Notes under the pieces: generated by a model
Told to the model about the DNA's origin: nothing
Database searches by the model: none
The model's input: the letters and a program-made list of their open reading frames with translations, nothing else
DNA from: a virus
Direction: 5' to 3' (one strand)
Virus record (IMG/VR): IMGVR_UViG_3300032050_000036
Coordinates: 1 to 64,000 of that record
Length of the DNA: 64,000 nucleotides
Shown: piece by piece, positions 1 through 64,000 of the stretch
Position numbering within the stretch: the stretch's first letter is position 1
Layout: each line of letters begins with the position of its first letter
Made by a program: the position numbers and the translations under genes

Positions 1-20
1 ATCACTTAGGAGGTGACAAT

Positions 21-1148
21 ATGTCGGAAGAGATTAAGAAAAACCAGCCAGGAGAAACTGGCGAACTAGGCGGAACAGCCCCTGGTCTTTATCAAGGTCA
101 AGGTGCATTCGCTTCAGGTGGTGTTGGTGGTGTAACAGATCCAGGTGCAGATACACTTGGAAACATCCCTAATGCCAACTTTGGTGTTACCACTGGTCCA
201 AATGCCGTTAATCCTTCGGGTGATGCTGCAAGCGGAATCCTACGCCCTGAACAGGCACGTCGTTTTATTGACTACGTTTGGGATGCTACAATTCTCGCCC
301 AAGATGGCCGTCGTGTAACGATGAGAGCAAACACCATGGAACTCGAGAAGATCAATGTTGGTGAGCGTGTAATCCGTGCTGCTGCACAAGCAATCGGTAA
401 CTATACAAACACTGGCGCAACCTTCTCTAAGGTAGAACTTACCACAAAGAAAATCCGTTTGGATTGGGAAGTTTCTGCTGAAGCACTAGAAGACAATGTC
501 GAGGGAGGTGCATTGGAAGATCATCTTGTTAGATTGATGACCAATGCTTTTGCTAATGACATTGAAGATCTAGCAATTAATGGTGATGGAACAACAACAC
601 CATTCCTTTCAATCATGCCTGGCTTCATCAAGAAGCACCAGGATAATGGAGACTCACACGAAGCAGCAATTACCGTTGCTGATAACGCATGGACTCCAGA
701 AAAGATGCAGGAAATTATCCTTGCTATGCCACGCAAGTACCGTGCACTTAAGAACAATCTTAAGTTCTATGCAGGTACAGATGCATTCGCAGGTATCGTT
801 AAGAACAACGGTACATTGTCTGATGCAATCGCTGAAGCACTTGGCAAGAATGGTAATACCTATGCTAACACACAGGCCTACCTTGATGGTCAAGGTCAGA
901 CATTCGGTGGAGCACGTACAACTCGTGTTCTAGGTATCGATGTCCAAGAAGTTCCTTACTACCCTGAAGGATATGTCGATTTGACATTCCCACAGAACCG
1001 TGTTTGGGGCTTCCAGCGTGATATCGTCGTAAACCGTGAATATGTTGCTAAGAAGGACACAATTGAATATACTGTGTTCGTTCGCTTCGGTATTCAATGG
1101 GAAGAAGAAGACGCTATTGCATGGGCAGACGCTGCTGCAGATGCATAA
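21..1148 (+). CDS. Major capsid protein (HK97-like fold)
   Basis: AGGAGG RBS; GILRPEQARRFID, EALEDNVEG, DIEDLAINGD and REYVAKKDTIEY segments typical of HK97-fold capsids; followed by a terminator and connector genes. Confidence 0.9.
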   Translation: MSEEIKKNQPGETGELGGTAPGLYQGQGAFASGGVGGVTDPGADTLGNIPNANFGVTTGPNAVNPSGDAASGILRPEQARRFIDYVWDATILAQDGRRVTMRANTMELEKINVGERVIRAAAQAIGNYTNTGATFSKVELTTKKIRLDWEVSAEALEDNVEGGALEDHLVRLMTNAFANDIEDLAINGDGTTTPFLSIMPGFIKKHQDNGDSHEAAITVADNAWTPEKMQEIILAMPRKYRALKNNLKFYAGTDAFAGIVKNNGTLSDAIAEALGKNGNTYANTQAYLDGQGQTFGGARTTRVLGIDVQEVPYYPEGYVDLTFPQNRVWGFQRDIVVNREYVAKKDTIEYTVFVRFGIQWEEEDAIAWADAAADA

Positions 1149-1167
1149 TCTGTAATCAGTAACCTTT

Positions 1168-1210
1168 GAGAGGGGGCAGGGGGCTAGTTCTCCTCCCCCT
1201 CTTAATCTTT
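1168..1210 (+). terminator. Intrinsic terminator after the capsid gene
   Basis: GAGGGGGCAGGGGG-ctag-TTCTCCTCCCCCTC hairpin followed by ttaatcttt. Confidence 0.7.
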
Positions 1211-1217
1211 AGTATTC

Positions 1218-1226
1218 TGTTATAAT
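1218..1226 (+). promoter_or_regulatory. Extended -10 promoter (TGnTATAAT)
   Basis: TGTTATAAT upstream of the AGGAGG RBS of the 1248 gene. Confidence 0.7.
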
Positions 1227-1247
1227 AGTCACATAGGAGGTAAAATA

Positions 1248-1733
1248 ATGGAAGAAAATAATTTTAATAATGAGACACCAGTAGAAAATTTTGTTGCTCC
1301 AGAGGCTCTAGTAGAAGCAGCAATTGTTGATGAGGCAGTTGTGGACGCTCCTATGCCAGAAACAAAGGTGGAAGAGGTAGCAGCAGAAAATAATTTTGAG
1401 GCATCAGTAACTGAGGCTGTAGAAACTACAGATGCAATTACAACATCAGACTTTGCTGGAGGATCAAGTACAGCACAGGCTGTCGGACAAGTTGCCAACG
1501 GTGTAATTGGAGTAACACGTGTAGAGCGCAAGGTTGAAAAACCATCTACTATTGTTAAGAAGTCAAATAAAACAGTTGCTATTCATTCTACAAAGAATGT
1601 AAGTCTACCTGGAGTTGGTAAGGTATATCGTGGATATAACATTGTCACACCAGATCAGGCTGAAAAATGGCTAACTCGCAACCATGTTCGTCTTGCTACA
1701 CCAGAAGAAGTAGCCAAGGAGTTTGGTCGCTAA
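1248..1733 (+). CDS. Hypothetical protein, acidic N-terminus and compact basic C-terminal domain (possibly virion associated)
   Basis: Own promoter and RBS; lies between capsid and adaptor genes. Confidence 0.6.
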   Translation: MEENNFNNETPVENFVAPEALVEAAIVDEAVVDAPMPETKVEEVAAENNFEASVTEAVETTDAITTSDFAGGSSTAQAVGQVANGVIGVTRVERKVEKPSTIVKKSNKTVAIHSTKNVSLPGVGKVYRGYNIVTPDQAEKWLTRNHVRLATPEEVAKEFGR

Positions 1734-2642
1734 ATGGATATTCTGAGAGTTCCGACAGGTTCGTATTTAAGTTATGTTAGACCGTCTAGCGGTAAAATGG
1801 CATATACTGTTACAGACTTGTCGGACTCATCAGTAGTCCTAGAAGAAGAAATATTCCCACCAATATCAAGTCCAGTAAGCATTGATTTAAGTTCAATAAA
1901 GCATGACGGCGAATATGTTATAAACATAGATAACTGGGAAATAGATGACACTCAAACAGAATCATCAGAAATTTATTTTACATTAGTTAGGCCATATTCA
2001 AATCCAAATGATCATGGAACTACTGCGAGTGAGATTGCAACATATACATCTAACGAAGAATTAGCCAGAGCAATTATAGATTCTGTATGCGATGTAGAAT
2101 TTTATTATAAGAAAAAAATAATTCAAACAACAGGTCAAGGCACAGACTACCTACCTATTTGGGTAGATGCTAAAAAGGTTTTAAAAGTTTACGAAAACAA
2201 TGTTTTGCTTTATGATGCAGATGATTTAGAAAATTCTGTTTCATCATTTGAGATTATTCCAGACGGCTCAGCAATCACAATGACATTTAATGATGCAATT
2301 AATAGAGATGAGTCTGCTCGTATTTTGTTGCCAGCATCTCCAACAGATATTACAGAACTTGACTACTCTGCAAGAGGATTTCCAAAAGGCTGGGACTATA
2401 CAATAGTATTAGAAGTAGGATACAACAAAGTACCGTCTGATATCGTAAGAGCAACAGAGTTACTTATTCATGATATCGATTGTGGAAAGTTAGATTATTA
2501 CAAGCGTTACATAGGTGCTTATAATACAGATCAATTTAGAATTCAGTTTGATAAAGCAGTATTTGAAGGTACTGGCAATTTAATTGTAGACAAGATACTT
2601 GATAAATATCGCAAGCCGATTGAGTTCGTCGGGGTACTGTAA
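1734..2642 (+). CDS. Head-to-tail adaptor
   Basis: Position; C-terminal GYNKVPSDIVRATELLI and TGNLIVDKILDKY motifs typical of adaptors. Confidence 0.7.
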   Translation: MDILRVPTGSYLSYVRPSSGKMAYTVTDLSDSSVVLEEEIFPPISSPVSIDLSSIKHDGEYVINIDNWEIDDTQTESSEIYFTLVRPYSNPNDHGTTASEIATYTSNEELARAIIDSVCDVEFYYKKKIIQTTGQGTDYLPIWVDAKKVLKVYENNVLLYDADDLENSVSSFEIIPDGSAITMTFNDAINRDESARILLPASPTDITELDYSARGFPKGWDYTIVLEVGYNKVPSDIVRATELLIHDIDCGKLDYYKRYIGAYNTDQFRIQFDKAVFEGTGNLIVDKILDKYRKPIEFVGVL

Positions 2643-3091
2643 TGGTAATATGCGAAACTCCAGACTTCGCATTTCCTATGCAAGCAGATGTATATCATCC
2701 AATAGTTGAGCAAGGAATTTATGGAGAAGTTAAAAAGACTTGGGTTTTAGACCGTACTATTGCATGCTCGTTTGCTGCAGCAGGAACTGCATTTAAAGAA
2801 GAAGTAACTCCAAACATTAATATTACCCAGGACAAAATACTTCTTGGTAGATGTAAAACAGACATAAGGATGTCTAGTTTAGATGCTAGAAATGCTATTA
2901 CAAATGTTATTATCACAAACATAAAAGATAAAAATTGTAATCCTATTTATTTAGAAACATCTGGCCCACGTGCAGGAAAGTCTACAATATTTGAAATAGC
3001 AACACAAGACCCATTTGCTGGACCATTTGGAAATGTTGAATACTATAAACTCATTCTTCGCAGATCTGAGAATCAGGCGGTAGATGTATGA
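2642..3091 (+). CDS. Head closure (stopper) protein
   Basis: Synteny after adaptor; about 150 aa, beta-rich. Confidence 0.55.
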   Translation: MVICETPDFAFPMQADVYHPIVEQGIYGEVKKTWVLDRTIACSFAAAGTAFKEEVTPNINITQDKILLGRCKTDIRMSSLDARNAITNVIITNIKDKNCNPIYLETSGPRAGKSTIFEIATQDPFAGPFGNVEYYKLILRRSENQAVDV

Positions 3092-3762
3092 GGGTTGTAT
3101 TTAATAATTCTGCATTTCGTAAAGAGATGAAAAATATTATTGATTATTCTATCGGCTATGTTGAAGGAATTCAGGGTGGCAAAAAAGCATTTCTAAATAC
3201 ACTAGGATTAGAAACAGTAGAATTAATGAAAGAATATATAGATTCAAATGCCAGGGTTAATCCAGAAATGCTTCATCATGTTTATGAATGGAATCAAACA
3301 GGAAGCCCAAACTCTAGATTATTTGATATACAGTATGTAACAAGTTCAATAGGGCTTTCATTTAGATCAACTTTTAAGCAGTCTACATCTATTAAGAATG
3401 GATCCCGTGTTCCATTTTATGACAAGGCTAGAATTATGGAACAGGGAATTCCAGTTACCATTATTCCTAAAAGAGCACAGGCATTAGCATTTGAGGTAGA
3501 TGGAGAAACAGTATTTACAAGACAGCCAGTTGAAGTTTTAAATCCTGGAGGAGAAGCAGCGCAGGGTGGATTTCAAAAAGTATTTGACTCATTCTTTAAT
3601 AGATTTTTTACACAAGCATTTTTAAGGGTGAGTGGTATTGCTAAATATTTAGAAAACCCAGTAGCATATAAAAAGAATCTATCTGCTGGCAAGCGTGGCG
3701 GTAAAATAAAGGGATATGAAACTGGATATCGCTGGATAGCAAATGCAGGAGTTGGACTATGA
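3088..3762 (+). CDS. Neck / tail completion protein
   Basis: Synteny; IIPKRAQALAFEVDGETVF..V.NPG motif typical of gp10-like neck proteins. Confidence 0.55.
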   Translation: MRVVFNNSAFRKEMKNIIDYSIGYVEGIQGGKKAFLNTLGLETVELMKEYIDSNARVNPEMLHHVYEWNQTGSPNSRLFDIQYVTSSIGLSFRSTFKQSTSIKNGSRVPFYDKARIMEQGIPVTIIPKRAQALAFEVDGETVFTRQPVEVLNPGGEAAQGGFQKVFDSFFNRFFTQAFLRVSGIAKYLENPVAYKKNLSAGKRGGKIKGYETGYRWIANAGVGL

Positions 3763-4448
3763 CAGAATCTACATCAGTATTAAATACACCAGTACTATGG
3801 ATTAATAAATATTTACAAGAAAAACTTTCTATTTTAATATCAGAAGAAGTAAACAATAGAGGCCTGTGGAGTTTTAGTATTGCCTATAGTACAAATGATT
3901 TAGTTGAATATTTAGGTATTTATTATGTTGCTAAAAGAGCATCAACAAACAAAGCCCCTAATTCAAGTTCTGATGACTGGCAAATTTTTGACATATCTCC
4001 AGATCTTGTACCATTTTTTCCTACTGGCCCAACTACCCTAGAAACTCTTCAGACACAATTTCCAGAAGGTGGCACTATGGCTGTTTGGGACAGAATGTTT
4101 AAAATGCGTAGAGGTCCATTTCCACATATAAAATGTGAACAATTGTTATATTATTTTTATGCTACAGGATTAAGTCCAAATTTAAGGATGATTAAGATTC
4201 AAGAGGCGATAATGAGACTCTTAGATCGTGGAGACGAAAGTGCTCAGGATGTAAATTTGTGGGCCAAAAATCATGGTCCAATTGATGGAATGGATTGCAA
4301 GTTCTACTTCCATGACTTTAAGATATATCAGTTAGAAGAGGCAAGAGATATAGTTGACTTTGGAACAGCCCGAACTTATGCAGGTAATAAGATCATTATT
4401 GACTACGACTACCATCAAATGCCAGATATTATAAACTCAATAAATTAA
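3759..4448 (+). CDS. Tail terminator-like protein carrying a CBM5/12-like insertion
   Basis: Immediately precedes the tail tube gene; insertion W-x5-Y-x3-DLV-x-Y-x-G-x2-Y-x-A...P...W. Confidence 0.55.
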   Translation: MTESTSVLNTPVLWINKYLQEKLSILISEEVNNRGLWSFSIAYSTNDLVEYLGIYYVAKRASTNKAPNSSSDDWQIFDISPDLVPFFPTGPTTLETLQTQFPEGGTMAVWDRMFKMRRGPFPHIKCEQLLYYFYATGLSPNLRMIKIQEAIMRLLDRGDESAQDVNLWAKNHGPIDGMDCKFYFHDFKIYQLEEARDIVDFGTARTYAGNKIIIDYDYHQMPDIINSIN

Positions 4449-4518
4449 TAAAGGGCTGTATACTAGTGGTTGAGGAAACACGCCTTTTAATTTCTAGAAA
4501 AATAAAGAGGTGAAATAA

Positions 4519-5136
4519 ATGGCATATACACGTGGTGATAGTACACAAATCATCGTAGGTGCAGCAGCACTTTTTACGTATGAGGATGGTCCACTACCAG
4601 AAGCAGGTGTCCTTCCAGGATATTCTGCTGGTACATCTTACAAGGAAACTCTATCTTCAGAGGCAGGTTTCCGTAACGTAGGTTATACAATGAATGGTTT
4701 GGAACTTCAGTTCCAACCAGACTTCGGTGAAGTTGCTGTTGATCAGGTTCTTGACGTTGCCAAGTTGTTTAAGCAAGGCATGCAAGTTAACCTCAATACA
4801 ACATTTGCTGAGGCAACATTGGAAAATCTTTTGTTTGCTCTTGCAGGCAAGGATTCCAATCTTGAAACTGTAAGTGGTAATCCAACACTAAATCTTTCAG
4901 CAGGCGATATTGGCGAATGTCCAGTAGAGCGTGGTTTGGTTGCAGTAGGTCCAGGAACTGGTGACTGCGCTGACTCAGATTCAATTGAAAGAATCTATGT
5001 TGCATACCGTGCACTCTCAATCGAGAATGTAACAGTATCAGCAAAGCGTGATGAAGCAACAATGTTTGAGGTTTCATTCCGCCTACTTCCAAATGATAAC
5101 GCATCATACGGTAAAATCGTAGATCGTTCTCTATAA
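4519..5136 (+). CDS. Major tail (tube) protein
   Basis: GAGGTG RBS; IIVGAA, NVGYTMNGLEL, VDQVLD, TFAEATLENL, FEVSFRLLP motifs of actinophage tail tubes. Confidence 0.85.
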   Translation: MAYTRGDSTQIIVGAAALFTYEDGPLPEAGVLPGYSAGTSYKETLSSEAGFRNVGYTMNGLELQFQPDFGEVAVDQVLDVAKLFKQGMQVNLNTTFAEATLENLLFALAGKDSNLETVSGNPTLNLSAGDIGECPVERGLVAVGPGTGDCADSDSIERIYVAYRALSIENVTVSAKRDEATMFEVSFRLLPNDNASYGKIVDRSL

Positions 5137-5156
5137 TACAATTTAATAAAAAGATT

Positions 5157-5183
5157 AGCCCAGCCAAAAGGTTGGGCTTTTCT
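5157..5183 (+). terminator. Intrinsic terminator after the tail tube gene
   Basis: AGCCCAGCC-aaaa-GGTTGGGCT-TTTCT. Confidence 0.85.
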
Positions 5184-5186
5184 GTT

Positions 5187-5195
5187 TGGTATAAT
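5187..5195 (+). promoter_or_regulatory. Extended -10 promoter for a leaderless mRNA
   Basis: TGGTATAAT 6 nt before ATG 5202; no RBS. Confidence 0.75.
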
Positions 5196-5201
5196 GATTA
5201 T

Positions 5202-5888
5202 ATGGCAACAGAAGTATATGAAAGTGCGTATATAAAGTTAATAGATGGAACATCAGTCTATATAACACCACTAAAAATAAAATATCTTCGTCAATTTATG
5301 CAAGAGTTTGAAACAGTAAAAACAGCAAACGGAGATGATGAGGCCATAGCAGCATTGGCTAGATGTGCATTAATAACAATGCAACAATATTATCCAAAAA
5401 TAAATACTGTAGAAGAGTTAGAAGATAATTTAGATTTAAAAACAATATATAAGATTGTAGATATTGCAGCAGGTATAAAAATAGACAAAAACTCAGATCA
5501 GGAAGTAAAGCAGCAAGCCACAGACAGTGGAGCATCATGGGATGACCTAGACCTGGTAAAGTTAGAGTCAGAGGTATTTTTACTAGGTATTTGGAAAGAT
5601 TACGAAGAATTAGAAATATCAATGTCAATGCCAGAACTAACTGCTACACTAAACATTAAAAGAGAATTAGACTATTCAGAAAAAAAGTTTTTAGCAGCAA
5701 TACAGGGTGTGGACCTAGATAAAAATACCAAAAAGTCAAATGCATGGGAAGAAATGAAGGCAAGGGTTTTCAGTAAAGGAAAAGCACAAAATGCAAAGGA
5801 TGTTTTGGCATTACAAGGGGTAAATGCACAAAAGGCAGGATTTGGAATTGGAATGGGATTGGATTACGAAGATTTAACCAAAAAATAA
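5202..5888 (+). CDS. Tail assembly chaperone, long in-frame (gpGT-like) form
   Basis: Between tail tube and tape measure; N-terminal half paralogous to 5933-6262; C-terminal half has WKDYEELEISMSMPEL, a gpT-like segment; start moved to ATG 5202. Confidence 0.75.
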   Translation: MATEVYESAYIKLIDGTSVYITPLKIKYLRQFMQEFETVKTANGDDEAIAALARCALITMQQYYPKINTVEELEDNLDLKTIYKIVDIAAGIKIDKNSDQEVKQQATDSGASWDDLDLVKLESEVFLLGIWKDYEELEISMSMPELTATLNIKRELDYSEKKFLAAIQGVDLDKNTKKSNAWEEMKARVFSKGKAQNAKDVLALQGVNAQKAGFGIGMGLDYEDLTKK

Positions 5889-5898
5889 TATCCCCTTA

Positions 5899-5907
5899 TG
5901 GTATAAT
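5899..5907 (+). promoter_or_regulatory. Extended -10 promoter
   Basis: TGGTATAAT followed by a TAAGGAGG RBS. Confidence 0.7.
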
Positions 5908-5932
5908 TGATTCAACCTTATAAGGAGGACTA

Positions 5933-6262
5933 ATGGCTACAACCGTGCACGAAGAAAAGTCAATTAAGTTAATTGATGGCACAGAAATAAAGGTAAGACC
6001 ACTTAAGATCTCTTTACTCCGTCCTTTTATGAAAAAGTTCGAGGGTATTGCAGGAGTGGCAGACGATAATGAAAAATCTATGACTCTACTTATGGAGTGC
6101 GTTGCTATTGCAATGAAACAGTATAAGCCAGAGTTATCGGAAGATATGGATGCGCTAGAAGAAATCCTAGATCTTCCAACAGTTTACAAGATCGTAGAAG
6201 AGGCTTCTGGAATCAAACTATCAGAAGCAGCATCTCTTGTCGGTAATCTTGTAAATAATTAA
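5933..6262 (+). CDS. Tail assembly chaperone, short (gpG-like) form
   Basis: Directly before the tape measure; IKLIDGT..PLKI..LR.FM...LDL.T.YKIV..A.GIK shared with the upstream gene. Confidence 0.75.
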   Translation: MATTVHEEKSIKLIDGTEIKVRPLKISLLRPFMKKFEGIAGVADDNEKSMTLLMECVAIAMKQYKPELSEDMDALEEILDLPTVYKIVEEASGIKLSEAASLVGNLVNN

Positions 6263-6284
6263 TTAAATAAAGAGGTGTTAATGG

Positions 6285-9200
6285 ATGGCTGATGTTCAAT
6301 CTAATATTCACGTAAATATAGATACGTCTGAAGCATTAGCCAGTATCAAACTTTTACAAAAGCAGATATCAGCCTTCCATTCCTCGATGGCGAAGAGTGG
6401 CGCTGCAGCAGCAGCCGTCTCCGCCAATATGCAACAAAATTTAATAAACTCTTTAAATGCTACAGGCAAATTCTCTGCCTCAATGCAAAATGTAAAAACT
6501 ACTACTGAGTCTTTTACTAATGCTCTTGAAAAAAATAAATTATCAATGCGGGATTATTACCGCTACTCAATGGGAGCAACAAAAACATTTGGCAAGTTCT
6601 TTAGGTCTGAATTTGATACTATAAATAAGGTAGCAAGAGAAAGAGTTAAAGATTTACAAACCCAATATATTAAAATGGGTCGTGATGCCAATGGAGCAAT
6701 GAAGGCTATTGCCGTTAGACCACTCGCATTAGATATGCAAAATCTTGGAACACAGACACAGATTGCTGCACAAAGACAAGCATTGCTTAATCAATTATTA
6801 AAACAAGGCTCAACTAATATGTTGAACTTTGGTAAAAATACGCAGTGGGCTGGTAGACAGTTAATGGTTGGTTTTACAATACCATTGGCTTATCTTGGAA
6901 CTACTGCTGCTAAAACTTTTATGGCACTTGAAGAACAAGCCATTAGATTTAAACGTGTTTACGGTGAATTATTTACAACTGGTCAAGAGACAGACAATAT
7001 GCTTAAGGAGATCCAACTCCTTGCTAAAGAGTTTACAAAGTATGGCGTAAGTGTAGAAAATACAATGAAGATGGCAGCAGATGCTGCCGCTTCTGGCAAG
7101 ATGGGTGCAGATCTTCTTGCACAAATAAACGAAGCAACTAGGCTTGCAGTATTAGGTGGAGTTGAACAAGAGCAGGCATTAGAAACAACAATATCTTTAA
7201 CAAATGCTTTTGGAATAGCAGCAGAAGATTTAACTAAAAAAATTAACTTTTTAAACTCAGTTGAAAACCAAACAGTTGTATCTATTGAGGATTTAACTAT
7301 TGCAATTCCTAAAGCAGGTCCAGTCGTTAAGCAATTAGGTGGAGATGTTGAAGACTTAGCATTCTTCCTTACTGCCATGAAAGAAGGCGGGATTAATGCA
7401 TCAGAAGGCGCTAACGCACTTAAGTCTGGTTTAGCATCTTTAATTAATCCAACAGAAAAAGCAAGTGCGATGTTGGCAGAAATGGGAATAAATATTCAGG
7501 GTATTGTTGAAGGAAATAAGGGCAATGTTAAGGGCGTAGTTATGGATTTTGCCCAAGCATTGAATACTCTAGATCCACTAAATCGTGCTCGTGCAATTGA
7601 GCAATTGTTTGGTAAGTTTCAATTCTCTCGTTTATCAACACTATTTCAAAATGTTATTCAAGAAGGAAACCAAGCAAGCCGTGTACTTCAGTTAACTAAA
7701 GCGACAACTGAAGAACTTGCTATTTTGTCAGAACGAGAATTAGCAAGAGTAGAAGAGTCTACAACTTATAAATTTAAGAAAACTATTGAAGATTTAAAGG
7801 TAGCAATAGCCCCAGTTGGAGAAGAATTCTTAAAGGCTATCACCCCAATAGCAGAATTTGTAGGAAATGTTTTAGAGAAGTTTAATAATCTTGGCGACGG
7901 CACAAAGAAATTTGTAGTAATATTAACTACATTATTGGGCGGAATCGGTCCTATATTCCTAATGACCTTTGGTTTGTTGGCTAATGGTTTGGCTAATATT
8001 ATTAAACTTTTTGTTAACATTAAGAGTGTATTTAATAGAACTGGTCAATCTTCAAAAATATTAGGAGATCAGACTAGTTATTTAACATCAGAACAATTAA
8101 AGGCAGCAGCAGTTGCATCGTCATTAAATCAGGTTCATACTAGACTTTCTCAAACCTTTACATCTGAAATTGCTGCTCTTAATGCTTTAGTTGCTGCATA
8201 TAATAGAGCAATTGCTGCACAAAGGGGATTTGGTGGACCTATTGTTGGTAAGGGTAGAAAAGGATTTGCAGATGGAACTAAAAAAGTAAAACCATTCTAT
8301 TTTGCAAGAGGAACAGATACAGTACCTGCAATGCTAACTCCTGGAGAGGCAGTTATTCCAGCAGGACCAGCACAGGATCCACGCAACAAGCCAGCAATTA
8401 GCCATATGATTGCAGGCGGAGTAATGGAGCAATTTAAGGTTGGAACAGTTGGTGCTGGAGACTTTTCGCATATTGGCGGAATGCGTACTGTAGGTGCACT
8501 AGATTTAGCAAATATGCTTAAGAGAATGCCTGCAGGAATTATTAGTGATAGAGCCATGAAGGCAGTAGAAGCAGTTGCAATGAAGTTTGCTAATACACTT
8601 AAAATAAATCTTTACGGAAAACTTGGCATAACAACTGGTATGTCATCTCAATTAGATGCAAGAGGCAAGCCAGTATCAATGAATAATCTCATGAAGGCTG
8701 GTGGTCGTGGTGTTGGCAAGGGTGAATTCATGGCTGACTGGGATAAGAGAGGTTTGGATAGATGGAAGATATCACTACGTAATGGTGGTATGAAGATGCA
8801 AGATGTTGCTCAAGATTTAGCAATCTTGGACACACATATGAAAGATTATTTAACAAGCCTTGATGCAAACACTAGAATTACAGATGTGCATGTAAAACAA
8901 GCCTATGATCATGCCAAGAGACAGATGGGGGCAAACAATAAATTAGTTCAGGCATTTGATCAACTTGCTTTAACTGCAGGAGAGGCAAGAATTAATATAT
9001 CCCAAGCAGCACAAAAGGCTGCAGGCCTTTCAACAGTTGCTGGCGGAGGAAGCAAGGGTGCGGTTAATGTTGGAGGAATGAAGATTCGTCGTGGTGGAGA
9101 TAGATTTACATTCTATAAGAGAACTGGATTTAGTTTAGTAGATTTTGCAGAAAAAAGCATGGTAGAAGGTATGATGGAAAGAGCACAGGTTGCTTCTCCG

Positions 9201-12200
9201 TCAAGAGTAACAAAGAAGGTTGGCGGAGACATAGCATCTGGCGCTATTATAGGACTCAAGGAATATGTTGATGATGCTAGGTCTGCAGGACAACAGTTGG
9301 GTGCTGCAACAGTGCAAGGAACTCAGGCACAAAAAGCAGCAGCGTCTAGAGCCGCATTATATGGAACTGGTCCAATAGATCCAGCACAAAAATCATTGCG
9401 TCGACAACTACAAAGACAGGCAAGGCTACAAGAACTTGCAACAAAGAGAGCATATCAGCAATCTGCAATAACTGGCTTTGTAGCAGGAGGAGCAGGGGCT
9501 GGAGGAAATACTGGTGGCGGTGGAAATGGTGGACGTGGTGGATTCTTTGGTAGATTTAGAAGACCAACTCCAGCAGATGGGTCTGAGCCAAAACAAAGAA
9601 TGGGCATGGGTGGAGCAGCAATGGGTCTATCTATGGCTGCAGCAGCAGGATCAATGGCACCAGGTAAAGTTGGAGAAGTTTCTCAACAATTAATGATGCC
9701 TTTAATGGTATTATCAATGCTTGCTATGATGCCAGCAAAAATTGCAGGTGTTGTTGCAGCACTAGGTGTTTTAGCATATGCAATTATTTCAACAAGAATG
9801 GCTTTTGATAAAGCGCAAGACTCAATGATGAAATTAGTCGAGTCCACTAACTCAAGTACACAATCAATTGTTGATTTAAGTAAATTTGCAGGAACTGTAA
9901 GTGCTGGCGAAGTAATGAGAAGAAGAAGAAAAGATACACTATCTCCATTTGATGTAAAGCCAGGAAAAACAACATTTGGAGAAAGTTTTGTTCAGTCAGA
10001 AACTGGGAAGTCTATGCTTGCTGGTGTCGGTCAAAACATTAAAGCGGTAGGCAAAAAACAGGCTCAAGCAGACTTAACTAATCAATTGGTAACAGGAGTT
10101 ATATCAGGATCATTAACTCCAGCACAGGCCAGATCTATTGCTGGAAATATAGGAAAAGAACTTGGAGATTATGGTTTTGGAATTCAGGTAAATGCAAAAT
10201 TAATAGAACTTCTTGGACCTAATGGAGAAAATCTAATCAAAGATCCACTAACTATCAGAGTAAAAATGATTGAGGAAACTCGTGCAAGGGCTGGAATGGC
10301 TGCACAGGGCGCACGAGATGCTGGAGCATTTAATAAAGCAAGAAAGACTAATATACTTGGAGTATCTGATTTAGTTCAAACTACAGGCACTACTGCTGCA
10401 GGTGCAGGTTTAGGAGCAGGTATAGGTGCTGCAATTGGAACCGCTATACTTCCAGGAATTGGAACTGCTATAGGAGCAGTACTCGGAACTGGAGTTGGAG
10501 CCATCGCTGGTAATTTCTTAGGTCGTAAAGATAGACAAAGAAGAATAGGCGAAGCAAGCGGTGCATCTGTTGCCATGAATAAAGTAGCGCTTGAACAACA
10601 ACAGGAAATGGTAGATTCTTTAGATCTAGAATATGAAAAGAAAATTGCAAATGCAAAGGCTGCAGGAGATCAGGCTGAAGCAGAAAGATTAACTAACGAA
10701 TATATTAAAAATAGAAATGCTTTATTATTAGAAAATGGTAAAACAGTTACTGATATACAGACACAGTTTGAAAAATCTAAGGGGGCAACAAGAGAAGCCC
10801 TAATGACTGGTGTAGATAAAGCAATAACAAAGAAATATAAAGGTAGCGCTTTAGAAGATGTTGCACCTCTTGCAAAAACATTAATTGAAGACTCTGGAGT
10901 TTCACAAGAGCAACAATACACTTTAAAGATGCAACTAGCAACTGGAAATATAGATCCAATGCAAATGATTGATATGATGGAAATGTTTGGTAAGGATAGT
11001 AAAACACTAAGCAAGGTAGTTAATATAATTGGAAAGTTTGGTGGAACTTTTGCAAATGAAGTTCAGGGTATTGCTTCTATGTTTAAAAATAAAAAGACTG
11101 CAGCAAAGTTTATTGCCGAAATAGAAACAAAGAGTCCAGAAGAAGCAAGAAAACATTTAGACTTATTCTCAGATATTGCAAAGGTTTCCAATGTATTGGA
11201 TATTGATGTTGCTCTTAAATATTATCAAGAAAATCCAAAGGCAGCAGAAAAACTACAGGGTATTATAGATAAGATAAATGAGCAAAAAGGAAAGATTTCT
11301 TTAGAAGTTGCTGCAACCATTTTAGGAACTGAAGAAATGGAAGCATTAAGAAAAGATCAAGAATATTTTGATTCATTGGATCCAGTACAGCAAAAGGTAT
11401 ATTTGCAAACACTAACTACTGTTGCAAACCTTGAGGGTAATAATAAAGACGAATTAGAAAATTGGTTAAAGCAAAATCCAGGTAAAAGACCAATTGATTA
11501 CTACATAACTTCTGCACAAAAGGTAACACAGGTTTCCACAGATACAACCACTAAACCAAGCAAAGGCTCTTCTTCTGGAGCAGGAAAGGTAGACTCATCA
11601 CCATTAGATGAACTTGTAAAGAAATTAAGAGATGTTCGTAAAAATCAAATTAAGGTAACTGAGGGGTGGTCTGCATCTCGTAAAGTTTTAGATAATTTGT
11701 TTGGTGGCAAAAAAACAATTGATTTCTTTGGCGGTATAGAGCAAGATTTAACTAGGTTGGGCGCCAAGGGCAACTTTATAGAATTAATTGTTGGCATGGA
11801 TCCAAAAGAATACGAAAAAAGAAAGAACTCACTATTTAAGTTTGATAATAAAGGAAATATTATAGGACTTAAAAAAGATGCCAAAACTATACAAGAGGCT
11901 CTTAATTCCATTGTTGCTGGAGACTTCCAATCTTCATTATTACGTCAGCAACAAGAATTAAAGGATCAGGCTACAGCATATAATATTTTAAGAGAGGCTG
12001 GAGTTGGAGTTGCAGAAGCACATCAATTAATTGCAGATGCCGCTCTTGCTGCAATGATTGCTTCTGAAGGAAATAGCAAGAGTGCAAAGAAACTAATAGA
12101 TCTTTATAAAAAAGTTCAGGCTGAGCAAACAAAGTCAGATGCTAAAAAATCAGTACAGCAAGATATTGCAAATATAGAAAAAGAAAATGCTTTACGTAAA

Positions 12201-14327
12201 ACTTTAGAGTCAAAAAGATTTTCAACTATTGAACAAATGGCTATTATGTCTGACGAAAATCTTAAAGAAATGGCTAAAAACGGTGACTGGGGTCCTGAAT
12301 TTCAAAAGAGACTACAGCAGATATTTGATAGCATAGAATTTAAAGAGTCTGTATTTCAAAATGGATTCGATAAGGCCATGGAAAGATTCTCTGCCATGGA
12401 AACAAAGATTGAAATTGACTTCCAAAAAGCAACTTTAGGCGATCAAGATATTATCGAAAAAGCACAAGATAAAATTGCTGGATTACAATATCAGATTGAT
12501 GATTGGGAAGCACAGTTAGTTGAAATTGAAGAAAAAGAAAAAGGAATTAATGATAAATATGATGCAAGATTTGAAGCATTAGATTCTTTAAAATCTTTAA
12601 ATGAGCAAATATCAAGACAGCAAAAGGGACAATTAACTCTTGCTGATGCATTATCACAGGGTGATATTTCTGCTGCTGCTCGTGCAGCACAAGATATTCG
12701 TGCACAACAAGCATCTGATGCCATTGATGCACAACAAAAATCTCTTGAGGCTGCTAAAGAAAACGAATTGGCAAATGTTAGAAATACTCTTGGATATACT
12801 CGTGCACAAATTGAAGGTCAAATTAAAAATCTTAGAGATCAAATATTTAAAATTGAAGAAGAAGAATTAGAGCCAGCGCAAGAGAGAGTAAGAATTGAAG
12901 AGGCTAAAAAGAGAGAACTAATTCAATCACTAACTGTACTCGGCAAAACTAAACTTGAATGGGAAGAAATAAAAAATAGAATTGATCTTGCAAAAACAGC
13001 AAGCGATGAATACACTAATGCGATGAGGGCAGCACTAGACATTGTTGAAGATATAGTAAATTACTGGCAAAGTTTAGAAAGAGAATTCATAACAACTCAT
13101 AGAATTATAACTGTTTATGAAGGTGGAAGTGGACCTAGTGGATCTACAGGTGGTTCGACAGGTGGTTCCACAGGTGGCTCTACAGATGGCTCTACAGATG
13201 GCTCTACAGATGGCTCTACAGGTGGATCTACAGGTGGATCTACAGGTGGCTCTACAGATGGCTCTACAGGTGGATCTACAGGTGGATCTACAGGTGGAAG
13301 CACAACGATAATCCCAACTGGATCGACAGGATCAGAAACAGACTACACTGGAAGACCAGTTAATGGTTTTACTAAATATTTAGATGAAGCAAAAAGTGAA
13401 TACGACAAAATTGTTGCAACATCACTAACACCTGGTGCAACACCTAGTGACTTTGGACATGCTCTTGCAGCAGCAGATCAAAAGGTTATTAATGCAATTA
13501 CCTTAGTTGATGAAAAAAATAAATATAACGCAATGGTTGCAGAAATAAGTAACCCTGGAGCAGCAGCAAAGGCTGAATATGATAAGTTAGTTGCACAAAC
13601 AACTAATCCTGGAGCAGCAGCAAAGGCTGCATATGATCAAGTAGTTGCACAATCAAAAACTGCTGGTGCAACACCTAGTGACTTTGGACATGCTCTTGCA
13701 GCAGCAGATAAGAAAGTTATTAATGCTATTAACGCAAATAATAGTCCAAGTGACTTTGGACATGCTCTTGCAGCAGCAGATAAAAAAGTTATTAATGCAA
13801 TGAATGCAAATAAAACCCCAAGCGACTTTGGGCATGCATTAGCAGCCCAAGATGCTAAAGTTATAAAAGCAGCAGATAAAGTTATGGCTTCATCGGCCTC
13901 TGCATCTAAGGCTGCTGCTGATGCAAAAGCAAAGGCAGACGCTGCTGCTAAAGCAAAGGCTGCTGCTGATTTAAAGAGATTTGGCGGAAATTCAATAGCA
14001 GCATCGCAATTTGCTAATTGGCCTAAAGGTAAGTCATCTGGAGGACTAATTAAAAGATTTGCATTGGGTGGTCCAATTATAGGAACTGATGTTGTGCCTT
14101 CAATGTTAACACCTGGTGAATTTGTCATGAGCAGATATGCAGTAGATAGTTTTGGGCTTGATAGAATGAAAGCAATTAATAGTGGAACATACTCAGATGC
14201 CTCAGTGTATAATTATAGTGTGGCGGTTAATGTAAGGTCTGATGCAAATCCAGAAGAAATTGCAAGAGCAGTCATGACACAAATTAGGCAGGTAGATTCA
14301 AAGAGACTTAGGAGTAATAGAATATAA
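6285..14327 (+). CDS. Tape measure protein (2680 aa)
   Basis: Very long helical Ala/Gly-rich ORF; TP901-like core (AMKEGGINASEGANALKSGL, RARAIEQLFGK); hydrophobic segments; coiled coils; TDxVPxMLTPGExV motifs. Confidence 0.95.
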   Translation: MADVQSNIHVNIDTSEALASIKLLQKQISAFHSSMAKSGAAAAAVSANMQQNLINSLNATGKFSASMQNVKTTTESFTNALEKNKLSMRDYYRYSMGATKTFGKFFRSEFDTINKVARERVKDLQTQYIKMGRDANGAMKAIAVRPLALDMQNLGTQTQIAAQRQALLNQLLKQGSTNMLNFGKNTQWAGRQLMVGFTIPLAYLGTTAAKTFMALEEQAIRFKRVYGELFTTGQETDNMLKEIQLLAKEFTKYGVSVENTMKMAADAAASGKMGADLLAQINEATRLAVLGGVEQEQALETTISLTNAFGIAAEDLTKKINFLNSVENQTVVSIEDLTIAIPKAGPVVKQLGGDVEDLAFFLTAMKEGGINASEGANALKSGLASLINPTEKASAMLAEMGINIQGIVEGNKGNVKGVVMDFAQALNTLDPLNRARAIEQLFGKFQFSRLSTLFQNVIQEGNQASRVLQLTKATTEELAILSERELARVEESTTYKFKKTIEDLKVAIAPVGEEFLKAITPIAEFVGNVLEKFNNLGDGTKKFVVILTTLLGGIGPIFLMTFGLLANGLANIIKLFVNIKSVFNRTGQSSKILGDQTSYLTSEQLKAAAVASSLNQVHTRLSQTFTSEIAALNALVAAYNRAIAAQRGFGGPIVGKGRKGFADGTKKVKPFYFARGTDTVPAMLTPGEAVIPAGPAQDPRNKPAISHMIAGGVMEQFKVGTVGAGDFSHIGGMRTVGALDLANMLKRMPAGIISDRAMKAVEAVAMKFANTLKINLYGKLGITTGMSSQLDARGKPVSMNNLMKAGGRGVGKGEFMADWDKRGLDRWKISLRNGGMKMQDVAQDLAILDTHMKDYLTSLDANTRITDVHVKQAYDHAKRQMGANNKLVQAFDQLALTAGEARINISQAAQKAAGLSTVAGGGSKGAVNVGGMKIRRGGDRFTFYKRTGFSLVDFAEKSMVEGMMERAQVASPSRVTKKVGGDIASGAIIGLKEYVDDARSAGQQLGAATVQGTQAQKAAASRAALYGTGPIDPAQKSLRRQLQRQARLQELATKRAYQQSAITGFVAGGAGAGGNTGGGGNGGRGGFFGRFRRPTPADGSEPKQRMGMGGAAMGLSMAAAAGSMAPGKVGEVSQQLMMPLMVLSMLAMMPAKIAGVVAALGVLAYAIISTRMAFDKAQDSMMKLVESTNSSTQSIVDLSKFAGTVSAGEVMRRRRKDTLSPFDVKPGKTTFGESFVQSETGKSMLAGVGQNIKAVGKKQAQADLTNQLVTGVISGSLTPAQARSIAGNIGKELGDYGFGIQVNAKLIELLGPNGENLIKDPLTIRVKMIEETRARAGMAAQGARDAGAFNKARKTNILGVSDLVQTTGTTAAGAGLGAGIGAAIGTAILPGIGTAIGAVLGTGVGAIAGNFLGRKDRQRRIGEASGASVAMNKVALEQQQEMVDSLDLEYEKKIANAKAAGDQAEAERLTNEYIKNRNALLLENGKTVTDIQTQFEKSKGATREALMTGVDKAITKKYKGSALEDVAPLAKTLIEDSGVSQEQQYTLKMQLATGNIDPMQMIDMMEMFGKDSKTLSKVVNIIGKFGGTFANEVQGIASMFKNKKTAAKFIAEIETKSPEEARKHLDLFSDIAKVSNVLDIDVALKYYQENPKAAEKLQGIIDKINEQKGKISLEVAATILGTEEMEALRKDQEYFDSLDPVQQKVYLQTLTTVANLEGNNKDELENWLKQNPGKRPIDYYITSAQKVTQVSTDTTTKPSKGSSSGAGKVDSSPLDELVKKLRDVRKNQIKVTEGWSASRKVLDNLFGGKKTIDFFGGIEQDLTRLGAKGNFIELIVGMDPKEYEKRKNSLFKFDNKGNIIGLKKDAKTIQEALNSIVAGDFQSSLLRQQQELKDQATAYNILREAGVGVAEAHQLIADAALAAMIASEGNSKSAKKLIDLYKKVQAEQTKSDAKKSVQQDIANIEKENALRKTLESKRFSTIEQMAIMSDENLKEMAKNGDWGPEFQKRLQQIFDSIEFKESVFQNGFDKAMERFSAMETKIEIDFQKATLGDQDIIEKAQDKIAGLQYQIDDWEAQLVEIEEKEKGINDKYDARFEALDSLKSLNEQISRQQKGQLTLADALSQGDISAAARAAQDIRAQQASDAIDAQQKSLEAAKENELANVRNTLGYTRAQIEGQIKNLRDQIFKIEEEELEPAQERVRIEEAKKRELIQSLTVLGKTKLEWEEIKNRIDLAKTASDEYTNAMRAALDIVEDIVNYWQSLEREFITTHRIITVYEGGSGPSGSTGGSTGGSTGGSTDGSTDGSTDGSTGGSTGGSTGGSTDGSTGGSTGGSTGGSTTIIPTGSTGSETDYTGRPVNGFTKYLDEAKSEYDKIVATSLTPGATPSDFGHALAAADQKVINAITLVDEKNKYNAMVAEISNPGAAAKAEYDKLVAQTTNPGAAAKAAYDQVVAQSKTAGATPSDFGHALAAADKKVINAINANNSPSDFGHALAAADKKVINAMNANKTPSDFGHALAAQDAKVIKAADKVMASSASASKAAADAKAKADAAAKAKAAADLKRFGGNSIAASQFANWPKGKSSGGLIKRFALGGPIIGTDVVPSMLTPGEFVMSRYAVDSFGLDRMKAINSGTYSDASVYNYSVAVNVRSDANPEEIARAVMTQIRQVDSKRLRSNRI
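13140..13305 (+). repeat. 12-bp tandem repeat encoding (G/D)GST, about 14 copies, inside the tape measure gene
   Basis: Repeated GGTGGNTCTACA / GATGGCTCTACA units. Confidence 0.9.
13432..13872 (+). repeat. Four copies of PSDFGHALAAAD(K/Q)KVINA plus NPGAAAKAxYD repeats in the tape measure C-terminus
   Basis: Near-identical AGTGACTTTGGACATGCTCTTGCAGCAGCAGAT blocks at about 13446, 13677 and 13749, and a diverged copy at about 13821. Confidence 0.9.
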
Positions 14328-14983
14328 TGTCAAGTGCTAGTTATATTACTGGTAGAAGAAAATACCAAAGACCGCAGGCAATGCTATGGTCAGATAATTC
14401 TGGCACACTTGTTGATGGAGTCTATATACCAAATGGCTTAGAAGTAGGGCAAGACCCTGGATCAGAAACAGATGAATCTTTATATAATCAATTTTTAATT
14501 TTATCTGATGATAATAGACAAGAAATAGACTTTAGACCAATAAGAATTGAAAAAAGAGAGAGAATGATAAATGGTCGTATGAGATCTTATCACATTGCAG
14601 ATAAACTTCAACTATCTACTTCCTGGCAAATGCTACCATCTAGATCATACTTTACGGTACCAGAATTTAATGCAACAACAGGACTATCGCCACACAATTC
14701 ATATGGAAGTCCGTCTGGAGCAGATTTACAATACACAACAGATGGTGGAGCAGGTGGTGTTGAAATATTAGATTGGTATGAAAATCATAAGGGTCCATTT
14801 TGGGTTTATTTGGCGTATGATAAATATTCTAACTTTGGAAAAGATTCAAATGCATATGCACACCTTCCACAATATAATCAATTAATGCAAATGTATTTTA
14901 CTGATTTTAATTATACTGTAGTAAAAAGAGGCGGAAATAACTTCGACTTTTGGAATATAGCCGTAACCTTGGAAGAGGTATAA
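14327..14983 (+). CDS. Distal tail / minor tail protein
   Basis: First gene after the tape measure; RERMINGRMRSY...WNIAVTLEEV, Dit/gpM-like. Confidence 0.7.
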   Translation: MSSASYITGRRKYQRPQAMLWSDNSGTLVDGVYIPNGLEVGQDPGSETDESLYNQFLILSDDNRQEIDFRPIRIEKRERMINGRMRSYHIADKLQLSTSWQMLPSRSYFTVPEFNATTGLSPHNSYGSPSGADLQYTTDGGAGGVEILDWYENHKGPFWVYLAYDKYSNFGKDSNAYAHLPQYNQLMQMYFTDFNYTVVKRGGNNFDFWNIAVTLEEV

Positions 14984-17900
14984 TGTTTCAAAACGAAGAA
15001 TTAAAAAGTCATCTAGAATCTTCTAGTACTGTTAAAACTCAGTCAGCAGTCATTGCTGAGTGGAATATGAATATAGCAAATAATATATTTAGAATTGGAA
15101 ATTATAGATATAGGCCATCTTCAAATATATCAGATAAATATAAGAATATTCCAAACACATTTGATGTTAACGATATAGGAAATTTTTATACAAATGCAAC
15201 AGATGCAGACATTAAAATAGATGGCGGAATTGATCCAGCAGATAACGAGCAGCCTTGGTTTTTATTAGCACAAAATAAAAAAAATACAATGCTTTATTCT
15301 TTAGAAGATTGTTTTAAAAAGTTTAGGCCAAGATCTGGAATTAATAAAGTTGCTTACATTCCTGGAAGAAAGTTGCATCACTCTAATCCAAACATGATTA
15401 ATAGACCAAGATATTACATGTCAGATAAAAATGATAAGTTTAAATACTGGACATCATATAGAACAGAATCTGGCATTGCAAGAGGAATTGCCAATAAATT
15501 AGTTAACGGTCAACATTTTATAGATGATGCAGCGCCATTTGTAGTATATGAAAATCCAGTACCAGCAAATAGAATTGTTATAAAAATGCAAACAAATGTA
15601 GGATCAGTAGACCTTGGACCATTTTCAAGTAAAGCAGGATCTTTTCCAGACTCATTGTATGGAAATTCAAATAAAACTACTCCGTCACAATGGAAGGTTC
15701 AATATTTGATAGACACTAACTGGATTGATATAATTTCTTTTAGTTCTGGTTCCCTTAGAAGAGACGGCACACAAATAATAAAAGAAGACGGATATGTAGA
15801 ACTAGCATATGGATTAAAGGTACCAGATAAGTATAAAGATGTCTTTATACGTGCAGAAGAATATAATAATTTATCCTTTTTACCAGAAAAATCTATAAAT
15901 GGATATGCCTATTTAATTAAGGCCAATGACAATGATTTGGGTAAGTATCATATATGGTTTAACGATCAATGGGAAATATTTACACCAGAGTATGGATGGT
16001 ATTTAGAAGAAGAGACTGTAAGCAGATTAACAAATTTTGTTAATGATCTTACAAATCCAAATACTTTTATTTCTTCTACAGATGGTAAAAATATTTATCG
16101 TGAGTTTGAATATATAAAGGGCATAAGAATTGTTATTGATACAATGAACAAAACAAATTCTACTTTTGATTTAATAGAAATGTCTCCAAGACTTGTCGTT
16201 GATATTTCTGATAAAACAACATTTTTTAGTGTTAAAAAATCTGCTTCAGATCTTGGAACAAGTGGCCTACCAGTTGGACAATTACTTGCATCTGTCGGCT
16301 CACTAACTATTTTTGATTATGATAATGCTTTTAATGAAAATAACAATTTAAGCATTATAAAAAATTATTTAAGCAATAATATACAAATAAAATTTTATGA
16401 TATTGTTGTTAATGTAAAAGACTATGATTACTTAGTTCCAATTAAGACAATGTACTGTGAAGGTTTCCCAAAACATAATCCAAATGATAGAAAAGTTTCT
16501 TTAGAACTTAGAGATTTATACTTTTACCTTGAATCTATTACTGCACCAGAAATGTTAGTTACAAATGTATCTTTAAGTTATGCAGTTTCGCTTCTTCTAG
16601 ATTCAATAGGTTTCTCTAATTATAATTTTAAAAGACTTTCTGGAGAGAAAGAATTAATTATTCCATTTTTTTATATAGCACCAGATAAAAGTGTTGCAGA
16701 AATATTATCAGACCTTGCTATATCAACACAAACAGCAATGTTCTTTGACGAATATAATAATTTTATTATGATGAGTAAAAATTATATGATGCCTTTAGAA
16801 AATGAAAGAGATACTTCATATACATTTTACGGATCAAACGATTTCTTGGATAATGGAGTCGTAGAGAATTTAAATACAAATAATAAACTAACAAATATAA
16901 TTGATATTGCGTCAACAGATAAAAATATTTTTAATGATGGAAAAATTATGTATAATTCTAGATATATACAAAGATCATATGGAACTATTAAGCAGGCCAG
17001 CATGGTTGATAATGAGGTTGCTGCAAAAAATTGGATATATAAGCCAGCACTGTTGTGGGAAATAACTGGAGATCAAACTCTTCGGTCAATAAATGGGGAA
17101 GTCGGAAATCAATCCTCATATAGCCTTTCTGCAATTCCGTTAAACTCTGATCTTTCTTCAGCAATACCAACGGTCACTAATAATACTTTAAGGAATAACA
17201 TAATTGACTTAGGAGAAGCAGTTTATTGGTTAGGTAGACACTCTGGCTATTTTTATGCTAATGGAGAAATAATTAGATTTGATGCAGTTCAATATAGTAT
17301 TCCTGGAGCAGAAAAAAATATAGTCTCTGAAGACAGCAATGGAAAAACAATTTTTACTACACAAACAGTTGGTGCCATAGGAAATGTTTGGATTAGCAGT
17401 AATCAAGAATACCAAAATTATATGTCTAAACTAACGTTTAATGGAAAAATTTATCCTACGGGATTAGTTAGAATATATTCAGAACCAAAATATGAAGAAA
17501 TAAATGGTATTACTGTTATGAAAAATGGCGAAGTAGCAAGACATGGTCGTGGACAATTTGGAACCCCAGTACTTAGTCATAAAGCAGGTTTAGATAGTTA
17601 TTGGTCAAATAACGAATATGTACGTGGCATAGAAATGCAAAGCCAATATCTTTTTGGATTAGGGCAAGACTCAGAGATTTCATTAGAGGTAAGTGATGGT
17701 CCTGCAGGAATTAGCAATACTAGAGCAAGAGAAAATATAAGAACTGGAGTTATCAAAAACTTCTTATCAAATTCTTATACAAAAGAAACACAAAATAATA
17801 CAATTAAGTCAACACAGGCAGGCTCAGTTCAATCATCTGCATTAGTGATGAGCGGTCCTTCTTTTAGTACCACAGACACCCCTATAAATTTTGTTTCGTA

Positions 17901-19359
17901 TCAATATAAAGCATTAAGCAATAAATTTAAACATTTCGGTACAAGAATGAGGATTGTTGGAAAAATTGAAGCAAGTGAAACTATAGGACAAACCCCAATA
18001 AATGCAACGCCATATTATGTTCTTCCAGGTAGCCAGCCAAGTCAAAGATTAAATATCTCTGGTGGTTCTGGTGGTTTAGCAGTTCTGTTAAATCCAGATA
18101 CAAATGTTGGTTACTATTTTGAACTTATCTCTTTAACTGAAAAAAATGTAAGCGAATATTCTTCCGAATCAGAAAACTTACATAATATAATTTTTTATAA
18201 GGTTATGTCTGACTCAGAGCAAAATGCCATTCCAGTAAAACTTTGGGGCGGTTTTGGCAATATTATTGTTGATGATGGAAAATTTACGGGACAATCAAGA
18301 ATAATTGGTGAAGAAAATCCTACAGTATATGATTTAGCAGTAGAGTATCAAGATATAGGATCTATTAGAAGATTTTATTTATATATTAATAATAAATTAA
18401 TTAAAGTTGTTGATGATAGTTCTCCATTACCAACATATAACAATATGGCTTTGTTTGTACGTGGCGGGTCTAAGTGTATGTTTGAAAATATTTATGCTCT
18501 TACAAATAATTATAGTCAAAATACAGTTTTTGCTTTAGACACTCCAGTAGCAGCAGCGTTTGGCGATGATGAAATTAATGCTAATGAATCATTTAGAAAA
18601 TATGCAATGTCTGGAATTATTCAGTCTACCTACCTATCTGGTATAAGTACAGCAGAACCTCCTAAGTTCAACATATATTTTGATGAGTTTGGATCTATTA
18701 TGAGAGAGGCATCATATATGAAGGTAAGATATGATAAGGCATATCCTGCGCTTTATGCACAACTTTCTCCTACTTTTAATAGAATAAAAGGATATGTGGT
18801 TTCTGGGTTTAGGGCTGGATCATATGGTGCAGAATTTTTAATATTTAATGCTACAGATACAGCACTTAATCTTGACGAAACTAGTGGCAATTATTTACGA
18901 ATTCAAGGAATAACTTTTACACAACAATCACAAAATGAATTAAGCGTTGATAACTATTTTGCAAAAAACAGTAATTTATCTGATCCAATAATAGGAAAAG
19001 ATGGATTGATTATATCTCCATTAAGGTCTCAGCAAGATTATGATAAAATTAAAACCAGTAGGTTGACCTACGGCAAAAAAGAGTTTTCTTTGCAACCATC
19101 TTATATTCAGACAGAAGATGATGCAAGAGAGTTAATGTCGTGGATAATTAATAAGGTAATGAAGCCAAGAAGATCTATAGGAATGAAAATTTTTAGTACA
19201 CCAATCGTACAACTTGGAGATATTGTTACTCTTGATTATAAAGACGAAAATAGCCAAAATTTAGTCTCTTCAGAAAACAGTAGGTTTGTGGTATATAATA
19301 TAGATTATCAAAAAGATTCTAGTGGGCCAACGATGACTCTTTTTATGAGCGAGGTATAG
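14983..19359 (+). CDS. Large tail tip / baseplate hub protein
   Basis: About 1460 aa; AMFFDEYNNF hub motif; C-terminal PIVQLGDIVTLDY; start moved to ATG 14983 (GAGGT RBS). Confidence 0.75.
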   Translation: MFQNEELKSHLESSSTVKTQSAVIAEWNMNIANNIFRIGNYRYRPSSNISDKYKNIPNTFDVNDIGNFYTNATDADIKIDGGIDPADNEQPWFLLAQNKKNTMLYSLEDCFKKFRPRSGINKVAYIPGRKLHHSNPNMINRPRYYMSDKNDKFKYWTSYRTESGIARGIANKLVNGQHFIDDAAPFVVYENPVPANRIVIKMQTNVGSVDLGPFSSKAGSFPDSLYGNSNKTTPSQWKVQYLIDTNWIDIISFSSGSLRRDGTQIIKEDGYVELAYGLKVPDKYKDVFIRAEEYNNLSFLPEKSINGYAYLIKANDNDLGKYHIWFNDQWEIFTPEYGWYLEEETVSRLTNFVNDLTNPNTFISSTDGKNIYREFEYIKGIRIVIDTMNKTNSTFDLIEMSPRLVVDISDKTTFFSVKKSASDLGTSGLPVGQLLASVGSLTIFDYDNAFNENNNLSIIKNYLSNNIQIKFYDIVVNVKDYDYLVPIKTMYCEGFPKHNPNDRKVSLELRDLYFYLESITAPEMLVTNVSLSYAVSLLLDSIGFSNYNFKRLSGEKELIIPFFYIAPDKSVAEILSDLAISTQTAMFFDEYNNFIMMSKNYMMPLENERDTSYTFYGSNDFLDNGVVENLNTNNKLTNIIDIASTDKNIFNDGKIMYNSRYIQRSYGTIKQASMVDNEVAAKNWIYKPALLWEITGDQTLRSINGEVGNQSSYSLSAIPLNSDLSSAIPTVTNNTLRNNIIDLGEAVYWLGRHSGYFYANGEIIRFDAVQYSIPGAEKNIVSEDSNGKTIFTTQTVGAIGNVWISSNQEYQNYMSKLTFNGKIYPTGLVRIYSEPKYEEINGITVMKNGEVARHGRGQFGTPVLSHKAGLDSYWSNNEYVRGIEMQSQYLFGLGQDSEISLEVSDGPAGISNTRARENIRTGVIKNFLSNSYTKETQNNTIKSTQAGSVQSSALVMSGPSFSTTDTPINFVSYQYKALSNKFKHFGTRMRIVGKIEASETIGQTPINATPYYVLPGSQPSQRLNISGGSGGLAVLLNPDTNVGYYFELISLTEKNVSEYSSESENLHNIIFYKVMSDSEQNAIPVKLWGGFGNIIVDDGKFTGQSRIIGEENPTVYDLAVEYQDIGSIRRFYLYINNKLIKVVDDSSPLPTYNNMALFVRGGSKCMFENIYALTNNYSQNTVFALDTPVAAAFGDDEINANESFRKYAMSGIIQSTYLSGISTAEPPKFNIYFDEFGSIMREASYMKVRYDKAYPALYAQLSPTFNRIKGYVVSGFRAGSYGAEFLIFNATDTALNLDETSGNYLRIQGITFTQQSQNELSVDNYFAKNSNLSDPIIGKDGLIISPLRSQQDYDKIKTSRLTYGKKEFSLQPSYIQTEDDARELMSWIINKVMKPRRSIGMKIFSTPIVQLGDIVTLDYKDENSQNLVSSENSRFVVYNIDYQKDSSGPTMTLFMSEV

Positions 19360-19360
19360 A

Positions 19361-19993
19361 ATGGCGTATTTTGACTCTAGTGGCAAGATTGTTTACGATG
19401 ATTATCCGTCTACCCCAGATGTAAATATGACGTGGAAACCTGGAACATTAATTCCAAGTGAGGAAGCACTTAACTCATATCTAGACTCCATTACTGGTCT
19501 TAATGCTACTCCAGATAATCCAGATATTATGCTTAATCTTCAAAATGATTCATCTTCTGTCAAGCCAGCAACCCCAGAAATTATTTTATTTAATGATGAT
19601 GTAGTTCCTATTGAAATAATGACAGATCTTATTTTTGAAAATATTGGTGGACAAGAATTAATTGACATTACAAGATCAGAATTAATCAATGGTCAGGATG
19701 TTCTGTATCAACCAATTAAAAATCTCAGTAGTGTTTATTTTCAATATAACCCACAAAATATTTTAGCCCTTCAAGATATTGATGCCAACTATTTTAAAAA
19801 ATTTCCAATTAACTTTAACTCAAAAATACCAGAATGTGGTACTGGGCCAGACTGCTCTATAGTCTATATAGACACAGAAACTGGAGATTTGGTAATTAAT
19901 GTAATTAATCTAGCCAATGATGAACAGGTTGAAGTATCTATTATTTCTGATGGACAAGTATTAGATGATACAATATACGAGGTGAATTTATGA
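19361..19993 (+). CDS. Minor tail protein
   Basis: Synteny in the tail-tip operon. Confidence 0.5.
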   Translation: MAYFDSSGKIVYDDYPSTPDVNMTWKPGTLIPSEEALNSYLDSITGLNATPDNPDIMLNLQNDSSSVKPATPEIILFNDDVVPIEIMTDLIFENIGGQELIDITRSELINGQDVLYQPIKNLSSVYFQYNPQNILALQDIDANYFKKFPINFNSKIPECGTGPDCSIVYIDTETGDLVINVINLANDEQVEVSIISDGQVLDDTIYEVNL

Positions 19994-21108
19994 TAACTAA
20001 TATAGGAAAGAATATTTTAGCCAAATATCTAATTGGGCAGGCTCCAGCCTATGCCTCATATATTGCTATCGGTTGTGGGGCACAACCATTGGCTACAAAC
20101 CAAAATTTTGGAGATTATTCTGCAAAACAAACTTTAGATTTTGAAATGTTTAGAGTTCCAATAACCTCTCGTGGATATGTAAATGACTCTGGTGTTAATA
20201 AGATTGTTTTAACTGCGGAACTGCCAACGGACGAAAGATACGAGATTTCTGAAGTTGGTGTATTTTCTGCTGGATCAAACCCATCTGCAGGAGCATACGA
20301 CAGTAGATCTTTATTTGCTTTTACTGTAAATGAAAATTGGGAATATCATACTAGCGATACCGCAACTGCCCTACCAATTATTTATGAACCTTTAGATGGT
20401 ACTTTAGAAGATGGAAATATAAATCAGACTGATCTTGTATTTCAAACAAATTCAGATAATAGATTATTTACTAATACAGATAGAATTGAAAGATACGAAC
20501 GTGCTAGATTTTTTAATAATATTGTAATGATGAGGGGGGATACTTCAGACCTAACTGTAGTAGATAACCATTTATCAATAGGAACTAACACTAATCATAT
20601 TCATCTTTTAGGTACCTCCTTGGATTTTAATAAAAATGCTCCAACAGATCAAATTAAATTAGCATTTAGTATTATTAATAAAGATCCAGATCCTTCAATA
20701 GTTCCAGATGAGGTAAGAATTCTTCTGGAGTTTGCAGAAAGCGATACTGCTGGCACTGGAGAGTGGGCACGTTTTGAAGTAGTGATGTCTTCTGATGACT
20801 ATGATTTTGTTAATAACAGATACTATGTAATAACTAAAGAATTACAAGAATTATACAAGAGTACAGGATTTACTTGGAATAATGTTAGTATTGTTAAAAT
20901 ATATTCAAATGTTATTAATAATGGTTCTTTCTCATCAGATTTCTATATAGGGTTAGATGCAATTAGATTTGAAAATATATCAACAACAAACCCAGTATAT
21001 GGTTTGACTGGCTATACTGTATTAAAAAATACAAATGCAGAAACTATCATTAAGGCAGCAAATACAACAAATTATTTAGAATTTAGATTTGCAATGGATG
21101 TGCAATAG
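19990..21108 (+). CDS. Minor tail / fibre-base protein
   Basis: MITNIGK...YIAIGCG...ISEVGVF N-terminal motif typical of tail fibre/baseplate proteins. Confidence 0.6.
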   Translation: MITNIGKNILAKYLIGQAPAYASYIAIGCGAQPLATNQNFGDYSAKQTLDFEMFRVPITSRGYVNDSGVNKIVLTAELPTDERYEISEVGVFSAGSNPSAGAYDSRSLFAFTVNENWEYHTSDTATALPIIYEPLDGTLEDGNINQTDLVFQTNSDNRLFTNTDRIERYERARFFNNIVMMRGDTSDLTVVDNHLSIGTNTNHIHLLGTSLDFNKNAPTDQIKLAFSIINKDPDPSIVPDEVRILLEFAESDTAGTGEWARFEVVMSSDDYDFVNNRYYVITKELQELYKSTGFTWNNVSIVKIYSNVINNGSFSSDFYIGLDAIRFENISTTNPVYGLTGYTVLKNTNAETIIKAANTTNYLEFRFAMDVQ

Positions 21109-21548
21109 TGGCAACTCCAGATCGTGGAATTAAAAAAATAATTATTCCAAAATCTAAACTACCTGGATTTTTTGGAGATAACAGGCAATACGTATTAAGA
21201 TATAGATTTATATCTGAAGATAAAAATAGAACATCCCACTGGTCTCCAGTTTATAAAATTCTTGCAGAAGACACGCCATCAGAAATATTAAATAGCATGA
21301 TTATTGATACACAAAATAAAGTAATTAATTTAGCCTGGGAGCCTCAAGCAAATGTTGAAGAGTATTATATCTATATTAAATGGAACAATAGTGGCTGGCA
21401 ATATTATACTAAAACATCACAGACAAATTATTCTATAGTATATTCAGCAGATAAAGAATATGTTCATATAGCAGTTCAGGTAAAAACTATACCACTAGAA
21501 AGATTTGCAGATTCTGAATTGTTTGAAAATGAGGGTAGTCTGATATAA
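21108..21548 (+). CDS. Minor tail protein with FN3-like domain
   Basis: INLAWEP...YYIY..W pattern; synteny. Confidence 0.5.
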   Translation: MATPDRGIKKIIIPKSKLPGFFGDNRQYVLRYRFISEDKNRTSHWSPVYKILAEDTPSEILNSMIIDTQNKVINLAWEPQANVEEYYIYIKWNNSGWQYYTKTSQTNYSIVYSADKEYVHIAVQVKTIPLERFADSELFENEGSLI

Positions 21549-21564
21549 TTAGACAGGAGGAACT

Positions 21565-22008
21565 ATGGCAAAAATACCACTACCAGAATTAGGTCAACCA
21601 TTAGATGTATCGTATATATATCAAATAGCAAATGCACTTAATGAATTATCTTTACAGGTCTCGCCTGCAATTTATAAATATGTTACAGTAGATGTACCAA
21701 ATGGGGTTCAGCAAAATGCAAAAGCATCTGAGACCAGAATAATTGCAGGTTATACGGATGTTGTAAAAAGTGCAAATCAGAGTGTAGGAACTCAGCAAAC
21801 CTTTACATACAATTTTCCAGCAGATTTTAAATTTGCACCAATTGTAACCGCTACACCAGTAAACATTGGTGCAACTGAAGCAGGTAAAAATGTTTCTGTT
21901 GTAATTAAATCTATAACTACTTCTAAAGTAGATGGAGTTGTAAATTTTAATTCTACTGGAGATGTCTCAATCGGCGTTAATTTAATTATCGTCGGCATAC
22001 CTAATTAA
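21565..22008 (+). CDS. Tail-tip protein with gp53-like / H-type lectin-like C-terminus
   Basis: TFTYNFPADFKFAPIVTAT...VNLIIVG; AGGAGG RBS; TGATATAAT at 21541. Confidence 0.55.
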   Translation: MAKIPLPELGQPLDVSYIYQIANALNELSLQVSPAIYKYVTVDVPNGVQQNAKASETRIIAGYTDVVKSANQSVGTQQTFTYNFPADFKFAPIVTATPVNIGATEAGKNVSVVIKSITTSKVDGVVNFNSTGDVSIGVNLIIVGIPN

Positions 22009-22199
22009 TGATAAAGTGCAAAAAATGTCAAAAAAATATGATGGTAGATAGAGTTTATAACTCTATTTCTCATTTAGAAATATATTGTTTTAAATGTGGA
22101 TCACGAAGATTTTTTCATCCACCGTCCGACTCTAAGGAAGGAAGATGGCTACTAGAAAAGGAAATAAAACGAGCGAAGAGTACAATAGCGCCCCTGTAA
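22008..22199 (+). CDS. Small zinc-ribbon protein
   Basis: CKKC...CFKC. Confidence 0.6.
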   Translation: MIKCKKCQKNMMVDRVYNSISHLEIYCFKCGSRRFFHPPSDSKEGRWLLEKEIKRAKSTIAPL

Positions 22200-22687
22200 T
22201 TCCTGGAAATAAAAAGGTTTGGTTTCTTAATGGCAGTTTAGTGCGTGTACATCATCTTAATAGATCAAATGGTATTATGTCTGTTTATAATATAACAAAA
22301 GATCAAATAGAAAGTTGTTTGATAAATGATTTTAAAAATAAAAGAGAAAGAGCGTATACAGTAGGAGAAACTGCTGACTTAGTTAATAGGCATAAAAAAT
22401 ATATGCCATCATTAATGAAACGAGGAATAATTCCCTTCCCCACTGGATCACAAAAAGGCGGAGAACGAGGATGGCAAGTAAGAAGTTATTACTCTGAATC
22501 GCAAGTAAAAGAGATTCGTGATATACTGGCAACATACCATATTGGTAGACCACGAAAAGATAATTTAATAACAAATGATATTACGCCCAGCAAGGCTGAG
22601 TTGACACGAAGAATGGGCGATGGTATACTTACATATACAAAGACTGAAGATGGTAGATTTATACCAATTTGGTCAGAATCAATATAA
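22145..22687 (+). CDS. DNA-binding protein with MerR-like HTH
   Basis: AYTVGETADLVNRH...RGIIP...RSYYSESQV. Confidence 0.6.
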   Translation: MATRKGNKTSEEYNSAPVIPGNKKVWFLNGSLVRVHHLNRSNGIMSVYNITKDQIESCLINDFKNKRERAYTVGETADLVNRHKKYMPSLMKRGIIPFPTGSQKGGERGWQVRSYYSESQVKEIRDILATYHIGRPRKDNLITNDITPSKAELTRRMGDGILTYTKTEDGRFIPIWSESI

Positions 22688-22701
22688 CAGAAGGGTATGA
22701 A

Positions 22702-22908
22702 ATGGAAGATACAAAAGTTTCAGTAACACTTGGATATACACTCAATCTTGGAAATTTTCAGTCACTAAGGCTTGACCTTGGAGTTATAGACGCAAAGCGT
22801 GATGGTGAAAATACAGATCAAGCCTTTGAACGTGTTTACAAATTTGTTGAAGACAAGTTAACAGAAAAAATAGCAGAAGCAAAAGTTGAATTAGCCGAAG
22901 GCGAGTAA
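22702..22908 (+). CDS. Conserved phage hypothetical protein
   Basis: VTLGYTLNLGNFQSLRLD motif; start moved to ATG 22702. Confidence 0.6.
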   Translation: MEDTKVSVTLGYTLNLGNFQSLRLDLGVIDAKRDGENTDQAFERVYKFVEDKLTEKIAEAKVELAEGE

Positions 22909-22909
22909 T

Positions 22910-23218
22910 GTGACAGAAAAACAGAAGCGATTTGCTCTGTTAAGTAGGTTTGATAAACATTATAAGTTTAAACTAGAACAAGAGCCACGCTATAACAAGT
23001 GGATTGAACAGTGGTCTGCTGATGCTTTAATAGAGTCATACGGGCTAGATGTTTGCTATCAATTGCTTGAATATTATTTTGAAGTAACAGAGAATCCATC
23101 GTGGAATCATTTTGCATATATTGCACATGATATACTTGAAAGAAAACAGGAACAAGAAAAAGATTTAATGGATAGATCACAACGTAGAATAATGGCAAAG
23201 GAGTGGCTGGGTGAATAA
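22910..23218 (+). CDS. Hypothetical protein upstream of helicase (possible loader)
   Basis: Overlaps the dnaB start; function inferred from position only. Confidence 0.45.
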   Translation: MTEKQKRFALLSRFDKHYKFKLEQEPRYNKWIEQWSADALIESYGLDVCYQLLEYYFEVTENPSWNHFAYIAHDILERKQEQEKDLMDRSQRRIMAKEWLGE

Positions 23219-24437
23219 TACAGAGTCAAAATTAATCTCAGCCGTATTAAAAGATAAGCAGGCCCATGTTTTATTACAGGCCAACATAGAAAATATATTA
23301 GTTACACATGTTGATGTATGGCATTTTATTAGAAAGTATTATGAGAATAATGCCACAGTACCTCCTACCGATTTAGTAGTAGAAAAATTTAGAGATTTTG
23401 AACCAGTTGCTGGAGTTGGATCTACCAAACATCATCTTGAAGAGTTGCAGGCAGAATACCTTACAAATAGTTTAAAGGATATTATTAGATCTGCTGCTAC
23501 AGATGTTCAGGGCGGACAGGGTGTTGAAGCACTTGAAACACTTATTACAAAAACAGCAGAACTAAGAAAAAATACTGCAGCCATTCGTGATATCGATGTA
23601 ACAGATTTAGATTCTGCTGTTGCATATTTTGAAAATTTAAAAAAGCAACAAGAGGCTGGTGCTATAGGAATTAAGACAGGCCTTCCAGGATTCGATAACT
23701 ACCTACCCTCTGGAATCATGCCAGGGCAGTTAGGAGTCTTTCTTGCATATCCAGGTATAGGAAAGTCATGGTTGTCTCTCTATTTCGCTGTGCAGGCCTG
23801 GAAACAGGGTCGTAGCCCTATGATCATTAGCCTTGAAATGTCTGAGGTTGAAGTTAGAAATCGTGTGTTTGCTATCATGGGTGAAGGATTGTGGTCACAC
23901 CGCAAGTTAAGCGCTGGACAAATAGAAATGGACATGCTTAAGTCTTGGCATGCTAAGCATGTTCACGGTAAGCCAGAGTTTCATATCATTTCAAATGATA
24001 CAGGTGGAGATATTACCCCATTAGTTTTGCGTGGAAAAATTGATCAATATAAACCAGACTTTGTTATTGTTGATTATTTGCAACTCATGAGTCCAAACCA
24101 AAAGTCAGATAATGAAACTGTTCGTATGAAGAATCTTTCTCGTGAATTAAAATTAATGGCTATCTCAGAAGAGGTTCCAATTATTGCAATCTCATCTGCA
24201 ACTCCAGACGATGTTACAAAACTTGAGACCGTACCAACGCTTGGTCAAACAGCATGGTCAAGACAAATTGCCTATGATGCTGACTGGGTTTTGGCACTTG
24301 GTAGAGGTACAAATAGCGATATTATTGAGTGTGTGTTCCGTAAGAATCGTAACGGTTTTATGGGGGAATTCTTAGTACAGGCTGATTTTGACAAGGGATA
24401 TTACAGATATAAAGATTATGAAGATAAGTCAGTATAA
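23211..24437 (+). CDS. dnaB: Replicative DnaB-like helicase
   Basis: Walker A AYPGIGKS, SLEMS, VIVDYLQLM, SRELKLMA, IAYDAD, KNRNG. Confidence 0.95.
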   Translation: MNNTESKLISAVLKDKQAHVLLQANIENILVTHVDVWHFIRKYYENNATVPPTDLVVEKFRDFEPVAGVGSTKHHLEELQAEYLTNSLKDIIRSAATDVQGGQGVEALETLITKTAELRKNTAAIRDIDVTDLDSAVAYFENLKKQQEAGAIGIKTGLPGFDNYLPSGIMPGQLGVFLAYPGIGKSWLSLYFAVQAWKQGRSPMIISLEMSEVEVRNRVFAIMGEGLWSHRKLSAGQIEMDMLKSWHAKHVHGKPEFHIISNDTGGDITPLVLRGKIDQYKPDFVIVDYLQLMSPNQKSDNETVRMKNLSRELKLMAISEEVPIIAISSATPDDVTKLETVPTLGQTAWSRQIAYDADWVLALGRGTNSDIIECVFRKNRNGFMGEFLVQADFDKGYYRYKDYEDKSV

Positions 24438-24445
24438 TATGCGGT

Positions 24446-24772
24446 ATGGAGATATATCAGCACAAGCCCATCAAAAGGTTTGGTTTGGACGGGATCATCA
24501 ATGATGACTCTGCCATATACAGATTACAGCAAGAATATATCAGATTACTGGTATCAGAAATGCGAATATCTGGTTATGCTCCTAGATTTGACATTGATCC
24601 ACAATTTACACTATCATATAATGAAAACAAAAACTACTTTGAATTTAAACTAAGCGTATATGGAATATATATCGGGAGAAAGAAAGCAGAATGGATACTA
24701 GGAATAGACGGAACGAAGCCAGTGTATACACAACCAGCCAAGTTAAAAGAGTACTCTCAGGATCTGGCATAA
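24446..24772 (+). CDS. Hypothetical protein (leaderless)
   Basis: TATAAT at 24433-24438, 7 nt before the ATG. Confidence 0.65.
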   Translation: MEIYQHKPIKRFGLDGIINDDSAIYRLQQEYIRLLVSEMRISGYAPRFDIDPQFTLSYNENKNYFEFKLSVYGIYIGRKKAEWILGIDGTKPVYTQPAKLKEYSQDLA

Positions 24773-25635
24773 CTATAGAAAAAGAAGCAGAGTCTGAGTA
24801 TATAGTATTTTGTCCTTTTCATTCAAACCATAGAACACCTGCTGGAGAAATAAATAAGTTTAGTGGATTGTTTTTTTGTTTTTCTTGTAGCAAGACAGCA
24901 GACTTAGTAGAACTTGTAATGCATTTTTCTAATAGAACATATTTTGAGGCTGTTAGATTTATTAAGAGTAAAGAGGTTGAAACAAATATTTTATCTGAGG
25001 TCAACCACAAGTTAGTTGAAAAAGAAGAGTGGACAGAGTTTGATATTTCTGTTGTAGATAGATTACATGAACAAGCACTTGTTTCTGAAAGAGCAAAAGA
25101 TTATTTTGTTAAAAGAAAGATTACCAAAGAGTCTGTAATTAAATTTAAACTTGGCTACTCTGAAAATCAGGACATGATATCAATACCAGTATATAACCAC
25201 GAGGGCCTATGCGTTGGTTTTGTAGCAAGGTCAGTTGAAGGTAAAGAATTTAAGAATACAACAAAACTACCTAAGTCTAAATTATTATTTAATTTAAATA
25301 AAGTTAAAACTGCATCTAAAGTCTATGTAGTAGAGTCATCATTTGATGCTATCAGACTAGATCAGGTTGGCTTTCCAGCAGTAGCAACACTGGGTGCAAA
25401 TGTGTCATCTAAACAAATAGATTTGCTTCAAAGATATTTTAGTGATATAATCATTATTGCTGATAACGATGAGGCAGGCGGTAACATGAAAGAAAAAATA
25501 ATTGAAAGATTAAATGGAAGTGTTACTGTAATTAACTTAGACAAACAATATAAAGATATAGGCGATATGGACGATAAGTCAATAAAAGAATTGGAATACC
25601 AATTTGACAAATCAATACTGTCTATGCTAAACTAG
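24691..25635 (+). CDS. dnaG: DNA primase
   Basis: CHC2 zinc finger CPFH...CFSC; TOPRIM VVESSFDA...DNDEAG...KDIGD. Confidence 0.92.
   Translation: MDTRNRRNEASVYTTSQVKRVLSGSGITIEKEAESEYIVFCPFHSNHRTPAGEINKFSGLFFCFSCSKTADLVELVMHFSNRTYFEAVRFIKSKEVETNILSEVNHKLVEKEEWTEFDISVVDRLHEQALVSERAKDYFVKRKITKESVIKFKLGYSENQDMISIPVYNHEGLCVGFVARSVEGKEFKNTTKLPKSKLLFNLNKVKTASKVYVVESSFDAIRLDQVGFPAVATLGANVSSKQIDLLQRYFSDIIIIADNDEAGGNMKEKIIERLNGSVTVINLDKQYKDIGDMDDKSIKELEYQFDKSILSMLN
25604..25633 (+). promoter_or_regulatory. Sigma70/SigA-type promoter for ssb-dnaE
   Basis: TTGACA-N18-TAAACT with extended TG. Confidence 0.7.
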
Positions 25636-25655
25636 ATAAAACAAAGGAGAAAAAT

Positions 25656-26318
25656 ATGAGCGTTATTAAGGGACTAAAAAATATCAATGCCCTGCTCGAC
25701 AAGAAAAATGATGAAGGCGCACCAAAGGTACGCTGGTTGAAGTTAGCCGATGGACAATCTGTGAAGATTCGTTTTATTGAAGAACTTGATGAAGACTCTG
25801 CACATTACACGGAGGGTCGTGGACTTGCTCTTGTTGTTAAAGAACATACTAATCCAAAAGATTATAAGCGCAAGGCTGTAGATACTTTGGATACTGAAGG
25901 CCGTGACTGGGCAGAAGAAATGTATCGCAAAGATCCAAAGGGAAATAGCGGATGGCGTGGTCGTCTTCGTTTTTATTGCAATGTTCTTGTTGATGACGGA
26001 ATCGAAGATAAGCCCTATGTTGCAATTTGGTCAATGGGTGTAAGCAAGCAGTCTGCATTTAATACAATTCGTGAGTATGCTCTTGAAACAGGAAGCATCT
26101 CCAACCTTACATGGAAGTTAAAGCGTAATGGTCAGGGAACTGAAACATCATATACTTTAATTCCTTCTGCTCCAGATAAGGAGCCTTTTAATTGGGAAGG
26201 TCTTGAGCCATATCCATTAGAGAAAGCATTGCGACGTGTTCCATATGCAGAACAAGAAGCATTCTATCTTGGATTTGATTCGCCTTCATCTACATCAGCG
26301 ACTAATATCGACTGGTAG
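25656..26318 (+). CDS. ssb: Single-stranded DNA-binding protein (gp32-like)
   Basis: KLADGQSVKIRF...KLKRNGQGTETSYTL, acidic tail ending in W; between primase and polymerase. Confidence 0.75.
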   Translation: MSVIKGLKNINALLDKKNDEGAPKVRWLKLADGQSVKIRFIEELDEDSAHYTEGRGLALVVKEHTNPKDYKRKAVDTLDTEGRDWAEEMYRKDPKGNSGWRGRLRFYCNVLVDDGIEDKPYVAIWSMGVSKQSAFNTIREYALETGSISNLTWKLKRNGQGTETSYTLIPSAPDKEPFNWEGLEPYPLEKALRRVPYAEQEAFYLGFDSPSSTSATNIDW

Positions 26319-26321
26319 TAG

Positions 26322-29300
26322 ATGAACTACGTTCCATTACACTTACATACCCACTTTTCCTTATTTGATGGTATTGGGTTGCCATCTGAATATGTTGATC
26401 GTGCTACAAAGTTGGGTATGCCTGCAATAGCGATTACTGACCATGGCTCCCTTTCTGGCCACAGAGAAATGTATCGTGTTGCTAAGTCAAATGGAATAAA
26501 GCCTATTCTTGGCATAGAAGGGTATATGTGTGAAGATCGCTTTGATCAACGAGATAAAAGCGAACGAACCGATCAGTTAGATATGGTTTATAATCATATA
26601 ATCCTTCTAGCCAAGAACAAGGTGGGCTTAGAAAACTTAAACAAACTAAATGAAATTGCTTGGACAGAAGGATATTATAAAAAGCCAAGAATAGACTTTG
26701 ACGTTTTGTCTAAGTACAAGGAAGGTATTATTGTATCTTCTGCTTGCCCAAGTGGAATTGTTGCTAAGTCAATAGAACTTGGCGAATTGGGCATGGCAAA
26801 GAAATATATTAAATGGTTTAAAGAAGAGTTTGGTGACGATTATTATCTTGAAGTTATGCCACATAATGATGAATCAATTAATAGAACAATACTACAGTTA
26901 GCAGATGAATTTAAAATCAAACCTATAGTTACACCTGACTGTCATCATGTTGATCAATCACAAAAAGAAATTCAGGAATTAAAATTAATTCTTAATACAT
27001 ATTCTAATAAAATTCAAAAAGATGCTACATACGAAAAGTCTAAGAAGCAAGGCGATTTAATGAAGCGACTTGATTATTTATATGGTGCAGATAGACAGAT
27101 GTCGTTTAATAAGTTTGATATTCATTTATTATCATATGAAGAAATCAAAGAGGCAATGGAAAAGCAGGCGGTATGGAGAACTGATATTTATGAAAATACC
27201 ATTGACCTTGCCAATAAGATTGAAGACTATGATATACAAGATGGACTAAATCTACTACCAGTTCAGTATAAAAATCCAGACAAACAACTTTCAGATCTTG
27301 CTTATCAAGGATTAAAAGATAAAGGTTTATTTGATAATCAGGTTTACATTGATAGACTTGAAGAAGAACTTAAAGTTATTAAAGATAAAAACTTTGGACC
27401 ATATTTTCTTGTTGTACAAAGCATGATTAGTTGGGCAAAGAAAGAAGGTATTATGGTTGGTCCAGGGCGTGGATCTTCTGCAGGATCTTTGCTTTGCTAT
27501 GCACTTGGAATTACTGATATTGACCCGATAGAGCATGGACTTTTGTTTTTTCGATTTATTAATCCTGAGCGTAATGACTTTCCAGATATTGATACAGATA
27601 TTCAAGACTCTCGTCGTGATGAAGTAAAAGATTATCTTGTTAGACAATACAAACATGTTGCTTCTATTGCAACATTTTTAGAATTTAAAGATAAGGGTGT
27701 TGTGCGAGATGTTGCTCGTGCATTAAATATACCATTAGTAGATGTAAACAAAGTCTTGAAGTTAGTAGATACTTGGGATGAGTATTGCTCATCTAAGACT
27801 ACTGCTTGGTTTAGAGAAAAATATCCAGAGGTGGAGCAATATGGAGAACAACTTCGTGGTCGTATTAGAGGTACTGGCATTCATGCTGCTGGTGTTGTCA
27901 CTAGTAAAAATCCTATTTTTAGGTACGCACCGATGGAGACACGTAATTCTCCTGGTTCCGATGAGCGCATTCCTGTTGTGGCGGTTGACATGGAAGAGGC
28001 TGAAAAAATCGGACTCATCAAGATCGACGCACTTGGTCTTAAAACCTTAAGCGTTATTAATGATACATTAAAAATTATTAAGGAGCGAGAAGGTACTGAG
28101 ATAAACCTTTTAAATCTTGATATGGATGATTCTAAGGTTTATCAGATGCTATCTGAAGGTTATACAAAAGGCGTATTTCAATGTGAAGCAACACCATATA
28201 CTAATCTGCTAGTTAAGATGGGTGTAAAAAATCTAGCAGAGTTATCCGCTTCAAACGCCTTAGTTCGTCCAGGAGCCATGAATACTATTGGTAAAGATTA
28301 TATTGAAAGAAAGCACGGTAGGCAGGCTGTAAATTATCTTCATCAAACCATGAAGCCTTTCACAGAAGAAACATATGGGTGTATCCTATACCAAGAGCAG
28401 GTTATGCAGGCCTGTGTTCAGTTAGGAGGAATGTCTTGGTCTGAGGCTGATAAGGTTCGTAAGATCATTGGCAAAAAGAAAGATGCTAGAGAGTTTGATG
28501 TTTTTCGTGATAAGTTCGTTGATGGGGCTTCTAAGTTTGTTAGTCCTAATCAGGCTCGTGATTTATGGCATGACTTTGAGGCGCATGCGGGCTATTCGTT
28601 CAACAAGTCTCATGCGGTTGCTTACTCTACGCTCTCGTATTGGACGGCATGGCTAAAGTATTATTATCCAATTGAGTTTATGTACTCATTGCTTAAGAAT
28701 GAAAGGGACAAAGATGCACGAACTGAATATCTTATTGAAGCGAAAAGAATGGGGATTAGCATTAAACTACCTCACATTAACGATTCGGATATTGATTTTA
28801 AAATTGAGGGCAAAGGCATTCGGTTTGGACTCTCGGGGATCAAGTTTATCTCTGATAAGATTGCAGAACGATATATATCGGCACGACCTTTTAAGTCTTT
28901 CGAGGAAGTTAAAACCTTTACATTTACAAAAGGTAATGGAGTCAACAGCAGAGCACTAGAGGCATTAAGAGTTATTGGTGCTGCTACATTTCCAGATAAT
29001 CCAAGAAACGATAATGAAATTCGTGAAAACCTATATGAGTATTTAGGTTTGCCAGAATTTACACAAACAGTTCCTTCGCATTATCATGCTTTTATCAATC
29101 AAGTAGAAGACTTTGAAGAAAAAGGATCGTTTATTCTTATGGGAATGGTAAAAGGAATTAAACGAGGAAAAGGTTGGTCTCGTGTTGAAATATTAGACAA
29201 AACAGGAAGTATTGGTGTATTTGATGAAGAACAAACCACAATTGAGGCTGGACGAAGTTATATTGCACTCTGTTCTGATAACAGAATTGTTAGTGCTGTT

Positions 29301-29600
29301 CCTGTGGACGAGATAAAAGGATCTGATTCTGCTTTAGTTAAATTCTTAAACTACAGGATGTTGCCATATAAGGATGACGAATTATTTGTGGTATCCTTTA
29401 AACCTAGGATAACGAAAGCAGGGAAAAAGATGGCTTCTCTAACTCTAGCAGACACATCTAGAGAACTTCATCCAGTAACAGTATTTCCTACTGCATTTGC
29501 TAAAGCATATATGAAGATTGAAGAAGGACACGCATATAAATTTGAATTAGGTAAAACTAAAGACGGTACAGTAATATTGGAGGATATAAATGTCGGTTAG
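26322..29600 (+). CDS. dnaE: DNA polymerase III alpha subunit
   Basis: PHP HLHTHFSLFDG/TDHG; GRGSSAGS; FPDIDTD; HAAGVV; KIDALGL; YSFNKSHA; OB folds. Confidence 0.97.
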   Translation: MNYVPLHLHTHFSLFDGIGLPSEYVDRATKLGMPAIAITDHGSLSGHREMYRVAKSNGIKPILGIEGYMCEDRFDQRDKSERTDQLDMVYNHIILLAKNKVGLENLNKLNEIAWTEGYYKKPRIDFDVLSKYKEGIIVSSACPSGIVAKSIELGELGMAKKYIKWFKEEFGDDYYLEVMPHNDESINRTILQLADEFKIKPIVTPDCHHVDQSQKEIQELKLILNTYSNKIQKDATYEKSKKQGDLMKRLDYLYGADRQMSFNKFDIHLLSYEEIKEAMEKQAVWRTDIYENTIDLANKIEDYDIQDGLNLLPVQYKNPDKQLSDLAYQGLKDKGLFDNQVYIDRLEEELKVIKDKNFGPYFLVVQSMISWAKKEGIMVGPGRGSSAGSLLCYALGITDIDPIEHGLLFFRFINPERNDFPDIDTDIQDSRRDEVKDYLVRQYKHVASIATFLEFKDKGVVRDVARALNIPLVDVNKVLKLVDTWDEYCSSKTTAWFREKYPEVEQYGEQLRGRIRGTGIHAAGVVTSKNPIFRYAPMETRNSPGSDERIPVVAVDMEEAEKIGLIKIDALGLKTLSVINDTLKIIKEREGTEINLLNLDMDDSKVYQMLSEGYTKGVFQCEATPYTNLLVKMGVKNLAELSASNALVRPGAMNTIGKDYIERKHGRQAVNYLHQTMKPFTEETYGCILYQEQVMQACVQLGGMSWSEADKVRKIIGKKKDAREFDVFRDKFVDGASKFVSPNQARDLWHDFEAHAGYSFNKSHAVAYSTLSYWTAWLKYYYPIEFMYSLLKNERDKDARTEYLIEAKRMGISIKLPHINDSDIDFKIEGKGIRFGLSGIKFISDKIAERYISARPFKSFEEVKTFTFTKGNGVNSRALEALRVIGAATFPDNPRNDNEIRENLYEYLGLPEFTQTVPSHYHAFINQVEDFEEKGSFILMGMVKGIKRGKGWSRVEILDKTGSIGVFDEEQTTIEAGRSYIALCSDNRIVSAVPVDEIKGSDSALVKFLNYRMLPYKDDELFVVSFKPRITKAGKKMASLTLADTSRELHPVTVFPTAFAKAYMKIEEGHAYKFELGKTKDGTVILEDINVG

Positions 29601-30603
29601 TCTTGAAGATGTATTAGCACAACTAAATCCTAAATTAAGAAAGAGCATTCTTGTAGGAGATGAAGTTCCTAAAACAGAATATGCTACAACTCCAAGTTTT
29701 GGACTAAACCGTGCATTAAATGGTGGATTACCGTATGGCAGACAAGTTCTTGTTTGGGGTAGCAAGTCAAGTGCAAAATCATCTTTATGCCTTCAAACAA
29801 TTGCATTAGCACAAAAAGAGGGAAAGGTATGTGCATGGATAGATGCAGAAATGTCATACGACAAAGATTGGGCAGAAAAGTTAGGTGTAGATACTTCAAA
29901 ATTAATTGTTTCACAAGCAAGAACTATTAATGAAATGGTAGATGTTGGAGTAAATCTAATTGAGGCTGGAGTTGACATAATTGTTGTTGACTCAATTACT
30001 TCTTTGCTTCCAGCAATTTATTTTGAAAAAGATTCATCAGAATTAAAGCAATTAGAAAATACAAAACAAATTGGTGCAGAGTCTCGTGACTTCAGCAATG
30101 CTTGGAAAATGCTCAACTATGCAAATAATAAGGTTAAGCCAACATTGTTAATTCTTATTTCTCAATCCAGAAATAACATTAATGCAATGTATACAAGCCA
30201 ACAACCAACTGGTGGTCAGGCTACTAAATTTTATTCATCAACTGTAATAAAACTGTTTTCATCTGAATCAGATAATCAGGCATTGAAAGGAAAAATATAT
30301 GTTGGTGACAAGGCTATTGAAGAAAAGATTGGTAGAAAGATTAGATGGGAACTCCAGTTTTCCAAAACCTCTCCTGCATTTCAGTCTGGCGAGTATGATT
30401 TCTATTTTAGAGGCGATAACTTGGGCATTGATGGGGTCGCTGATCTTGTTGACACTGCTGAACTTGTTGGCATAGTTGAAAGAACTGGCGCATGGTATTT
30501 ACTTCCAGATGGCTCAAAAGTTCAGGGTAGAGAGGGATTTGTTAATCGTGTAAGAGAGGATCTTGATCTACAAAAAATGATTAAGGATAAAATAGGTGAG
30601 TAA
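29590..30603 (+). CDS. recA: RecA-like recombinase
   Basis: LNGGLPYGR, GSKSSAKS Walker A variant, WIDAE, IVVDSI, TGGQATKFYSS, GAWY. Confidence 0.93.
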   Translation: MSVSLEDVLAQLNPKLRKSILVGDEVPKTEYATTPSFGLNRALNGGLPYGRQVLVWGSKSSAKSSLCLQTIALAQKEGKVCAWIDAEMSYDKDWAEKLGVDTSKLIVSQARTINEMVDVGVNLIEAGVDIIVVDSITSLLPAIYFEKDSSELKQLENTKQIGAESRDFSNAWKMLNYANNKVKPTLLILISQSRNNINAMYTSQQPTGGQATKFYSSTVIKLFSSESDNQALKGKIYVGDKAIEEKIGRKIRWELQFSKTSPAFQSGEYDFYFRGDNLGIDGVADLVDTAELVGIVERTGAWYLLPDGSKVQGREGFVNRVREDLDLQKMIKDKIGE

Positions 30604-30772
30604 ATATACCATTTACGAAGGAAAATTTCCTTGTAAAATTTGTAAAGAAGAAGTAAAAACTCTTCGTCTTTATGCAGATACTGGAATGTCTTCTTGGATG
30701 TGTTCTAAAAAACATTTATCTGAAAGTCAATTATTTAAAGTAGGATATAAAAAGGCTAAAAGACATGAGTGA
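30596..30772 (+). CDS. Small zinc-finger protein (58 aa, not in the ORF track)
   Basis: GTG start; MSKYTIYEGKFPCKICK...WMCSKKH; fills the gap and overlaps both neighbours. Confidence 0.7.
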   Translation: MSKYTIYEGKFPCKICKEEVKTLRLYADTGMSSWMCSKKHLSESQLFKVGYKKAKRHE

Positions 30773-31049
30773 AAAAAATGAAAGCAAAAGGATAGGTGCA
30801 AAACAACACAAAAATTCTGGTAGAAATACTCATAAAGGTGACGCCACCTGGAATAACTTTACAGTAGATTTTAAAGAAGTTGGAAAATCATTTACAATCA
30901 ATAAGGACGTATGGGCAAAAGTGGTAACAGATGCTATTAAAAATGGTAATGACCCAGCAATTATTGTTATTATTGGAGATGGAAACAATAAGATTAGATT
31001 GGCTATAACTGAATTTGCTATATTAGAACAACTAGTGGATGGTGTATAA
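30765..31049 (+). CDS. PD-(D/E)XK nuclease, Holliday-junction resolvase-like
   Basis: NSGR..HKGDA...VDFKE motif. Confidence 0.65.
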   Translation: MSEKNESKRIGAKQHKNSGRNTHKGDATWNNFTVDFKEVGKSFTINKDVWAKVVTDAIKNGNDPAIIVIIGDGNNKIRLAITEFAILEQLVDGV

Positions 31050-31056
31050 TAGATAT

Positions 31057-31659
31057 ATGGAAACAATGGAACAAATAGAAAATATTATAGTAGACAATGT
31101 TTTAAGTGATGAAGATATAAAAAATATTTATGATATAGTCAATTCTACAGATTTTGAGACAACTATTGTTCAACGCTCAATGGGGCATAGAGCATATCTC
31201 GTATCTTTGGGAGAAGACATAAGGCTTAAACTTGAAAAAACAATTCAAGATATATATGGACAAGACTGGATCTTAAACGCATATCAGTTTGCAAGATATA
31301 CCACCGAATGGGGATATCAATTAAAACTATATCCACATTTTGATGACGCTTTTGAAGATCATAAACTAACTTTTGATGTTCAAATAAAAGGAACAAAGCC
31401 ATGGCCAATAGTTATAGAAGGAAACCCTATAACATTAAAAAATAATCAGGGATTGGTGTTTTCAGGTACAGATCAAATACACTGGCGTGAGTATTTAGAT
31501 TTTGACAGCAATGATTATTTTGATATGATTTTTTGTCATTTTACTAAAGTAAATGATCCAAGAGGAAAAGTTACCAAAGAGTGGATCGATAAAATGTCAA
31601 TTAAAGAAAAATATTGGAAAGAAAAGTGCAATATTCCTGAAGAGGCCATAGAGTTATGA
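31057..31659 (+). CDS. 2OG-Fe(II) oxygenase (leaderless, inserted in the replication operon)
   Basis: ARY...LYPHFDD...WPIVIE...L.NNQGLVFSG..QIHWR...MIFCHF; TATAAT 6 nt before ATG 31057. Confidence 0.8.
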   Translation: METMEQIENIIVDNVLSDEDIKNIYDIVNSTDFETTIVQRSMGHRAYLVSLGEDIRLKLEKTIQDIYGQDWILNAYQFARYTTEWGYQLKLYPHFDDAFEDHKLTFDVQIKGTKPWPIVIEGNPITLKNNQGLVFSGTDQIHWREYLDFDSNDYFDMIFCHFTKVNDPRGKVTKEWIDKMSIKEKYWKEKCNIPEEAIEL

Positions 31660-31970
31660 ATGATACAGTTTCAAATCAAACAACATTAGAAATGATTAAT
31701 GGTCTTTCAGAAATATCAGATTATATGGAAGATGAAGAACTTACTGTTGCGCTAACTACAATAGCCAAATTAATATTGAAGCCAGATATTCCTATGAATG
31801 TTGCTACATTAGAGATAGTAAGATTACAGGCTATAGCATCAAAAATGTCATTAAGGGCAACTTGGATGGCAAATGTTGACAAGTCTAATAGAAATAAAAA
31901 AAATTTATATTATACAGCAGCAGAATCTATCAATAATCTTGTTTCTGCACTAAAATATATAACTAGATGA
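31656..31970 (+). CDS. Hypothetical helical protein
   Basis: Clean ORF in operon. Confidence 0.6.
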   Translation: MNDTVSNQTTLEMINGLSEISDYMEDEELTVALTTIAKLILKPDIPMNVATLEIVRLQAIASKMSLRATWMANVDKSNRNKKNLYYTAAESINNLVSALKYITR

Positions 31971-32005
31971 TATCTGATATAATTAACTAAAATTAAGGAT
32001 AAAAA

Positions 32006-32869
32006 ATGACAAAAAATTTATTACAGCAAGTTATGATAAAAGATGCAGGTAAAAAGAAAAGTAATTATCCAGAAGAGGATACTAGTTTTATAGAGGGCTT
32101 AATTCAAAAAATAGAGTCTGGATATCTTACAAAAACAAAACCAAGGTTTAGTAAAAAAACAAACTTTTCTGCATCAGCGCTAACATATGGTGCTGGAGAA
32201 TGTCCAAGATATTGGTTCTTGGCTTTTGATGGGCAGGTTCATCATGATAATTCAGATGCATATGGTGTTGCAAACAGAACAAATGGAACGTTAGGCCATG
32301 AAAGAATTCAAGAAGCAATCAAAGACGCTGGCCTTCTTGATGAAACAATGGAGATGGATACAATCCCACGTAAGTATAATAAGCAGACTCATCCAGCAAT
32401 GGAGTTTAGAGTTAAAACAGAAGACCCTCCTTTTGATGGTTACGGCGACGTTATGCTTAACTATAATGGAGAAAGACTAGTTGGTGAAATTAAAACAATT
32501 ACTAACGAAGGATTTGAATATAAAAAGAATAGCAGAAAGCCTAAGATGGGTCATCTTATGCAGTTGCTAATATATATGAAGGTTTGGAAAATTGGTAAAG
32601 GCGTAATGATTTATGAAAATAAAAATAATCATGAGTTATTAACTTTACCTGTAGTAGTAAATGATCATTACCGTCGGTGGGTAGACCAGGCATTTGATTG
32701 GATGAGGGAAGTTTATAAGGCTTGGCAGGAAAGAAATTTGCCACAGAAGCCTTATAGGTCAAACTCTAAAATTTGTAAAGTATGTCCAATTCAAAAAGCA
32801 TGTGCTGAAGCAGAGACAGGGGTAATTAAACTTAGACCTCTGGAGTTGCTAGAAGATGAAAAATTGTAA
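32006..32869 (+). CDS. Cas4-like PD-(D/E)XK exonuclease
   Basis: CPR...GTLGHE...GYGD...GEIKT...QLLIY...CKVCPIQKAC (Fe-S ligands). Confidence 0.85.
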   Translation: MTKNLLQQVMIKDAGKKKSNYPEEDTSFIEGLIQKIESGYLTKTKPRFSKKTNFSASALTYGAGECPRYWFLAFDGQVHHDNSDAYGVANRTNGTLGHERIQEAIKDAGLLDETMEMDTIPRKYNKQTHPAMEFRVKTEDPPFDGYGDVMLNYNGERLVGEIKTITNEGFEYKKNSRKPKMGHLMQLLIYMKVWKIGKGVMIYENKNNHELLTLPVVVNDHYRRWVDQAFDWMREVYKAWQERNLPQKPYRSNSKICKVCPIQKACAEAETGVIKLRPLELLEDEKL

Positions 32870-33143
32870 ATGGTGTGATCATAATTTTGAATCATTAATT
32901 TCTTATCAAATATATTGTTCTGAAAAGTGTAGAGATTCTGCTACTAAAGAAAAAATAGCACAACGATATATACAAACTAGAAGACAGAAAAGAAAAGGAA
33001 AGAATCGTGTTTGTAAGAAATGTAATGAAAAACTTTCTATATACAATGACGATCCATTATGTACAAAATGTAACATTAACCCAAATCAGGTTAAAAGAGC
33101 ATTGAAAGATATAAAAAATAAAACAAATGATAAACGAAAATAA
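32856..33143 (+). CDS. Zinc-finger protein
   Basis: CKWC, YCSEKC, CKKC, CTKC. Confidence 0.65.
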   Translation: MKNCKWCDHNFESLISYQIYCSEKCRDSATKEKIAQRYIQTRRQKRKGKNRVCKKCNEKLSIYNDDPLCTKCNINPNQVKRALKDIKNKTNDKRK

Positions 33144-33714
33144 TTTACCTATTACAATTTGTTCTATTGATGCAAGTACAACTAGTCTTGCATTTGCATT
33201 GTTTAATGCACAAGAAAAAACATTAGGCGTTGTCGGTAAAATAAAATTTGATGGCAAAAATATTTATGAAAAAGTTATGGATGCTGGTAAAAAAACAAAA
33301 GCATTTTTTGATTACTATGGGGGGTTTGAGGCAATTGTAATTGAGCATACAGTGTTTATGAATAGTCCTAAAACTGCTGCAGATCTTGCGTTAGTCCAAG
33401 GAGCCATACTTGGAGCAGCAGGTCAATCAGCAACAACAATAATAGGAAAGGTATCTCCAATTACCTGGCAAAATTATATTGGTAATAAAAAATTAACTAA
33501 AGAAGAGCAGTTAACTATAAGATCTAAAAATCCTGGAAAATCAGATTCTTGGTATAAAACATATGAGCGTAACTTTAGAAAAGAAAGAACAATGAAATTA
33601 ATAGATATTATTTATGACAGAACTATTAATGATAATGATGTTGCAGACGCATGTGGAATAGGTCATTGGGCTGTAAATAATTGGGAAAAGGCTGTTGGAT
33701 TTGACAAGGAGTGA
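33127..33714 (+). CDS. ruvC: RuvC-like Holliday junction resolvase
   Basis: SIDASTTS, IVIEH, DVADACGIG. Confidence 0.8.
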   Translation: MINENNLPITICSIDASTTSLAFALFNAQEKTLGVVGKIKFDGKNIYEKVMDAGKKTKAFFDYYGGFEAIVIEHTVFMNSPKTAADLALVQGAILGAAGQSATTIIGKVSPITWQNYIGNKKLTKEEQLTIRSKNPGKSDSWYKTYERNFRKERTMKLIDIIYDRTINDNDVADACGIGHWAVNNWEKAVGFDKE

Positions 33715-33730
33715 CTATGGGTGCTAAACT
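33701..33730 (+). promoter_or_regulatory. Sigma70-type promoter overlapping the start of the small HTH gene
   Basis: TTGACA-N18-TAAACT with extended TG. Confidence 0.55.
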
Positions 33731-33872
33731 GTATACAAATGAACTATGGCTTAAAAAAAGATATCATATTGATAAAAAATCTCCAGAGGCTATAGCAAAA
33801 GAATGTGGGGTTAGCGTGGAAACTATTTATGTATACCTTGCTAAATTTGGGCTAAGGAAGTCAAAGCGATGA
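33717..33872 (+). CDS. Small HTH protein (51 aa, not in the ORF track)
   Basis: AAGGAG RBS; WLKKRY...SPEAIAKECGVSVETIYVYLAKFGL; ATGA overlap with the next gene. Confidence 0.8.
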   Translation: MGAKLYTNELWLKKRYHIDKKSPEAIAKECGVSVETIYVYLAKFGLRKSKR

Positions 33873-34225
33873 ATCCAGTATTTTCAGATGTCAATAATTT
33901 TAGATGTGATGACTTATACTTGCTTACAGTAGGCACATCTGCTGGCAAAGAGATATATGAATCTTGTCATGAAATTGCACATATGCTTATTAAAAAGAAC
34001 ATAGCATATGGAAATTCTGCATTAGAGCCAGTTCGTATTTTTAGTAGAGCAGACGCAAGAGAACAACTACATGTTCGTATTGACGATAAGTTAAGCAGAA
34101 TAATGAAGGGCACATCGTATGTCGGAGATAATGATATTGATGATCTTATCGGTTATCTTGTTTTATTAAAAATAGCAAAGGCAAAAGAATTAGAAAGAAG
34201 AGAGGCCTATGGTCATGTCGACTGA
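33869..34225 (+). CDS. DUF1599-like all-alpha nucleotide pyrophosphohydrolase (nucleotide-modification associated)
   Basis: KKNIAYGNS...RIDDKLSRI...DDLIGYLVL. Confidence 0.65.
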   Translation: MNPVFSDVNNFRCDDLYLLTVGTSAGKEIYESCHEIAHMLIKKNIAYGNSALEPVRIFSRADAREQLHVRIDDKLSRIMKGTSYVGDNDIDDLIGYLVLLKIAKAKELERREAYGHVD

Positions 34226-34748
34226 AGAAGACTTAGTTAAACATTTGGATGAAATAAACGTCGTAGTTGGAGAATATCTAAAAGGAAATGATCCTACAAA
34301 AATTTCTAAAGATCTTGCAATACCACGCACTCGTGTAGTACAACATATCAATGAGTGGAAAGTTATGGCTTCAGCAAATGATGCAATTCGTGCTCGTGCT
34401 AAAGAGGCCCTTGCAGTTGCAGATACACATTATAATAAATTAATTGCAAAGTCTTACGAGGTGATTGATGAGGCATCATTAACTAATAATCTTGGGGCAA
34501 AGACCCAAGCAATTAAACTAGTTATGGATATTGAGTCTAAGAGAATTGATATGCTACAAAAAGCAGGTTTGCTTGAGAATAAAGAACTTGCAGAAGAGAT
34601 GCTACAAATAGAAAAAAAGCAAGAAGTGCTTATGGCAATTTTAAGGGATATTGCTTCTGAGTACCCACAGATTCGTGATGAGATTATGCGTAGACTTTCT
34701 GATGTTGCCAAAAAGGACGAAGTGATTACAATTGTCCACAATGTTTGA
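34209..34748 (+). CDS. terS: Terminase small subunit
   Basis: N-terminal HTH plus coiled coils directly upstream of TerL. Confidence 0.65.
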   Translation: MVMSTEEDLVKHLDEINVVVGEYLKGNDPTKISKDLAIPRTRVVQHINEWKVMASANDAIRARAKEALAVADTHYNKLIAKSYEVIDEASLTNNLGAKTQAIKLVMDIESKRIDMLQKAGLLENKELAEEMLQIEKKQEVLMAILRDIASEYPQIRDEIMRRLSDVAKKDEVITIVHNV

Positions 34749-36516
34749 TGATTTTTTAGAAGCGCTTGCTGATAATAATTTTGAAGAAACTCCAGTAGAT
34801 GCAAAAACATTTGTAGAGTCTCTAGATTATTTAGGTCAGCCAGGATTATCAGATATTCAATATAATATTGTTGAAGCAATGAGTCAAATATATAGAAAAG
34901 AAGATCTTCAATCAATTATGGGAGAAGAAGAAGGTGCAAGGTACTATGAAAAATATACAAAAAATGAAATCATTTTACAACTTGGCAAAGGTAGCGGTAA
35001 AGATTTCACCTCTACTGTGGCTTGTGCTTATATTGTATACAAACTACTTTGTCTTAAAGACCCTGCAAAGTACTTCGGAAAACCATCTGGAGACGCTATA
35101 GATTTAATTAATGTTGCTATTAATGCACAACAAGCAAAAAATGTTTTCTTTAAAGGCTTTAAATCAAAGATTGAGAGGTCACCTTGGTTTGCTGGTAAGT
35201 ATGAAGCAAAAGTTGACTCTATTAGTTTTGATAAGTCAGTAACTGTTTATTCTGGACACTCAGAACGTGAATCTCATGAGGGTTTAAATCTTTTACTTGC
35301 AGTTCTTGATGAGATCTCTGGGTTTGCATCAGAAGTTGCAACTGGAAATGAACAAGGAAAGACTGCAGATAATATATATAAAGCGTTTCGTGGCTCAGTA
35401 GATTCTAGATTTCCTGATCTTGGAAAGGTAGTTCTTCTTTCATTCCCACGATATAATGGAGACTTTATTTCTGAACGATATGAAGCAGTAATTGCTGACA
35501 AAGAAGTAGTAACAAAGAGCCATAGATTTATTATTAATCCACTATTGCCAGAAGACGATAAGGATAATTGGTTTGAAATTACATGGGATGAAGATCATAT
35601 AAAGTCTTATAAGTATCCTGGAGTATTTGGTTTAAAAAGACCCACATGGGAAGTTAATCCAACTAGAAAGATTGATGATTTTAAGATTGCTTTCATGACA
35701 GATCTTGGCGATGCAATGATGCGTTTTGCTTGTGTCCCTACATATGCCTCTGATGCATTTTTTAAGCAGGCAGACAAAGTAAGAGCCTGTATGAGCATTA
35801 GAAATCCTCTTGATACTTTTAGAAGGTTTGAAGAAAACTTTAAACCAGATCCAGAAAAGATTTATTTTGTTCATGCTGATCTTGCACAAAAGCATGACAA
35901 GTGTGCAGTAGCAATTGCACATGTTGAGAAGTGGGTTAACGTTCAAGTAATTAAAGACTATGAACAGATATCCCCAGTAGTAGTTGTTGACGCTGTAGCA
36001 TGGTGGGAGCCAAAGGTAGAGGGTCCAGTAAATCTGTCTGAGGTAAAGCAATGGATACAAAACCTACGCAGACTTGGATTTAATATAGGTTTAGTAACAT
36101 TTGACAGATGGCAGTCATTTGATATTCAAAATGAATTACAGGCGGTAGGCATGAGAACAGAAACTGTGTCTGTTTCCAAGAAACACTATGAGGATATGGC
36201 TATGCTTGTATATGAAGAAAGACTTGCTATGCCTGCCATCGAACTTTTGTTTGAGGAATTAACAGAACTTAAGATTATGAAAAATGATAAGGTAGATCAC
36301 CCACGTAAAAAATCAAAGGACTTGGCTGATGCTGTGTGTGGCTCTATTTTCGGTGCTATTTCTCATACCCCTAGAGATCAAAACCTTGAAGTTGAAGTTC
36401 ATACATTTAAGGATAAGCCACGCAGAATTGACACGCTTCCTGAGAACGTGATACAATATAAGCCTAGTCAAATAGAAGACATAAAAGACTATTTGGATAG
36501 ACTAAAAACAATATAA
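34732..36516 (+). CDS. terL: Terminase large subunit
   Basis: GKGSGKD Walker A, VLDE Walker B, HADLAQKHD nuclease motif, KVDHP..KSKDLADA. Confidence 0.93.
   Translation: MSTMFDDFLEALADNNFEETPVDAKTFVESLDYLGQPGLSDIQYNIVEAMSQIYRKEDLQSIMGEEEGARYYEKYTKNEIILQLGKGSGKDFTSTVACAYIVYKLLCLKDPAKYFGKPSGDAIDLINVAINAQQAKNVFFKGFKSKIERSPWFAGKYEAKVDSISFDKSVTVYSGHSERESHEGLNLLLAVLDEISGFASEVATGNEQGKTADNIYKAFRGSVDSRFPDLGKVVLLSFPRYNGDFISERYEAVIADKEVVTKSHRFIINPLLPEDDKDNWFEITWDEDHIKSYKYPGVFGLKRPTWEVNPTRKIDDFKIAFMTDLGDAMMRFACVPTYASDAFFKQADKVRACMSIRNPLDTFRRFEENFKPDPEKIYFVHADLAQKHDKCAVAIAHVEKWVNVQVIKDYEQISPVVVVDAVAWWEPKVEGPVNLSEVKQWIQNLRRLGFNIGLVTFDRWQSFDIQNELQAVGMRTETVSVSKKHYEDMAMLVYEERLAMPAIELLFEELTELKIMKNDKVDHPRKKSKDLADAVCGSIFGAISHTPRDQNLEVEVHTFKDKPRRIDTLPENVIQYKPSQIEDIKDYLDRLKTI
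36428..36457 (+). promoter_or_regulatory. Sigma70-type promoter inside the terL 3' end
   Basis: TTGACA-N18-TACAAT with extended TG; points at the 36542 gene. Confidence 0.7.
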
Positions 36517-36541
36517 ATAAAATGAATATACAAGGAGAAAA

Positions 36542-37702
36542 ATGAATTCATTAAAGAAAATCGCTCTAGCCGTGGTTGCAGCCATGACTACCGCAACAAT
36601 CGTGGCTTCGCCTGCAAGCGCAGCCGTAATGACAGTCGCTGTATCACTTGACGGAACTGCTAATACAACAGCATCCGCAATTGCTACACCTGCATCATTG
36701 CCAGTACCAGCAGACAACACAGTTGACGCTGCTGACGCACTCAAGTTTGTTGCAACAGTTGATACAGGAACATCAGTAACTGTAGCAACAACAAATGCAA
36801 CAATTGTTTCTGCATTGCACACATCTGCTGCACCAGTATCTGCATCATCAGGATCTTCATCTTTGACAATTGCAACTGGAACAGGAACAACTGCAACATT
36901 TTGGGTTTATACAAAGACAACTGCAATTGGTACTGTAACAATTACCAATCAGGGAACAACCCTAACATATTATGTACAAGGAACTGCAGGAAAGATTAAC
37001 ACTCTTGCACTTTCTGCTGCTGATGCGGGAACAACTTCAAGCGTTGTAACTGCAACAGTAACAGCAACAGACGTATTTGGTAACAAGGTATCAGGTAAGG
37101 GTCTAACAGCACTTGTTGTTGGTGGAACTCTTGATACAACTACTGCTACAACTGGCGCTACTTTGACTAACTTTGGTCAAGCAGACTTCAAGGTAACACT
37201 GCCAACAACTGGTTCTTCAACCCTTGTTGTATCTGTTACAAACTCATCTGATGTTGCATCTGTTGTAACAGGTTTCAACACAGTAACTTCAAGCGTAGTC
37301 AAGACAATCACAGTTCGTGATCTTCTTGGAGAACTTGCTGCTGAAAAGGCTGCTAAGGATGCTGCTATTGCTGCTAAGGCTGCAGTAGATGCTGCTCTTG
37401 CTAAGGCTGTAGCAGACGCTGCTACTGCTGCTGCTAAGGCTACTGCTGATGCTGTTGCTGCTAAGGCTGCTGCAGATGCTGACAAGGCTGCTGCTGTAAA
37501 GGCAGAAGTCGATAAGGCTGCTGCTGCTGCAAAGGTTGCATCAGATGCAAGCGCTTCTAAGGATGCAGAAATTGCAAAGTTAAAAGCAGACCTTGCTACT
37601 GCAATTAAAGGAATTGCAGATACAAAGAAGATTGCAAATGCTGCAATTGCATTAGCAAACAAGTCATTGCCTAAGAGCAAGAGACTACCTTTGATTAAGT
37701 AA
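36542..37702 (+). CDS. Secreted Thr/Ala/Val-rich surface (S-layer-like) protein with C-terminal Ala/Lys coiled coil
   Basis: Sec signal MNSLKKIALAVVAAMTTATIVASPASA; Ig-like TATDVFGN motif; AAGGAG RBS. Confidence 0.7.
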   Translation: MNSLKKIALAVVAAMTTATIVASPASAAVMTVAVSLDGTANTTASAIATPASLPVPADNTVDAADALKFVATVDTGTSVTVATTNATIVSALHTSAAPVSASSGSSSLTIATGTGTTATFWVYTKTTAIGTVTITNQGTTLTYYVQGTAGKINTLALSAADAGTTSSVVTATVTATDVFGNKVSGKGLTALVVGGTLDTTTATTGATLTNFGQADFKVTLPTTGSSTLVVSVTNSSDVASVVTGFNTVTSSVVKTITVRDLLGELAAEKAAKDAAIAAKAAVDAALAKAVADAATAAAKATADAVAAKAAADADKAAAVKAEVDKAAAAAKVASDASASKDAEIAKLKADLATAIKGIADTKKIANAAIALANKSLPKSKRLPLIK

Positions 37703-37720
37703 TTAATACTTAAAAAGATT

Positions 37721-37751
37721 GGGAGTCAGGAAACTGGCTCCCTTTTCTTTT
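37721..37751 (+). terminator. Intrinsic terminator
   Basis: GGGAGTCAG-gaaa-CTGGCTCCC-TTTTCTTTT. Confidence 0.9.
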
Positions 37752-37780
37752 ATAATAAAATGATATAATCATCTTATTAT

Positions 37781-39844
37781 TTGTTGGAGGAAAGGAAAAT
37801 AAAAAGACTAATACGCATAGCACTAGCCAGTTTCTTGGCCTTTGGTTGGCTTATAGTGGCTCCTACAGAGGCTAACTCTGATGATCCAATAGCAATTGCT
37901 GCCCAAGAAATACAAGACCTTAAAGACAGCGTAGAAGATCTTAATTATAAAGATGAGTTTAATAATTTAATAAATATAGCAGAAGAAAAATATAATGATG
38001 CCATACAGGCTAAACAAGATAGAGATAATGCATACGATATATATGACTCTGCGGTAATAACAGAAGCCACGGCAGTTGAAGAAAAAACATTAGCCCAATC
38101 AGCAGTAGATGGACAAACAGTAACAGTTGCTACAGCATTACAAGATAAAAATGATGCACAAGACGCCTTAGATATAGCCAATTTAAATGTTCAAACAACA
38201 CAAGCAGCAATTTCAAATGCTGGTAATTCAGGATTACAATATACAGTATATTATCTTACAAGAGGGTTTGGTGGAGTAGCAATTCCAAGCGGTGTTATAT
38301 GTACTGGAGTTTGGAATTCAAATTCAATGCAGCCACCAGTATGCGGTAGATATGAAGATTTTATAGTTAAATTTACTGGAACCATTACTGTTCCCTCTCA
38401 TTGGACCTCAACATATTTTGCAGGGTATACAGATGATGGATTTAAAATGTATATTAATGGACAACTTGCAGTAAATAACTGGGTGGAACAGGGAGTTAGA
38501 TGGAGTTCGTACTCTCCAGTTTATGATGTTAGCCAAGATAAAACTTTAGATGTAGAAATTTGGTGGTATAACGGAGGAGGCCCAGGATACTATCATCTTG
38601 GATGGGCAATTCCTGGAGGTTGGACTGGAGCAGGTTGCGATTATACTGGTGGATGGGGGGTAGGATTTAGTTGTAATCTTAATACATTTTCATATGGATC
38701 TGGTGCAACACAAGCACAAATAGATGCATATAATGAGGCAGTATCAGCACAACAAACAGCACAAAACAATTATAATAATAAACTTAGTACATATAATTCT
38801 GAAGTTCAAAACCTCACAACATTAAATCAAAACCTAACAACCGCTACACAAAACCTAACAACAGCACAACAAAACCTAACAGATGCTTTGGCTGCAAAAA
38901 ATAATGCTATTTCTGTTTATAATCAAGCAATTATTGATATGGATAATGCAATACAAAATGCTTGGGATTATTATGATGAGCAATTAGAAAGAGAAATACA
39001 AATTGCTATTGCTCAGGCAGCAGCAAATGCTGCAGCGAATCAACCAACACCTGTAGCAAGTCCAGACCCTGAGCCAACTGTAGAACCAACTCCAGAGCCA
39101 ACCGTAGAGCCAACACCTGAACCTACAGTAGAACCAACCCCTGAACCTACACCAGAACCAGAACCAACTCCTGAACCTACAATAGATCCAACTCCAGAGC
39201 CAGAGCCAACACCAGAACCAGAACCAACTATAGAGCCTACGCCAGAGCCTACTACTGATCCAACTCCTGAACCTACTCCTGGACCTGAACCAACACCAGA
39301 GCCAACCCCTGAAATAGATGATGAAATAAAAGAATTAATTCCTGAAAAGGGTACAGGAACAGCAGAAGATTTATCTGGAGTTATTGCTAATCTTACAAGC
39401 AAAGATAATAAGTTAGTTACACTTTCACCTGAGCAAGTGGCAGCAGTTAGCCAAACCCTTAAGTCTTTGACCCAAGAAGCAAAGGCAGAGGTAGCGCAAG
39501 ACTTAGGTATCAAGGCATCAGAAGTTGAAAAGATTGCAGAGGCAATGAAGTCTGATCCAGAAATTGCTACAGCGTTTGTAGAGTTTGAAAGCAGAGCAGC
39601 AGAAGCGGGGGATTCAGCAATGCCATTTACATTAGCAGACGCTATCACTGAAGTACAAACAGAAGCGTTTTTAGCAGACCCACTTGGGACATTAACAGAT
39701 ATAGATTTTGAAAAAGTACTAAGTCCTACAGAATGGGGTAAGGATATGACAGATGATCAAAGAGAGAAGGTTCAAGAGGTAGTCATTCCTGTTATTTTGG
39801 TAGGAAATATTGTTAGTTCAGTTATGTCACTAAGGAGGTTATAA
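37781..39844 (+). CDS. Secreted PA14-domain protein with coiled coils and a Pro-Glu-Pro-Thr stalk
   Basis: Signal peptide; FTGTITVP...[12 protein letters not shown]...[10 protein letters not shown] (PA14); PEPT repeats; hydrophobic C-terminus; TGATATAAT at 37761. Confidence 0.75.
39041..39313 (+). repeat. In-frame PEPT/PTVE repeat tract
   Basis: About 90 aa of (E)PTPEPT-type repeats with varied synonymous codons. Confidence 0.9.
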
Positions 39845-39845
39845 T

Positions 39846-40055
39846 ATGAACATGATTAAAAGGATAATTAAGGGGCTTCTTAAGTGGTTTAAGGCTGCTG
39901 TAATTGAGAGTATTGCCCAAATATTCACCATTCTTGGCTTCTTTATTGCTTGGCTTACCCTTACAGGTACCGCCCAGCAGGTAGTGGGGGTAGCCACATT
40001 AATATCAATAGCCCTATGGCTTATTACCATCCCTCTTCGTGAAGATAAAGAATAA
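39846..40055 (+). CDS. Small two-TM membrane protein
   Basis: Two hydrophobic helices; AAGGAGG RBS. Confidence 0.7.
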   Translation: MNMIKRIIKGLLKWFKAAVIESIAQIFTILGFFIAWLTLTGTAQQVVGVATLISIALWLITIPLREDKE

Positions 40056-40075
40056 TATATTGGTATAATGCTAAT

Positions 40076-40261
40076 ATGAGAATTCGTCATATTTTACTAT
40101 CGTGTATACTTGTATTAGGCCTTAGTGGCTGTGGGTATGACGGTCACTATCGTTATCCTTGCCAGGATCCAGCAAACTGGGAAAAGGCAGAATGTAATCC
40201 ACCATTGTGTGAGGCTACAGGAACTTGTACAAAAGACTTGATAGGAAAACAGGATGAGTAA
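40076..40261 (+). CDS. Small Cys-rich lipoprotein (leaderless)
   Basis: Lipobox LSGC; RYPCQDP..W...C.PP.C...C; TGGTATAAT 6 nt before the ATG. Confidence 0.7.
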   Translation: MRIRHILLSCILVLGLSGCGYDGHYRYPCQDPANWEKAECNPPLCEATGTCTKDLIGKQDE

Positions 40262-40664
40262 GCAAAGATTAACACCGCAAGATCTTGATGCACGACTAAA
40301 GTTTATTCTTGGTTGTACGCTAGGAGCAATTTTATTATTTACAGCATTAGGAATTTTATATGCTCTTATATTTGTAACACAACCAATTGAAGCACAATCA
40401 GAAAATGATAAGATGTTCTTTAATGTGCTTGGATCAGTTGCTACATTTATTACAGGAACACTCGCAGGTTTGTTAATTGGACAGAGTGGTGCTAAAGATA
40501 TTATGCAAGCACAGATGGATAATAAAAAAGTAGATTCAGAAATTAGAATGGCAGAAGATAAACTTGATGCAGAGTTAGATGAAGTAAGAGCAAGACTCGC
40601 TGCCAAGCCAGACGGTGCAATGCCAGCAGAGCAACCAGTAGATACTAATTGGGATAAGGAGTAA
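40254..40664 (+). CDS. Holin-like membrane protein
   Basis: Two TM helices and a charged C-tail, directly before the endolysin. Confidence 0.55.
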   Translation: MSKQRLTPQDLDARLKFILGCTLGAILLFTALGILYALIFVTQPIEAQSENDKMFFNVLGSVATFITGTLAGLLIGQSGAKDIMQAQMDNKKVDSEIRMAEDKLDAELDEVRARLAAKPDGAMPAEQPVDTNWDKE

Positions 40665-40667
40665 GCG

Positions 40668-41309
40668 ATGGCACAAGATGATTTTCCAGTACCAGCAGCA
40701 ACAGAAAAGGCTCCGCAAGGAACTGCTGCTCGTCTTATTCAAGTTGCTAAATCTCAAGTAGGATATATCGAAGGTCCTAAAGATAATGAAACAAAATACG
40801 GTGCATATACAAAGGCAAACTTTCAACCATGGTGTGGATCATTTGTTAATTGGTGCGGTAATGAGGCTGGCGTAAAGATTCCTAATACTGTTTACACTCC
40901 AGGTGGTGCACAGGCATTTAAGAAGGCTGGTGCATGGATTGATGGAGATTTAGCAGATCCAGAACCAGGAGATATAGCCTATTTTGATTTTCCTTCAGAC
41001 GGTGTAGATAGAATCTCACATGTTGGTATTGTTATTGAAGATAACGAAGATGGAACTGTTTGGTGCATTGAAGGAAATACTTCTTCAAACAAGAAGGGTA
41101 GCCAAAGAAATGGTGGAGAATGCTGTAAACAACTTCGTGCTTATAAGAAAAATAAAGCAGGGGTTATGGTTTCTATCGTAGGTTTTGGACGTCCTAAATT
41201 TAAAGGGGCATCAAAAACATCTGAAATAACATCAGATGCTGCTAAGACTTCTAAGCCTAAACCAAATAAAATAAAAACTTGTCCAGCATGTGGACAAGAT
41301 ATAAAATAG
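40668..41309 (+). CDS. Endolysin, CHAP domain
   Basis: QPWCGSFV (Cys), PGDIAYF, SHVGIV (His), IEGNT. Confidence 0.88.
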   Translation: MAQDDFPVPAATEKAPQGTAARLIQVAKSQVGYIEGPKDNETKYGAYTKANFQPWCGSFVNWCGNEAGVKIPNTVYTPGGAQAFKKAGAWIDGDLADPEPGDIAYFDFPSDGVDRISHVGIVIEDNEDGTVWCIEGNTSSNKKGSQRNGGECCKQLRAYKKNKAGVMVSIVGFGRPKFKGASKTSEITSDAAKTSKPKPNKIKTCPACGQDIK

Positions 41310-41338
41310 TTGACACATTTTCATCTTAATGATATACT
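41310..41338 (+). promoter_or_regulatory. Sigma70-type promoter
   Basis: TTGACA-N17-TATACT with extended TG. Confidence 0.8.
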
Positions 41339-41363
41339 GATATAAACTATCAGAAAGGCTACC

Positions 41364-41897
41364 ATGACTTGTATAGCAGTTGTGCGTGATAAAGTAAATA
41401 ATAAAATATGGATGGCAGGAGATCGTGGTGTCTCTGATGACAATGTCATTAATGTTTGTTCAAGTCCTAAAATTTGGAAAAAAGAGGGATATCTATTTGG
41501 GTATGCTGGATCGATGGATGGGGATAGGATAAAGCATTTATTTGTTCCGCCTCAGCCAGAACCTAGAGTGAACATAGATAAGTTTATGTATAGTAAATTT
41601 TTAAAAGCACTTAGAACTTTTTATGAAAACTGGTGGGTAGACACTTCGCCATCATCTGATTTTGGAATGATTATCTGTGTTCGTGGAAAGATATATGAAC
41701 ACAATGCTGGCGATATGTCATTAACACAGTATGAACAAGATTATTTAGCAATGGGATCTGGAGGAGATCTAGCACTTGGATCATTATATTCAACACAAAA
41801 ACAAAAAGATTCAAGAAAAAGGGCGGTACTTGCAGTAAATGCTGCCATTAATCATTCTATGTCCTGTAAAGGTCCTATTGACATCCTAAGCATTTAA
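41364..41897 (+). CDS. Ntn-hydrolase (HslV / proteasome beta-like) peptidase
   Basis: N-terminal Thr (MTCIAV), AGDR, KIWK, GYAGS, AMGSGG.LALG. Confidence 0.75.
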   Translation: MTCIAVVRDKVNNKIWMAGDRGVSDDNVINVCSSPKIWKKEGYLFGYAGSMDGDRIKHLFVPPQPEPRVNIDKFMYSKFLKALRTFYENWWVDTSPSSDFGMIICVRGKIYEHNAGDMSLTQYEQDYLAMGSGGDLALGSLYSTQKQKDSRKRAVLAVNAAINHSMSCKGPIDILSI

Positions 41898-41906
41898 AGG
41901 TATACT
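41878..41906 (+). promoter_or_regulatory. Sigma70-type promoter for a leaderless gene
   Basis: TTGACA-N17-TATACT, ATG 6 nt downstream. Confidence 0.8.
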
Positions 41907-41912
41907 AAATAT

Positions 41913-42116
41913 ATGAATCATATGGGTATGGAAGACCTGTCTCCAGAGGAACAGGAATTTAGTATTTGGTTACAAAACGGCATCGAAAGAGGCTGGATTA
42001 GTGATCCTTATTGCCACACACATGACGGTGGCTATCAGTATATGAGTGAAGAAGAATTAGAAGAATGGGAAGCAGGAGGCGACCCATGTGAACATGTTTT
42101 GAGGATATTCATATAA
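41913..42116 (+). CDS. Conserved-looking acidic hypothetical protein
   Basis: GIERGWIS.PYCHTHDG...GGDPCEHV. Confidence 0.7.
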   Translation: MNHMGMEDLSPEEQEFSIWLQNGIERGWISDPYCHTHDGGYQYMSEEELEEWEAGGDPCEHVLRIFI

Positions 42117-43207
42117 TGAAAAAAATTTTTATAATTCTTGTTTTAATTTTTGGCATAACTCCAGCGCATGCAAATAATGGCAAAGATGCTACAGGAGATC
42201 CAAAAGTAGTAGCACTAATTCATTGGAATTCAGATAATACACAAGGCTGTTCGGGAGCATTAGTGGCCCCTCGTATTGTTTTTACAGCAGCACACTGCCT
42301 TTCAAGAATGCCAAAAAGTGGTAAATGGCAGCCAGACTATGACACAGAATTACCAGTTTCTGGTATGTTATCTGATAAAACTCCAATGTGGGTTTTATCC
42401 CCTGGCGAAAAAGTATATTTAGAAAATAATAAGCCAAATATAAATAGAGTAAAGGTTATTGCTCAATTTGCTTCAACAGAATACAAAGATTCTGGCTGTT
42501 TAAATAATGATAAAAGTTTATGTCATGGCTCTATAAATGATTTTGGTGTTTTAATTCTTGAAAAACCACTAGGAAATTCTTATTTTAAATATGCTTCAAA
42601 AGAAATTGTTCAGGAAATGGTTTTAAATAAATCAAAAATGTTAGCATTGGGATACGGAAGAAGTTCTGGTAATGATATTCAACCTAATCCAAATTTTATG
42701 GAAGTAACAGCAAACACTAAAGTTATGATTCAAAATAATAGTTTCTGTATTCTTACTAACAATAAATATTGTGAAGGATCTAATTTGGTTGTACATGCTA
42801 AAAATAAAGTTGGCGAACATTGGGGTGGAGGAGATTCTGGAAGTCCCCTATGGTATTTTTATCAAAACGAATGGCTTTATGTAGGAGCGATGAGTGGATC
42901 TGCTGGTTGTTCAGCAGAACATTATCCTAATGGCCCAACATGCCGAGATAAGTGGTGGAATGAAAATGGTTATGGAGAATACTGGACGGCTTTTTCTTAT
43001 AATGAAGTAATCTTAAAAGCAGAACTATTTCTAAAAACTCAAGAAGATAATGAAAATAAAACAAAAGAAAAACTATTGCCAAACCCTGAAATACAAAAAC
43101 AAACAAATATAGGTAAACAACTTAAGTGCAAACATAATAAAAGAAATATTATTATGAGCATAAAAGGAAAAAAATGTCCTAGTGGATACTCTTTTTATAA
43201 TGGATAA
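42116..43207 (+). CDS. Secreted trypsin-like serine protease
   Basis: Signal peptide; CSGALV, TAAHC, DFGVL, GDSGSP catalytic motifs; C-terminal C-x13-KCPSGY tail. Confidence 0.88.
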   Translation: MKKIFIILVLIFGITPAHANNGKDATGDPKVVALIHWNSDNTQGCSGALVAPRIVFTAAHCLSRMPKSGKWQPDYDTELPVSGMLSDKTPMWVLSPGEKVYLENNKPNINRVKVIAQFASTEYKDSGCLNNDKSLCHGSINDFGVLILEKPLGNSYFKYASKEIVQEMVLNKSKMLALGYGRSSGNDIQPNPNFMEVTANTKVMIQNNSFCILTNNKYCEGSNLVVHAKNKVGEHWGGGDSGSPLWYFYQNEWLYVGAMSGSAGCSAEHYPNGPTCRDKWWNENGYGEYWTAFSYNEVILKAELFLKTQEDNENKTKEKLLPNPEIQKQTNIGKQLKCKHNKRNIIMSIKGKKCPSGYSFYNG

Positions 43208-43658
43208 AATTAATAATTTAGACGAAAATGTTTTTATTATAAAAAATTTTTTAAGCAATGATGAGTTTGATGATGCATTGCGTGGAGATTTTAATCTTAT
43301 TAAATTAAAAATTTCAAATATATTTAATAATCAATACTCAGTCAAAGGTTCTGGAAGAATTAGAGTTCTTAGTGTTGGAGAGTTTATGGAACCACATTCA
43401 GACCAGCACAAAGATAGTTGTAAGTGTGGATATTGTTCTTTAGGGCATAATAATAAAAAAATATATGCTGCCGTTATATATTTAAATGATGACTATTCTG
43501 GAGGAGAAATATTTTATACTAATAAAAATATTAAACATAAGCCATCAGCCAATAGTTTAATTTGTCATCCAGCATCAGAAGAATATACACATGAGGTTTT
43601 GCCAGTCCTTACTGGAGAAAGAAAATCAATTTCATTCTTTTTAACTGATGGTGTATAA
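43200..43658 (+). CDS. 2OG-Fe(II) oxygenase, prolyl-4-hydroxylase-like
   Basis: PHSD...AVIYLNDDYSGGEI...HEVLPV..GER. Confidence 0.85.
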   Translation: MDKINNLDENVFIIKNFLSNDEFDDALRGDFNLIKLKISNIFNNQYSVKGSGRIRVLSVGEFMEPHSDQHKDSCKCGYCSLGHNNKKIYAAVIYLNDDYSGGEIFYTNKNIKHKPSANSLICHPASEEYTHEVLPVLTGERKSISFFLTDGV

Positions 43659-43667
43659 TAAATAAAT

Positions 43668-44333
43668 ATGACTTTTAAAATAAAAAACAATATATCTGGA
43701 TCAGAATTTTGGGTAGATTCTGAATTTTTAAATTTTCCAGAGTTAGAAGAACAATCTTTTATACCAAGTAAGTGGTCTTGTTATAATAAAATAGGAGATG
43801 ACTATGATAATAAAATTATTAAGCCTGTTAATAAATATGTACTAGAACTTTATCCAAAACCAGAAATTATACAAAAAACAAATAATAAAATAGTTTTAAG
43901 ACAAAAGACACATGCTGAGATATGGGTTGAGCCATTAAAACGTTATTCAGAAGAAACTCTTTATGCATTAGATAAATGTCATCAAAGACAGTTTTATCCA
44001 TCTAGTTTTAAAATTTTTTCAGAGGAGTGTTTTTTGGCAACGTATAGATTTTATATGCCATGGTTTCCTGACTTAAGAACAAACATATTTTTTAAAAATA
44101 TAGAAGACGAATTCTCTCCGTTTAAAGTTAAAAATGATGCAGTTGTTTTTTATCCCCCAGAAAAAAATGATAAATATGTTAACACATGCTTTATACATTT
44201 TAATATTAAAAAAAATGGACCACACATGAAAGACGATAGGTATGGTATCATAGATATAGGATCTCCAATGTATGACATGGAGTTAAAGTTGGATGAAGAC
44301 ATAATAGAAAAGATTGCTAATGAGTATGAATGA
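43668..44333 (+). CDS. Hypothetical protein (possibly DUF6065/dUTPase-like fold)
   Basis: RFYMPW...IIDIGSPMY resembles the neighbouring gene; TATAAT 8 nt upstream. Confidence 0.45.
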   Translation: MTFKIKNNISGSEFWVDSEFLNFPELEEQSFIPSKWSCYNKIGDDYDNKIIKPVNKYVLELYPKPEIIQKTNNKIVLRQKTHAEIWVEPLKRYSEETLYALDKCHQRQFYPSSFKIFSEECFLATYRFYMPWFPDLRTNIFFKNIEDEFSPFKVKNDAVVFYPPEKNDKYVNTCFIHFNIKKNGPHMKDDRYGIIDIGSPMYDMELKLDEDIIEKIANEYE

Positions 44334-45051
44334 AGAAGAGTATCAGCAAATATCTTTTATTGGGCATAAAAGAGAAGGATATCCAGAGCCAGAGCCTTCT
44401 TATAAAAAAATACCACAATGGTACAGAGATTTAGCAAAACATGGCACTAGCAATGATTTAGCGGACTTAGACCCAATTAATGATAGAGGTGGCGACGGAT
44501 CAAATGTTTCTACAAAATTGTGTATGCCATTTTTTGATGCAATGGCATTAGGATATCAGTATCCTTTAGAAGATGACTTAACAGTAACATTAGACAAAAA
44601 CGGTAAACCTAAACTTAGTTGGTCAAAAGATTTTATGTTAATTGATAAAAGACCAACTGTGGATATGGCAGTACCAAAAGATGTACACCCTATACATTTT
44701 GGAATAAAAATGCATTGGTTTTATGAAACACCTCCAGGGTATTCTTTATTGATGACCAATCCAATTAATAGGCCAGACCTCCCATTCTGGACCCCAACAG
44801 GGATTGTCGATTCTGATATATGGGGTTTACCAATCTTTATGCCTTTTTTTATAAAAAGAGACTTTGAAGGGGTAATAAAGTCTGGGACACCTGTTTTTCA
44901 AATGATACCTATCAAAAGAGAACAGTGGGAGATGTCGTTTGACACATCCAAGGAGTCTATAGAAAAACATGATCTAAGATCAGAAAACAGAAGATCGCAT
45001 ATTACAGCACATTATCGTAAATTTGCGTGGAGAAAAAAAGAATATAGATAG
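44320..45051 (+). CDS. DUF6065-like / dUTPase-fold protein
   Basis: KLCMPFFDAMALGY...ETPPGYSLL..P.N...GIVDSD...IKSGTPVFQMIPIKRE. Confidence 0.55.
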   Translation: MSMNEEEYQQISFIGHKREGYPEPEPSYKKIPQWYRDLAKHGTSNDLADLDPINDRGGDGSNVSTKLCMPFFDAMALGYQYPLEDDLTVTLDKNGKPKLSWSKDFMLIDKRPTVDMAVPKDVHPIHFGIKMHWFYETPPGYSLLMTNPINRPDLPFWTPTGIVDSDIWGLPIFMPFFIKRDFEGVIKSGTPVFQMIPIKREQWEMSFDTSKESIEKHDLRSENRRSHITAHYRKFAWRKKEYR

Positions 45052-45092
45052 ATGTAGTATAATGTATAAAGACCAAAATGAATGGAGACAAT

Positions 45093-45740
45093 ATGATTGG
45101 CACTGATAATTTCAAAGAACATAAATTTTTTGAAAAATATTTAAATAATGATTTAAATGATTTACAACAATTCTTAGAAAAAAAATATGAACTAATTACT
45201 TCGGCACGATTAAGAGGGGTCGAAGAGTTAGGGGATAAGGATCTAGCCTGGACTTCTTCTGGAAGTATATCTACCGTTAAGTGGCAAGAATATAATGTTT
45301 TTCAACTATATCATCCTGGAATTTATAATTTATTTAATGCAATTTCTAACACCATGAAAGAGGCATGCGAATACTATGGTATAGATTTTGAAAAAGAAAA
45401 ATATTATGTACAGGGATGGTTCAATATAAATAATAAAGATACTGGCAAACTAGATTGGCATGATCATGGAGATGGCTTTGCGCCAAGATTTCATGGATAT
45501 TATTGTGTAAATGCAGAGCCTTCATCTACATATTATAAATTATTTAACGATGATAATAAAGTAGTTGAAAATATTAATAAAAATAATAGAATGATCATAT
45601 CTGAAATGGGGCATCCACATGCAATGGGTGACTGGTCTTGGAGTGGTCCAAGAATAACCATAGCGTATGACATAATGCCAATTAAGTTGTTGATCGAAAA
45701 TAATCTTACAATTGAGCAACACTGGATTCCGTTACTATGA
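45093..45740 (+). CDS. 2OG-Fe(II) oxygenase
   Basis: GWFNIN...WHDH...FHGYYCV...HPH...RITIAYDI; GGAG RBS before ATG 45093 (alternative start 45078). Confidence 0.75.
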   Translation: MIGTDNFKEHKFFEKYLNNDLNDLQQFLEKKYELITSARLRGVEELGDKDLAWTSSGSISTVKWQEYNVFQLYHPGIYNLFNAISNTMKEACEYYGIDFEKEKYYVQGWFNINNKDTGKLDWHDHGDGFAPRFHGYYCVNAEPSSTYYKLFNDDNKVVENINKNNRMIISEMGHPHAMGDWSWSGPRITIAYDIMPIKLLIENNLTIEQHWIPLL

Positions 45741-46585
45741 ACACAATAGATGTTTTTATTTATGGATATAAAAGTAAACTTTTACCAGAGTCTGCTAGAT
45801 CAATTTTAGAAAATCAAAGCGGCAACTATCAAATAAATATAAAAGTTTATGATCAAATAAATTTAAACAGAAATGAAAAATTTAGTAATATTTCTTATAC
45901 GCATATTTTTTGGGATGATGTCAGATCTAAATTTTTATTTTTAGAAAATGAAATAAAACAATCAAATGCAGAATATTTTTTGTTTATTGATGGTGCAACC
46001 ATATTTCAAAAAAATTGGGATATGGAATTAGTTATGGGGCATGGAGGTAACAATGTTATTTTTTCTGGTAGACATAAAATAAATTTTAATAAAAATAATA
46101 TTTATAAATTTTATTCAGAATATACAAGGTCAGATCTTTCTTCAACAGAAATTACTAATTGGATAGTTAAAGATTTTGTTTTTATGAAAACAGAATTATT
46201 CAAGCAATTTCCATCTATATCTAGATTAAAGTATAGAGGATACGAAGAGGTATATTCTTTTTATGCTGCAGGAAAAAATATTCCAATTTTTGCAATCGCA
46301 ACAGCGTGGGCAGAAAACCATGAAGTTCCTATCGATAGTTTTGACTATCTTCCTTTTTCAATAAATAGTGGCTACAATGAATTAATCGATAACATTAAAG
46401 GTAATAATGAAATATTTTTAAAAAATCTAGATGGAGTTAAAAACCTATCAGAATTTCATTCATATGACTTTACTTTATTGTCCAAGGTCCCATTTATTCA
46501 AAATGACATAGAGTATGATCCAAGAATGGACCTAGACAATATGGATGGAGAACGCTTTCATAATGTTATTAAATCAATATATTAG
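45737..46585 (+). CDS. GT-A glycosyltransferase-like protein resembling GT60 (Skp1 hydroxyproline GlcNAc transferase)
   Basis: IDVFIYGYK...VYDQ...EYFLFIDGATIFQKNWDMELV...FVF...YRGYEEVYS matches the spacing of GT60 motifs as recalled; the DSH motif is degenerate. Confidence 0.5.
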   Translation: MNTIDVFIYGYKSKLLPESARSILENQSGNYQINIKVYDQINLNRNEKFSNISYTHIFWDDVRSKFLFLENEIKQSNAEYFLFIDGATIFQKNWDMELVMGHGGNNVIFSGRHKINFNKNNIYKFYSEYTRSDLSSTEITNWIVKDFVFMKTELFKQFPSISRLKYRGYEEVYSFYAAGKNIPIFAIATAWAENHEVPIDSFDYLPFSINSGYNELIDNIKGNNEIFLKNLDGVKNLSEFHSYDFTLLSKVPFIQNDIEYDPRMDLDNMDGERFHNVIKSIY

Positions 46586-46614
46586 ATATATGGTATAATG
46601 AAAAAGGAGGAAAA

Positions 46615-47178
46615 ATGATTACACAACCAGTAGTAATAGAAAATTTCATAGATCCAAAAGATGCTGAAGTTCTTCTAAAAGAAATGTCTAGTCCATCTGA
46701 GATAAACCCTTATCCTAATTACTATAAGACTAGATTTGGAGGAACTGGATATCCATATAATAAAACAGTTATTGAGTTGCACAAAAAATATTCTTTGTTA
46801 TCAAATAAAGTACATCAAGAATTAAATCCAGAAGAAACAAAAGAAATTAAAACATTCAAGGCTTTTGGTTCAACGTGGACTTCTGGTCAATACGGCCTTC
46901 CACATATTGATGATCAATATCCAGAAGAATTTATAGAATATAGCACAGTCATTTACTTAAACGATGAATTTACTGGAGGGAATATATTTTTCCCAGCACT
47001 GTCATATGAGTATGTACCTAAAAAATATTCAGGGGTATTCTTTTTAAGTAAAGGAAATCTATGGAAACATGGAATTACGCCAGTAGAAAGTGGAACCAGG
47101 TCAACATTGTTGTACATGCATACGACACAAACAGAGCATAAGGATGGATTTGTTATTATAGATCCAGACCTAAACTAG
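46615..47178 (+). CDS. 2OG-Fe(II) oxygenase, prolyl-4-hydroxylase-like
   Basis: PHID...STVIYLNDEFTGGNIFFP...HGITPVESGTR; TGGTATAAT at 46591 and AGGAGG RBS. Confidence 0.87.
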   Translation: MITQPVVIENFIDPKDAEVLLKEMSSPSEINPYPNYYKTRFGGTGYPYNKTVIELHKKYSLLSNKVHQELNPEETKEIKTFKAFGSTWTSGQYGLPHIDDQYPEEFIEYSTVIYLNDEFTGGNIFFPALSYEYVPKKYSGVFFLSKGNLWKHGITPVESGTRSTLLYMHTTQTEHKDGFVIIDPDLN

Positions 47179-47185
47179 GAGAGAA

Positions 47186-48007
47186 ATGGTTAATTTTAGA
47201 AATACTACATTTGCAATGCTAGAGAATCATCCAGATCAATCATCTATTGACTGGAAGTTTTGTACAAGAGACAACTATCTTAAGTTTGAGGAAATATTTC
47301 GTAAAAATGTGCTCTTCTTTGATCCATTTTTAGTAGAAGGGTTTTTTGAAAAACCTGACTTTGAAGAATTAAAAGGTATCTTAGAATCAAAAGATGTGCG
47401 TGAAATTGCTTATACTAAGCAAATGAATAAATGGGAAGATGCGGTTGAAATCCCTCAATATTTTTTTGATAAGGCGATTAAACGTACACAAGACCTTCTA
47501 GGCACCAACGATGTAGAGTTAGGATATTATCTATATGCTCATCATCAAATTACTGCTGAAGGACGCAAGCCATTCCTACAGGTTCATCTAGACTGGTCTC
47601 CAGGCTGCTACATGGTTGATCTTCATATCGGTGGTAATCGTGATTGGGGCTTTGTTGCTCACGATAAAGAGTTTATTACCAAGCCAAACGATGCAATTAT
47701 TGTACAGCCAGAACTAGACTTTCATTATCGTCCAGCATGGAATTCAGACGATCCAAATGAAAACTACAAAGTTTTATTTTTCCATCTTGTTCGTAAAGAT
47801 CATTGGAAAAATTTATATGGAGATGGCTTTATTAAAGATGCAGACTTCTTAGCATTTCAGAATCAGAGATTGCATATATGGCAAGAACTTTATGTTAATC
47901 ATGTAATATCAGTTCCTGGTCTACCAGCCCCAGTATTTAGTTCTGATGATGACTTAACAGAAGATGATAAAAGAATTTTTAATGTAGAAAAAAGGGTGGA
48001 AATGTAA
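47186..48007 (+). CDS. 2OG-Fe(II) oxygenase (same subtype as 31057)
   Basis: LQVHLD...DWGF...PNDAII...FHYRP...VLFFH. Confidence 0.7.
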   Translation: MVNFRNTTFAMLENHPDQSSIDWKFCTRDNYLKFEEIFRKNVLFFDPFLVEGFFEKPDFEELKGILESKDVREIAYTKQMNKWEDAVEIPQYFFDKAIKRTQDLLGTNDVELGYYLYAHHQITAEGRKPFLQVHLDWSPGCYMVDLHIGGNRDWGFVAHDKEFITKPNDAIIVQPELDFHYRPAWNSDDPNENYKVLFFHLVRKDHWKNLYGDGFIKDADFLAFQNQRLHIWQELYVNHVISVPGLPAPVFSSDDDLTEDDKRIFNVEKRVEM

Positions 48008-48684
48008 TGTTTACTTATGAAAAACTAGGAGATGGATTAATATATTATAAAAATATAATGCAGGATCCATATAAAATAATTGAAGATATAGAATTACTAA
48101 ATAACAAAGTTATTGAAGACTTAGAGAACAGGGTTGCTGGAGCAGAAGAAAGTTCTGCAAAGCCTTGGCATAATTGGGATCATGATCAGGACGATATGCA
48201 TTTACATTTTTGTAAACAAAGATGGCTACCAAGATCAGAAGATATGTCAAAAGATGATATTTATTATCAAGAACACTCCTCTATATCAGATAGATTATTT
48301 TTAGCATTAGACACAAGTTTTGAGCATTACTCAAAAGAACTATATCCTTATGCCTCAAGAAATATAAAAGGCAAAGAAGATAGAATGAGTATTTTAAAAT
48401 ATGAAAAAGCAGGGTATTTGCCTGCACACACAGACCATGGCTCAAGTAGCAGAACACTTTCTGTTGTTTTATATTTAAACGATAACTATGACGGAGGAGA
48501 GATAACATTTCCTCAAGTAGGAAACGGAGTAAAAATAAAGCCAGAGGCTGGAAGTGCAATATTTTTCCCATCAAATTATGTTTTTGTACATGAAGTTTCA
48601 GAGGTTTCAAATGGTATCAGATATGCTTTGCCTAACTGGTATCATAATATGATTAATAAAATATATACGGACGGTACAGAATGA
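48007..48684 (+). CDS. 2OG-Fe(II) oxygenase, prolyl-4-hydroxylase-like
   Basis: ILKYE..GYLPAHTD...SVVLYLNDNYDGGEITF...KPEAGSAIFFPSNY..VHEV..V..G.RY. Confidence 0.9.
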   Translation: MFTYEKLGDGLIYYKNIMQDPYKIIEDIELLNNKVIEDLENRVAGAEESSAKPWHNWDHDQDDMHLHFCKQRWLPRSEDMSKDDIYYQEHSSISDRLFLALDTSFEHYSKELYPYASRNIKGKEDRMSILKYEKAGYLPAHTDHGSSSRTLSVVLYLNDNYDGGEITFPQVGNGVKIKPEAGSAIFFPSNYVFVHEVSEVSNGIRYALPNWYHNMINKIYTDGTE

Positions 48685-48860
48685 TTCCAGATGAAAAAGA
48701 ATATACTAGATTATTAAATGAACTTAATTTTATGTATATAAAATATCAAGAGTTATGTGCAGCATATAAAAAATTAGCGCTTGGCAAACTTGGAGATACT
48801 ACAACACATGATCAAAGTCATATGAACTTTGAAGATGAAGGAGAAAATAGATATGTCTGA
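48681..48860 (+). CDS. Hypothetical protein (59 aa, not in the ORF track)
   Basis: ATGA overlap with the previous gene; MIPDEKEYTRLLNELN... Confidence 0.6.
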   Translation: MIPDEKEYTRLLNELNFMYIKYQELCAAYKKLALGKLGDTTTHDQSHMNFEDEGENRYV

Positions 48861-49074
48861 ATCAAGAAAAAGAAGTTTACTTAAAACTTTAAGTTGGGAA
48901 ACCTTTCATTTAATTGGTGTTGCTGGTGTATTGGCAGTAGGGGTATACATAGCCACTGGTGAATGGGAATACGAATATGCCGCTTTCGGAGCACTTGTAT
49001 ATATTGCTTGGGAAGCCCTGGGATATTTTCTTCATGAAAGAGTTTGGGATAAATTTGGTAAGAGGGTAAAGTGA
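48853..49074 (+). CDS. DUF2061-like membrane protein
   Basis: ESRKRSLLKTLSW...YFLHERVW; AAGGAG RBS. Confidence 0.75.
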   Translation: MSESRKRSLLKTLSWETFHLIGVAGVLAVGVYIATGEWEYEYAAFGALVYIAWEALGYFLHERVWDKFGKRVK

Positions 49075-49184
49075 TGAGAATTAAAATTATTAAGTTTGTT
49101 GTAAAGTTTTTAGGCTATGAATGGTCTGGAGATAACGTAAATCTTCCAGTATGGCAGGTAAAGGCAAAGAAAAAGAATAAATAA
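49074..49184 (+). CDS. Small basic hypothetical protein (36 aa)
   Basis: TGATG and TAATG overlaps on both sides. Confidence 0.55.
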   Translation: MRIKIIKFVVKFLGYEWSGDNVNLPVWQVKAKKKNK

Positions 49185-49369
49185 TGCCTTCATACGAATA
49201 TGACTGCATGGCCTGTGCTATTCGATATACCAAAATTAGAAGTATGTCAGAAAATGATCCAGGGTATAAATGTGATACTTGCAATCAGATGCTAGTTCGT
49301 GTATACTCTAATGTAGGAGTTACTTTCAATGGCTCTGGATTCTATAAAACTGATAATAGAAAGGTATAA
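49184..49369 (+). CDS. FmdB-family zinc ribbon protein
   Basis: MPSYEYDC..C...C..C...RVYS....FNGSGFYKTD. Confidence 0.85.
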   Translation: MPSYEYDCMACAIRYTKIRSMSENDPGYKCDTCNQMLVRVYSNVGVTFNGSGFYKTDNRKV

Positions 49370-49370
49370 T

Positions 49371-49628
49371 ATGTTTAGTATGCTAAAGAACAAAGAAGAG
49401 CAAAAGGTATGGCTTCTTGATGCTACAGATCGCTGTGACCGTTGTGGCGCACAGGCTTATGTAAAGGTAATTGGAAAAAATGGATCAGACTTGCTATTTT
49501 GCGGACACCATTATAATAAGGCAATGGATAACGCAATTGGATATGACAGTATGATGAAGTTTGCCATAGAAATTGTAGACGAAAGAGAACGTCTAATAGA
49601 AAATAAATTAGTAGGTAGTGAAAATTAA
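49371..49628 (+). CDS. Actinobacterial-type small zinc-binding protein
   Basis: DRCDRCGAQAY...LLFCGHH...DER; start moved to ATG 49371. Confidence 0.7.
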   Translation: MFSMLKNKEEQKVWLLDATDRCDRCGAQAYVKVIGKNGSDLLFCGHHYNKAMDNAIGYDSMMKFAIEIVDERERLIENKLVGSEN

Positions 49629-50047
49629 TGTATGAGTATAGAGTAAAAAACTTAACAAAAATTGTTGATGGCGATACAATCGATGTTGATATAGATCTTG
49701 GGTTTAACATATCATATTCTCAAAGAGTTCGTCTTGCTGGAATAGATACCCCAGAATCAAGAACGGCAGATAAAATTGAAAAAAATTTAGGTCTTGAGTC
49801 AAAAGAATATCTCAAAAACAAACTAAAGGATGCCAAAACAATAATAATTAAAACAGAAAAGCCAGACTCTTCGGAAAAGTATGGTCGTATTTTAGGTTGG
49901 ATTTATGCTGATGGAGACACGATTTCTATCAATGACCATATGATTGAAGACGGGTATGCTTGGGGATACTTGGGTGATACTAAGGTAAAAGATTTTGCTG
50001 CGCTTGCTGCACAAAGAGAAAAGGCTAAAAATGGAAGAAATAAGTGA
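49628..50047 (+). CDS. Thermonuclease (SNase-like)
   Basis: VDGDTID, RVRLAGIDTPE, KYGRILG, GYA. Confidence 0.9.
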   Translation: MYEYRVKNLTKIVDGDTIDVDIDLGFNISYSQRVRLAGIDTPESRTADKIEKNLGLESKEYLKNKLKDAKTIIIKTEKPDSSEKYGRILGWIYADGDTISINDHMIEDGYAWGYLGDTKVKDFAALAAQREKAKNGRNK

Positions 50048-50354
50048 TTTTGATAAACTTTTGTTATCTGGAGTAATTGAACCAGCAGCGCTTGATTCAA
50101 ATACTGGGGAAATGCTTTATACTTTTTCTAAAAATTTAGAAGAAACAAATCCAGCATTACATAAATTAGTTATTGATAATTTTTATAAAACTTCTATTAA
50201 ACTTTGGGAATTAGGATTTTTAAATATGGATATAACAAATAGCAATCCATTAGTAGCATTAACGCCTTTTGCATTCAATGAAAATAAAATTAACCAATTG
50301 GATGAAGATTTACAGTTTGCCCTATCAGAAATCAAAAGAGGTTTAAATCAATAG
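50031..50354 (+). CDS. Hypothetical protein
   Basis: Clean ORF; start moved to ATG 50031. Confidence 0.55.
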   Translation: MEEISDFDKLLLSGVIEPAALDSNTGEMLYTFSKNLEETNPALHKLVIDNFYKTSIKLWELGFLNMDITNSNPLVALTPFAFNENKINQLDEDLQFALSEIKRGLNQ

Positions 50355-50373
50355 GGGAGTATAATTAGTGGTT

Positions 50374-50802
50374 ATGGACTATCTAATTGGATTTTTTATA
50401 TGCATTTTTGTATTATATACTGTTGCAAAATTACAAATAAAATATAATATTTTAAAAGATCAAAAAGTTAAACCAATAAGGTATAGTCAAAGCCATGTGC
50501 ACTCTCTTGTATTTCCTTTATTGCCAAAACCAGAAAAAATAAAAAAAATAATTAAAAGTCAGGCCTCTATTATTGATAAACAAAATCATATAAAAGTTAT
50601 AATAATGGATAATAAAGCGTATTGGATTAAAGATAATACATTTTATACAGCAGAAATGTCAATAGATGGAACTGTAGATAAGGATAGTACAACAAGAGTT
50701 GACACGGATAGTATGAGTAAGGTACAATTAGATAAGATGTTGTTCATTGTAGATAAACTTCGAGAAGGGACTTTTGATGATAGTGGGAGTGCAGGGGACT
50801 AG
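50374..50802 (+). CDS. Membrane-anchored hypothetical protein
   Basis: N-terminal TM helix; TATAAT at 50360-50365. Confidence 0.6.
   Translation: MDYLIGFFICIFVLYTVAKLQIKYNILKDQKVKPIRYSQSHVHSLVFPLLPKPEKIKKIIKSQASIIDKQNHIKVIIMDNKAYWIKDNTFYTAEMSIDGTVDKDSTTRVDTDSMSKVQLDKMLFIVDKLREGTFDDSGSAGD
50699..50728 (+). promoter_or_regulatory. Sigma70-type promoter
   Basis: TTGACA-N18-TACAAT. Confidence 0.6.
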
Positions 50803-51127
50803 TAGTTTTGATGACTACCAGATCTTTCTTCGTGCTATTGGTGTTGCTCTTTCCAGTATAAGTAATCAGGATCCGTACTTTTATATATACACTGCTGGAC
50901 CAGCCAAGGTTAACTCTATGGTTATGGAGTTTGTAAACGTATCTGAGCGAAGCATGAAGTCACGTGGTCTTAAGATAAAGATGTATAAAGTTCCTCCATC
51001 ATGGATAGAGGAAAATATTTCTGACTTTAACTATTTAGCATTTCTTTCTAAACCGAAAGAGACAACATCTAGATTGGTTAAAGTGGCAGAAGAAAATAAT
51101 GTAGAAGTAGGAATATTTAGATACTAG
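50777..51127 (+). CDS. SLOG/YspA-like Rossmann-fold protein
   Basis: MIVGVQGTSSFDDY... N-terminal pattern and LAF...T..LV..A C-terminus. Confidence 0.5.
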   Translation: MIVGVQGTSSFDDYQIFLRAIGVALSSISNQDPYFYIYTAGPAKVNSMVMEFVNVSERSMKSRGLKIKMYKVPPSWIEENISDFNYLAFLSKPKETTSRLVKVAEENNVEVGIFRY

Positions 51128-51135
51128 GAGAAAAG

Positions 51136-51354
51136 ATGATAGTAAAAACATTAGAAGAGATGGAAAGCATAGTTTCAAATAATAAAAATTTATTTTGGGA
51201 CGGATGGACCGTAGTAAGTAGACATCAATCAAATAAAGCAAAATCTTCTAAAGATGGAATATATCTAAATAATAAATGGTATATATCTAAAAGATTTGAA
51301 CCGAATAGGGATGGATGGGACATACCAGAAAGACTTATCCATCAATATGCATAA
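51136..51354 (+). CDS. Hypothetical protein
   Basis: AGGAG RBS; LFWDGWTVV motif. Confidence 0.6.
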   Translation: MIVKTLEEMESIVSNNKNLFWDGWTVVSRHQSNKAKSSKDGIYLNNKWYISKRFEPNRDGWDIPERLIHQYA

Positions 51355-51628
51355 AAATAAATGGAAAGATAATGCGTTGTGTTTAGATTATGATACTAAT
51401 TTGTTTTTTGATAAATATGAAGAAGAGGTTTCATTTAGAGGTGCAATAGATAAGTTATGTCTTGAGTGTCCAGTTATAAAGACTTGCTTTGCAGTAGGAG
51501 TATCCGCTAAAGAGTGGGGTGTCTGGGGTGGTGTTTACTTGTCATCTGGAGAAGTCTCAAAAGAGTTTAATGAGCACAAAACAGAAGAAGTTTGGTCTGA
51601 TATATGGAAAAAAATGGTGATAGACTAA
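51347..51628 (+). CDS. whiB: WhiB-family Fe-S transcription factor
   Basis: W...ALC...LFF...CLECPV...C...WGVWGG. Confidence 0.92.
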   Translation: MHKNKWKDNALCLDYDTNLFFDKYEEEVSFRGAIDKLCLECPVIKTCFAVGVSAKEWGVWGGVYLSSGEVSKEFNEHKTEEVWSDIWKKMVID

Positions 51629-51632
51629 AAAT

Positions 51633-52997
51633 ATGGCAAAAATAATTATTTTTGATTTAGATGGGGTTTTAATAGATAGCAAAGATATTCACTATAACGC
51701 ACTAAATAAAGCATTATGTGATATTGATGCTAAATATAAAATATCTTTTGAGGATCATATTAAAATATATAATGGTTTGCCTACTAAAGAAAAACTAAAA
51801 ATACTTTCAGAAAAAACTAATTTAGATAAAAGTACATTTGATATTATTAATAAAAATAAACAAAGTTATACATTCGACATGCTTAACGATGTTTCTGAAG
51901 ATATAGAATTAATAGAGTTATTTAAATTAATTAAAAATAATAATATAAAAATATGTGTTGCTAGTAATAGTATAAGAAAAACAGTTGAACTAATTTTAAC
52001 TAAGTTAAATATTATTGATCTAGTAGATTATATTGTTAGTAATGAAGATGTAAAAAATCCAAAACCATCCCCCGAGATGTATTGGAAGTGCATGTCAGAA
52101 TTCAATACAATACCAAAAGATGTTGTTATATTTGAAGATAGCATAATTGGTAAAATTGCCGTTCTAGATAGTGGTGCCAGCCTTGTTGAGATTAAAGATA
52201 GAAAAGATCTAACCTTAGAAAAAATAAATAATGCTATAAATATTTTAAAATATTCCAAACATTCTGTCTTAAATAAAAAAATAAATATTGTAATACCAAT
52301 GGCTGGAAAAGGTAGCAGATTTTTAGATGCAGGTTTTTCATTTCCAAAACCATTAATAGATATAAATGGTATGCCAATGATAGAGTTAGTTGTAAATAAT
52401 ATTGCACTAGAAGGAAACTATATATTTATAGTAAGAAAAGATCATTATGAAAAATATAATTTGCTTGAAATGTTAACAAGAATTGTTCCCGATTGCAAAA
52501 TTATAACTGTTGACGAGGAGCAAAGCGGGGCAGCATCAACCTGCTTATATGCAAAAAATTACATAAATACAGAGGATCCGTTATTTATTATAAATTCTGA
52601 TCAATATATAGATTGGAATCCTAAAGAATTTTTATACAATAATGTAATAAAAAATTTAGACGGATCAATATTGTTGTTTAAGTCTACTCATCCAAAATGG
52701 TCTTATGCAAAATTAGATGAATTCGGCATGGTAGTAGAAGTTGCCGAAAAGGTAGTTATAAGTGACAATGCTACTGTCGGTGGATATTACTGGGGAAGTG
52801 GACACAATTTTGTTAAATACGCAGAACAAATGATAGAAAAAAATATTCGTGTAAATAATGAATTTTATGTGTGTCCAGTATACAATGAGGCAATAAAAGA
52901 TAACAAAAAAATTGGATCATATTTTATTAATAAAATGTATGGATTGGGCACACCAGAAGATTTAGAAAAGTTTATGAGGTTTTATAATAATGATTAA
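51633..52997 (+). CDS. HAD phosphatase fused to a BcbE-like sugar nucleotidyltransferase
   Basis: FDLDGVLID, SNS, KPSP, FEDS; then IPMAGKGSRF...PKPLI...NSDQ...VAEK...NEFYV...LGTPEDL. Confidence 0.85.
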   Translation: MAKIIIFDLDGVLIDSKDIHYNALNKALCDIDAKYKISFEDHIKIYNGLPTKEKLKILSEKTNLDKSTFDIINKNKQSYTFDMLNDVSEDIELIELFKLIKNNNIKICVASNSIRKTVELILTKLNIIDLVDYIVSNEDVKNPKPSPEMYWKCMSEFNTIPKDVVIFEDSIIGKIAVLDSGASLVEIKDRKDLTLEKINNAINILKYSKHSVLNKKINIVIPMAGKGSRFLDAGFSFPKPLIDINGMPMIELVVNNIALEGNYIFIVRKDHYEKYNLLEMLTRIVPDCKIITVDEEQSGAASTCLYAKNYINTEDPLFIINSDQYIDWNPKEFLYNNVIKNLDGSILLFKSTHPKWSYAKLDEFGMVVEVAEKVVISDNATVGGYYWGSGHNFVKYAEQMIEKNIRVNNEFYVCPVYNEAIKDNKKIGSYFINKMYGLGTPEDLEKFMRFYNND

Positions 52998-53430
52998 AAT
53001 ATCACATAGAGGAAATCTTTATGGTAAAAACACATCAAGGGAAAATTCTCCAGAATATATTATTGAGGCCATAAATGCTGGATATGACGTTGAAATAGAT
53101 TTTTGGGTTATAAATAATAAAATGTATTTGGGACATGACGAGCCTACATATGAAGTAGATATGTATTTTATAAATTCTTATATTAAAAAGTTATGGCTTC
53201 ATTGTAAAAATTTAGAAGCCTTAGACTTAGTTTTGTCAATGCCAAAATATTATAATGCGTTTTGGCATCAAGAAGATAATTTTACAATAACTACAAATCA
53301 TTTTATATGGACATATCCTGGAATGCCAGTTAAATCAAAAAGTATTTTAGTACACAAAGATATGCCGACCAAAAATATTCTAGATCAAGAGATGGCTGGC
53401 ATTTGTAGTGATTTTATAGGTAGGATATAA
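52990..53430 (+). CDS. Glycerophosphodiester-phosphodiesterase-like protein
   Basis: ISHRGN...EN...GYDVEID...LGHD...HCKN...GICSD. Confidence 0.75.
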   Translation: MIKISHRGNLYGKNTSRENSPEYIIEAINAGYDVEIDFWVINNKMYLGHDEPTYEVDMYFINSYIKKLWLHCKNLEALDLVLSMPKYYNAFWHQEDNFTITTNHFIWTYPGMPVKSKSILVHKDMPTKNILDQEMAGICSDFIGRI

Positions 53431-53431
53431 A

Positions 53432-54022
53432 ATGGAAAATAGAATATTATATGGACATAAAACTCAGCCAAAATTATTAGAAAATTTTAATTTTAAATAT
53501 ATAAAAAATTTTGATATTTTTAAAATTAAAAACGAAATATTATTATTTGATAAAGAGTGGAATGAAGACTCCTCTAGACAAGAAAAATATGCTGCTCATT
53601 CTAAAACATTTTCTTATTTTTGTTATGATTATTCAGAGTTTTCTCAACAAGATGAAGCATATACACTACAAACCAAAACAACAAATGATAAAGTATTGGA
53701 ACTAGTAGAGCCTATCATTAAAGATTTGGAAGAAATTCATAAAGGTAAAAGAGGAAAAGTTCTTTTTATAAAATTGCCGTCTCGGTGCGAAATTAATATA
53801 CACAGAGATAGAGGATATTATTTAGGAATAATAAGAAGGCATCATATACCAATAATAACCAACAATGAATGTATTTTTGAGGTTAACTGTGATATGCTTA
53901 ATATGTTGGAGGGAGAGTGTTGGGAAATAAATAATTCAAAATATCATTATGTTAACAATAATGGTGAAACAGATAGAGTTCATCTAATGATAGATATTAT
54001 TCCTAACAAATTTATAAAATGA
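53432..54022 (+). CDS. 2OG-Fe(II) oxygenase, aspartyl/asparaginyl beta-hydroxylase-like
   Basis: IHRD...RHHIPIITN...GECWEINNSKYHYVNN.G.TDRVHLMID. Confidence 0.85.
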   Translation: MENRILYGHKTQPKLLENFNFKYIKNFDIFKIKNEILLFDKEWNEDSSRQEKYAAHSKTFSYFCYDYSEFSQQDEAYTLQTKTTNDKVLELVEPIIKDLEEIHKGKRGKVLFIKLPSRCEINIHRDRGYYLGIIRRHHIPIITNNECIFEVNCDMLNMLEGECWEINNSKYHYVNNNGETDRVHLMIDIIPNKFIK

Positions 54023-54780
54023 TAATACAAATTATAGGGCTTCCTGGCTCTGGTAAAACAGAATTAGCAAAAGCATTAAAAGAACGTATAAATGCCATCC
54101 ATCTTAATGCAGATGAAGTTCGTGCTACAGTAAATTCTGATCTTGGATTTAGCCATGAAGATAGAATTGAACAAGCAAGACGAATGGGTGAAATGGCTCG
54201 CCTGATATCAAAACAGGGAGTTGCTCCCGTTGTTGTAGATTTTGTTTGCCCTACAGAATTAACTCGTGCAGCGTTTGGTAGACCAGACATTTTGATCTAC
54301 ATGGAAACAATTGACGAAGGTAGATTTGAAGATACTAATAAAATGTTTGAAACCCCAAGTGATTTTGATATGGCTTTTATCAGTCATGAATGGAATGCAA
54401 ACGAAAAAGCAACAGTAATAATTAAACAGTTTAACTTACATGATTGGTCTGCGCCCACAACACTAATGCTAGGCAGGTATCAACCATGGCACGAAGGTCA
54501 CCATGCATTGTATAAAGAGGCGGGGAAGCGAACAGATCAGGTACTTCTTGGAGTACGTAATACATACAATACAAGCGAAAAAGACCCACTAACATTTGAT
54601 CAGGTAAAGAATTATATCTCAAAGGATGAATTCATGGATGGTGCGATGGTATTAAGGCTGCCTAATATTACAAACATTGTTTATGGTCGTGATGTTGGAT
54701 ATAAGATTGAGCAAGTAGATTTGGGGGCAGAGATTCATGCTATATCGGCTACGCAAAAACGTAAAGAAATGGGTATCTAA
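54019..54780 (+). CDS. cysC: Adenylyl-sulfate kinase-like domain fused to an HxGH nucleotidyltransferase domain
   Basis: GLPGSGKT, NADEVR...DLGFS.EDR, FVCP; GRYQPWHEGH ... ISATQKR. Confidence 0.75.
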   Translation: MIIQIIGLPGSGKTELAKALKERINAIHLNADEVRATVNSDLGFSHEDRIEQARRMGEMARLISKQGVAPVVVDFVCPTELTRAAFGRPDILIYMETIDEGRFEDTNKMFETPSDFDMAFISHEWNANEKATVIIKQFNLHDWSAPTTLMLGRYQPWHEGHHALYKEAGKRTDQVLLGVRNTYNTSEKDPLTFDQVKNYISKDEFMDGAMVLRLPNITNIVYGRDVGYKIEQVDLGAEIHAISATQKRKEMGI

Positions 54781-54825
54781 GTTGTGGGACTGGTTTACTA
54801 AACCAAATAATATGGAGTGGCCATC

Positions 54826-55029
54826 ATGAATGTATCCAAACAAAGATCAGCACTAAAGGCCATTACTTGGCGGATTATTGGAACAGCAGATACTTTTTTA
54901 TTGTCATGGCTAATAACAAAGGAACCAGTTACTGCTGGAGCAATCGCTAGTCTTGAAGTTATTACTAAGACTATTCTTTATTACTTGCATGAACGTGGAT
55001 GGAATAAAATACAGTGGGGTAGAAAATAA
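54826..55029 (+). CDS. DUF2061-like membrane protein
   Basis: RSALKAITWRIIGT.DT...E...K..LYYLHERGW..IQWG. Confidence 0.8.
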   Translation: MNVSKQRSALKAITWRIIGTADTFLLSWLITKEPVTAGAIASLEVITKTILYYLHERGWNKIQWGRK

Positions 55030-55265
55030 TGTATACACAAGAGATGGCTCGTGCTTTCAGATCTTTAGATCATTTTTGCCCTAAAGGATTTAAATTAACT
55101 ATTATAGATAATGATAATTTTATTACAGTAAAGGCTGCTGAAAAAGATTTCGTTTCGCTACTTGACAGAGATAAGAGACTTGCTGTAGAATATATGATAA
55201 GGGTTAAAAAGGCTTTAGAAGATAATGGAGCCATAGTTTTATTAACTAGGGAAGGTGGATCATAA
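55029..55265 (+). CDS. Hypothetical protein
   Basis: TAATG overlap; clean ORF. Confidence 0.6.
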   Translation: MYTQEMARAFRSLDHFCPKGFKLTIIDNDNFITVKAAEKDFVSLLDRDKRLAVEYMIRVKKALEDNGAIVLLTREGGS

Positions 55266-55279
55266 AACCTAAACTTATA

Positions 55280-55396
55280 ATGCCTTTAATCGCATTTCTT
55301 GCGCTTGTGGCAACAATATCATTTTGGATTAAACAGTTGACAAAAATTGAAGACTTTGATATATTTGGAGATATAGAAGACGAGGAAGATCTATAA
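55280..55396 (+). CDS. Small single-TM protein with acidic tail (38 aa)
   Basis: MPLIAFLALVATISFWIK...DIEDEEDL; TAATG overlap with the next gene. Confidence 0.5.
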   Translation: MPLIAFLALVATISFWIKQLTKIEDFDIFGDIEDEEDL

Positions 55397-55893
55397 TGCA
55401 AACATTTTTACCACAATCGGATTATCGTGTATCTGCTGCTATTTTAGATAGTAAGCGTTTAAATAAGCAAATCTTAGAATGTTATCAAATTCTCAATGTG
55501 CTATCTGGTAAATCTCCTACTGGTGGTTGGCGTAATCATCCAGCAGTTCTGATGTGGAAAGGATTTGAGCGAGGACTTTGGAACTATGTTCAGGCTATGA
55601 TTTTAGAAGCCAAACGCCGTGGTATTAAAACAGAAAATAACGAAATTAATCTTAATAAATTAAAAGACTTATGCTGGGATAATTGGGGCAATCAAATACC
55701 TAATTATTTTCAAGATGAAAATAAGTTAATTCGTATTATAACTACTCATCGTGCTAATTTATTTAATAAAGATCCACTGTATTACGCATCATTTCAATAT
55801 GCTACAACTAGTTTAAACAATTTGCCATGCTGTCCTAATCGTAAAGAACCATGCAAGTATTATTGGCCAACACACGAGGCATCTTATGCTTGA
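55396..55893 (+). CDS. Pyrimidine-dimer DNA glycosylase / endonuclease V-like (MSMEG_6728-like)
   Basis: MQTFLP...LDSKRLNKQILE..QIL...GWRNHPAVLMW.G...HRANL..KDP..Y...YYWP. Confidence 0.85.
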   Translation: MQTFLPQSDYRVSAAILDSKRLNKQILECYQILNVLSGKSPTGGWRNHPAVLMWKGFERGLWNYVQAMILEAKRRGIKTENNEINLNKLKDLCWDNWGNQIPNYFQDENKLIRIITTHRANLFNKDPLYYASFQYATTSLNNLPCCPNRKEPCKYYWPTHEASYA

Positions 55894-56293
55894 TTTGCTA
55901 ATTTTTATATTGGTTGTTTTAGTAATTACTGGTATTTTAATAGAAAACATTAGGATAAAAAATAATAACAGAGAATTATTATTTTCATTGACACAATTAA
56001 GCCTAGACAATGATGCAATAAAGAAAAAAATAACATCATCAGAAGATGTTGAAAAGGATCATCTTATAAAGTTTTTATCTGAAACTAGAGAAGATTCATA
56101 TCAATTTATAGAAAAGTTTCAACAAGAACTTAAAAATTTTAAAAAAGAATTACATCCGCATGTTGCATACTATAATGAATTTGGAATTCTTTCGGAACAG
56201 TATGATATTTATTCTAGCATGTCTAAAAAATTTGTTGAATATTATGAAAAATTATTAAAGTTTTTACCAGAAGAAAAAAATAATGGACGCTAG
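55886..56293 (+). CDS. Membrane-anchored coiled-coil protein
   Basis: N-terminal TM helix followed by a helical region. Confidence 0.6.
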   Translation: MLDLLIFILVVLVITGILIENIRIKNNNRELLFSLTQLSLDNDAIKKKITSSEDVEKDHLIKFLSETREDSYQFIEKFQQELKNFKKELHPHVAYYNEFGILSEQYDIYSSMSKKFVEYYEKLLKFLPEEKNNGR

Positions 56294-56468
56294 AGGAATA
56301 CCAACATGCTCTTGTCCTCAATGTGGTTGTCCATATTTTAAGGCTGTAATTCAGTTCGATCCTACAGATTATGAGATAGGATTATATTTTTTGGACGGGG
56401 AATGTAAAGATTGTGGAACATTGGTAACACTACCAACTCCAATAGACAAGATAAAGGAAAAGGAATAA
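56283..56468 (+). CDS. Small zinc-ribbon protein
   Basis: RGIPT..CPQCG...CKDCGTLVTLPTP. Confidence 0.7.
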   Translation: MDARGIPTCSCPQCGCPYFKAVIQFDPTDYEIGLYFLDGECKDCGTLVTLPTPIDKIKEKE

Positions 56469-56626
56469 TGAAAGAAATATTGTTGTCAATTATTACTGGT
56501 TTTGGATGCGGTGTAATTTTTGCAGCATTTAAATTGCCAGTCCCAGCGCCACCAGTATTTGCTGGAGTTGCTGGTATAATAGGGTTATGGCTTGGCTATG
56601 ATGTCATAACCAAAGTCATATCCTAG
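56468..56626 (+). CDS. XapX/DUF1427-like small membrane protein
   Basis: G...GVIFAAFKLPVPAPP.FAGVAGIIGLWLGY; AAGGA RBS before ATG 56468. Confidence 0.75.
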   Translation: MKEILLSIITGFGCGVIFAAFKLPVPAPPVFAGVAGIIGLWLGYDVITKVIS

Positions 56627-56635
56627 GAGGAAAAA

Positions 56636-56929
56636 ATGAACATGTTAAAAGAAGAGCACAAAAAGATGCTCGCATCGTACGGACGCTCTGTCCTTGCTGG
56701 TGTTGCAGCACTGTATGTTGCTGGAGTAACTGATCCAAAAGAACTTTGGGCAGCACTTGTAGCAGCGATTGCCCCAGTGGCACTAAGAGCGTTGAATCCA
56801 AACGATTCAGCATTTGGCCGTATGCCTGCAGCAAAGGCTGTAGATGAAGCACTGAAGGCAATTAAGAAGCCAGTAAAGAAATCTGCAAAAAAGTCTTCTG
56901 GTGGCGGATCTACACACAATATGCTATAA
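56636..56929 (+). CDS. Holin-like membrane protein
   Basis: AGGAGG RBS; SYGRSVLA...LRALNPNDSAFG; basic C-tail. Confidence 0.55.
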   Translation: MNMLKEEHKKMLASYGRSVLAGVAALYVAGVTDPKELWAALVAAIAPVALRALNPNDSAFGRMPAAKAVDEALKAIKKPVKKSAKKSSGGGSTHNML

Positions 56930-56948
56930 AGCATTAAGTATAAGATTA

Positions 56949-56980
56949 GGCGGTTGTTATATTTGACAGCCGCTTTTTCT
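56949..56980 (+). terminator. Intrinsic terminator overlapping the hsp20 -35 box
   Basis: GCGGTTGTTA-tatt-TGACAGCCGC-TTTTTCT. Confidence 0.85.
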
Positions 56981-56991
56981 TATGCTATAAT
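56963..56991 (+). promoter_or_regulatory. Consensus promoter of hsp20
   Basis: TTGACA-N17-TATAAT with extended TG. Confidence 0.9.
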
Positions 56992-56997
56992 AAAAAC

Positions 56998-57051
56998 ATA
57001 CCTGCCCGAAGGGGGGTATACATTGAACTCGCTTAACAAGGAGGAAACATG
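56998..57051 (+). promoter_or_regulatory. ROSE-like RNA thermometer in the hsp20 5' UTR
   Basis: 5' hairpin ATACCT(G)CCC-gaa-GGGGGGTAT; CTC(G)CTT-aac-AAGGAG sequesters the SD with a bulged G. Confidence 0.65.
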
Positions 57052-57468
57052 GTAAGTTCATTTGCATTGGATCTTTTTAAGGATCCATTTTTTATTGGTT
57101 TCAACAGAGAGTTGGACCGTTTTTCTAATATCCATCGTGAGGCAACTCGTCAATCTTATCCACCATATGATGTGGTAAAACTTGATGAGGACACTTACAA
57201 GTTATCTTTGGCCATTGCTGGTTTCAGCAAGGACGAAGTTGAGGTTTCTGTGGATAATGGAAGTTTAATTATCAAGGGTGAGAAAACCGAAGAAGAGAAC
57301 ACTAATGTTCTACATAAGGGTATCGCAACTCGCAAATTCACACGCACCTTTGCTCTTGGAGAGTATATGGAGGTTGATCGTGCTGAAATGGCAGACGGTA
57401 TTCTTAGCGTCTTTGTGGAAAGAAACATCCCCGAAGAAAAGAAACCAAAAACTATTAAAATCAAGTAA
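57049..57468 (+). CDS. hsp20: Small heat-shock protein (IbpA-like Hsp20)
   Basis: YPPYDV...LAIAGF...LHKGIATRKFTRTFAL...A.MADGILSV...PEEKKPKTI.I. Confidence 0.95.
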   Translation: MVSSFALDLFKDPFFIGFNRELDRFSNIHREATRQSYPPYDVVKLDEDTYKLSLAIAGFSKDEVEVSVDNGSLIIKGEKTEEENTNVLHKGIATRKFTRTFALGEYMEVDRAEMADGILSVFVERNIPEEKKPKTIKIK

Positions 57469-57488
57469 ATAAAAGTATTGTCATACTG

Positions 57489-57516
57489 CCACCTGAGCAT
57501 GTGGATAAAAGGCTCA
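57489..57516 (+). ncRNA. Compact H-type pseudoknot candidate downstream of hsp20
   Basis: CCAC/GTGG stem 1, TGAGC/GCTCA stem 2, A-rich loop ATAAAAG. Confidence 0.5.
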
Positions 57517-57579
57517 TTATTCATTTATAATTTGCTTTAAATTAATATACATTTTAAAAACATAAGATACTCTTATAAC

Positions 57580-58593
57580 ATGAAACTTAAAGTCTTTATT
57601 ATTTCTTTAGTGCTTTTATTAGGCACTTTTACTAATTCAGCAGCACAAGCAACAGATTTAAAAGGTGCTGGATCTACCTTCTCTGCAAACTTTATAGATA
57701 AGTGCAGAGTAATGTATGGACAACAAACAGGAAAAGTTTTAAACTATACACCAAATGGTTCTGGAGCAGGAAGAAATTTTTTTAATAATAAACTTGTAGA
57801 TTTTGCTGTATCAGATACACCATACTCAAGTCTGGATAGAAAACCTTCTGAAAACTTTGTATATGTTCCATTGGTTGCTGGTCCAGTAGCAGTTGTTTAT
57901 AATCTAAAAGACTATAGAATAACTCTCAAACTAACCAAGCAAGTAGTAGCAAAAATATTTGCTGGAGAAATTACAATGTGGAACGATCCAGAAATTCAAA
58001 AACTTAATGTTGGAAAATTACCAAAGACAAAAATAACAGTATTGTATAGAATAGATGGATCTGGCACTTCTGAAGTGTTTACATCTTACCTAAATTCAGT
58101 TGCTCCAAACATTTGGACTAAACCAGGAAACAAAACTTTCTCAACAGCATTTCCAGGTAATATAAATAATTATGTTGGAGCGTTTCAATCTGCAAGCGGA
58201 TCAACTCAGATTGCATTTTTGCAGTCTACACTTAATGGATCTATTTCATATAATGAAGTTTCTTATGCTAAAGGATTTAAGTCTGCTTCAATTGAAAATG
58301 AGGCTGGTAGATTTACTAATCCTACCCCTTCTGCAGCAGCATCATTTTTATCTAACTTTAAATTTAACCAAGATGGGTCTGCCGTATTAGATTATAAAAA
58401 TACTAATAAACTTGCATATAACATATCAACTTTTGCATATGGTGTTGCCTATACTAATAGTGGATCAAATGCTGCAACAGTTAGAGAGTTTTTGACATTT
58501 GCTATAACAAAATGTAATAAAATAGAAGGATATGCTCCAATTACTGGAAATGCCCTTAAAGTTGCAAAAGCACAAATAGCAAAGATAAAGTAG
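57580..58593 (+). CDS. pstS: Phosphate ABC transporter substrate-binding protein
   Basis: Signal peptide; GAGSTF, GSGAG, DFAVSD, R.DGSGTS, Y.ISTFAY. Confidence 0.93.
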   Translation: MKLKVFIISLVLLLGTFTNSAAQATDLKGAGSTFSANFIDKCRVMYGQQTGKVLNYTPNGSGAGRNFFNNKLVDFAVSDTPYSSLDRKPSENFVYVPLVAGPVAVVYNLKDYRITLKLTKQVVAKIFAGEITMWNDPEIQKLNVGKLPKTKITVLYRIDGSGTSEVFTSYLNSVAPNIWTKPGNKTFSTAFPGNINNYVGAFQSASGSTQIAFLQSTLNGSISYNEVSYAKGFKSASIENEAGRFTNPTPSAAASFLSNFKFNQDGSAVLDYKNTNKLAYNISTFAYGVAYTNSGSNAATVREFLTFAITKCNKIEGYAPITGNALKVAKAQIAKIK

Positions 58594-58605
58594 TATAATT
58601 GTAAT

Positions 58606-58685
58606 AGTCCTCCGTAGGACCTTGGGATGATTAGTTACCATCTTATTTAACCTGGCCATCGTGCCTGAATTTCCTGCGGGGGATT
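58606..58685 (+). ncRNA. Candidate structured small RNA (about 80 nt)
   Basis: TATAAT at 58594-58599 puts +1 at A58606; 14-bp terminal stem 58606-58619/58672-58685; internal hairpins. Confidence 0.65.
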
Positions 58686-58714
58686 TATAATTCCCCTGTA
58701 TAATAATCTTATCT

Positions 58715-58978
58715 ATGACTGACAAAGAACTTCATAGGCAAAAACAGGCTTACAAGAAAAGACTGACAGAAATAAAACAGTCTAGCGGATGTGTAGACTG
58801 CGGAGAAACAAATCCAATTGTTTTAGATTTTGATCATCTTAAAGACAAAAAATATAATGTTTCAAGAATGATTCACGATGGATTTTCCTGGAAGGCTATC
58901 AAAAAAGAAATAGATAAGTGTGAAGTTGTTTGTGCTAATTGTCACAGGATAAGAACTCACTATAGGCTTATTAATTAA
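58715..58978 (+). CDS. Small HNH endonuclease with zinc ligands
   Basis: CVDCG...LDFDH...KCEVVCANCHRIRT. Confidence 0.85.
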   Translation: MTDKELHRQKQAYKKRLTEIKQSSGCVDCGETNPIVLDFDHLKDKKYNVSRMIHDGFSWKAIKKEIDKCEVVCANCHRIRTHYRLIN

Positions 58979-58983
58979 TTATT

Positions 58984-59160
58984 TTAAGAATTTTTAATAT
59001 CTGTAATTATTGCATCTGCAAGTTCTTTACTAAAATGTACGTGCCCCGAGGCCAATTTTTCAAATGCTGGTGATAATTTTACAATAATGTTATTTTTTGT
59101 AATTTCCATTATTTGGTGTACAAGAATTTCTGCCTGTTGCTGTGATGTTAGTTCTTCCAT
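58984..59160 (-). CDS. Hypothetical protein (58 aa, leaderless, not in the ORF track)
   Basis: Minus-strand TGATATAAT (59175-59167) 6 nt before the ATG; MEELTSQQQAEILVHQIM... Confidence 0.65.
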   Translation of the reverse strand: MEELTSQQQAEILVHQIMEITKNNIIVKLSPAFEKLASGHVHFSKELADAIITDIKNS

Positions 59161-59166
59161 CTCTCA

Positions 59167-59190
59167 ATTATATCATTAATATGGTATACT
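59167..59190. promoter_or_regulatory. Back-to-back divergent extended -10 promoters
   Basis: TGATATAAT on minus (59175-59167) and TGGTATACT on plus (59182-59190), each 6-7 nt from an ATG. Confidence 0.75.
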
Positions 59191-59197
59191 ATTATCT

Positions 59198-60277
59198 ATG
59201 CCATATCGTATAGGTGCTAAGGGGTCATCGGGTTGCTCTGGATACCCTGCTGTAAAGGACACAGGAGAGGTTATGGGCTGCCATAAGACTCGTCGTGAGG
59301 CTGCAGCACAGATCTATGCTATAAACCGCTCTGAGGGCAATATAGGCAAGGCTATGGTCAAAGAGGGCGACATGGTAATGGCTCCACACGAAGAAGAAAT
59401 GTATGTTGGTCGTGTAGTTCATGTAATGACAGAGGGCATGCTTGGTATGCCAGGATCAGAATATTCTCTTGAGGCATCAGCAGAAGAGCCTGCTATTTTA
59501 ATTCAACTATTTGAAATGGAAGAAGGAGAATTAGAAGAAACAGAATATTTTGTTGGAGCAATGGCAAAAGATGTAATGGTTTTACCATCAATTGATTCAG
59601 GAGAAAGCATGGATAAAGCATATACAGGATGCGGATGTCCAATGTGTAAAGAATTAGATGTAACATGTGAGCAATGTCCACAATGCCAATCTGGAGAAAT
59701 GAAATCAGATTGTTGTGCTAATGTAGTTAAGCAAGCACCATGTTGGGATGGATATGTACAAAGGGGAATGAAGCCAGGAGAAAATGGTAAACCAGTTCCT
59801 AATTGTGTTCCAGCAGAAAAGGCTGATGATCTTTGGGAAGATTCTGATGATGTAGTGTATGAAACTGATTCAATGTCAAAAGCGGAAGGCTATTCTCCAC
59901 CAGCAGGTGCAAGAGCAGCAGCACGTAAAGCAATTAAATTTAAGGAACAAGGCAAGGCAAAAGGTGCGGGTACATCAGTAGGATGGACTCGTGCAGGACA
60001 GTTGGCAAGAGGAGAAACATTGTCTCTTAGCACTGTTAAAAGAATGTACTCTTATTTTTCTCGTCATGAGGTTGATAAAAAGGGGAAGGATTGGGCTAAT
60101 CAATCAAATCCGTCCAATGGGTACATAATGTGGTTGGCATGGGGTGGGGATGCTGGCTATTCTTGGTCACGTCGTATCGTGAATGCAGAAAAGGATAAGG
60201 CTTTATTTGCTGACACCTTTAACTCTATAGAAAAACAAAGCAAGAGAATTCGTGGTAGTGGTAATGGCTTCTGGTAA
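59198..60277 (+). CDS. Modular hypothetical protein, probably head-associated
   Basis: Short modules: MPY...GCH.T...A, SH3-like acidic block, Cys-rich block, CWDGY...VPNCVP, and a C-terminal RA.QLA.GE.LS..TVKRM.SYFSRH...WGGDAG..W domain. Confidence 0.6.
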   Translation: MPYRIGAKGSSGCSGYPAVKDTGEVMGCHKTRREAAAQIYAINRSEGNIGKAMVKEGDMVMAPHEEEMYVGRVVHVMTEGMLGMPGSEYSLEASAEEPAILIQLFEMEEGELEETEYFVGAMAKDVMVLPSIDSGESMDKAYTGCGCPMCKELDVTCEQCPQCQSGEMKSDCCANVVKQAPCWDGYVQRGMKPGENGKPVPNCVPAEKADDLWEDSDDVVYETDSMSKAEGYSPPAGARAAARKAIKFKEQGKAKGAGTSVGWTRAGQLARGETLSLSTVKRMYSYFSRHEVDKKGKDWANQSNPSNGYIMWLAWGGDAGYSWSRRIVNAEKDKALFADTFNSIEKQSKRIRGSGNGFW

Positions 60278-60419
60278 ATCTTCTGGAAAATACAGAACAA
60301 AACATCCGTTTAACCCTATTCAAATTAAAGACGGAATGATAGTTCGTCTAAGAAAAGATGGTACCATAAAAGCCGTGCTTGGCAAGTATGGCGAATATGG
60401 CAAAAAAAATAAAAATTAA
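60264..60419 (+). CDS. Small basic hypothetical protein (51 aa)
   Basis: MASGKSSGKY...FNPIQIKDGMIVRLRKDGTIKAVLGKY; not in the ORF track. Confidence 0.6.
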   Translation: MASGKSSGKYRTKHPFNPIQIKDGMIVRLRKDGTIKAVLGKYGEYGKKNKN

Positions 60420-60571
60420 TTATTTTGCTCTTTGTTAATTAAGTCTACTATTTCTTTTGCATATTTGTCATAATCTATTTCAATAATAAAATTTCCGTCA
60501 ATTAATTTATGAATTTTAATTTCTTTTCCTATTTCAAATAAAATATTTTTAATTTTATCTTCTATATTCAT
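60416..60571 (-). CDS. Small hypothetical protein (51 aa)
   Basis: ATGA overlap with the upstream minus-strand gene; stop shares TTAA with the convergent gene. Confidence 0.6.
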   Translation of the reverse strand: MNIEDKIKNILFEIGKEIKIHKLIDGNFIIEIDYDKYAKEIVDLINKEQNN

Positions 60572-61632
60572 AATAAGTTTTTGTTTTTTTCTAATTCCGA
60601 AAGAATTTCATCAATATGTACTGCCCCTAAGCCATACTGTTTTCTGTCTGGAATAATGTAAACATTTTCAGTTGCTACATTTTTAATTAATGAATCAAAA
60701 AACCAATAGAAGTCCCTATTCGTTGTTATCATAAATACTTTTGTATCTGGATGTGCAAATATAGCATTATAACATCCAGTGCCATCTATTGATGCTATAT
60801 GTGTTGCAGAAGAATATATATAAACCTGTTCTTCTAAAGTTAAGTCTTCATTATAGACTAATTCATAGCCCATATCAATAAAAAAGTTATCTATTTTAAT
60901 ATTATCTGAGTGTATTCTATTTTGAAAATTTTGAGTAAATGCCTCTTCACCAACACGCATAACATATTCCCAAAATCTGTCTCCCTCTTCTTTACTCATT
61001 TCATTATTTTTATATCTATAATAATTTTCTTTCCATTTTATATAAATTTGATCTGATTTTGATCTCGATATAAAAATTTTTTTATTAGGTGTTTGATTTT
61101 TATATTTTTTTAATTTATCTATGACACAATTACTGAGGTCAAACTGATGAGAAAAATCTTCATGACTAGTGTTATGAATTGGACCATTAGAAGGAACTAC
61201 ATTTCTTAAACAGGGAATGAAAAAATTATAAAGATAATATACATTTTCAAATATAATTTTTTGATCAGAAATTATAACTATTTCATCCATCGAAGGATTA
61301 TAAATATTTACTAAACTTTTAAAAAGTCCAGAAAGGTCATTCAAAAATACTTCTTTGTTAATATCATCTTCTCGTTCTACAGTAAAAATTAACTTTAAAT
61401 CTTTTATATATTTTTTTAAGAATTCATATTGTCCTAGGCACTCTTGAACTATATGAAAGTATTGCCAATTTGATAATGATATAATAAAAACATTACCATT
61501 AACAACTACTGGATCCTTTTTGGAATCATAATTTACTAAAACGTTGTTGACTTTATAAATTTTACTTTTTATACCTGGAACATCTATATATTCTATAGAA
61601 TCCCACTTAGTCTTAAAAATCTTATCAGACAT
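60568..61632 (-). CDS. Glycosyltransferase family 61 (DUF563)-like
   Basis: YFHIVQE...KKIFISR...NR...GYELV..EDLTLEEQV.IYSSATHI...G.G.YNAIF. Confidence 0.75.
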   Translation of the reverse strand: MSDKIFKTKWDSIEYIDVPGIKSKIYKVNNVLVNYDSKKDPVVVNGNVFIISLSNWQYFHIVQECLGQYEFLKKYIKDLKLIFTVEREDDINKEVFLNDLSGLFKSLVNIYNPSMDEIVIISDQKIIFENVYYLYNFFIPCLRNVVPSNGPIHNTSHEDFSHQFDLSNCVIDKLKKYKNQTPNKKIFISRSKSDQIYIKWKENYYRYKNNEMSKEEGDRFWEYVMRVGEEAFTQNFQNRIHSDNIKIDNFFIDMGYELVYNEDLTLEEQVYIYSSATHIASIDGTGCYNAIFAHPDTKVFMITTNRDFYWFFDSLIKNVATENVYIIPDRKQYGLGAVHIDEILSELEKNKNLL

Positions 61633-61957
61633 TTTTTGTTACAACAACCTTATCATTAGGCAAACTTGGAGTTTTTACACAAACAACTGAACACTCTGTT
61701 ATAAAATTTACATCCGTTATTTCGTACGGCTCCAATATAAAAACATCGCCAGATATTAATTTTTTACCATTTAGAATCATTTCTCCAGATATTAACAAGT
61801 TTATTTCATATGCTATCTCTTGATAATGAAGGTCCCAATTTTCTCCAGCAGTATGTATTCTCCATGAAACTTCAAAATCTTTTGACTGAAAGGCAGCCTT
61901 TTCAAAATCTCCAATAAACCATCCCTTTTCAGTATTTTCAATTCTGCTAATCTTCAT
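61625..61957 (-). CDS. Cupin-fold protein
   Basis: KGWFIGDF...H.AGE..DLHY....EINLLISG.M...GDVFILEP.E...VKTPS. Confidence 0.7.
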   Translation of the reverse strand: MKISRIENTEKGWFIGDFEKAAFQSKDFEVSWRIHTAGENWDLHYQEIAYEINLLISGEMILNGKKLISGDVFILEPYEITDVNFITECSVVCVKTPSLPNDKVVVTKNV

Positions 61958-63054
61958 AAACCTAATTTATCCCATTCAGTCTCTTCAAATCCTTGATCAG
62001 TTATAAGGTTTATAGAAGTAGCACGATCCCTATCTGACTCTAAATGTTTATCATTAATTAAAATTCTTTCGCCACTAGTTACTCCCATCACTAACTGATC
62101 CCAGCAAAGACCTAGGTCTGTTAGTTGTTTTTCTGTTAGCATCCTTGCAGATTCTTTCCTAGCAGTCGTTAGAATTATCTTATGACCCTTAGAGTCCCAT
62201 TCATTAAACTTATCTATTACGCCTTTTAATGCTATGGCTGGTTCAAATCCGACATAACTAAATCTATGGACATGTTTAATTATTGTTCCATCTATATCAC
62301 AAAAAATAGTTTTAGGTTTTTCAGTATAGTATTCTCTTAGTTTACTGGAATATACTTCTAAATCTTGCGGGGTTCCAAGAGATATATAACCATTTCTTGG
62401 CATTTTAAAGGGAAGTATGTTAAGACCTTCTTCTATTAAATAATTATAAGTGGAGGAAATATAACATTCGCTAAATCCTTTTAGTCTATACTCTGAAATT
62501 AATTTTTTTGCTGATCTTATAAAATCAGAACCACGCCTCCAATAATGTATACCTACAAGCGCATCCTCACTTATAACCTTTTTTTCTTCAATATTTACAA
62601 TCCTGTTGTTATCTATAACTGCAAAACTATTCTTAATGTCATTAGATTTAAAAATAGCAACTGACCCATCGCAATATGCAGATCTTGATAGTTCTAAAAA
62701 TTTATCTGAATCCCACCTTAAAAGTTGATCACAGTTTGTTATTATTAATTCATCGTTGTTGTCTATATATTCTTTTGCATAAAGGGCTGCATCTGCAGCA
62801 CCATATTGATCGTTATCTAAACATATTTCTATACAATCTGGCTTTAATTTTTTTAATATAGAAGACAGCCTATTGTTATGCTCAGGGTTTTCATATTTTC
62901 TTGTAATAAATATATATTGACCCACTATATTTAAAGAATCAACGGCATGCTCAATTAAATGTTTTTTATCTACCATGATTAATGGTTTTGGTTCTTGTAC
63001 CCCTGCATTTTTGAAGCGGGAACCCAGTCCAGCCATTGGTATAACTATATTCAA
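61954..63054 (-). CDS. BcbE-like sugar nucleotidyltransferase fused to a C-terminal HAD phosphatase
   Basis: TTG start with AAGGAG RBS; IPMAGLGSRF...PKPLI...NCDQ...LGTPQDL; then FCDIDGT, TTAR, INDK. Confidence 0.85.
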   Translation of the reverse strand: MNIVIPMAGLGSRFKNAGVQEPKPLIMVDKKHLIEHAVDSLNIVGQYIFITRKYENPEHNNRLSSILKKLKPDCIEICLDNDQYGAADAALYAKEYIDNNDELIITNCDQLLRWDSDKFLELSRSAYCDGSVAIFKSNDIKNSFAVIDNNRIVNIEEKKVISEDALVGIHYWRRGSDFIRSAKKLISEYRLKGFSECYISSTYNYLIEEGLNILPFKMPRNGYISLGTPQDLEVYSSKLREYYTEKPKTIFCDIDGTIIKHVHRFSYVGFEPAIALKGVIDKFNEWDSKGHKIILTTARKESARMLTEKQLTDLGLCWDQLVMGVTSGERILINDKHLESDRDRATSINLITDQGFEETEWDKLGL

Positions 63055-63070
63055 GAAAAACTCCTTCTTC

Positions 63071-63086
63071 TGTTATAATTGTATCA
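63071..63086. promoter_or_regulatory. Overlapping divergent extended -10 elements
   Basis: TGTTATAAT on plus (63071-63079) and TGATACAAT on minus (63086-63078). Confidence 0.7.
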
Positions 63087-63087
63087 T

Positions 63088-64000
63088 ATGAAACTTCAGT
63101 ATGGCAATCAAGATCCAGATATTTATTCTTTTGAAAGTGCTTCGCTAAAGGGCTTTCCATTATTTGAAATACCTTCAGTTCATATTAAAAATCTTAAATT
63201 CAGCAATCAACCTGAAGAAGACTATGAGTATATTTCAGGAAAGGTATTTTTAGTTCCAGCAGCAAATGATTTTTATCATGCCCTAACAGATACTATGGCC
63301 CATTATGAATCTTTAAAAACAGTTTATCCAGATTTAAAAATAATTTTTTGTTCTAATGACAATATGTACACTATAGATAGATATATTGGCATAAACAGAA
63401 AATACATGCTAGAAATTTTAAAAATTTATAATATAGAATATAAAGATATTCTTGATATAAAAAACAAAAATTATATATTTGAAGAGGTAATACATTTGCC
63501 ACATAGATCGCAATGGCACCAAGACAGGATTGTTCCTTTTGAAATACAACAAAATCTAAAAAATTTTACTCACGATGAGACTTGGTCTTATAGAAAATTT
63601 ATGATAAATTCTTTAAAACAAAAATTTTATAATCAAATAATTGATAAAGAACCTAAAAAAATATATGCATCACGTATGCCATATAAGACTAATCCTATAG
63701 ATTATTCAAAATTATCTGACGAAGATCAAAGATATTGGAATTTTAGATCACAAGAAATAAATAGACAATATAAAGATGAAGAAAAACTTATAGATTATTT
63801 TTTAAATAAAGGCTATGAAGTGTTAAATTTTGGAAACATGTCATTAATAGATCAAATAAGTGAATGCTATTATTCGACTGAACTTGCTGGAATCAATGGA
63901 TCTAATATTTTTAATTTTATATGGGCAAAGCCAGAAACAAGAACACACATTATTTATGTAACAAATGCATGGAATTATGGTTTTTGGAAATACTTTGATT
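63088..64000 (+). CDS. Glycosyltransferase family 61 (DUF563)-like, truncated by the window end
   Basis: Manual translation MKLQYGNQ...FYHALTD...KKIYASR...NR.YKDE...GYEVL...SLIDQI...GINGSNIFNFIW; no stop before the window end. Confidence 0.75.
   Translation, partial: MKLQYGNQDPDIYSFESASLKGFPLFEIPSVHIKNLKFSNQPEEDYEYISGKVFLVPAANDFYHALTDTMAHYESLKTVYPDLKIIFCSNDNMYTIDRYIGINRKYMLEILKIYNIEYKDILDIKNKNYIFEEVIHLPHRSQWHQDRIVPFEIQQNLKNFTHDETWSYRKFMINSLKQKFYNQIIDKEPKKIYASRMPYKTNPIDYSKLSDEDQRYWNFRSQEINRQYKDEEKLIDYFLNKGYEVLNFGNMSLIDQISECYYSTELAGINGSNIFNFIWAKPETRTHIIYVTNAWNYGFWKYFD

Follow-up and report, generated by a model that had tools for sequence, protein, structure and literature searches.

The presence of several 2OG-Fe(II) oxygenase genes packed around a glycosyltransferase gene in a phage genome raises the question of what such a cluster modifies. 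The locus studied here belongs to IMGVR_UViG_3300032050_000036, an uncultured lake phage whose hosts are probably actinobacteria, and the window is the whole stretch analysed, i.e., 64,000 nucleotides from positions 1 to 64,000 of that record. The initial annotation had proposed five oxygenases surrounding a GT60-like enzyme, together forming a hydroxylate-then-glycosylate protein modification system. Inspection of the sequence at 43182-48684 located the genes and motifs where they had been placed, and eight closely packed genes, all on the + strand, are found there (g1-g8). These are listed below with two possible accessory genes and the repeat-protein genes discussed later.

g1, 43182-43658, + strand: P4H-type 2OG-Fe(II) oxygenase (PF13640, motifs)
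g2, 43668-44333, + strand: presumed dUTPase-fold protein, distantly paralogous to g3 (hhalign)
g3, 44314-45051, + strand: DUF6065 protein, fold like that of dUTPase/dCTP deaminase, C70 invariant (phrog_7084, DUF6065, AF2)
g4, 45078-45740, + strand: HxH...H...H metal-type motif, possible 2OG-FeII_Oxy_5-like oxygenase, candidate (conserved residues, Atlas neighbours)
g5, 45737-46585, + strand: GT-A glycosyltransferase of GT60/GT27-like type whose DxD site is non-canonical (AF2, fold search, PF11397 in family)
g6, 46615-47178, + strand: P4H-type 2OG-Fe(II) oxygenase, core member of the block (PF13640, motifs)
g7, 47186-48007, + strand: invariant HxD (134-136) and H180, candidate oxygenase (conserved residues)
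g8, 48007-48684, + strand: P4H-type 2OG-Fe(II) oxygenase, core member with the best P4H match (PF13640, PDB sequence matches)
Possible accessory gene, 51633-52997, + strand: fusion of a HAD phosphatase/mutase with a sugar-phosphate nucleotidyltransferase (PF13419, PF00483)
Possible accessory gene, 53432-54022, + strand: Asp/Arg beta-hydroxylase-type oxygenase (PF05118)
YSFTP repeat proteins, genome positions 89607-91715 and 100692-101840, past the end of the window

The three genes reported to carry the P4H-type signature were borne out. Matches to PF13640 (cut-off 27 bits) were obtained for g1 (44 bits, E 4.6e-11), g6 (28 bits, E 4.5e-6) and g8 (62.9 bits, E 5.7e-17), and YLND.[YF].GG, HxD, the second His and the Arg are all present in each, with the catalytic HxD...H...R residues intact in sequence (HSD...THEV...GERK in g1 and HID...KHGI...GTRS in g6). 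H141, D143 and H195 are invariant in the g8 family and R205 nearly so. The best PDB sequence match of g6 was P3H1 (E 9e-4), and those of g8 were PKHD-type hydroxylases, the Bacillus anthracis P4H and P3H1 (E 5e-5 to 8e-4; 2e-4 for the B. anthracis P4H, 3itq/5hv0). g1 aligned with g8 at 98.7% in hhalign; it is an additional copy and not universal to the block. PF13640 also holds enzymes acting on substrates other than proline.

The count of five oxygenases did not hold for g4 and g7, which have conserved His/Asp motifs, yet no match to either was found in Pfam, NCBIfam or PDB sequences. In g4, H128, D129, H130, H139, H181 and R192 are nearly invariant; its relatives fall into >1000 clusters, and PF13759 occurs in 79-90% of the members of its ESM-Atlas neighbours. 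g7 showed a weak match to phrog_2954 and occurs solely in cassettes of this type. Two extra oxygenases had also been claimed elsewhere in the window. One is the PF05118 protein at 53432-54022 (E 3.5e-15), while the other, the ORF at 31039-31659, is a paralogue of g7 (hhalign 96.9%) and likewise lacks a family match.

As described earlier, VFIYGYK, VYDQ, EYFLFIDGATIFQKNWD and GYEE are all present in g5, and so is DGA at the DxD/DxH site. In the structural comparison suggested with the initial annotation, the AF2 model (pLDDT 95.4) matched 8v9q in VIA with Z 16.9 over 239 aa and 8uhv with Z 15.6, the top matches being polypeptide GalNAc-transferases at a sequence identity of ~10%, and the Foldseek matches were GT-A enzymes. 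Judged from the model, g5 is a GT-A glycosyltransferase of GT60/GT27-like type. The GT60-like label stands for the fold and for the family, in which PF11397 (GT60) is the commonest Pfam match (37 of 102 members, best E 1e-8), but not for the protein itself, which scored below the threshold (E 0.069, 13 bits against 21) and lacks the DxH. GT60 and GT27 are protein O-glycosyltransferase families, and g5 is unlike the T4-type DNA glucosyltransferases; a shared GT-A fold alone leaves the acceptor unfixed.

The initial annotation left g2 and g3 undescribed. No Pfam match was found for g2, which is present in 33 of 36 loci and aligned with g3 in hhalign (84%, E 7e-6). g3 matched phrog_7084 (E 2e-34), DUF6065 was matched by 20 of the 29 members of its family, and C70 is invariant in the family alignment. 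The 22 top-ranked VIA matches of its AF2 model (pLDDT 78.5) were all dUTPase/dCTP-deaminase-fold chains, with 3t60 the best (Z 9.0, 126 aa, rmsd 3.1), and 2yzj was the best in Foldseek (E 7.8e-4). These members suggest a nucleotide-type ligand, which speaks against repeat proteins as the substrate of the block.

The expected co-occurrence of P4H-type oxygenases with a GT60-like gene across related phages was found. The block recurs in 36 viral contigs of IMG/VR, an arrangement far beyond chance; g2, g3, g5, g6 and g8 are found as a set in 33-36 of the 36 loci (g6 in 35). The identity of g5 among relatives is 27-41%, as against ~80% for the capsid protein and DnaB. The two GT61 genes, the nucleotide-sugar enzymes (two nucleotidyltransferase-HAD fusions) and the APS kinase reported elsewhere in the window do exist. 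One of these fusions, 51633-52997 (PF13419, E 6.5e-27; PF00483, E 2.5e-10), has homologues in G029 and G017 (55-58% identity) and a partial one in G079, with none in the eight other genomes compared; from its domains it is a possible accessory and a candidate for donor-sugar supply. The PF05118 gene is also possibly accessory to the block, and its homologue in L313 lies immediately ahead of the cassette.

The fibre-region repeat proteins carry an N-terminal folded domain, either Fn3 or PASTA, along with [FY]-x-F-[ST]-P units by the dozen and an end rich in Cys. The two YSFTP proteins of this genome have 49 and 26 units; the cassette lies ~41 kb from the nearest of their genes and ~52 kb from the second, distances that weigh against these proteins as its targets, and a DUF6065 paralogue (103401-104111) is found 1.5 kb past the latter. 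In 10 loci a repeat gene precedes the block at a distance of 6 bp to 1.2 kb: its end is 6-7 bp from g2 in five loci and 429 bp in a sixth (L024), and in four loci of a second lineage (capsid 35% identical) it ends 0.6-1.2 kb ahead of the cassette, a layout shared by three further complete genomes of that lineage. g4 adjoins a repeat-protein ORF in G029, G017, G079 and G083, and g7-like genes come after repeat-protein genes in G078 and G004. Repeat flavour also varied with cassette type, the type that has g4 and g7 (G000, G059) having YSFTP, types B and C having FGFSP and type D having FGFTP.

Repeats were present in all six cassette-bearing records that are at least 89% complete, and the glycosyltransferase in all six repeat-bearing records that are at least 90% complete. 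Six relatives picked by the capsid protein only were all concordant, with both features in G079 and G083 and neither in G078, G082, G080 and G081; the exact test on these six gave ~0.07, in a co-variation sample that is small and phylogenetically non-independent. G004 has the cassette, but its contig stops before the second repeat locus, so that it does not bear on the co-variation. Modules are also replaced: orthologous scaffold proteins in G078, G082, G080 and G004 bear other Pro repeats (VTPP, FFPP, SPV) and have their own PF13640 oxygenases, DUF6065 or g7-like genes within a few genes downstream. PEPT-type repeats, which had been named as a test substrate, and collagen-like proteins persist, the former unchanged, in relatives without the cassette and are therefore not its specific target.

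With slightly better than even confidence, we regard the eight genes as a cassette that tailors repeat proteins of the phage itself, those of the fibre region, through hydroxylation of proline and O-glycosylation. With 2-oxoglutarate, Fe(II) and O2, the P4H-type enzymes g6 and g8, plus the extra copy g1, would hydroxylate the proline in every repeat unit. g5 would next transfer a sugar, which sugar being conjectural, from a nucleotide sugar to the repeat units. The acceptor would be either the hydroxyproline just formed, as with Gnt1 and Skp1, or the adjacent Ser/Thr, T-P sites being where GT27 and other GT60 enzymes act. g2 and g3, with their dUTPase fold and conserved Cys, and g4 and g7 could be other tailoring or helper components.

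Among the closest known systems is the hydroxyproline glycosylation of Skp1 in Dictyostelium and Toxoplasma by the prolyl 4-hydroxylase PhyA and the GT60 enzyme Gnt1 (PMC3515798, PMC11570480). In both cases a GT60-like GT-A enzyme accompanies a 2OG oxygenase of the P4H type. In Dictyostelium Skp1 the modified residue, Pro143, sits in F-T-P, a tripeptide also found in the phage repeats. However, the Skp1 pathway acts on one proline of one cytoplasmic regulatory protein and then adds four more sugars, whereas the candidate target here is dozens of tandem repeats; g5, unlike Gnt1, is below the GT60 threshold and has no DxH, and the multiple oxygenases and dUTPase-fold proteins of the cassette have no counterpart in that pathway. 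GT27 GalNAc-transferases and the GT60 GlcNAc-transferases of protist mucins are the best structural matches to g5 and glycosylate Thr/Ser beside Pro in repeats, but g5 has no lectin domain and has lost their Mn-binding DxH and C-terminal His. The PBCV-1 prolyl 4-hydroxylase and the Mimivirus L230 lysyl hydroxylase-glucosyltransferase act on the virus's own Pro/Lys repeat or collagen-like proteins. Those are giant viruses of eukaryotes with PAPK or collagen GXY repeats, unlike the phage units, and L230 is a single fused enzyme rather than a multi-gene cassette. In mycobacteriophage virions, structural proteins are O-glycosylated by actinophage-encoded glycosyltransferases; no hydroxylases, dUTPase-fold partners or aromatic-Pro repeats are known to take part.

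Other explanations have to be weighed against tailoring of the repeat proteins. Synthesis or modification of a small molecule is improbable, though to be taken seriously: the product would be a secondary metabolite derived from a peptide, or else a modified nucleotide sugar, with the oxygenases and dUTPase-fold proteins acting on a free metabolite and the glycosyltransferase attaching a sugar to it. Metabolite synthesis was proposed for the tandem dioxygenase arrays of cyanophage Syn9 (Iyer, Abhiman, de Souza and Aravind 2010, PMC2938197), and that array as described fits g2 and g3; the nucleotide-binding dUTPase fold of g3 and the nearby nucleotide-sugar enzymes and APS kinase point the same way. 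However, halogenases and a JmjC enzyme belong to the Syn9 array but a GT60-like transferase such as g5 does not, and no repeat-protein partner is described for it (PMC2938197). Our block showed no gene for an NRPS, an ATP-grasp enzyme or a halogenase, polypeptides are the substrates of the nearest families of the glycosyltransferase, and in two lineages the cassette adjoins, and varies together with, Pro-repeat proteins. We give about the same small weight to the possibility that g5 is catalytically dead in this phage and serves only as a binding or scaffold subunit, the repeats being hydroxylated and not glycosylated. D85-G86-A87 stands where the family has S-D-D, and position 211 is Ser in g5 and His in 95 of the 102 members; from these residues, g5 is without the canonical metal site and may work in a different mode or be inactive here. 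Against inactivity, the DxD site varies throughout the family, with K/R/Q there in one type, D39, Q40, W59, D60, W94, D95, S110, G111, K165, G168, Y213 and D257 are conserved in the family and in g5, and the gene is intact and retained in all type-A relatives.

Modification of host proteins or envelope during infection, in place of the phage's own proteins, appears less probable still; translation factors or ribosomal proteins might be hydroxylated, for instance, or cell-wall components glycosylated. In this genome the block adjoins a lysin and an Ntn-hydrolase gene rather than the tail module, and g8 matches PKHD-type hydroxylases; bacterial PF13640 enzymes include the EF-Tu prolyl hydroxylase and PKHD/PiuC-type enzymes. 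On the other hand, other cassette types lie directly 3' of a repeat-protein gene at the 6-7 bp gap, cassette gain and loss tracks the phage repeat proteins, and the cassette diverges much faster than core genes, like receptor-binding modules. Very improbable is hypermodification of DNA or nucleotides by base hydroxylation and then glycosylation, like the TET/JBP-plus-glycosyltransferase systems of other phages. Base oxygenases are known in phages (PMC13229309), the block has dUTPase-fold proteins, and g8 has a sub-threshold Tet_JBP match (E 0.0063; 16 bits, cut-off 34.9), but PF13640 fits g8 far better, the glycosyltransferase is GT60/GT27-like, neither a base hydroxymethylase gene nor a DNA-binding partner was found among the scanned subset of window ORFs, and the block is linked to repeat proteins.

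The proposed hydroxylate-then-glycosylate protein modification system keeps its enzyme families and its conserved block, and gains a proline-repeat candidate substrate from gene adjacency and co-variation, while three of its five oxygenases are borne out and two members of the block are dUTPase-fold proteins. Since the block is kept or lost across related phages along with the F-S/T-P repeat proteins, it most likely decorates those proteins.

The region 43182-48684 of the window is occupied by eight plus-strand genes that overlap or are separated by gaps of no more than 29 bp:

43182-43658, plus strand: g1, predicted P4H-type oxygenase
43668-44333, plus strand: g2, predicted dUTPase-fold protein
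44314-45051, plus strand: g3, predicted dUTPase-fold protein
45078-45740, plus strand: g4, metal-motif protein
45737-46585, plus strand: g5, predicted GT-A glycosyltransferase
46615-47178, plus strand: g6, predicted P4H-type oxygenase
47186-48007, plus strand: g7, metal-motif protein
48007-48684, plus strand: g8, predicted P4H-type oxygenase

The layout g2-g3-(g3' or g4)-g5-g6-(g7)-g8 was found again in 36 IMG/VR loci, in four arrangements (types A-D). The loci were retrieved with a 9-sequence alignment of g5; the g5 sequence alone recovered no related loci, and an alignment of 102 sequences contained no stretch conserved enough for searching. Cassette proteins are far more diverged than core proteins, g5 being only 27-41% identical in comparisons that give about 80% for the capsid protein, DnaB and RecA. 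The type D loci come from another lineage, whose capsid protein shows 35% identity. A related capsid protein is encoded by at least 586 viral contigs and the lineage is thus abundant. Cultured phage records gave no matches to the region (blastn) or to g5 (tblastn). In a promoter/terminator scan, promoter-like sites did not exceed their frequency in shuffled controls, and terminator-like sites coincided with no operon boundary. Immediately ahead of the cassette, and sharing an overlap with g1, lies a trypsin-like serine protease gene (window 42116-43207; AAHC...GDSGSP) with a hydrophobic, signal-peptide-like N-terminus, which was matched in one of the 11 relatives compared (G083, 31% identity, elsewhere in the genome).

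The window covers the first 64 kb of the IMG/VR record that carries the cassette, which is 113.5 kb long and has direct terminal repeats. WhiB is a hallmark of actinophages, and a WhiB-family gene is present at window 51296-51628 (PF02467, E 4e-12); for the record, WhiB is also placed at 51362-51535. Since the major capsid protein is also about 42% identical to its counterparts in Streptomyces phages and the minor-tail-protein-like gene resembles actinophage genes, the host is probably a freshwater actinobacterium, and the low G+C content of the record is in keeping with such a host.

Five oxygenases had been claimed for the block. Three of them, g1, g6 and g8, can be classified as P4H-type 2OG-Fe(II) oxygenases by their PF13640 scores (44, 28 and 62.9 bits, respectively, all above the cut-off of 27) together with the residues read in their sequences, i.e., HxD and the distal His of the iron triad and the 2OG-binding Arg. 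Across the g8 family, R205 varies only rarely and H141, D143 and H195 not at all. The closest PDB sequence matches of g8 were PKHD-type hydroxylases, the P4H of B. anthracis and P3H1; the latter two, together with the linkage to proline-repeat genes, indirectly indicate peptidyl-proline as a candidate substrate. The other two, g4 and g7, stand as candidates only: both contain conserved metal-type motifs, and neither matched a curated family in Pfam or NCBIfam. For g4, PF13759 (2OG-FeII_Oxy_5) was a lead from an Atlas feature only and was matched neither by g4 nor by 24 relatives. A paralogue of g7 is encoded at 31039-31659. One cluster of g7 homologues, P0199, carries a precomputed PF01755 (GT25) annotation, perhaps owing to a fusion, or to a GT25 gene lying next to it. 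Searches of PDB sequences with profiles of g2, g3, g4, g7 and the glycosyltransferase (GT) family returned nothing meaningful.

The remaining genes of the block, g2 and g3, were left undescribed in the initial annotation and are predicted to be dUTPase-fold proteins. An hhalign comparison relates the two (84%), and g3 matches phrog_7084. The model of g3 (pLDDT 78.5) most resembled dUTPase and dCTP deaminase in Foldseek, and in VIA, an exhaustive structural comparison, the 22 highest-ranking chains were all of the dUTPase/dCTP-deaminase fold (Z 9.0 to 5.1). The predicted structure is therefore assigned a dUTPase/dCTP-deaminase-like beta barrel, a Z near 9 being moderate. C70 of g3 is invariant in 29 sequences; the class of dUTPase-fold proteins with a conserved cysteine is drawn from Iyer et al. 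2010 (PMC2938197). With PF19541 (DUF6065) g3 itself scored 19.7 bits, short of the 26.6-bit cut-off, while a match at E <= 0.1 was given by 20 of the 29 members, and a paralogue in G082 matched at 98 bits. Among cultured records, g3 matched only hypothetical proteins, from haloarchaeal HF1/HF2-type viruses and one cyanophage. In about 49 records of haloarchaeal tailed viruses (HF1/HF2, HRTV, HJTV) these are lone hypothetical homologues of 31-34% identity located beside tail genes (e.g., AF222060.2, 48119-49003), and at the one such locus inspected, that of HF2, no cassette surrounded the homologue. Nothing relevant on DUF6065, YSFTP or FGFSP was found in the literature searched.

The product of g5 had been described as GT60-like. 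Its AF2 model (pLDDT 95.4, pTM 0.92) has a GT-A fold, and the structural searches bore out the expected match: Foldseek gave at least 500 matches at E <= 0.001, those listed being GT-A enzymes (among them heparosan synthase, KfiA, Mimivirus R699, GalNAc-Ts, SpsA and TarP), and VIA gave 50 GT-A-type chains with Z from 16.9 to 9.8, headed by polypeptide GalNAc-transferases (8v9q, Z 16.9, 239 residues aligned; 8uhv, Z 15.6). On the predicted structure, g5 is thus placed in the Rossmann-like GT-A fold. The proposed GT60 motif order holds for the family, which comprises 120 representative clusters: 37 of 102 aligned members matched PF11397 (GT60, Gnt1-type) at E <= 0.1 (best 1e-8), and 25 of the 102 matched PF00535 (GT2). 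It fails at the DxD/DxH site, and g5 itself is below threshold, scoring 13 bits where 21 are required (E 0.069), in an alignment limited to residues 76-100. Gnt1-type GT60 enzymes are characterised by UDP-GlcNAc as donor and a peptide acceptor with Hyp or Thr/Ser. The DxD/DxH metal motif expected after strand 4 is absent from g5, which has D85-G86-A87 instead; the majority sequence at this site in the family is S-D-D, and the GTs of type C loci (L024-L031, L034, L037) have Lys, Arg or Gln there and no acidic residue, suggesting a metal-independent GT-A variant. D39, Q40, W59, D60, W94, D95, S110, G111, K165, G168, Y213 and D257 are conserved in the family. Because the metal site varies while these other positions are retained, we read the family as GT-A enzymes not dependent on the canonical metal site. 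The possible alternative is that this particular copy is inactive; the near-invariant His211 of the family is Ser in g5.

Repeat proteins of the fibre region, built of [FY]xF[ST]P units, are the candidate substrate of the cassette. Two are encoded in this genome beyond the window:

genome 89607-91715 (L309 5607-7715): YSFTP protein 1, 702 aa, 49 units, PASTA domain, TSP1-like modules
genome 100692-101840: YSFTP protein 2, 382 aa, 26 units, Cys-rich end

The five thrombospondin-type-1-like Cys modules of the first protein (TSP_1, E 1.7e-8) together with PASTA form an unusual combination in a phage. The second is preceded by the minor-tail-protein-like gene and followed, 1.5 kb behind, by a DUF6065 paralogue. 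A 676-aa neighbour considered as a tail protein was rejected, being a ribonucleotide reductase. Every near-complete cassette-bearing relative scanned (G029, G017, G036, G023 and G030) encodes a like protein, in which an Fn3 domain is followed by FGFSP, FGVFGFSP or FGFTP units. The DNA pattern F-[ST]-P-xx-F-[ST]-P misses the period-8 FGVFGFSP repeats of G079 and G083, which a peptide periodicity scan detects. The FGFSP and FGFTP variants, too, escape exact-motif searches. Adjacency was observed in several arrangements. Among type C loci, the gap between the end of the repeat gene and g2 is 6-7 bp in five cases and 429 bp in a sixth. The repeat gene of type D precedes the cassette by 0.6-1.2 kb in four loci and three complete genomes, and in type B genomes g4 adjoins the repeat-protein ORF. 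The GT was present in all six repeat-bearing records at least 90% complete and in 19 of the 29 repeat-bearing records overall, counts that are small and come from related genomes.

Relatives selected by the capsid protein alone served as controls. The GT and the repeats occur together in G079 and G083, and G081 has none of the GT, the repeats or cassette-type genes. The capsid protein of G078 is 99% identical to that of this phage, yet G078 is without g2, g5 and g6; its PASTA-type orthologue has VTPP repeats, and behind it lie a gene for a PF13640 oxygenase and two genes resembling g7. G082 and G080, both without a GT, have an Fn3-type orthologue with FFPP repeats. In G082, at 86808-94972 on the minus strand (L340), it is followed by five Pfam-confirmed PF13640 genes and two DUF6065-type genes, with a sixth P4H-like ORF detected by phmmer on the other strand, and in G080 g3-, g8-, g1- and g6-like genes lie near it (11.8-16 kb). 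These FFPP loci resemble a form of the system limited to hydroxylation. Downstream of the SPV repeats of G004 come one P4H-type and one g7-like gene. Because G078, G082, G080 and G004 each pair other repeats with their own enzyme sets, the enzyme sets and repeat sequences appear to have been swapped together. In agreement with such joint exchange, most of the islands that could not be aligned with G078 by blastn were made up of the cassette and the repeat parts, along with genes for sugar nucleotides and GTs and a portion of the minor-tail-like gene. Also unaligned were a few unannotated segments and about 6.4 kb of a 2680-aa ORF with (GSTG/GSTD)n repeats (window 6285-14327).

Other repeat proteins do not follow the cassette. 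The PA14-domain protein at window 37781-39844, with long (E/T)PTP repeats, is 55-92% identical in seven of the 11 relatives, G078 included, and weak or absent in G079, G023, G004 and G030; as it is conserved in G078, it appears not to be linked to the cassette. PEPT peptides, proposed initially as a substrate to test, therefore lost their standing, the PEPT-linker protein being kept in relatives without the cassette. PEPT and collagen-like repeats were both rejected as cassette-specific substrates, the respective proteins being 92% and 90% identical in G078. The two collagen-like (GXY) fibre proteins (genome 84743-85627 and 85637-86356; L309 743-2356), one with a CBM5/12 module, have homologues in relatives without the cassette. 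Elsewhere, an APS kinase whose C-terminal part weakly resembles a cytidylyltransferase (window 54019-54780) is 59-69% identical in four relatives, absent from two contigs and 84-94% identical in eight relatives, where it is conserved at least as well as the capsid and replication proteins. This points to a strong constraint on a sulfation-related step.

The best-supported reading of these comparisons is that the cassette is a tailoring system for the fibre-region repeat proteins, in which g6, g8 and g1 would hydroxylate prolines and g5 would O-glycosylate the resulting Hyp or a neighbouring Ser/Thr. The GT accompanies F-[ST]-P repeats and is missing with FFPP repeats, which hints, in a small sample, at a Ser/Thr or [ST]-Hyp acceptor. 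The cassette could possibly modify DNA instead; with PF12851, the family of TET/JBP DNA base oxygenases, g8 scored 16.2 bits, below the cut-off of 34.9. Synthesis of a metabolite or modification of host proteins could also possibly be its function. For tailoring of the repeat proteins, a widespread, defined cassette is tied to a candidate substrate that can be synthesised, (YSFTP)n or (FGFSP)n, by the adjacency of the genes, by their joint loss in close relatives and by repeat flavours that match the cassette type, and the question thus becomes testable at the bench with peptides and recombinant enzymes.

Among known systems, those nearest to it are the Skp1 PhyA/Gnt1 pathway, the GT27 and GT60 mucin-type transferases, the Syn9 dioxygenase array, PBCV-1 P4H and Mimivirus L230, and mycobacteriophage virion glycosylation, but none of them unites all the parts present in the cassette. 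If the tailoring system is confirmed, bacteriophage virion proteins would, to our knowledge, be shown for the first time to undergo tailoring of the hydroxyproline and glycan type, and the system would provide a function for the DUF6065 dUTPase-fold proteins and a GT-A family working without the canonical DxD. More generally, and at somewhat under an even chance in our judgement, aquatic phages may coat their fibre-region proteins with extensin- or mucin-like, hydroxylated and glycosylated aromatic-proline repeats, built by exchangeable cassettes (P4H-type oxygenases, dUTPase-fold proteins, g4-/g7-type proteins and a GT60/27-like transferase) that are swapped with the repeat sequence. Of the unexplained genes in aquatic phages, those for 2OG-Fe(II) oxygenases rank among the most frequent, and they are mostly filed as auxiliary metabolic genes. 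If this tentative generalization is true, part of that pool would be virion-tailoring enzymes, and the repeat and its cassette would diversify together as one host-range or anti-recognition module.

Follow-up and report, generated by a model that had tools for sequence, protein, structure and literature searches.

A conserved family of small structured RNA genes in large freshwater phages, usually found beside a free-standing HNH endonuclease gene

The pRNA of phi29-type phages has two mutually complementary loops for ring formation, and in the HEARO/IscB class the RNA and its effector obligatorily occur together. In phage T4, RNAC and RNAD represent a kind of small non-tRNA RNA that accumulates during infection, and the two are excised from a longer precursor. 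These RNAs, also referred to as 'species 1 and 2', are encoded in the T4 tRNA gene region and have no known function (PMC9697503; PMC2330249), and the T4 endonuclease SegB recognizes a conserved tRNA motif and drags neighboring genes along with it (PMC2330249). A survey of intergenic regions in IMG/VR has listed 8,495 unnamed covarying candidates (DNAVirus_N) with a median length of 65 nt, and its text mentions neither HNH nor Hsp20 (PMC10690425).

The window analyzed here, a stretch of 64,000 nt from the genome of a ~113 kb phage with direct terminal repeats, contains at 58606–58685 on the + strand an element that is a real small structured RNA gene of a conserved family. We gathered 139 distinct homologous sequences from IMG/VR phage contigs, with one copy per genome; the family was met in phage contigs only. 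Within one abundant group of large freshwater phages it is common, and for that reason it may be among the DNAVirus_N candidates. The RNA of the window is ~80 nt long and folds as a three-way junction of helices P1, P2 and P3. It scores 79.7 bits with covariance model R1, and searches of the 113.5-kb genome and of related records with this model found one copy in each.

Like RNAC and RNAD of T4, the freshwater-phage RNA is a phage small RNA that is neither tRNA nor mRNA, and both are found in or beside a tRNA cluster with a free-standing homing endonuclease gene. It differs from the T4 RNAs in being smaller, with a predicted product of ~80–90 nt, in its three-way junction, in having its own predicted promoter at its first base, and in lacking sequence similarity to any GenBank phage record searched. 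The tRNA cluster of the window genome (64155–64978) also lies 5.5 kb from the RNA and on the other, - strand. In relatives, tRNA genes are often just upstream of the RNA and on the same strand, and in four loci (L083, L143, L151, L273) the RNA is only ~20 nt past the last tRNA of an array. SegB and the HNH gene of the window are both small endonuclease genes that are intergenic, have their own promoters, lie beside conserved structured-RNA genes, and occupy their site in only part of the relatives, although SegB belongs to the GIY-YIG family whereas the window protein is an 87-aa HNH protein. It is a conjecture that the RNA gene might serve as the recognition site of the HNH protein.

As in phi29 pRNA (RF00044), paired 5' and 3' ends close a three-way junction with two hairpin loops, but the family has no Rfam match to RF00044, its two loops are not mutually complementary (AUUAGUUAC versus CAUCGU, UUCG or GCAA), and the window phage is unrelated to the phi29-like phages, being ~113 kb and having a capsid protein nearest to those of Streptomyces cluster phages. 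As with the HEARO (omega) RNA of IscB, the gene that comes immediately after the structured RNA encodes a protein with an HNH domain, but HEARO is ~300 nt and accompanies a large RuvC+HNH protein, whereas the window protein is a bare 87-aa HNH domain; there is no Rfam match, and the pairing of RNA and HNH gene is broken in several loci.

The coordinates given in an earlier note on this DNA were each checked against the sequence, and the 14-bp stem, both of its inner hairpins and the two TATAAT hexamers (58594–58599 and 58699–58704) are all where that note had placed them. In the window, P1 is formed by AGUCCUCCGUAGGA (58606–58619) and UCCUGCGGGGGAUU (58672–58685) and has three G-U pairs, and across the family it is GC-rich and 11–14 bp long. 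The P2 hairpin (58623–58645) has a stem of 58623–58629 paired with 58639–58645 and a 9-nt loop, AUUAGUUAC (58630–58638), that is almost invariant across the family, with loop lengths of 8–9 nt; UAGUUACC is invariant in an alignment of 54 sequences. The ~35 conserved bases outside P1 lie mostly in the junction and P2, and the linker between P2 and P3 is A/U-rich and varies from ~1 to 10 nt among members.

Pairing and covariation were computed from a pooled alignment (A7) of 98 distinct sequences. MAFFT with RNAalifold recovered P1 only, and P2 and P3 required a hand-made structure and model-based realignment. The covariation for which the earlier note had proposed a test among freshwater phage homologs is present: P1 is 99.8% paired with 10 of 11 modeled pairs changed on both sides, and P2 is 93.1% paired with four of six pairs changed on both sides, which demonstrates the three-way junction. 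Pairing is halved once partner columns are slid, and we consider it decisive for an element beyond chance that P1 and P2 covary across 98 distinct homologs to values that none of 500 shuffles equal. Energy-only folding of single sequences from distant clades gives the same three-way junction (z of -2.3 to -4.2), and in the window the + strand is more stably folded than its shuffled versions (z = -2.25 to -2.4), which is not true of the - strand (z = -0.7 to -0.8). The RNA is assigned to the + strand because its frequent G-U pairs would become C-A mismatches on the other strand, with one P2 pair being G-U in 83 of the 98 sequences and thereby fixing the strand, and because R1 scores are 70–98 bits on the + strand versus 15–25 bits on the - strand. 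There is no conserved open reading frame in the RNA, and the in-frame readings are MISYHLI-stop in the window and MD-stop in the commonest sequence type.

The P3 hairpin (58652–58667) has in the window a core of GGC (58654–58656) paired with GCC (58663–58665) and the loop CAUCGU. We assessed P3 sequence by sequence; its statistics in model columns are depressed because the commonest sequence type, which has a GCAA loop, is misaligned there. The 3-bp core is paired in all tabulated variants, and the lower part varies by clade, as ACC:GGU, UCC:GGA, CG:CG, CCGU:ACGG, AAUUC:GAAUU or UAUUCC:GGAAUA. A possible outer pair in the window is C58652:G58667, across a U-U mismatch.

Two further pairings proposed in the earlier note are present in the window but are poorly shared by its relatives. 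TAAC is at 58648–58651, as required for a loop pairing of GUUA with UAAC, but a possible partner is found in just 50 of 165 distinct loci. The hairpin GCGGGGGA/UCCCCUGU (58676–58699), which belongs to the proposed alternative fold, is clade-specific: strong versions (-12 to -15 kcal/mol) are restricted to the window and to L012, L019 and L034, L015 has one of -8.2 kcal/mol, and the main sequence types have none.

From the sequence we infer a promoter, both ends of the RNA, and its stability. The first TATAAT (58594–58599, + strand) is the predicted -10 hexamer of the RNA's own promoter, with a predicted start at about A58606, and the proposed placing of this start on the first base of the closing stem, or beside it, is supported across the family, in which a TANNNT box is 3–12 nt (mostly 7–8 nt) 5' of the modeled P1 in 169 of 179 distinct loci. 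This box often has the form TGnTAnAAT, which also precedes other genes of the same phage, and it is kept whether the upstream neighbor is hsp20, pstS, a tRNA gene or an unrelated gene. The second TATAAT (58699–58704, + strand) is 10 nt before the ATG of the HNH gene, and of 179 distinct loci all but one have TATAAT or TATACT 3' of the RNA, usually at a distance of 9–12 nt and regardless of the next gene, with an ATG 7–10 nt further on in most of the 179. Because the second -10 is followed at this distance by the ATG, with no Shine-Dalgarno sequence, the downstream gene is probably a separate, leaderless transcript. Other genes of the phage have either a clear AGGAGG-type ribosome-binding site or the same layout of -10 and then ATG.

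Intrinsic terminators consist of a short GC-rich hairpin with a small loop and a run of U directly after it. The probable 3' end of the RNA is at the 3' strand of P1, next to an A/U-rich spacer; tails past P1 are A/U-rich across the family (CUUUUAA, CUUAAUAUUU, AUUUAUAAUU) with no clean U run, P1 encloses ~50 nt, and a simple terminator scan listed no site after P1. As a canonical terminator the tract past P1 would be poor; termination at P1 is possible.

The usual upstream neighbor of the RNA in relatives is hsp20, which in the window is at 57049–57468 (+ strand; Pfam HSP20, 1.5e-20). Of 79 loci selected solely on the RNA pattern, most have hsp20 ~0.4–0.6 kb 5' of the RNA. The window, like a minority of relatives, has a gene for a pstS-like phosphate-binding protein (57580–58593, + strand; Pfam PBP_like_2, 2.5e-34) inserted between the two. 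Downstream, the free-standing 87-aa HNH endonuclease gene (58715–58978, + strand) is probably a mobile insertion; its product, a bare HNH domain, matches PHROG HNH families with E = 2e-23 and has a weak Pfam HNH match. The gene 3' of the RNA varies by locus and may be HNH, methyltransferase-like, an inserted gene of ~0.8 kb, or the 'MPY' gene, which encodes a 359-aa protein ('MPY...GCSGYP...GCH'; 59198–60277, + strand, in the window) and is next after the RNA where HNH is not inserted. An 'MPY' homolog directly follows the RNA in L274, and follows after one gene in L330. We considered the 'MPY' protein as a clue to function and rejected it, since its gene is on the opposite strand to the RNA in L083 and L273 and there is therefore no cis link; the protein has no Pfam family, and PHROGs and the protein atlas yield only viral families of unknown function.

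Where the downstream sequence is long enough, the HNH gene nearly always starts ~25–30 nt past the RNA, and this is seen as well in the 79 loci selected solely on the RNA pattern. The linkage, whose conservation the earlier note had asked about, is broken in several loci. In L274 (69 bits) and L330 (50 bits) the RNA is present with no adjacent same-strand HNH gene, in L063, L064 and L066 HNH is present and the RNA is nowhere in their records, and in L179 the RNA has lost its 5' half and HNH is intact; in L040-type loci, moreover, another gene separates the two. Because RNA and HNH each occur alone, and a truncated RNA is found beside an intact HNH gene, the data favor a link that is positional only, as the earlier note had allowed. 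The HNH gene is probably a mobile cassette put in beside a conserved RNA gene. The adjacency could derive from the shared ancestry of close relatives, and it leaves room for a functional tie with the RNA.

Searches for known families placed the RNA outside them, as had been supposed from the window alone. No Rfam 15 model reached its gathering score anywhere in the 64-kb window, and relaxing the cutoff to E≤10 gave for the window element only four chance-level matches to lncRNA, miRNA and sRNA models (E of at least 2.1, 12–17 bits versus gathering scores of 55–80); three further diverse members had no matches at E≤10. ARAGORN found no tRNA in the window and did detect the true tRNAs beside the RNA in relatives. 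Using blastn against 50,697 GenBank phage records, the element had no match, the surrounding 6 kb gave only a short similarity inside the HNH gene, and no member of the freshwater phage group that carries the RNA was found. When 185,579 species genomes were scanned with a specific pattern, the outcome was four chance matches, none backed by the model, and an exact 15-mer of the stem in IMG/VR gave ten matches, all ten of them by chance in unrelated GC-rich contigs. The Streptomyces phages TomSawyer and Comrade have no copy of the RNA, with one 15-bit match that lacks P2.

We also considered and rejected several specific identities. A tRNA or tmRNA is a cloverleaf in which the acceptor stem has 7 bp and the anticodon loop 7 nt, and which includes a T-loop, whereas this element has three helices, a closing stem of 11–14 bp and an 8–9-nt loop, and ARAGORN was negative. 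A reading of P2 as a mimic of the tRNA-Asn anticodon arm and P3 as a T-arm was dropped on similar grounds, with an 8–9-nt loop, no U33 or T-loop bases, and ARAGORN silent. A likeness of the window P2 to the L11-binding region of 23S rRNA or to the sarcin-ricin loop was set aside because it is true of one sequence type only. In type III antitoxin RNAs a unit of ~35 nt recurs as tandem direct repeats, and the gene that follows encodes an endoribonuclease toxin; the stem halves here occur once in the window, there is one copy per genome, and the neighboring protein is an HNH domain and not a ToxN-like RNase.

We favor, with a probability of about 0.6, the interpretation that this is a stand-alone gene for a stable, trans-acting small RNA of a family outside Rfam 15, and that the HNH gene is a neighboring mobile cassette. 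Transcription would proceed from a dedicated (TGn)TAnAAT -10 promoter with a start at or within a base or two of P1, and P1 would lock the 5' and 3' ends of the RNA together. P2 would display the near-invariant loop, P3 would form a short hairpin of variable length, and the transcript would probably end just past P1 in the A/U-rich stretch. The RNA would then act in trans, most likely with its P2 loop and conserved junction bases as the binding surface for a protein or for a second RNA; this is our best guess, adopted as the default reading. It would not be a switch for the downstream gene, which has its own -10 box, and HNH would be a free-standing, probably mobile, endonuclease cassette inserted beside the RNA gene. 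A search of the phage genome for targets of the P2 loop showed no enrichment of complementary sequence, with 56 sites (≤1 mismatch) versus 64 ± 7 in shuffled sequence.

A more novel proposal, which we regard as unlikely, is that the RNA, as part of the tRNA accessory module, represents a new class of decoy or inhibitor RNA made by phages. Its rigid three-way junction would hold out the AUUAGUUAC loop, which would capture a host RNA-binding protein, and HNH homing would spread the RNA among co-infecting phages. Examples of such targets are a tRNA-directed defense nuclease and a translation or RNA-processing factor, and the spread of the RNA by HNH can be likened to that of T4 tRNA genes by SegB. 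It is also distinctly unlikely, we think, that the element acts in cis on upstream transcripts and is no functional RNA in itself, serving instead to close an hsp20, pstS or tRNA transcription unit as a terminator structure, an insulator or a site of processing. Such a role would accord with its position, always directly 3' of a same-strand gene or tRNA array, and with its long GC-rich stem followed by an A/U-rich tract, but a terminator or processing stem needs no invariant 9-nt loop, no conserved junction bases and no second conserved hairpin, and the enclosed 'loop' is ~50 nt, with no site reported by the terminator scan. The -10 box conserved 3–12 nt before the stem, whatever is upstream, is likewise not accounted for by a cis element. 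The near-constant spacing of the HNH gene behind the RNA, seen also in the pattern-chosen loci, is what would be expected of a single module in which the RNA and the 87-aa protein work together, the RNA as cofactor, guide or antitoxin. We consider this very improbable, and the partnership that the earlier note had entertained is, as an obligatory one, not supported in view of the exceptions described above; the intervening gene of the L040-type loci, the occurrence of related Streptomyces phage HNH genes without the RNA, the separate predicted promoters and the bare HNH domain of the protein all point the same way.

We give very little credence to a cis-acting switch of the riboswitch or thermosensor type with two folds controlling the downstream gene, as had been suggested. 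Such a regulator has a conserved alternative pairing in competition with the closing stem of its aptamer, and it controls a gene that shares its transcript. The window hairpin at 58676–58699 (~-15 kcal/mol) does overlap the 3' strand of P1, and conserved junction bases would suit an aptamer. However, this competing hairpin is restricted to the window's own clade, so that two folds are not conserved and the switch reading therefore fails; P1 is 11–14 bp long, GC-rich and almost always paired, and the downstream gene varies among loci and has its own -10 box 7–10 nt from its ATG. Equally remote in our estimate is the possibility that the three-way junction is the scaffold of a catalytic RNA, such as a new small ribozyme that cleaves itself. 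In favor are the compactness of the fold, its ~35 conserved bases beyond P1, and the frequency of small ribozymes in phage DNA; in the hammerhead, itself a three-way junction, two of the stems are separated by a CUGANGA core and the next two by GAAA. No Rfam ribozyme model, the hammerhead included, matches the RNA, and on inspection the hammerhead core (CUGANGA, GAAA) is absent, with no CUGANGA in the linker between P2 and P3. The variation of that linker from ~1 to 10 nt also argues against a catalytic core, and cleavage would serve no obvious purpose in an RNA that starts at its own stem.

The support for this RNA, which few other phage-encoded small RNAs can match, comes from a precise promoter-to-stem layout, more than 100 distinct covarying sequences, and invariant loop and junction bases. 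The value is in the quality of the evidence and not in a new principle, because large surveys list thousands of such candidates. What results is a ready covariance model with clear boundaries for a family that for now is an orphan, and the removal of two tempting but mistaken readings, those of a riboswitch and of an HNH guide RNA. Should the RNA bind a host factor, it would represent a new kind of RNA-based host takeover or counter-defense and, with the T4 tRNA region as the first, a second case in which structured-RNA genes and a homing endonuclease travel together.

The freshwater phages that carry the RNA (~100–115 kb) are distant relatives of the Streptomyces phage family Stanwilliamsviridae, and their hosts are probably actinobacteria. 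The major capsid protein is 41–42% identical to that of Streptomyces cluster phages of ~130 kb, and in one Streptomyces phage, TomSawyer, homologs of the HNH gene sit within a tRNA gene array.

Sequence checks placed all of the features listed in the earlier note at their coordinates on the + strand: a TATAAT (58594-58599), a 14-bp closing stem with three G-U pairs (P1, 58606-58619 with 58672-58685), a hairpin (P2, 58623-58629/58639-58645) with the loop AUUAGUUAC, a GGC/GCC hairpin forming the core of P3 (58654-58665), a competing hairpin (58676-58699), and a second TATAAT (58699-58704). The RNA sits between a pstS-like gene directly upstream (57580-58593, +) and an 87-aa HNH endonuclease gene (58715-58978, +), the latter identified by its open reading frame and family matches, and an hsp20 gene lies farther upstream. 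The window covers the opening 64 kb of an IMG/VR virus record that is 113,498 bp long and has direct terminal repeats. In single-sequence folding the + strand does better than its shuffles (z about -2.3), whereas the - strand does not (z about -0.7).

IMG/VR was queried with three HNH proteins (the window's and those of two divergent relatives), the pstS protein and a DNA pattern derived from the RNA, and these searches returned more than 300 loci. A covariance model built from 54 sequences gives one strong + strand match per locus, scoring 70-98 bits with two outliers at 50-54 bits, and the opposite strand scores only 15-25 bits. Exactly one copy is present in the window's whole genome and in each of three other records searched whole. 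The pooled set holds 139 distinct sequences with 111 distinct cores; the family is common, and unusually clean evidence backs the RNA.

Covariation statistics were taken on 98 distinct sequences of the pooled alignment. P1 is 99.8% paired with both-side changes at 10 of its 11 pairs, and P2 is 93.1% paired with both-side changes at four of six; none of 500 column shuffles matched these values, and sliding the partner columns halved the pairing. At one P2 position 83 of the 98 sequences have a G-U pair, which the other strand would turn into a C-A mismatch; this identifies + as the functional strand. P3 is a short hairpin whose 3-bp core is always paired, with a lower part that differs by clade (ACC:GGU, UCC:GGA, CG:CG, CCGU:ACGG, AAUUC:GAAUU or UAUUCC:GGAAUA), and energy-only folding of single sequences from distant clades gives the same three-way junction. 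The P2-P3 linker ranges from about 1 to 10 nt among homologues and is almost absent at one locus, L274. No conserved reading frame crosses the element. Together, the comparative pairing, the folding and the lack of a conserved frame argue for a structured RNA and not a protein-coding gene or DNA-level repeat, and we regard the RNA itself as almost certainly real. The covariation thus bears out the structured RNA proposed in the earlier note; the GUUA/UAAC loop pairing suggested there fares less well, as only 50 of 165 distinct loci offer a possible partner.

The element has no match in Rfam 15 at the gathering score, and at E<=10 it gives four chance-level matches only, with none for three further diverse members, so that the family is absent from Rfam 15, as had been anticipated. 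A tRNA was rejected, as ARAGORN makes no call on the RNA yet detects the genuine tRNAs next to it in relatives, and so was a hammerhead, the core being absent and the P2-P3 linker variable. There is no match in GenBank phage records by blastn, and when 185,579 species genomes were scanned with a specific pattern, no copy had the support of the model; in the databases searched, the family was found in phage contigs only. The IMG/VR candidate catalogue (PMC10690425) may already list it without a name, and phage small RNAs without assigned function are already a known kind.

In 169 of 179 distinct loci the modelled P1 is preceded, at 3-12 nt (mostly 7-8), by a TANNNT box, which in most loci reads TACAAT or TATAAT and often has TGn in front of it; the (TGn)TAnAAT motif also precedes many other genes of the window phage. 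The box persists next to different upstream neighbours: hsp20, pstS, a tRNA gene or an unrelated gene. This neighbour-independence and the conserved spacing support a dedicated promoter whose predicted start lies at the base of P1, in line with the earlier note. Past the RNA, 178 of 179 loci have a second box (TATAAT or TATACT), mostly with the next ATG 7-10 nt beyond it and no Shine-Dalgarno sequence, so the downstream gene is most simply read as a separate, putatively leaderless transcript. The same layout, (TGn)TATAAT/TATACT 7-10 nt before an ATG, occurs in the window at 58699-58717, 59175-59200, 24428-24448 and 43650-43670, and suggests leaderless mRNAs; most other genes of this phage carry strong AGGAGG-type sites. 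Leaderless transcription would be in keeping with an actinobacterial host, which is likely because the major capsid protein shares 41-42% identity with its counterparts in ~130-kb Streptomyces phages (Stanwilliamsviridae).

The HNH gene starts about 25-30 nt past the RNA in nearly every locus, including 79 loci picked by the RNA pattern alone. At L274 (69 bits), however, the RNA is followed directly by a homologue of the window ORF at 59198-60277 (the 'MPY' gene), and at L330 (50 bits) by a methyltransferase-like gene and then this homologue; in both, the sole HNH-like gene is farther off on the other strand. L040-type loci have another gene between RNA and HNH, three records (L063, L064, L066) have an HNH gene with its own promoter and no RNA, and L179 has lost the 5' half of the RNA with HNH intact. 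As RNA and HNH each occur apart in these loci, HNH is best explained as a mobile, free-standing endonuclease cassette that inserted beside a conserved RNA gene, which favours the caveat, already voiced, that the linkage may be positional only. A precedent is T4 SegB, a homing endonuclease encoded in the tRNA cluster; its target is a conserved tRNA motif, and its neighbours travel with it (PMC2330249). That the RNA gene is the target of this HNH would be a conjecture. Related HNH genes lie inside the tRNA array of Streptomyces phage TomSawyer, and the RNA is absent from TomSawyer and from Comrade, of the same phage family.

Many relatives have tRNA genes immediately upstream of the RNA and on its strand, the last ending about 20 nt before its promoter in four (L083, L143, L151, L273). 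In the window's genome, six tRNA genes (Thr, Glu, Asp, Asn, Arg, Met) are found on the - strand at 64155-64978 of the whole record, just past the window end and 5.5 kb downstream of the RNA, so rearrangement has occurred in this region. The tRNA adjacency places the RNA in an accessory region made up of tRNAs, HNH genes and small ORFs, recalling T4 RNAC and RNAD, which have yet to be assigned functions (PMC9697503).

We favour, at a probability of roughly 60%, a stable trans-acting RNA that would bind a protein or another RNA. A short transcript would start at its own stem, the 11-14-bp P1 helix would protect both ends, and the molecule would display an invariant loop and a conserved junction; this layout suits such an RNA best. 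The complement of the P2 loop is not enriched in the phage genome, and no target was found there. An A/U-rich spacer lies directly 3' of P1, but a cis role as terminator or processing site is unlikely, given the predicted promoter at the stem base. That the RNA is a partner of HNH is improbable, near-constant adjacency being set against the loci where the two are apart. A switch is very improbable: the second fold, described in the earlier note as mutually exclusive with the first, loses its strength outside the window and three close relatives, P1 is very stable, and the downstream promoter is separate. We hold a ribozyme to be just as improbable, the hammerhead core being absent.

The 'MPY' protein (window 59198-60277; L274:6769-8091; L330:1210-2595) is a conserved phage protein without assigned function, with the N-terminal motif MPYxxGxxGSxxCSGYPxVKD...GCHxT and, in longer forms, a C-terminal Tudor-like (Hva1_TUDOR) domain by protein atlas clusters; with the HNH insertion set aside, no other protein-coding gene neighbours the RNA as constantly. 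Between HNH and 'MPY', a 58-aa ORF on the opposite strand (58984-59160, -) has no family match, is 61% identical at the same position in L024, and may travel with the HNH cassette. In the natural deletion variant (L179:2388-2473, same record as L391), the hsp20 3' end is fused straight to mid-RNA at UUAGUUACC, removing the 5' strand of P1 and half of P2 and leaving the downstream promoter and HNH gene intact.

Upstream of the RNA (58560-58599), the pstS end ...AAAGATAAAGTAG runs straight into its -10 box, and in pstS-less relatives (L021, L040, L051) the hsp20 end ...AAAATCAAGTAG also abuts it. The two unrelated genes share the last codons I/K-I-K-stop; either the pstS insertion recombined inside the junction or these bases are part of the RNA promoter. 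A small pseudoknot-like element (CCAC..GAGCA..GUGG..GCUCA) lies just past the hsp20 stop codon at 57469-57540. In three loci (L035, L054, L091) a different GC-rich hairpin, GUCGGGGGAGACAGCGAC, lies between the -10 box and the RNA, and a ~45-nt 5' extension would result.
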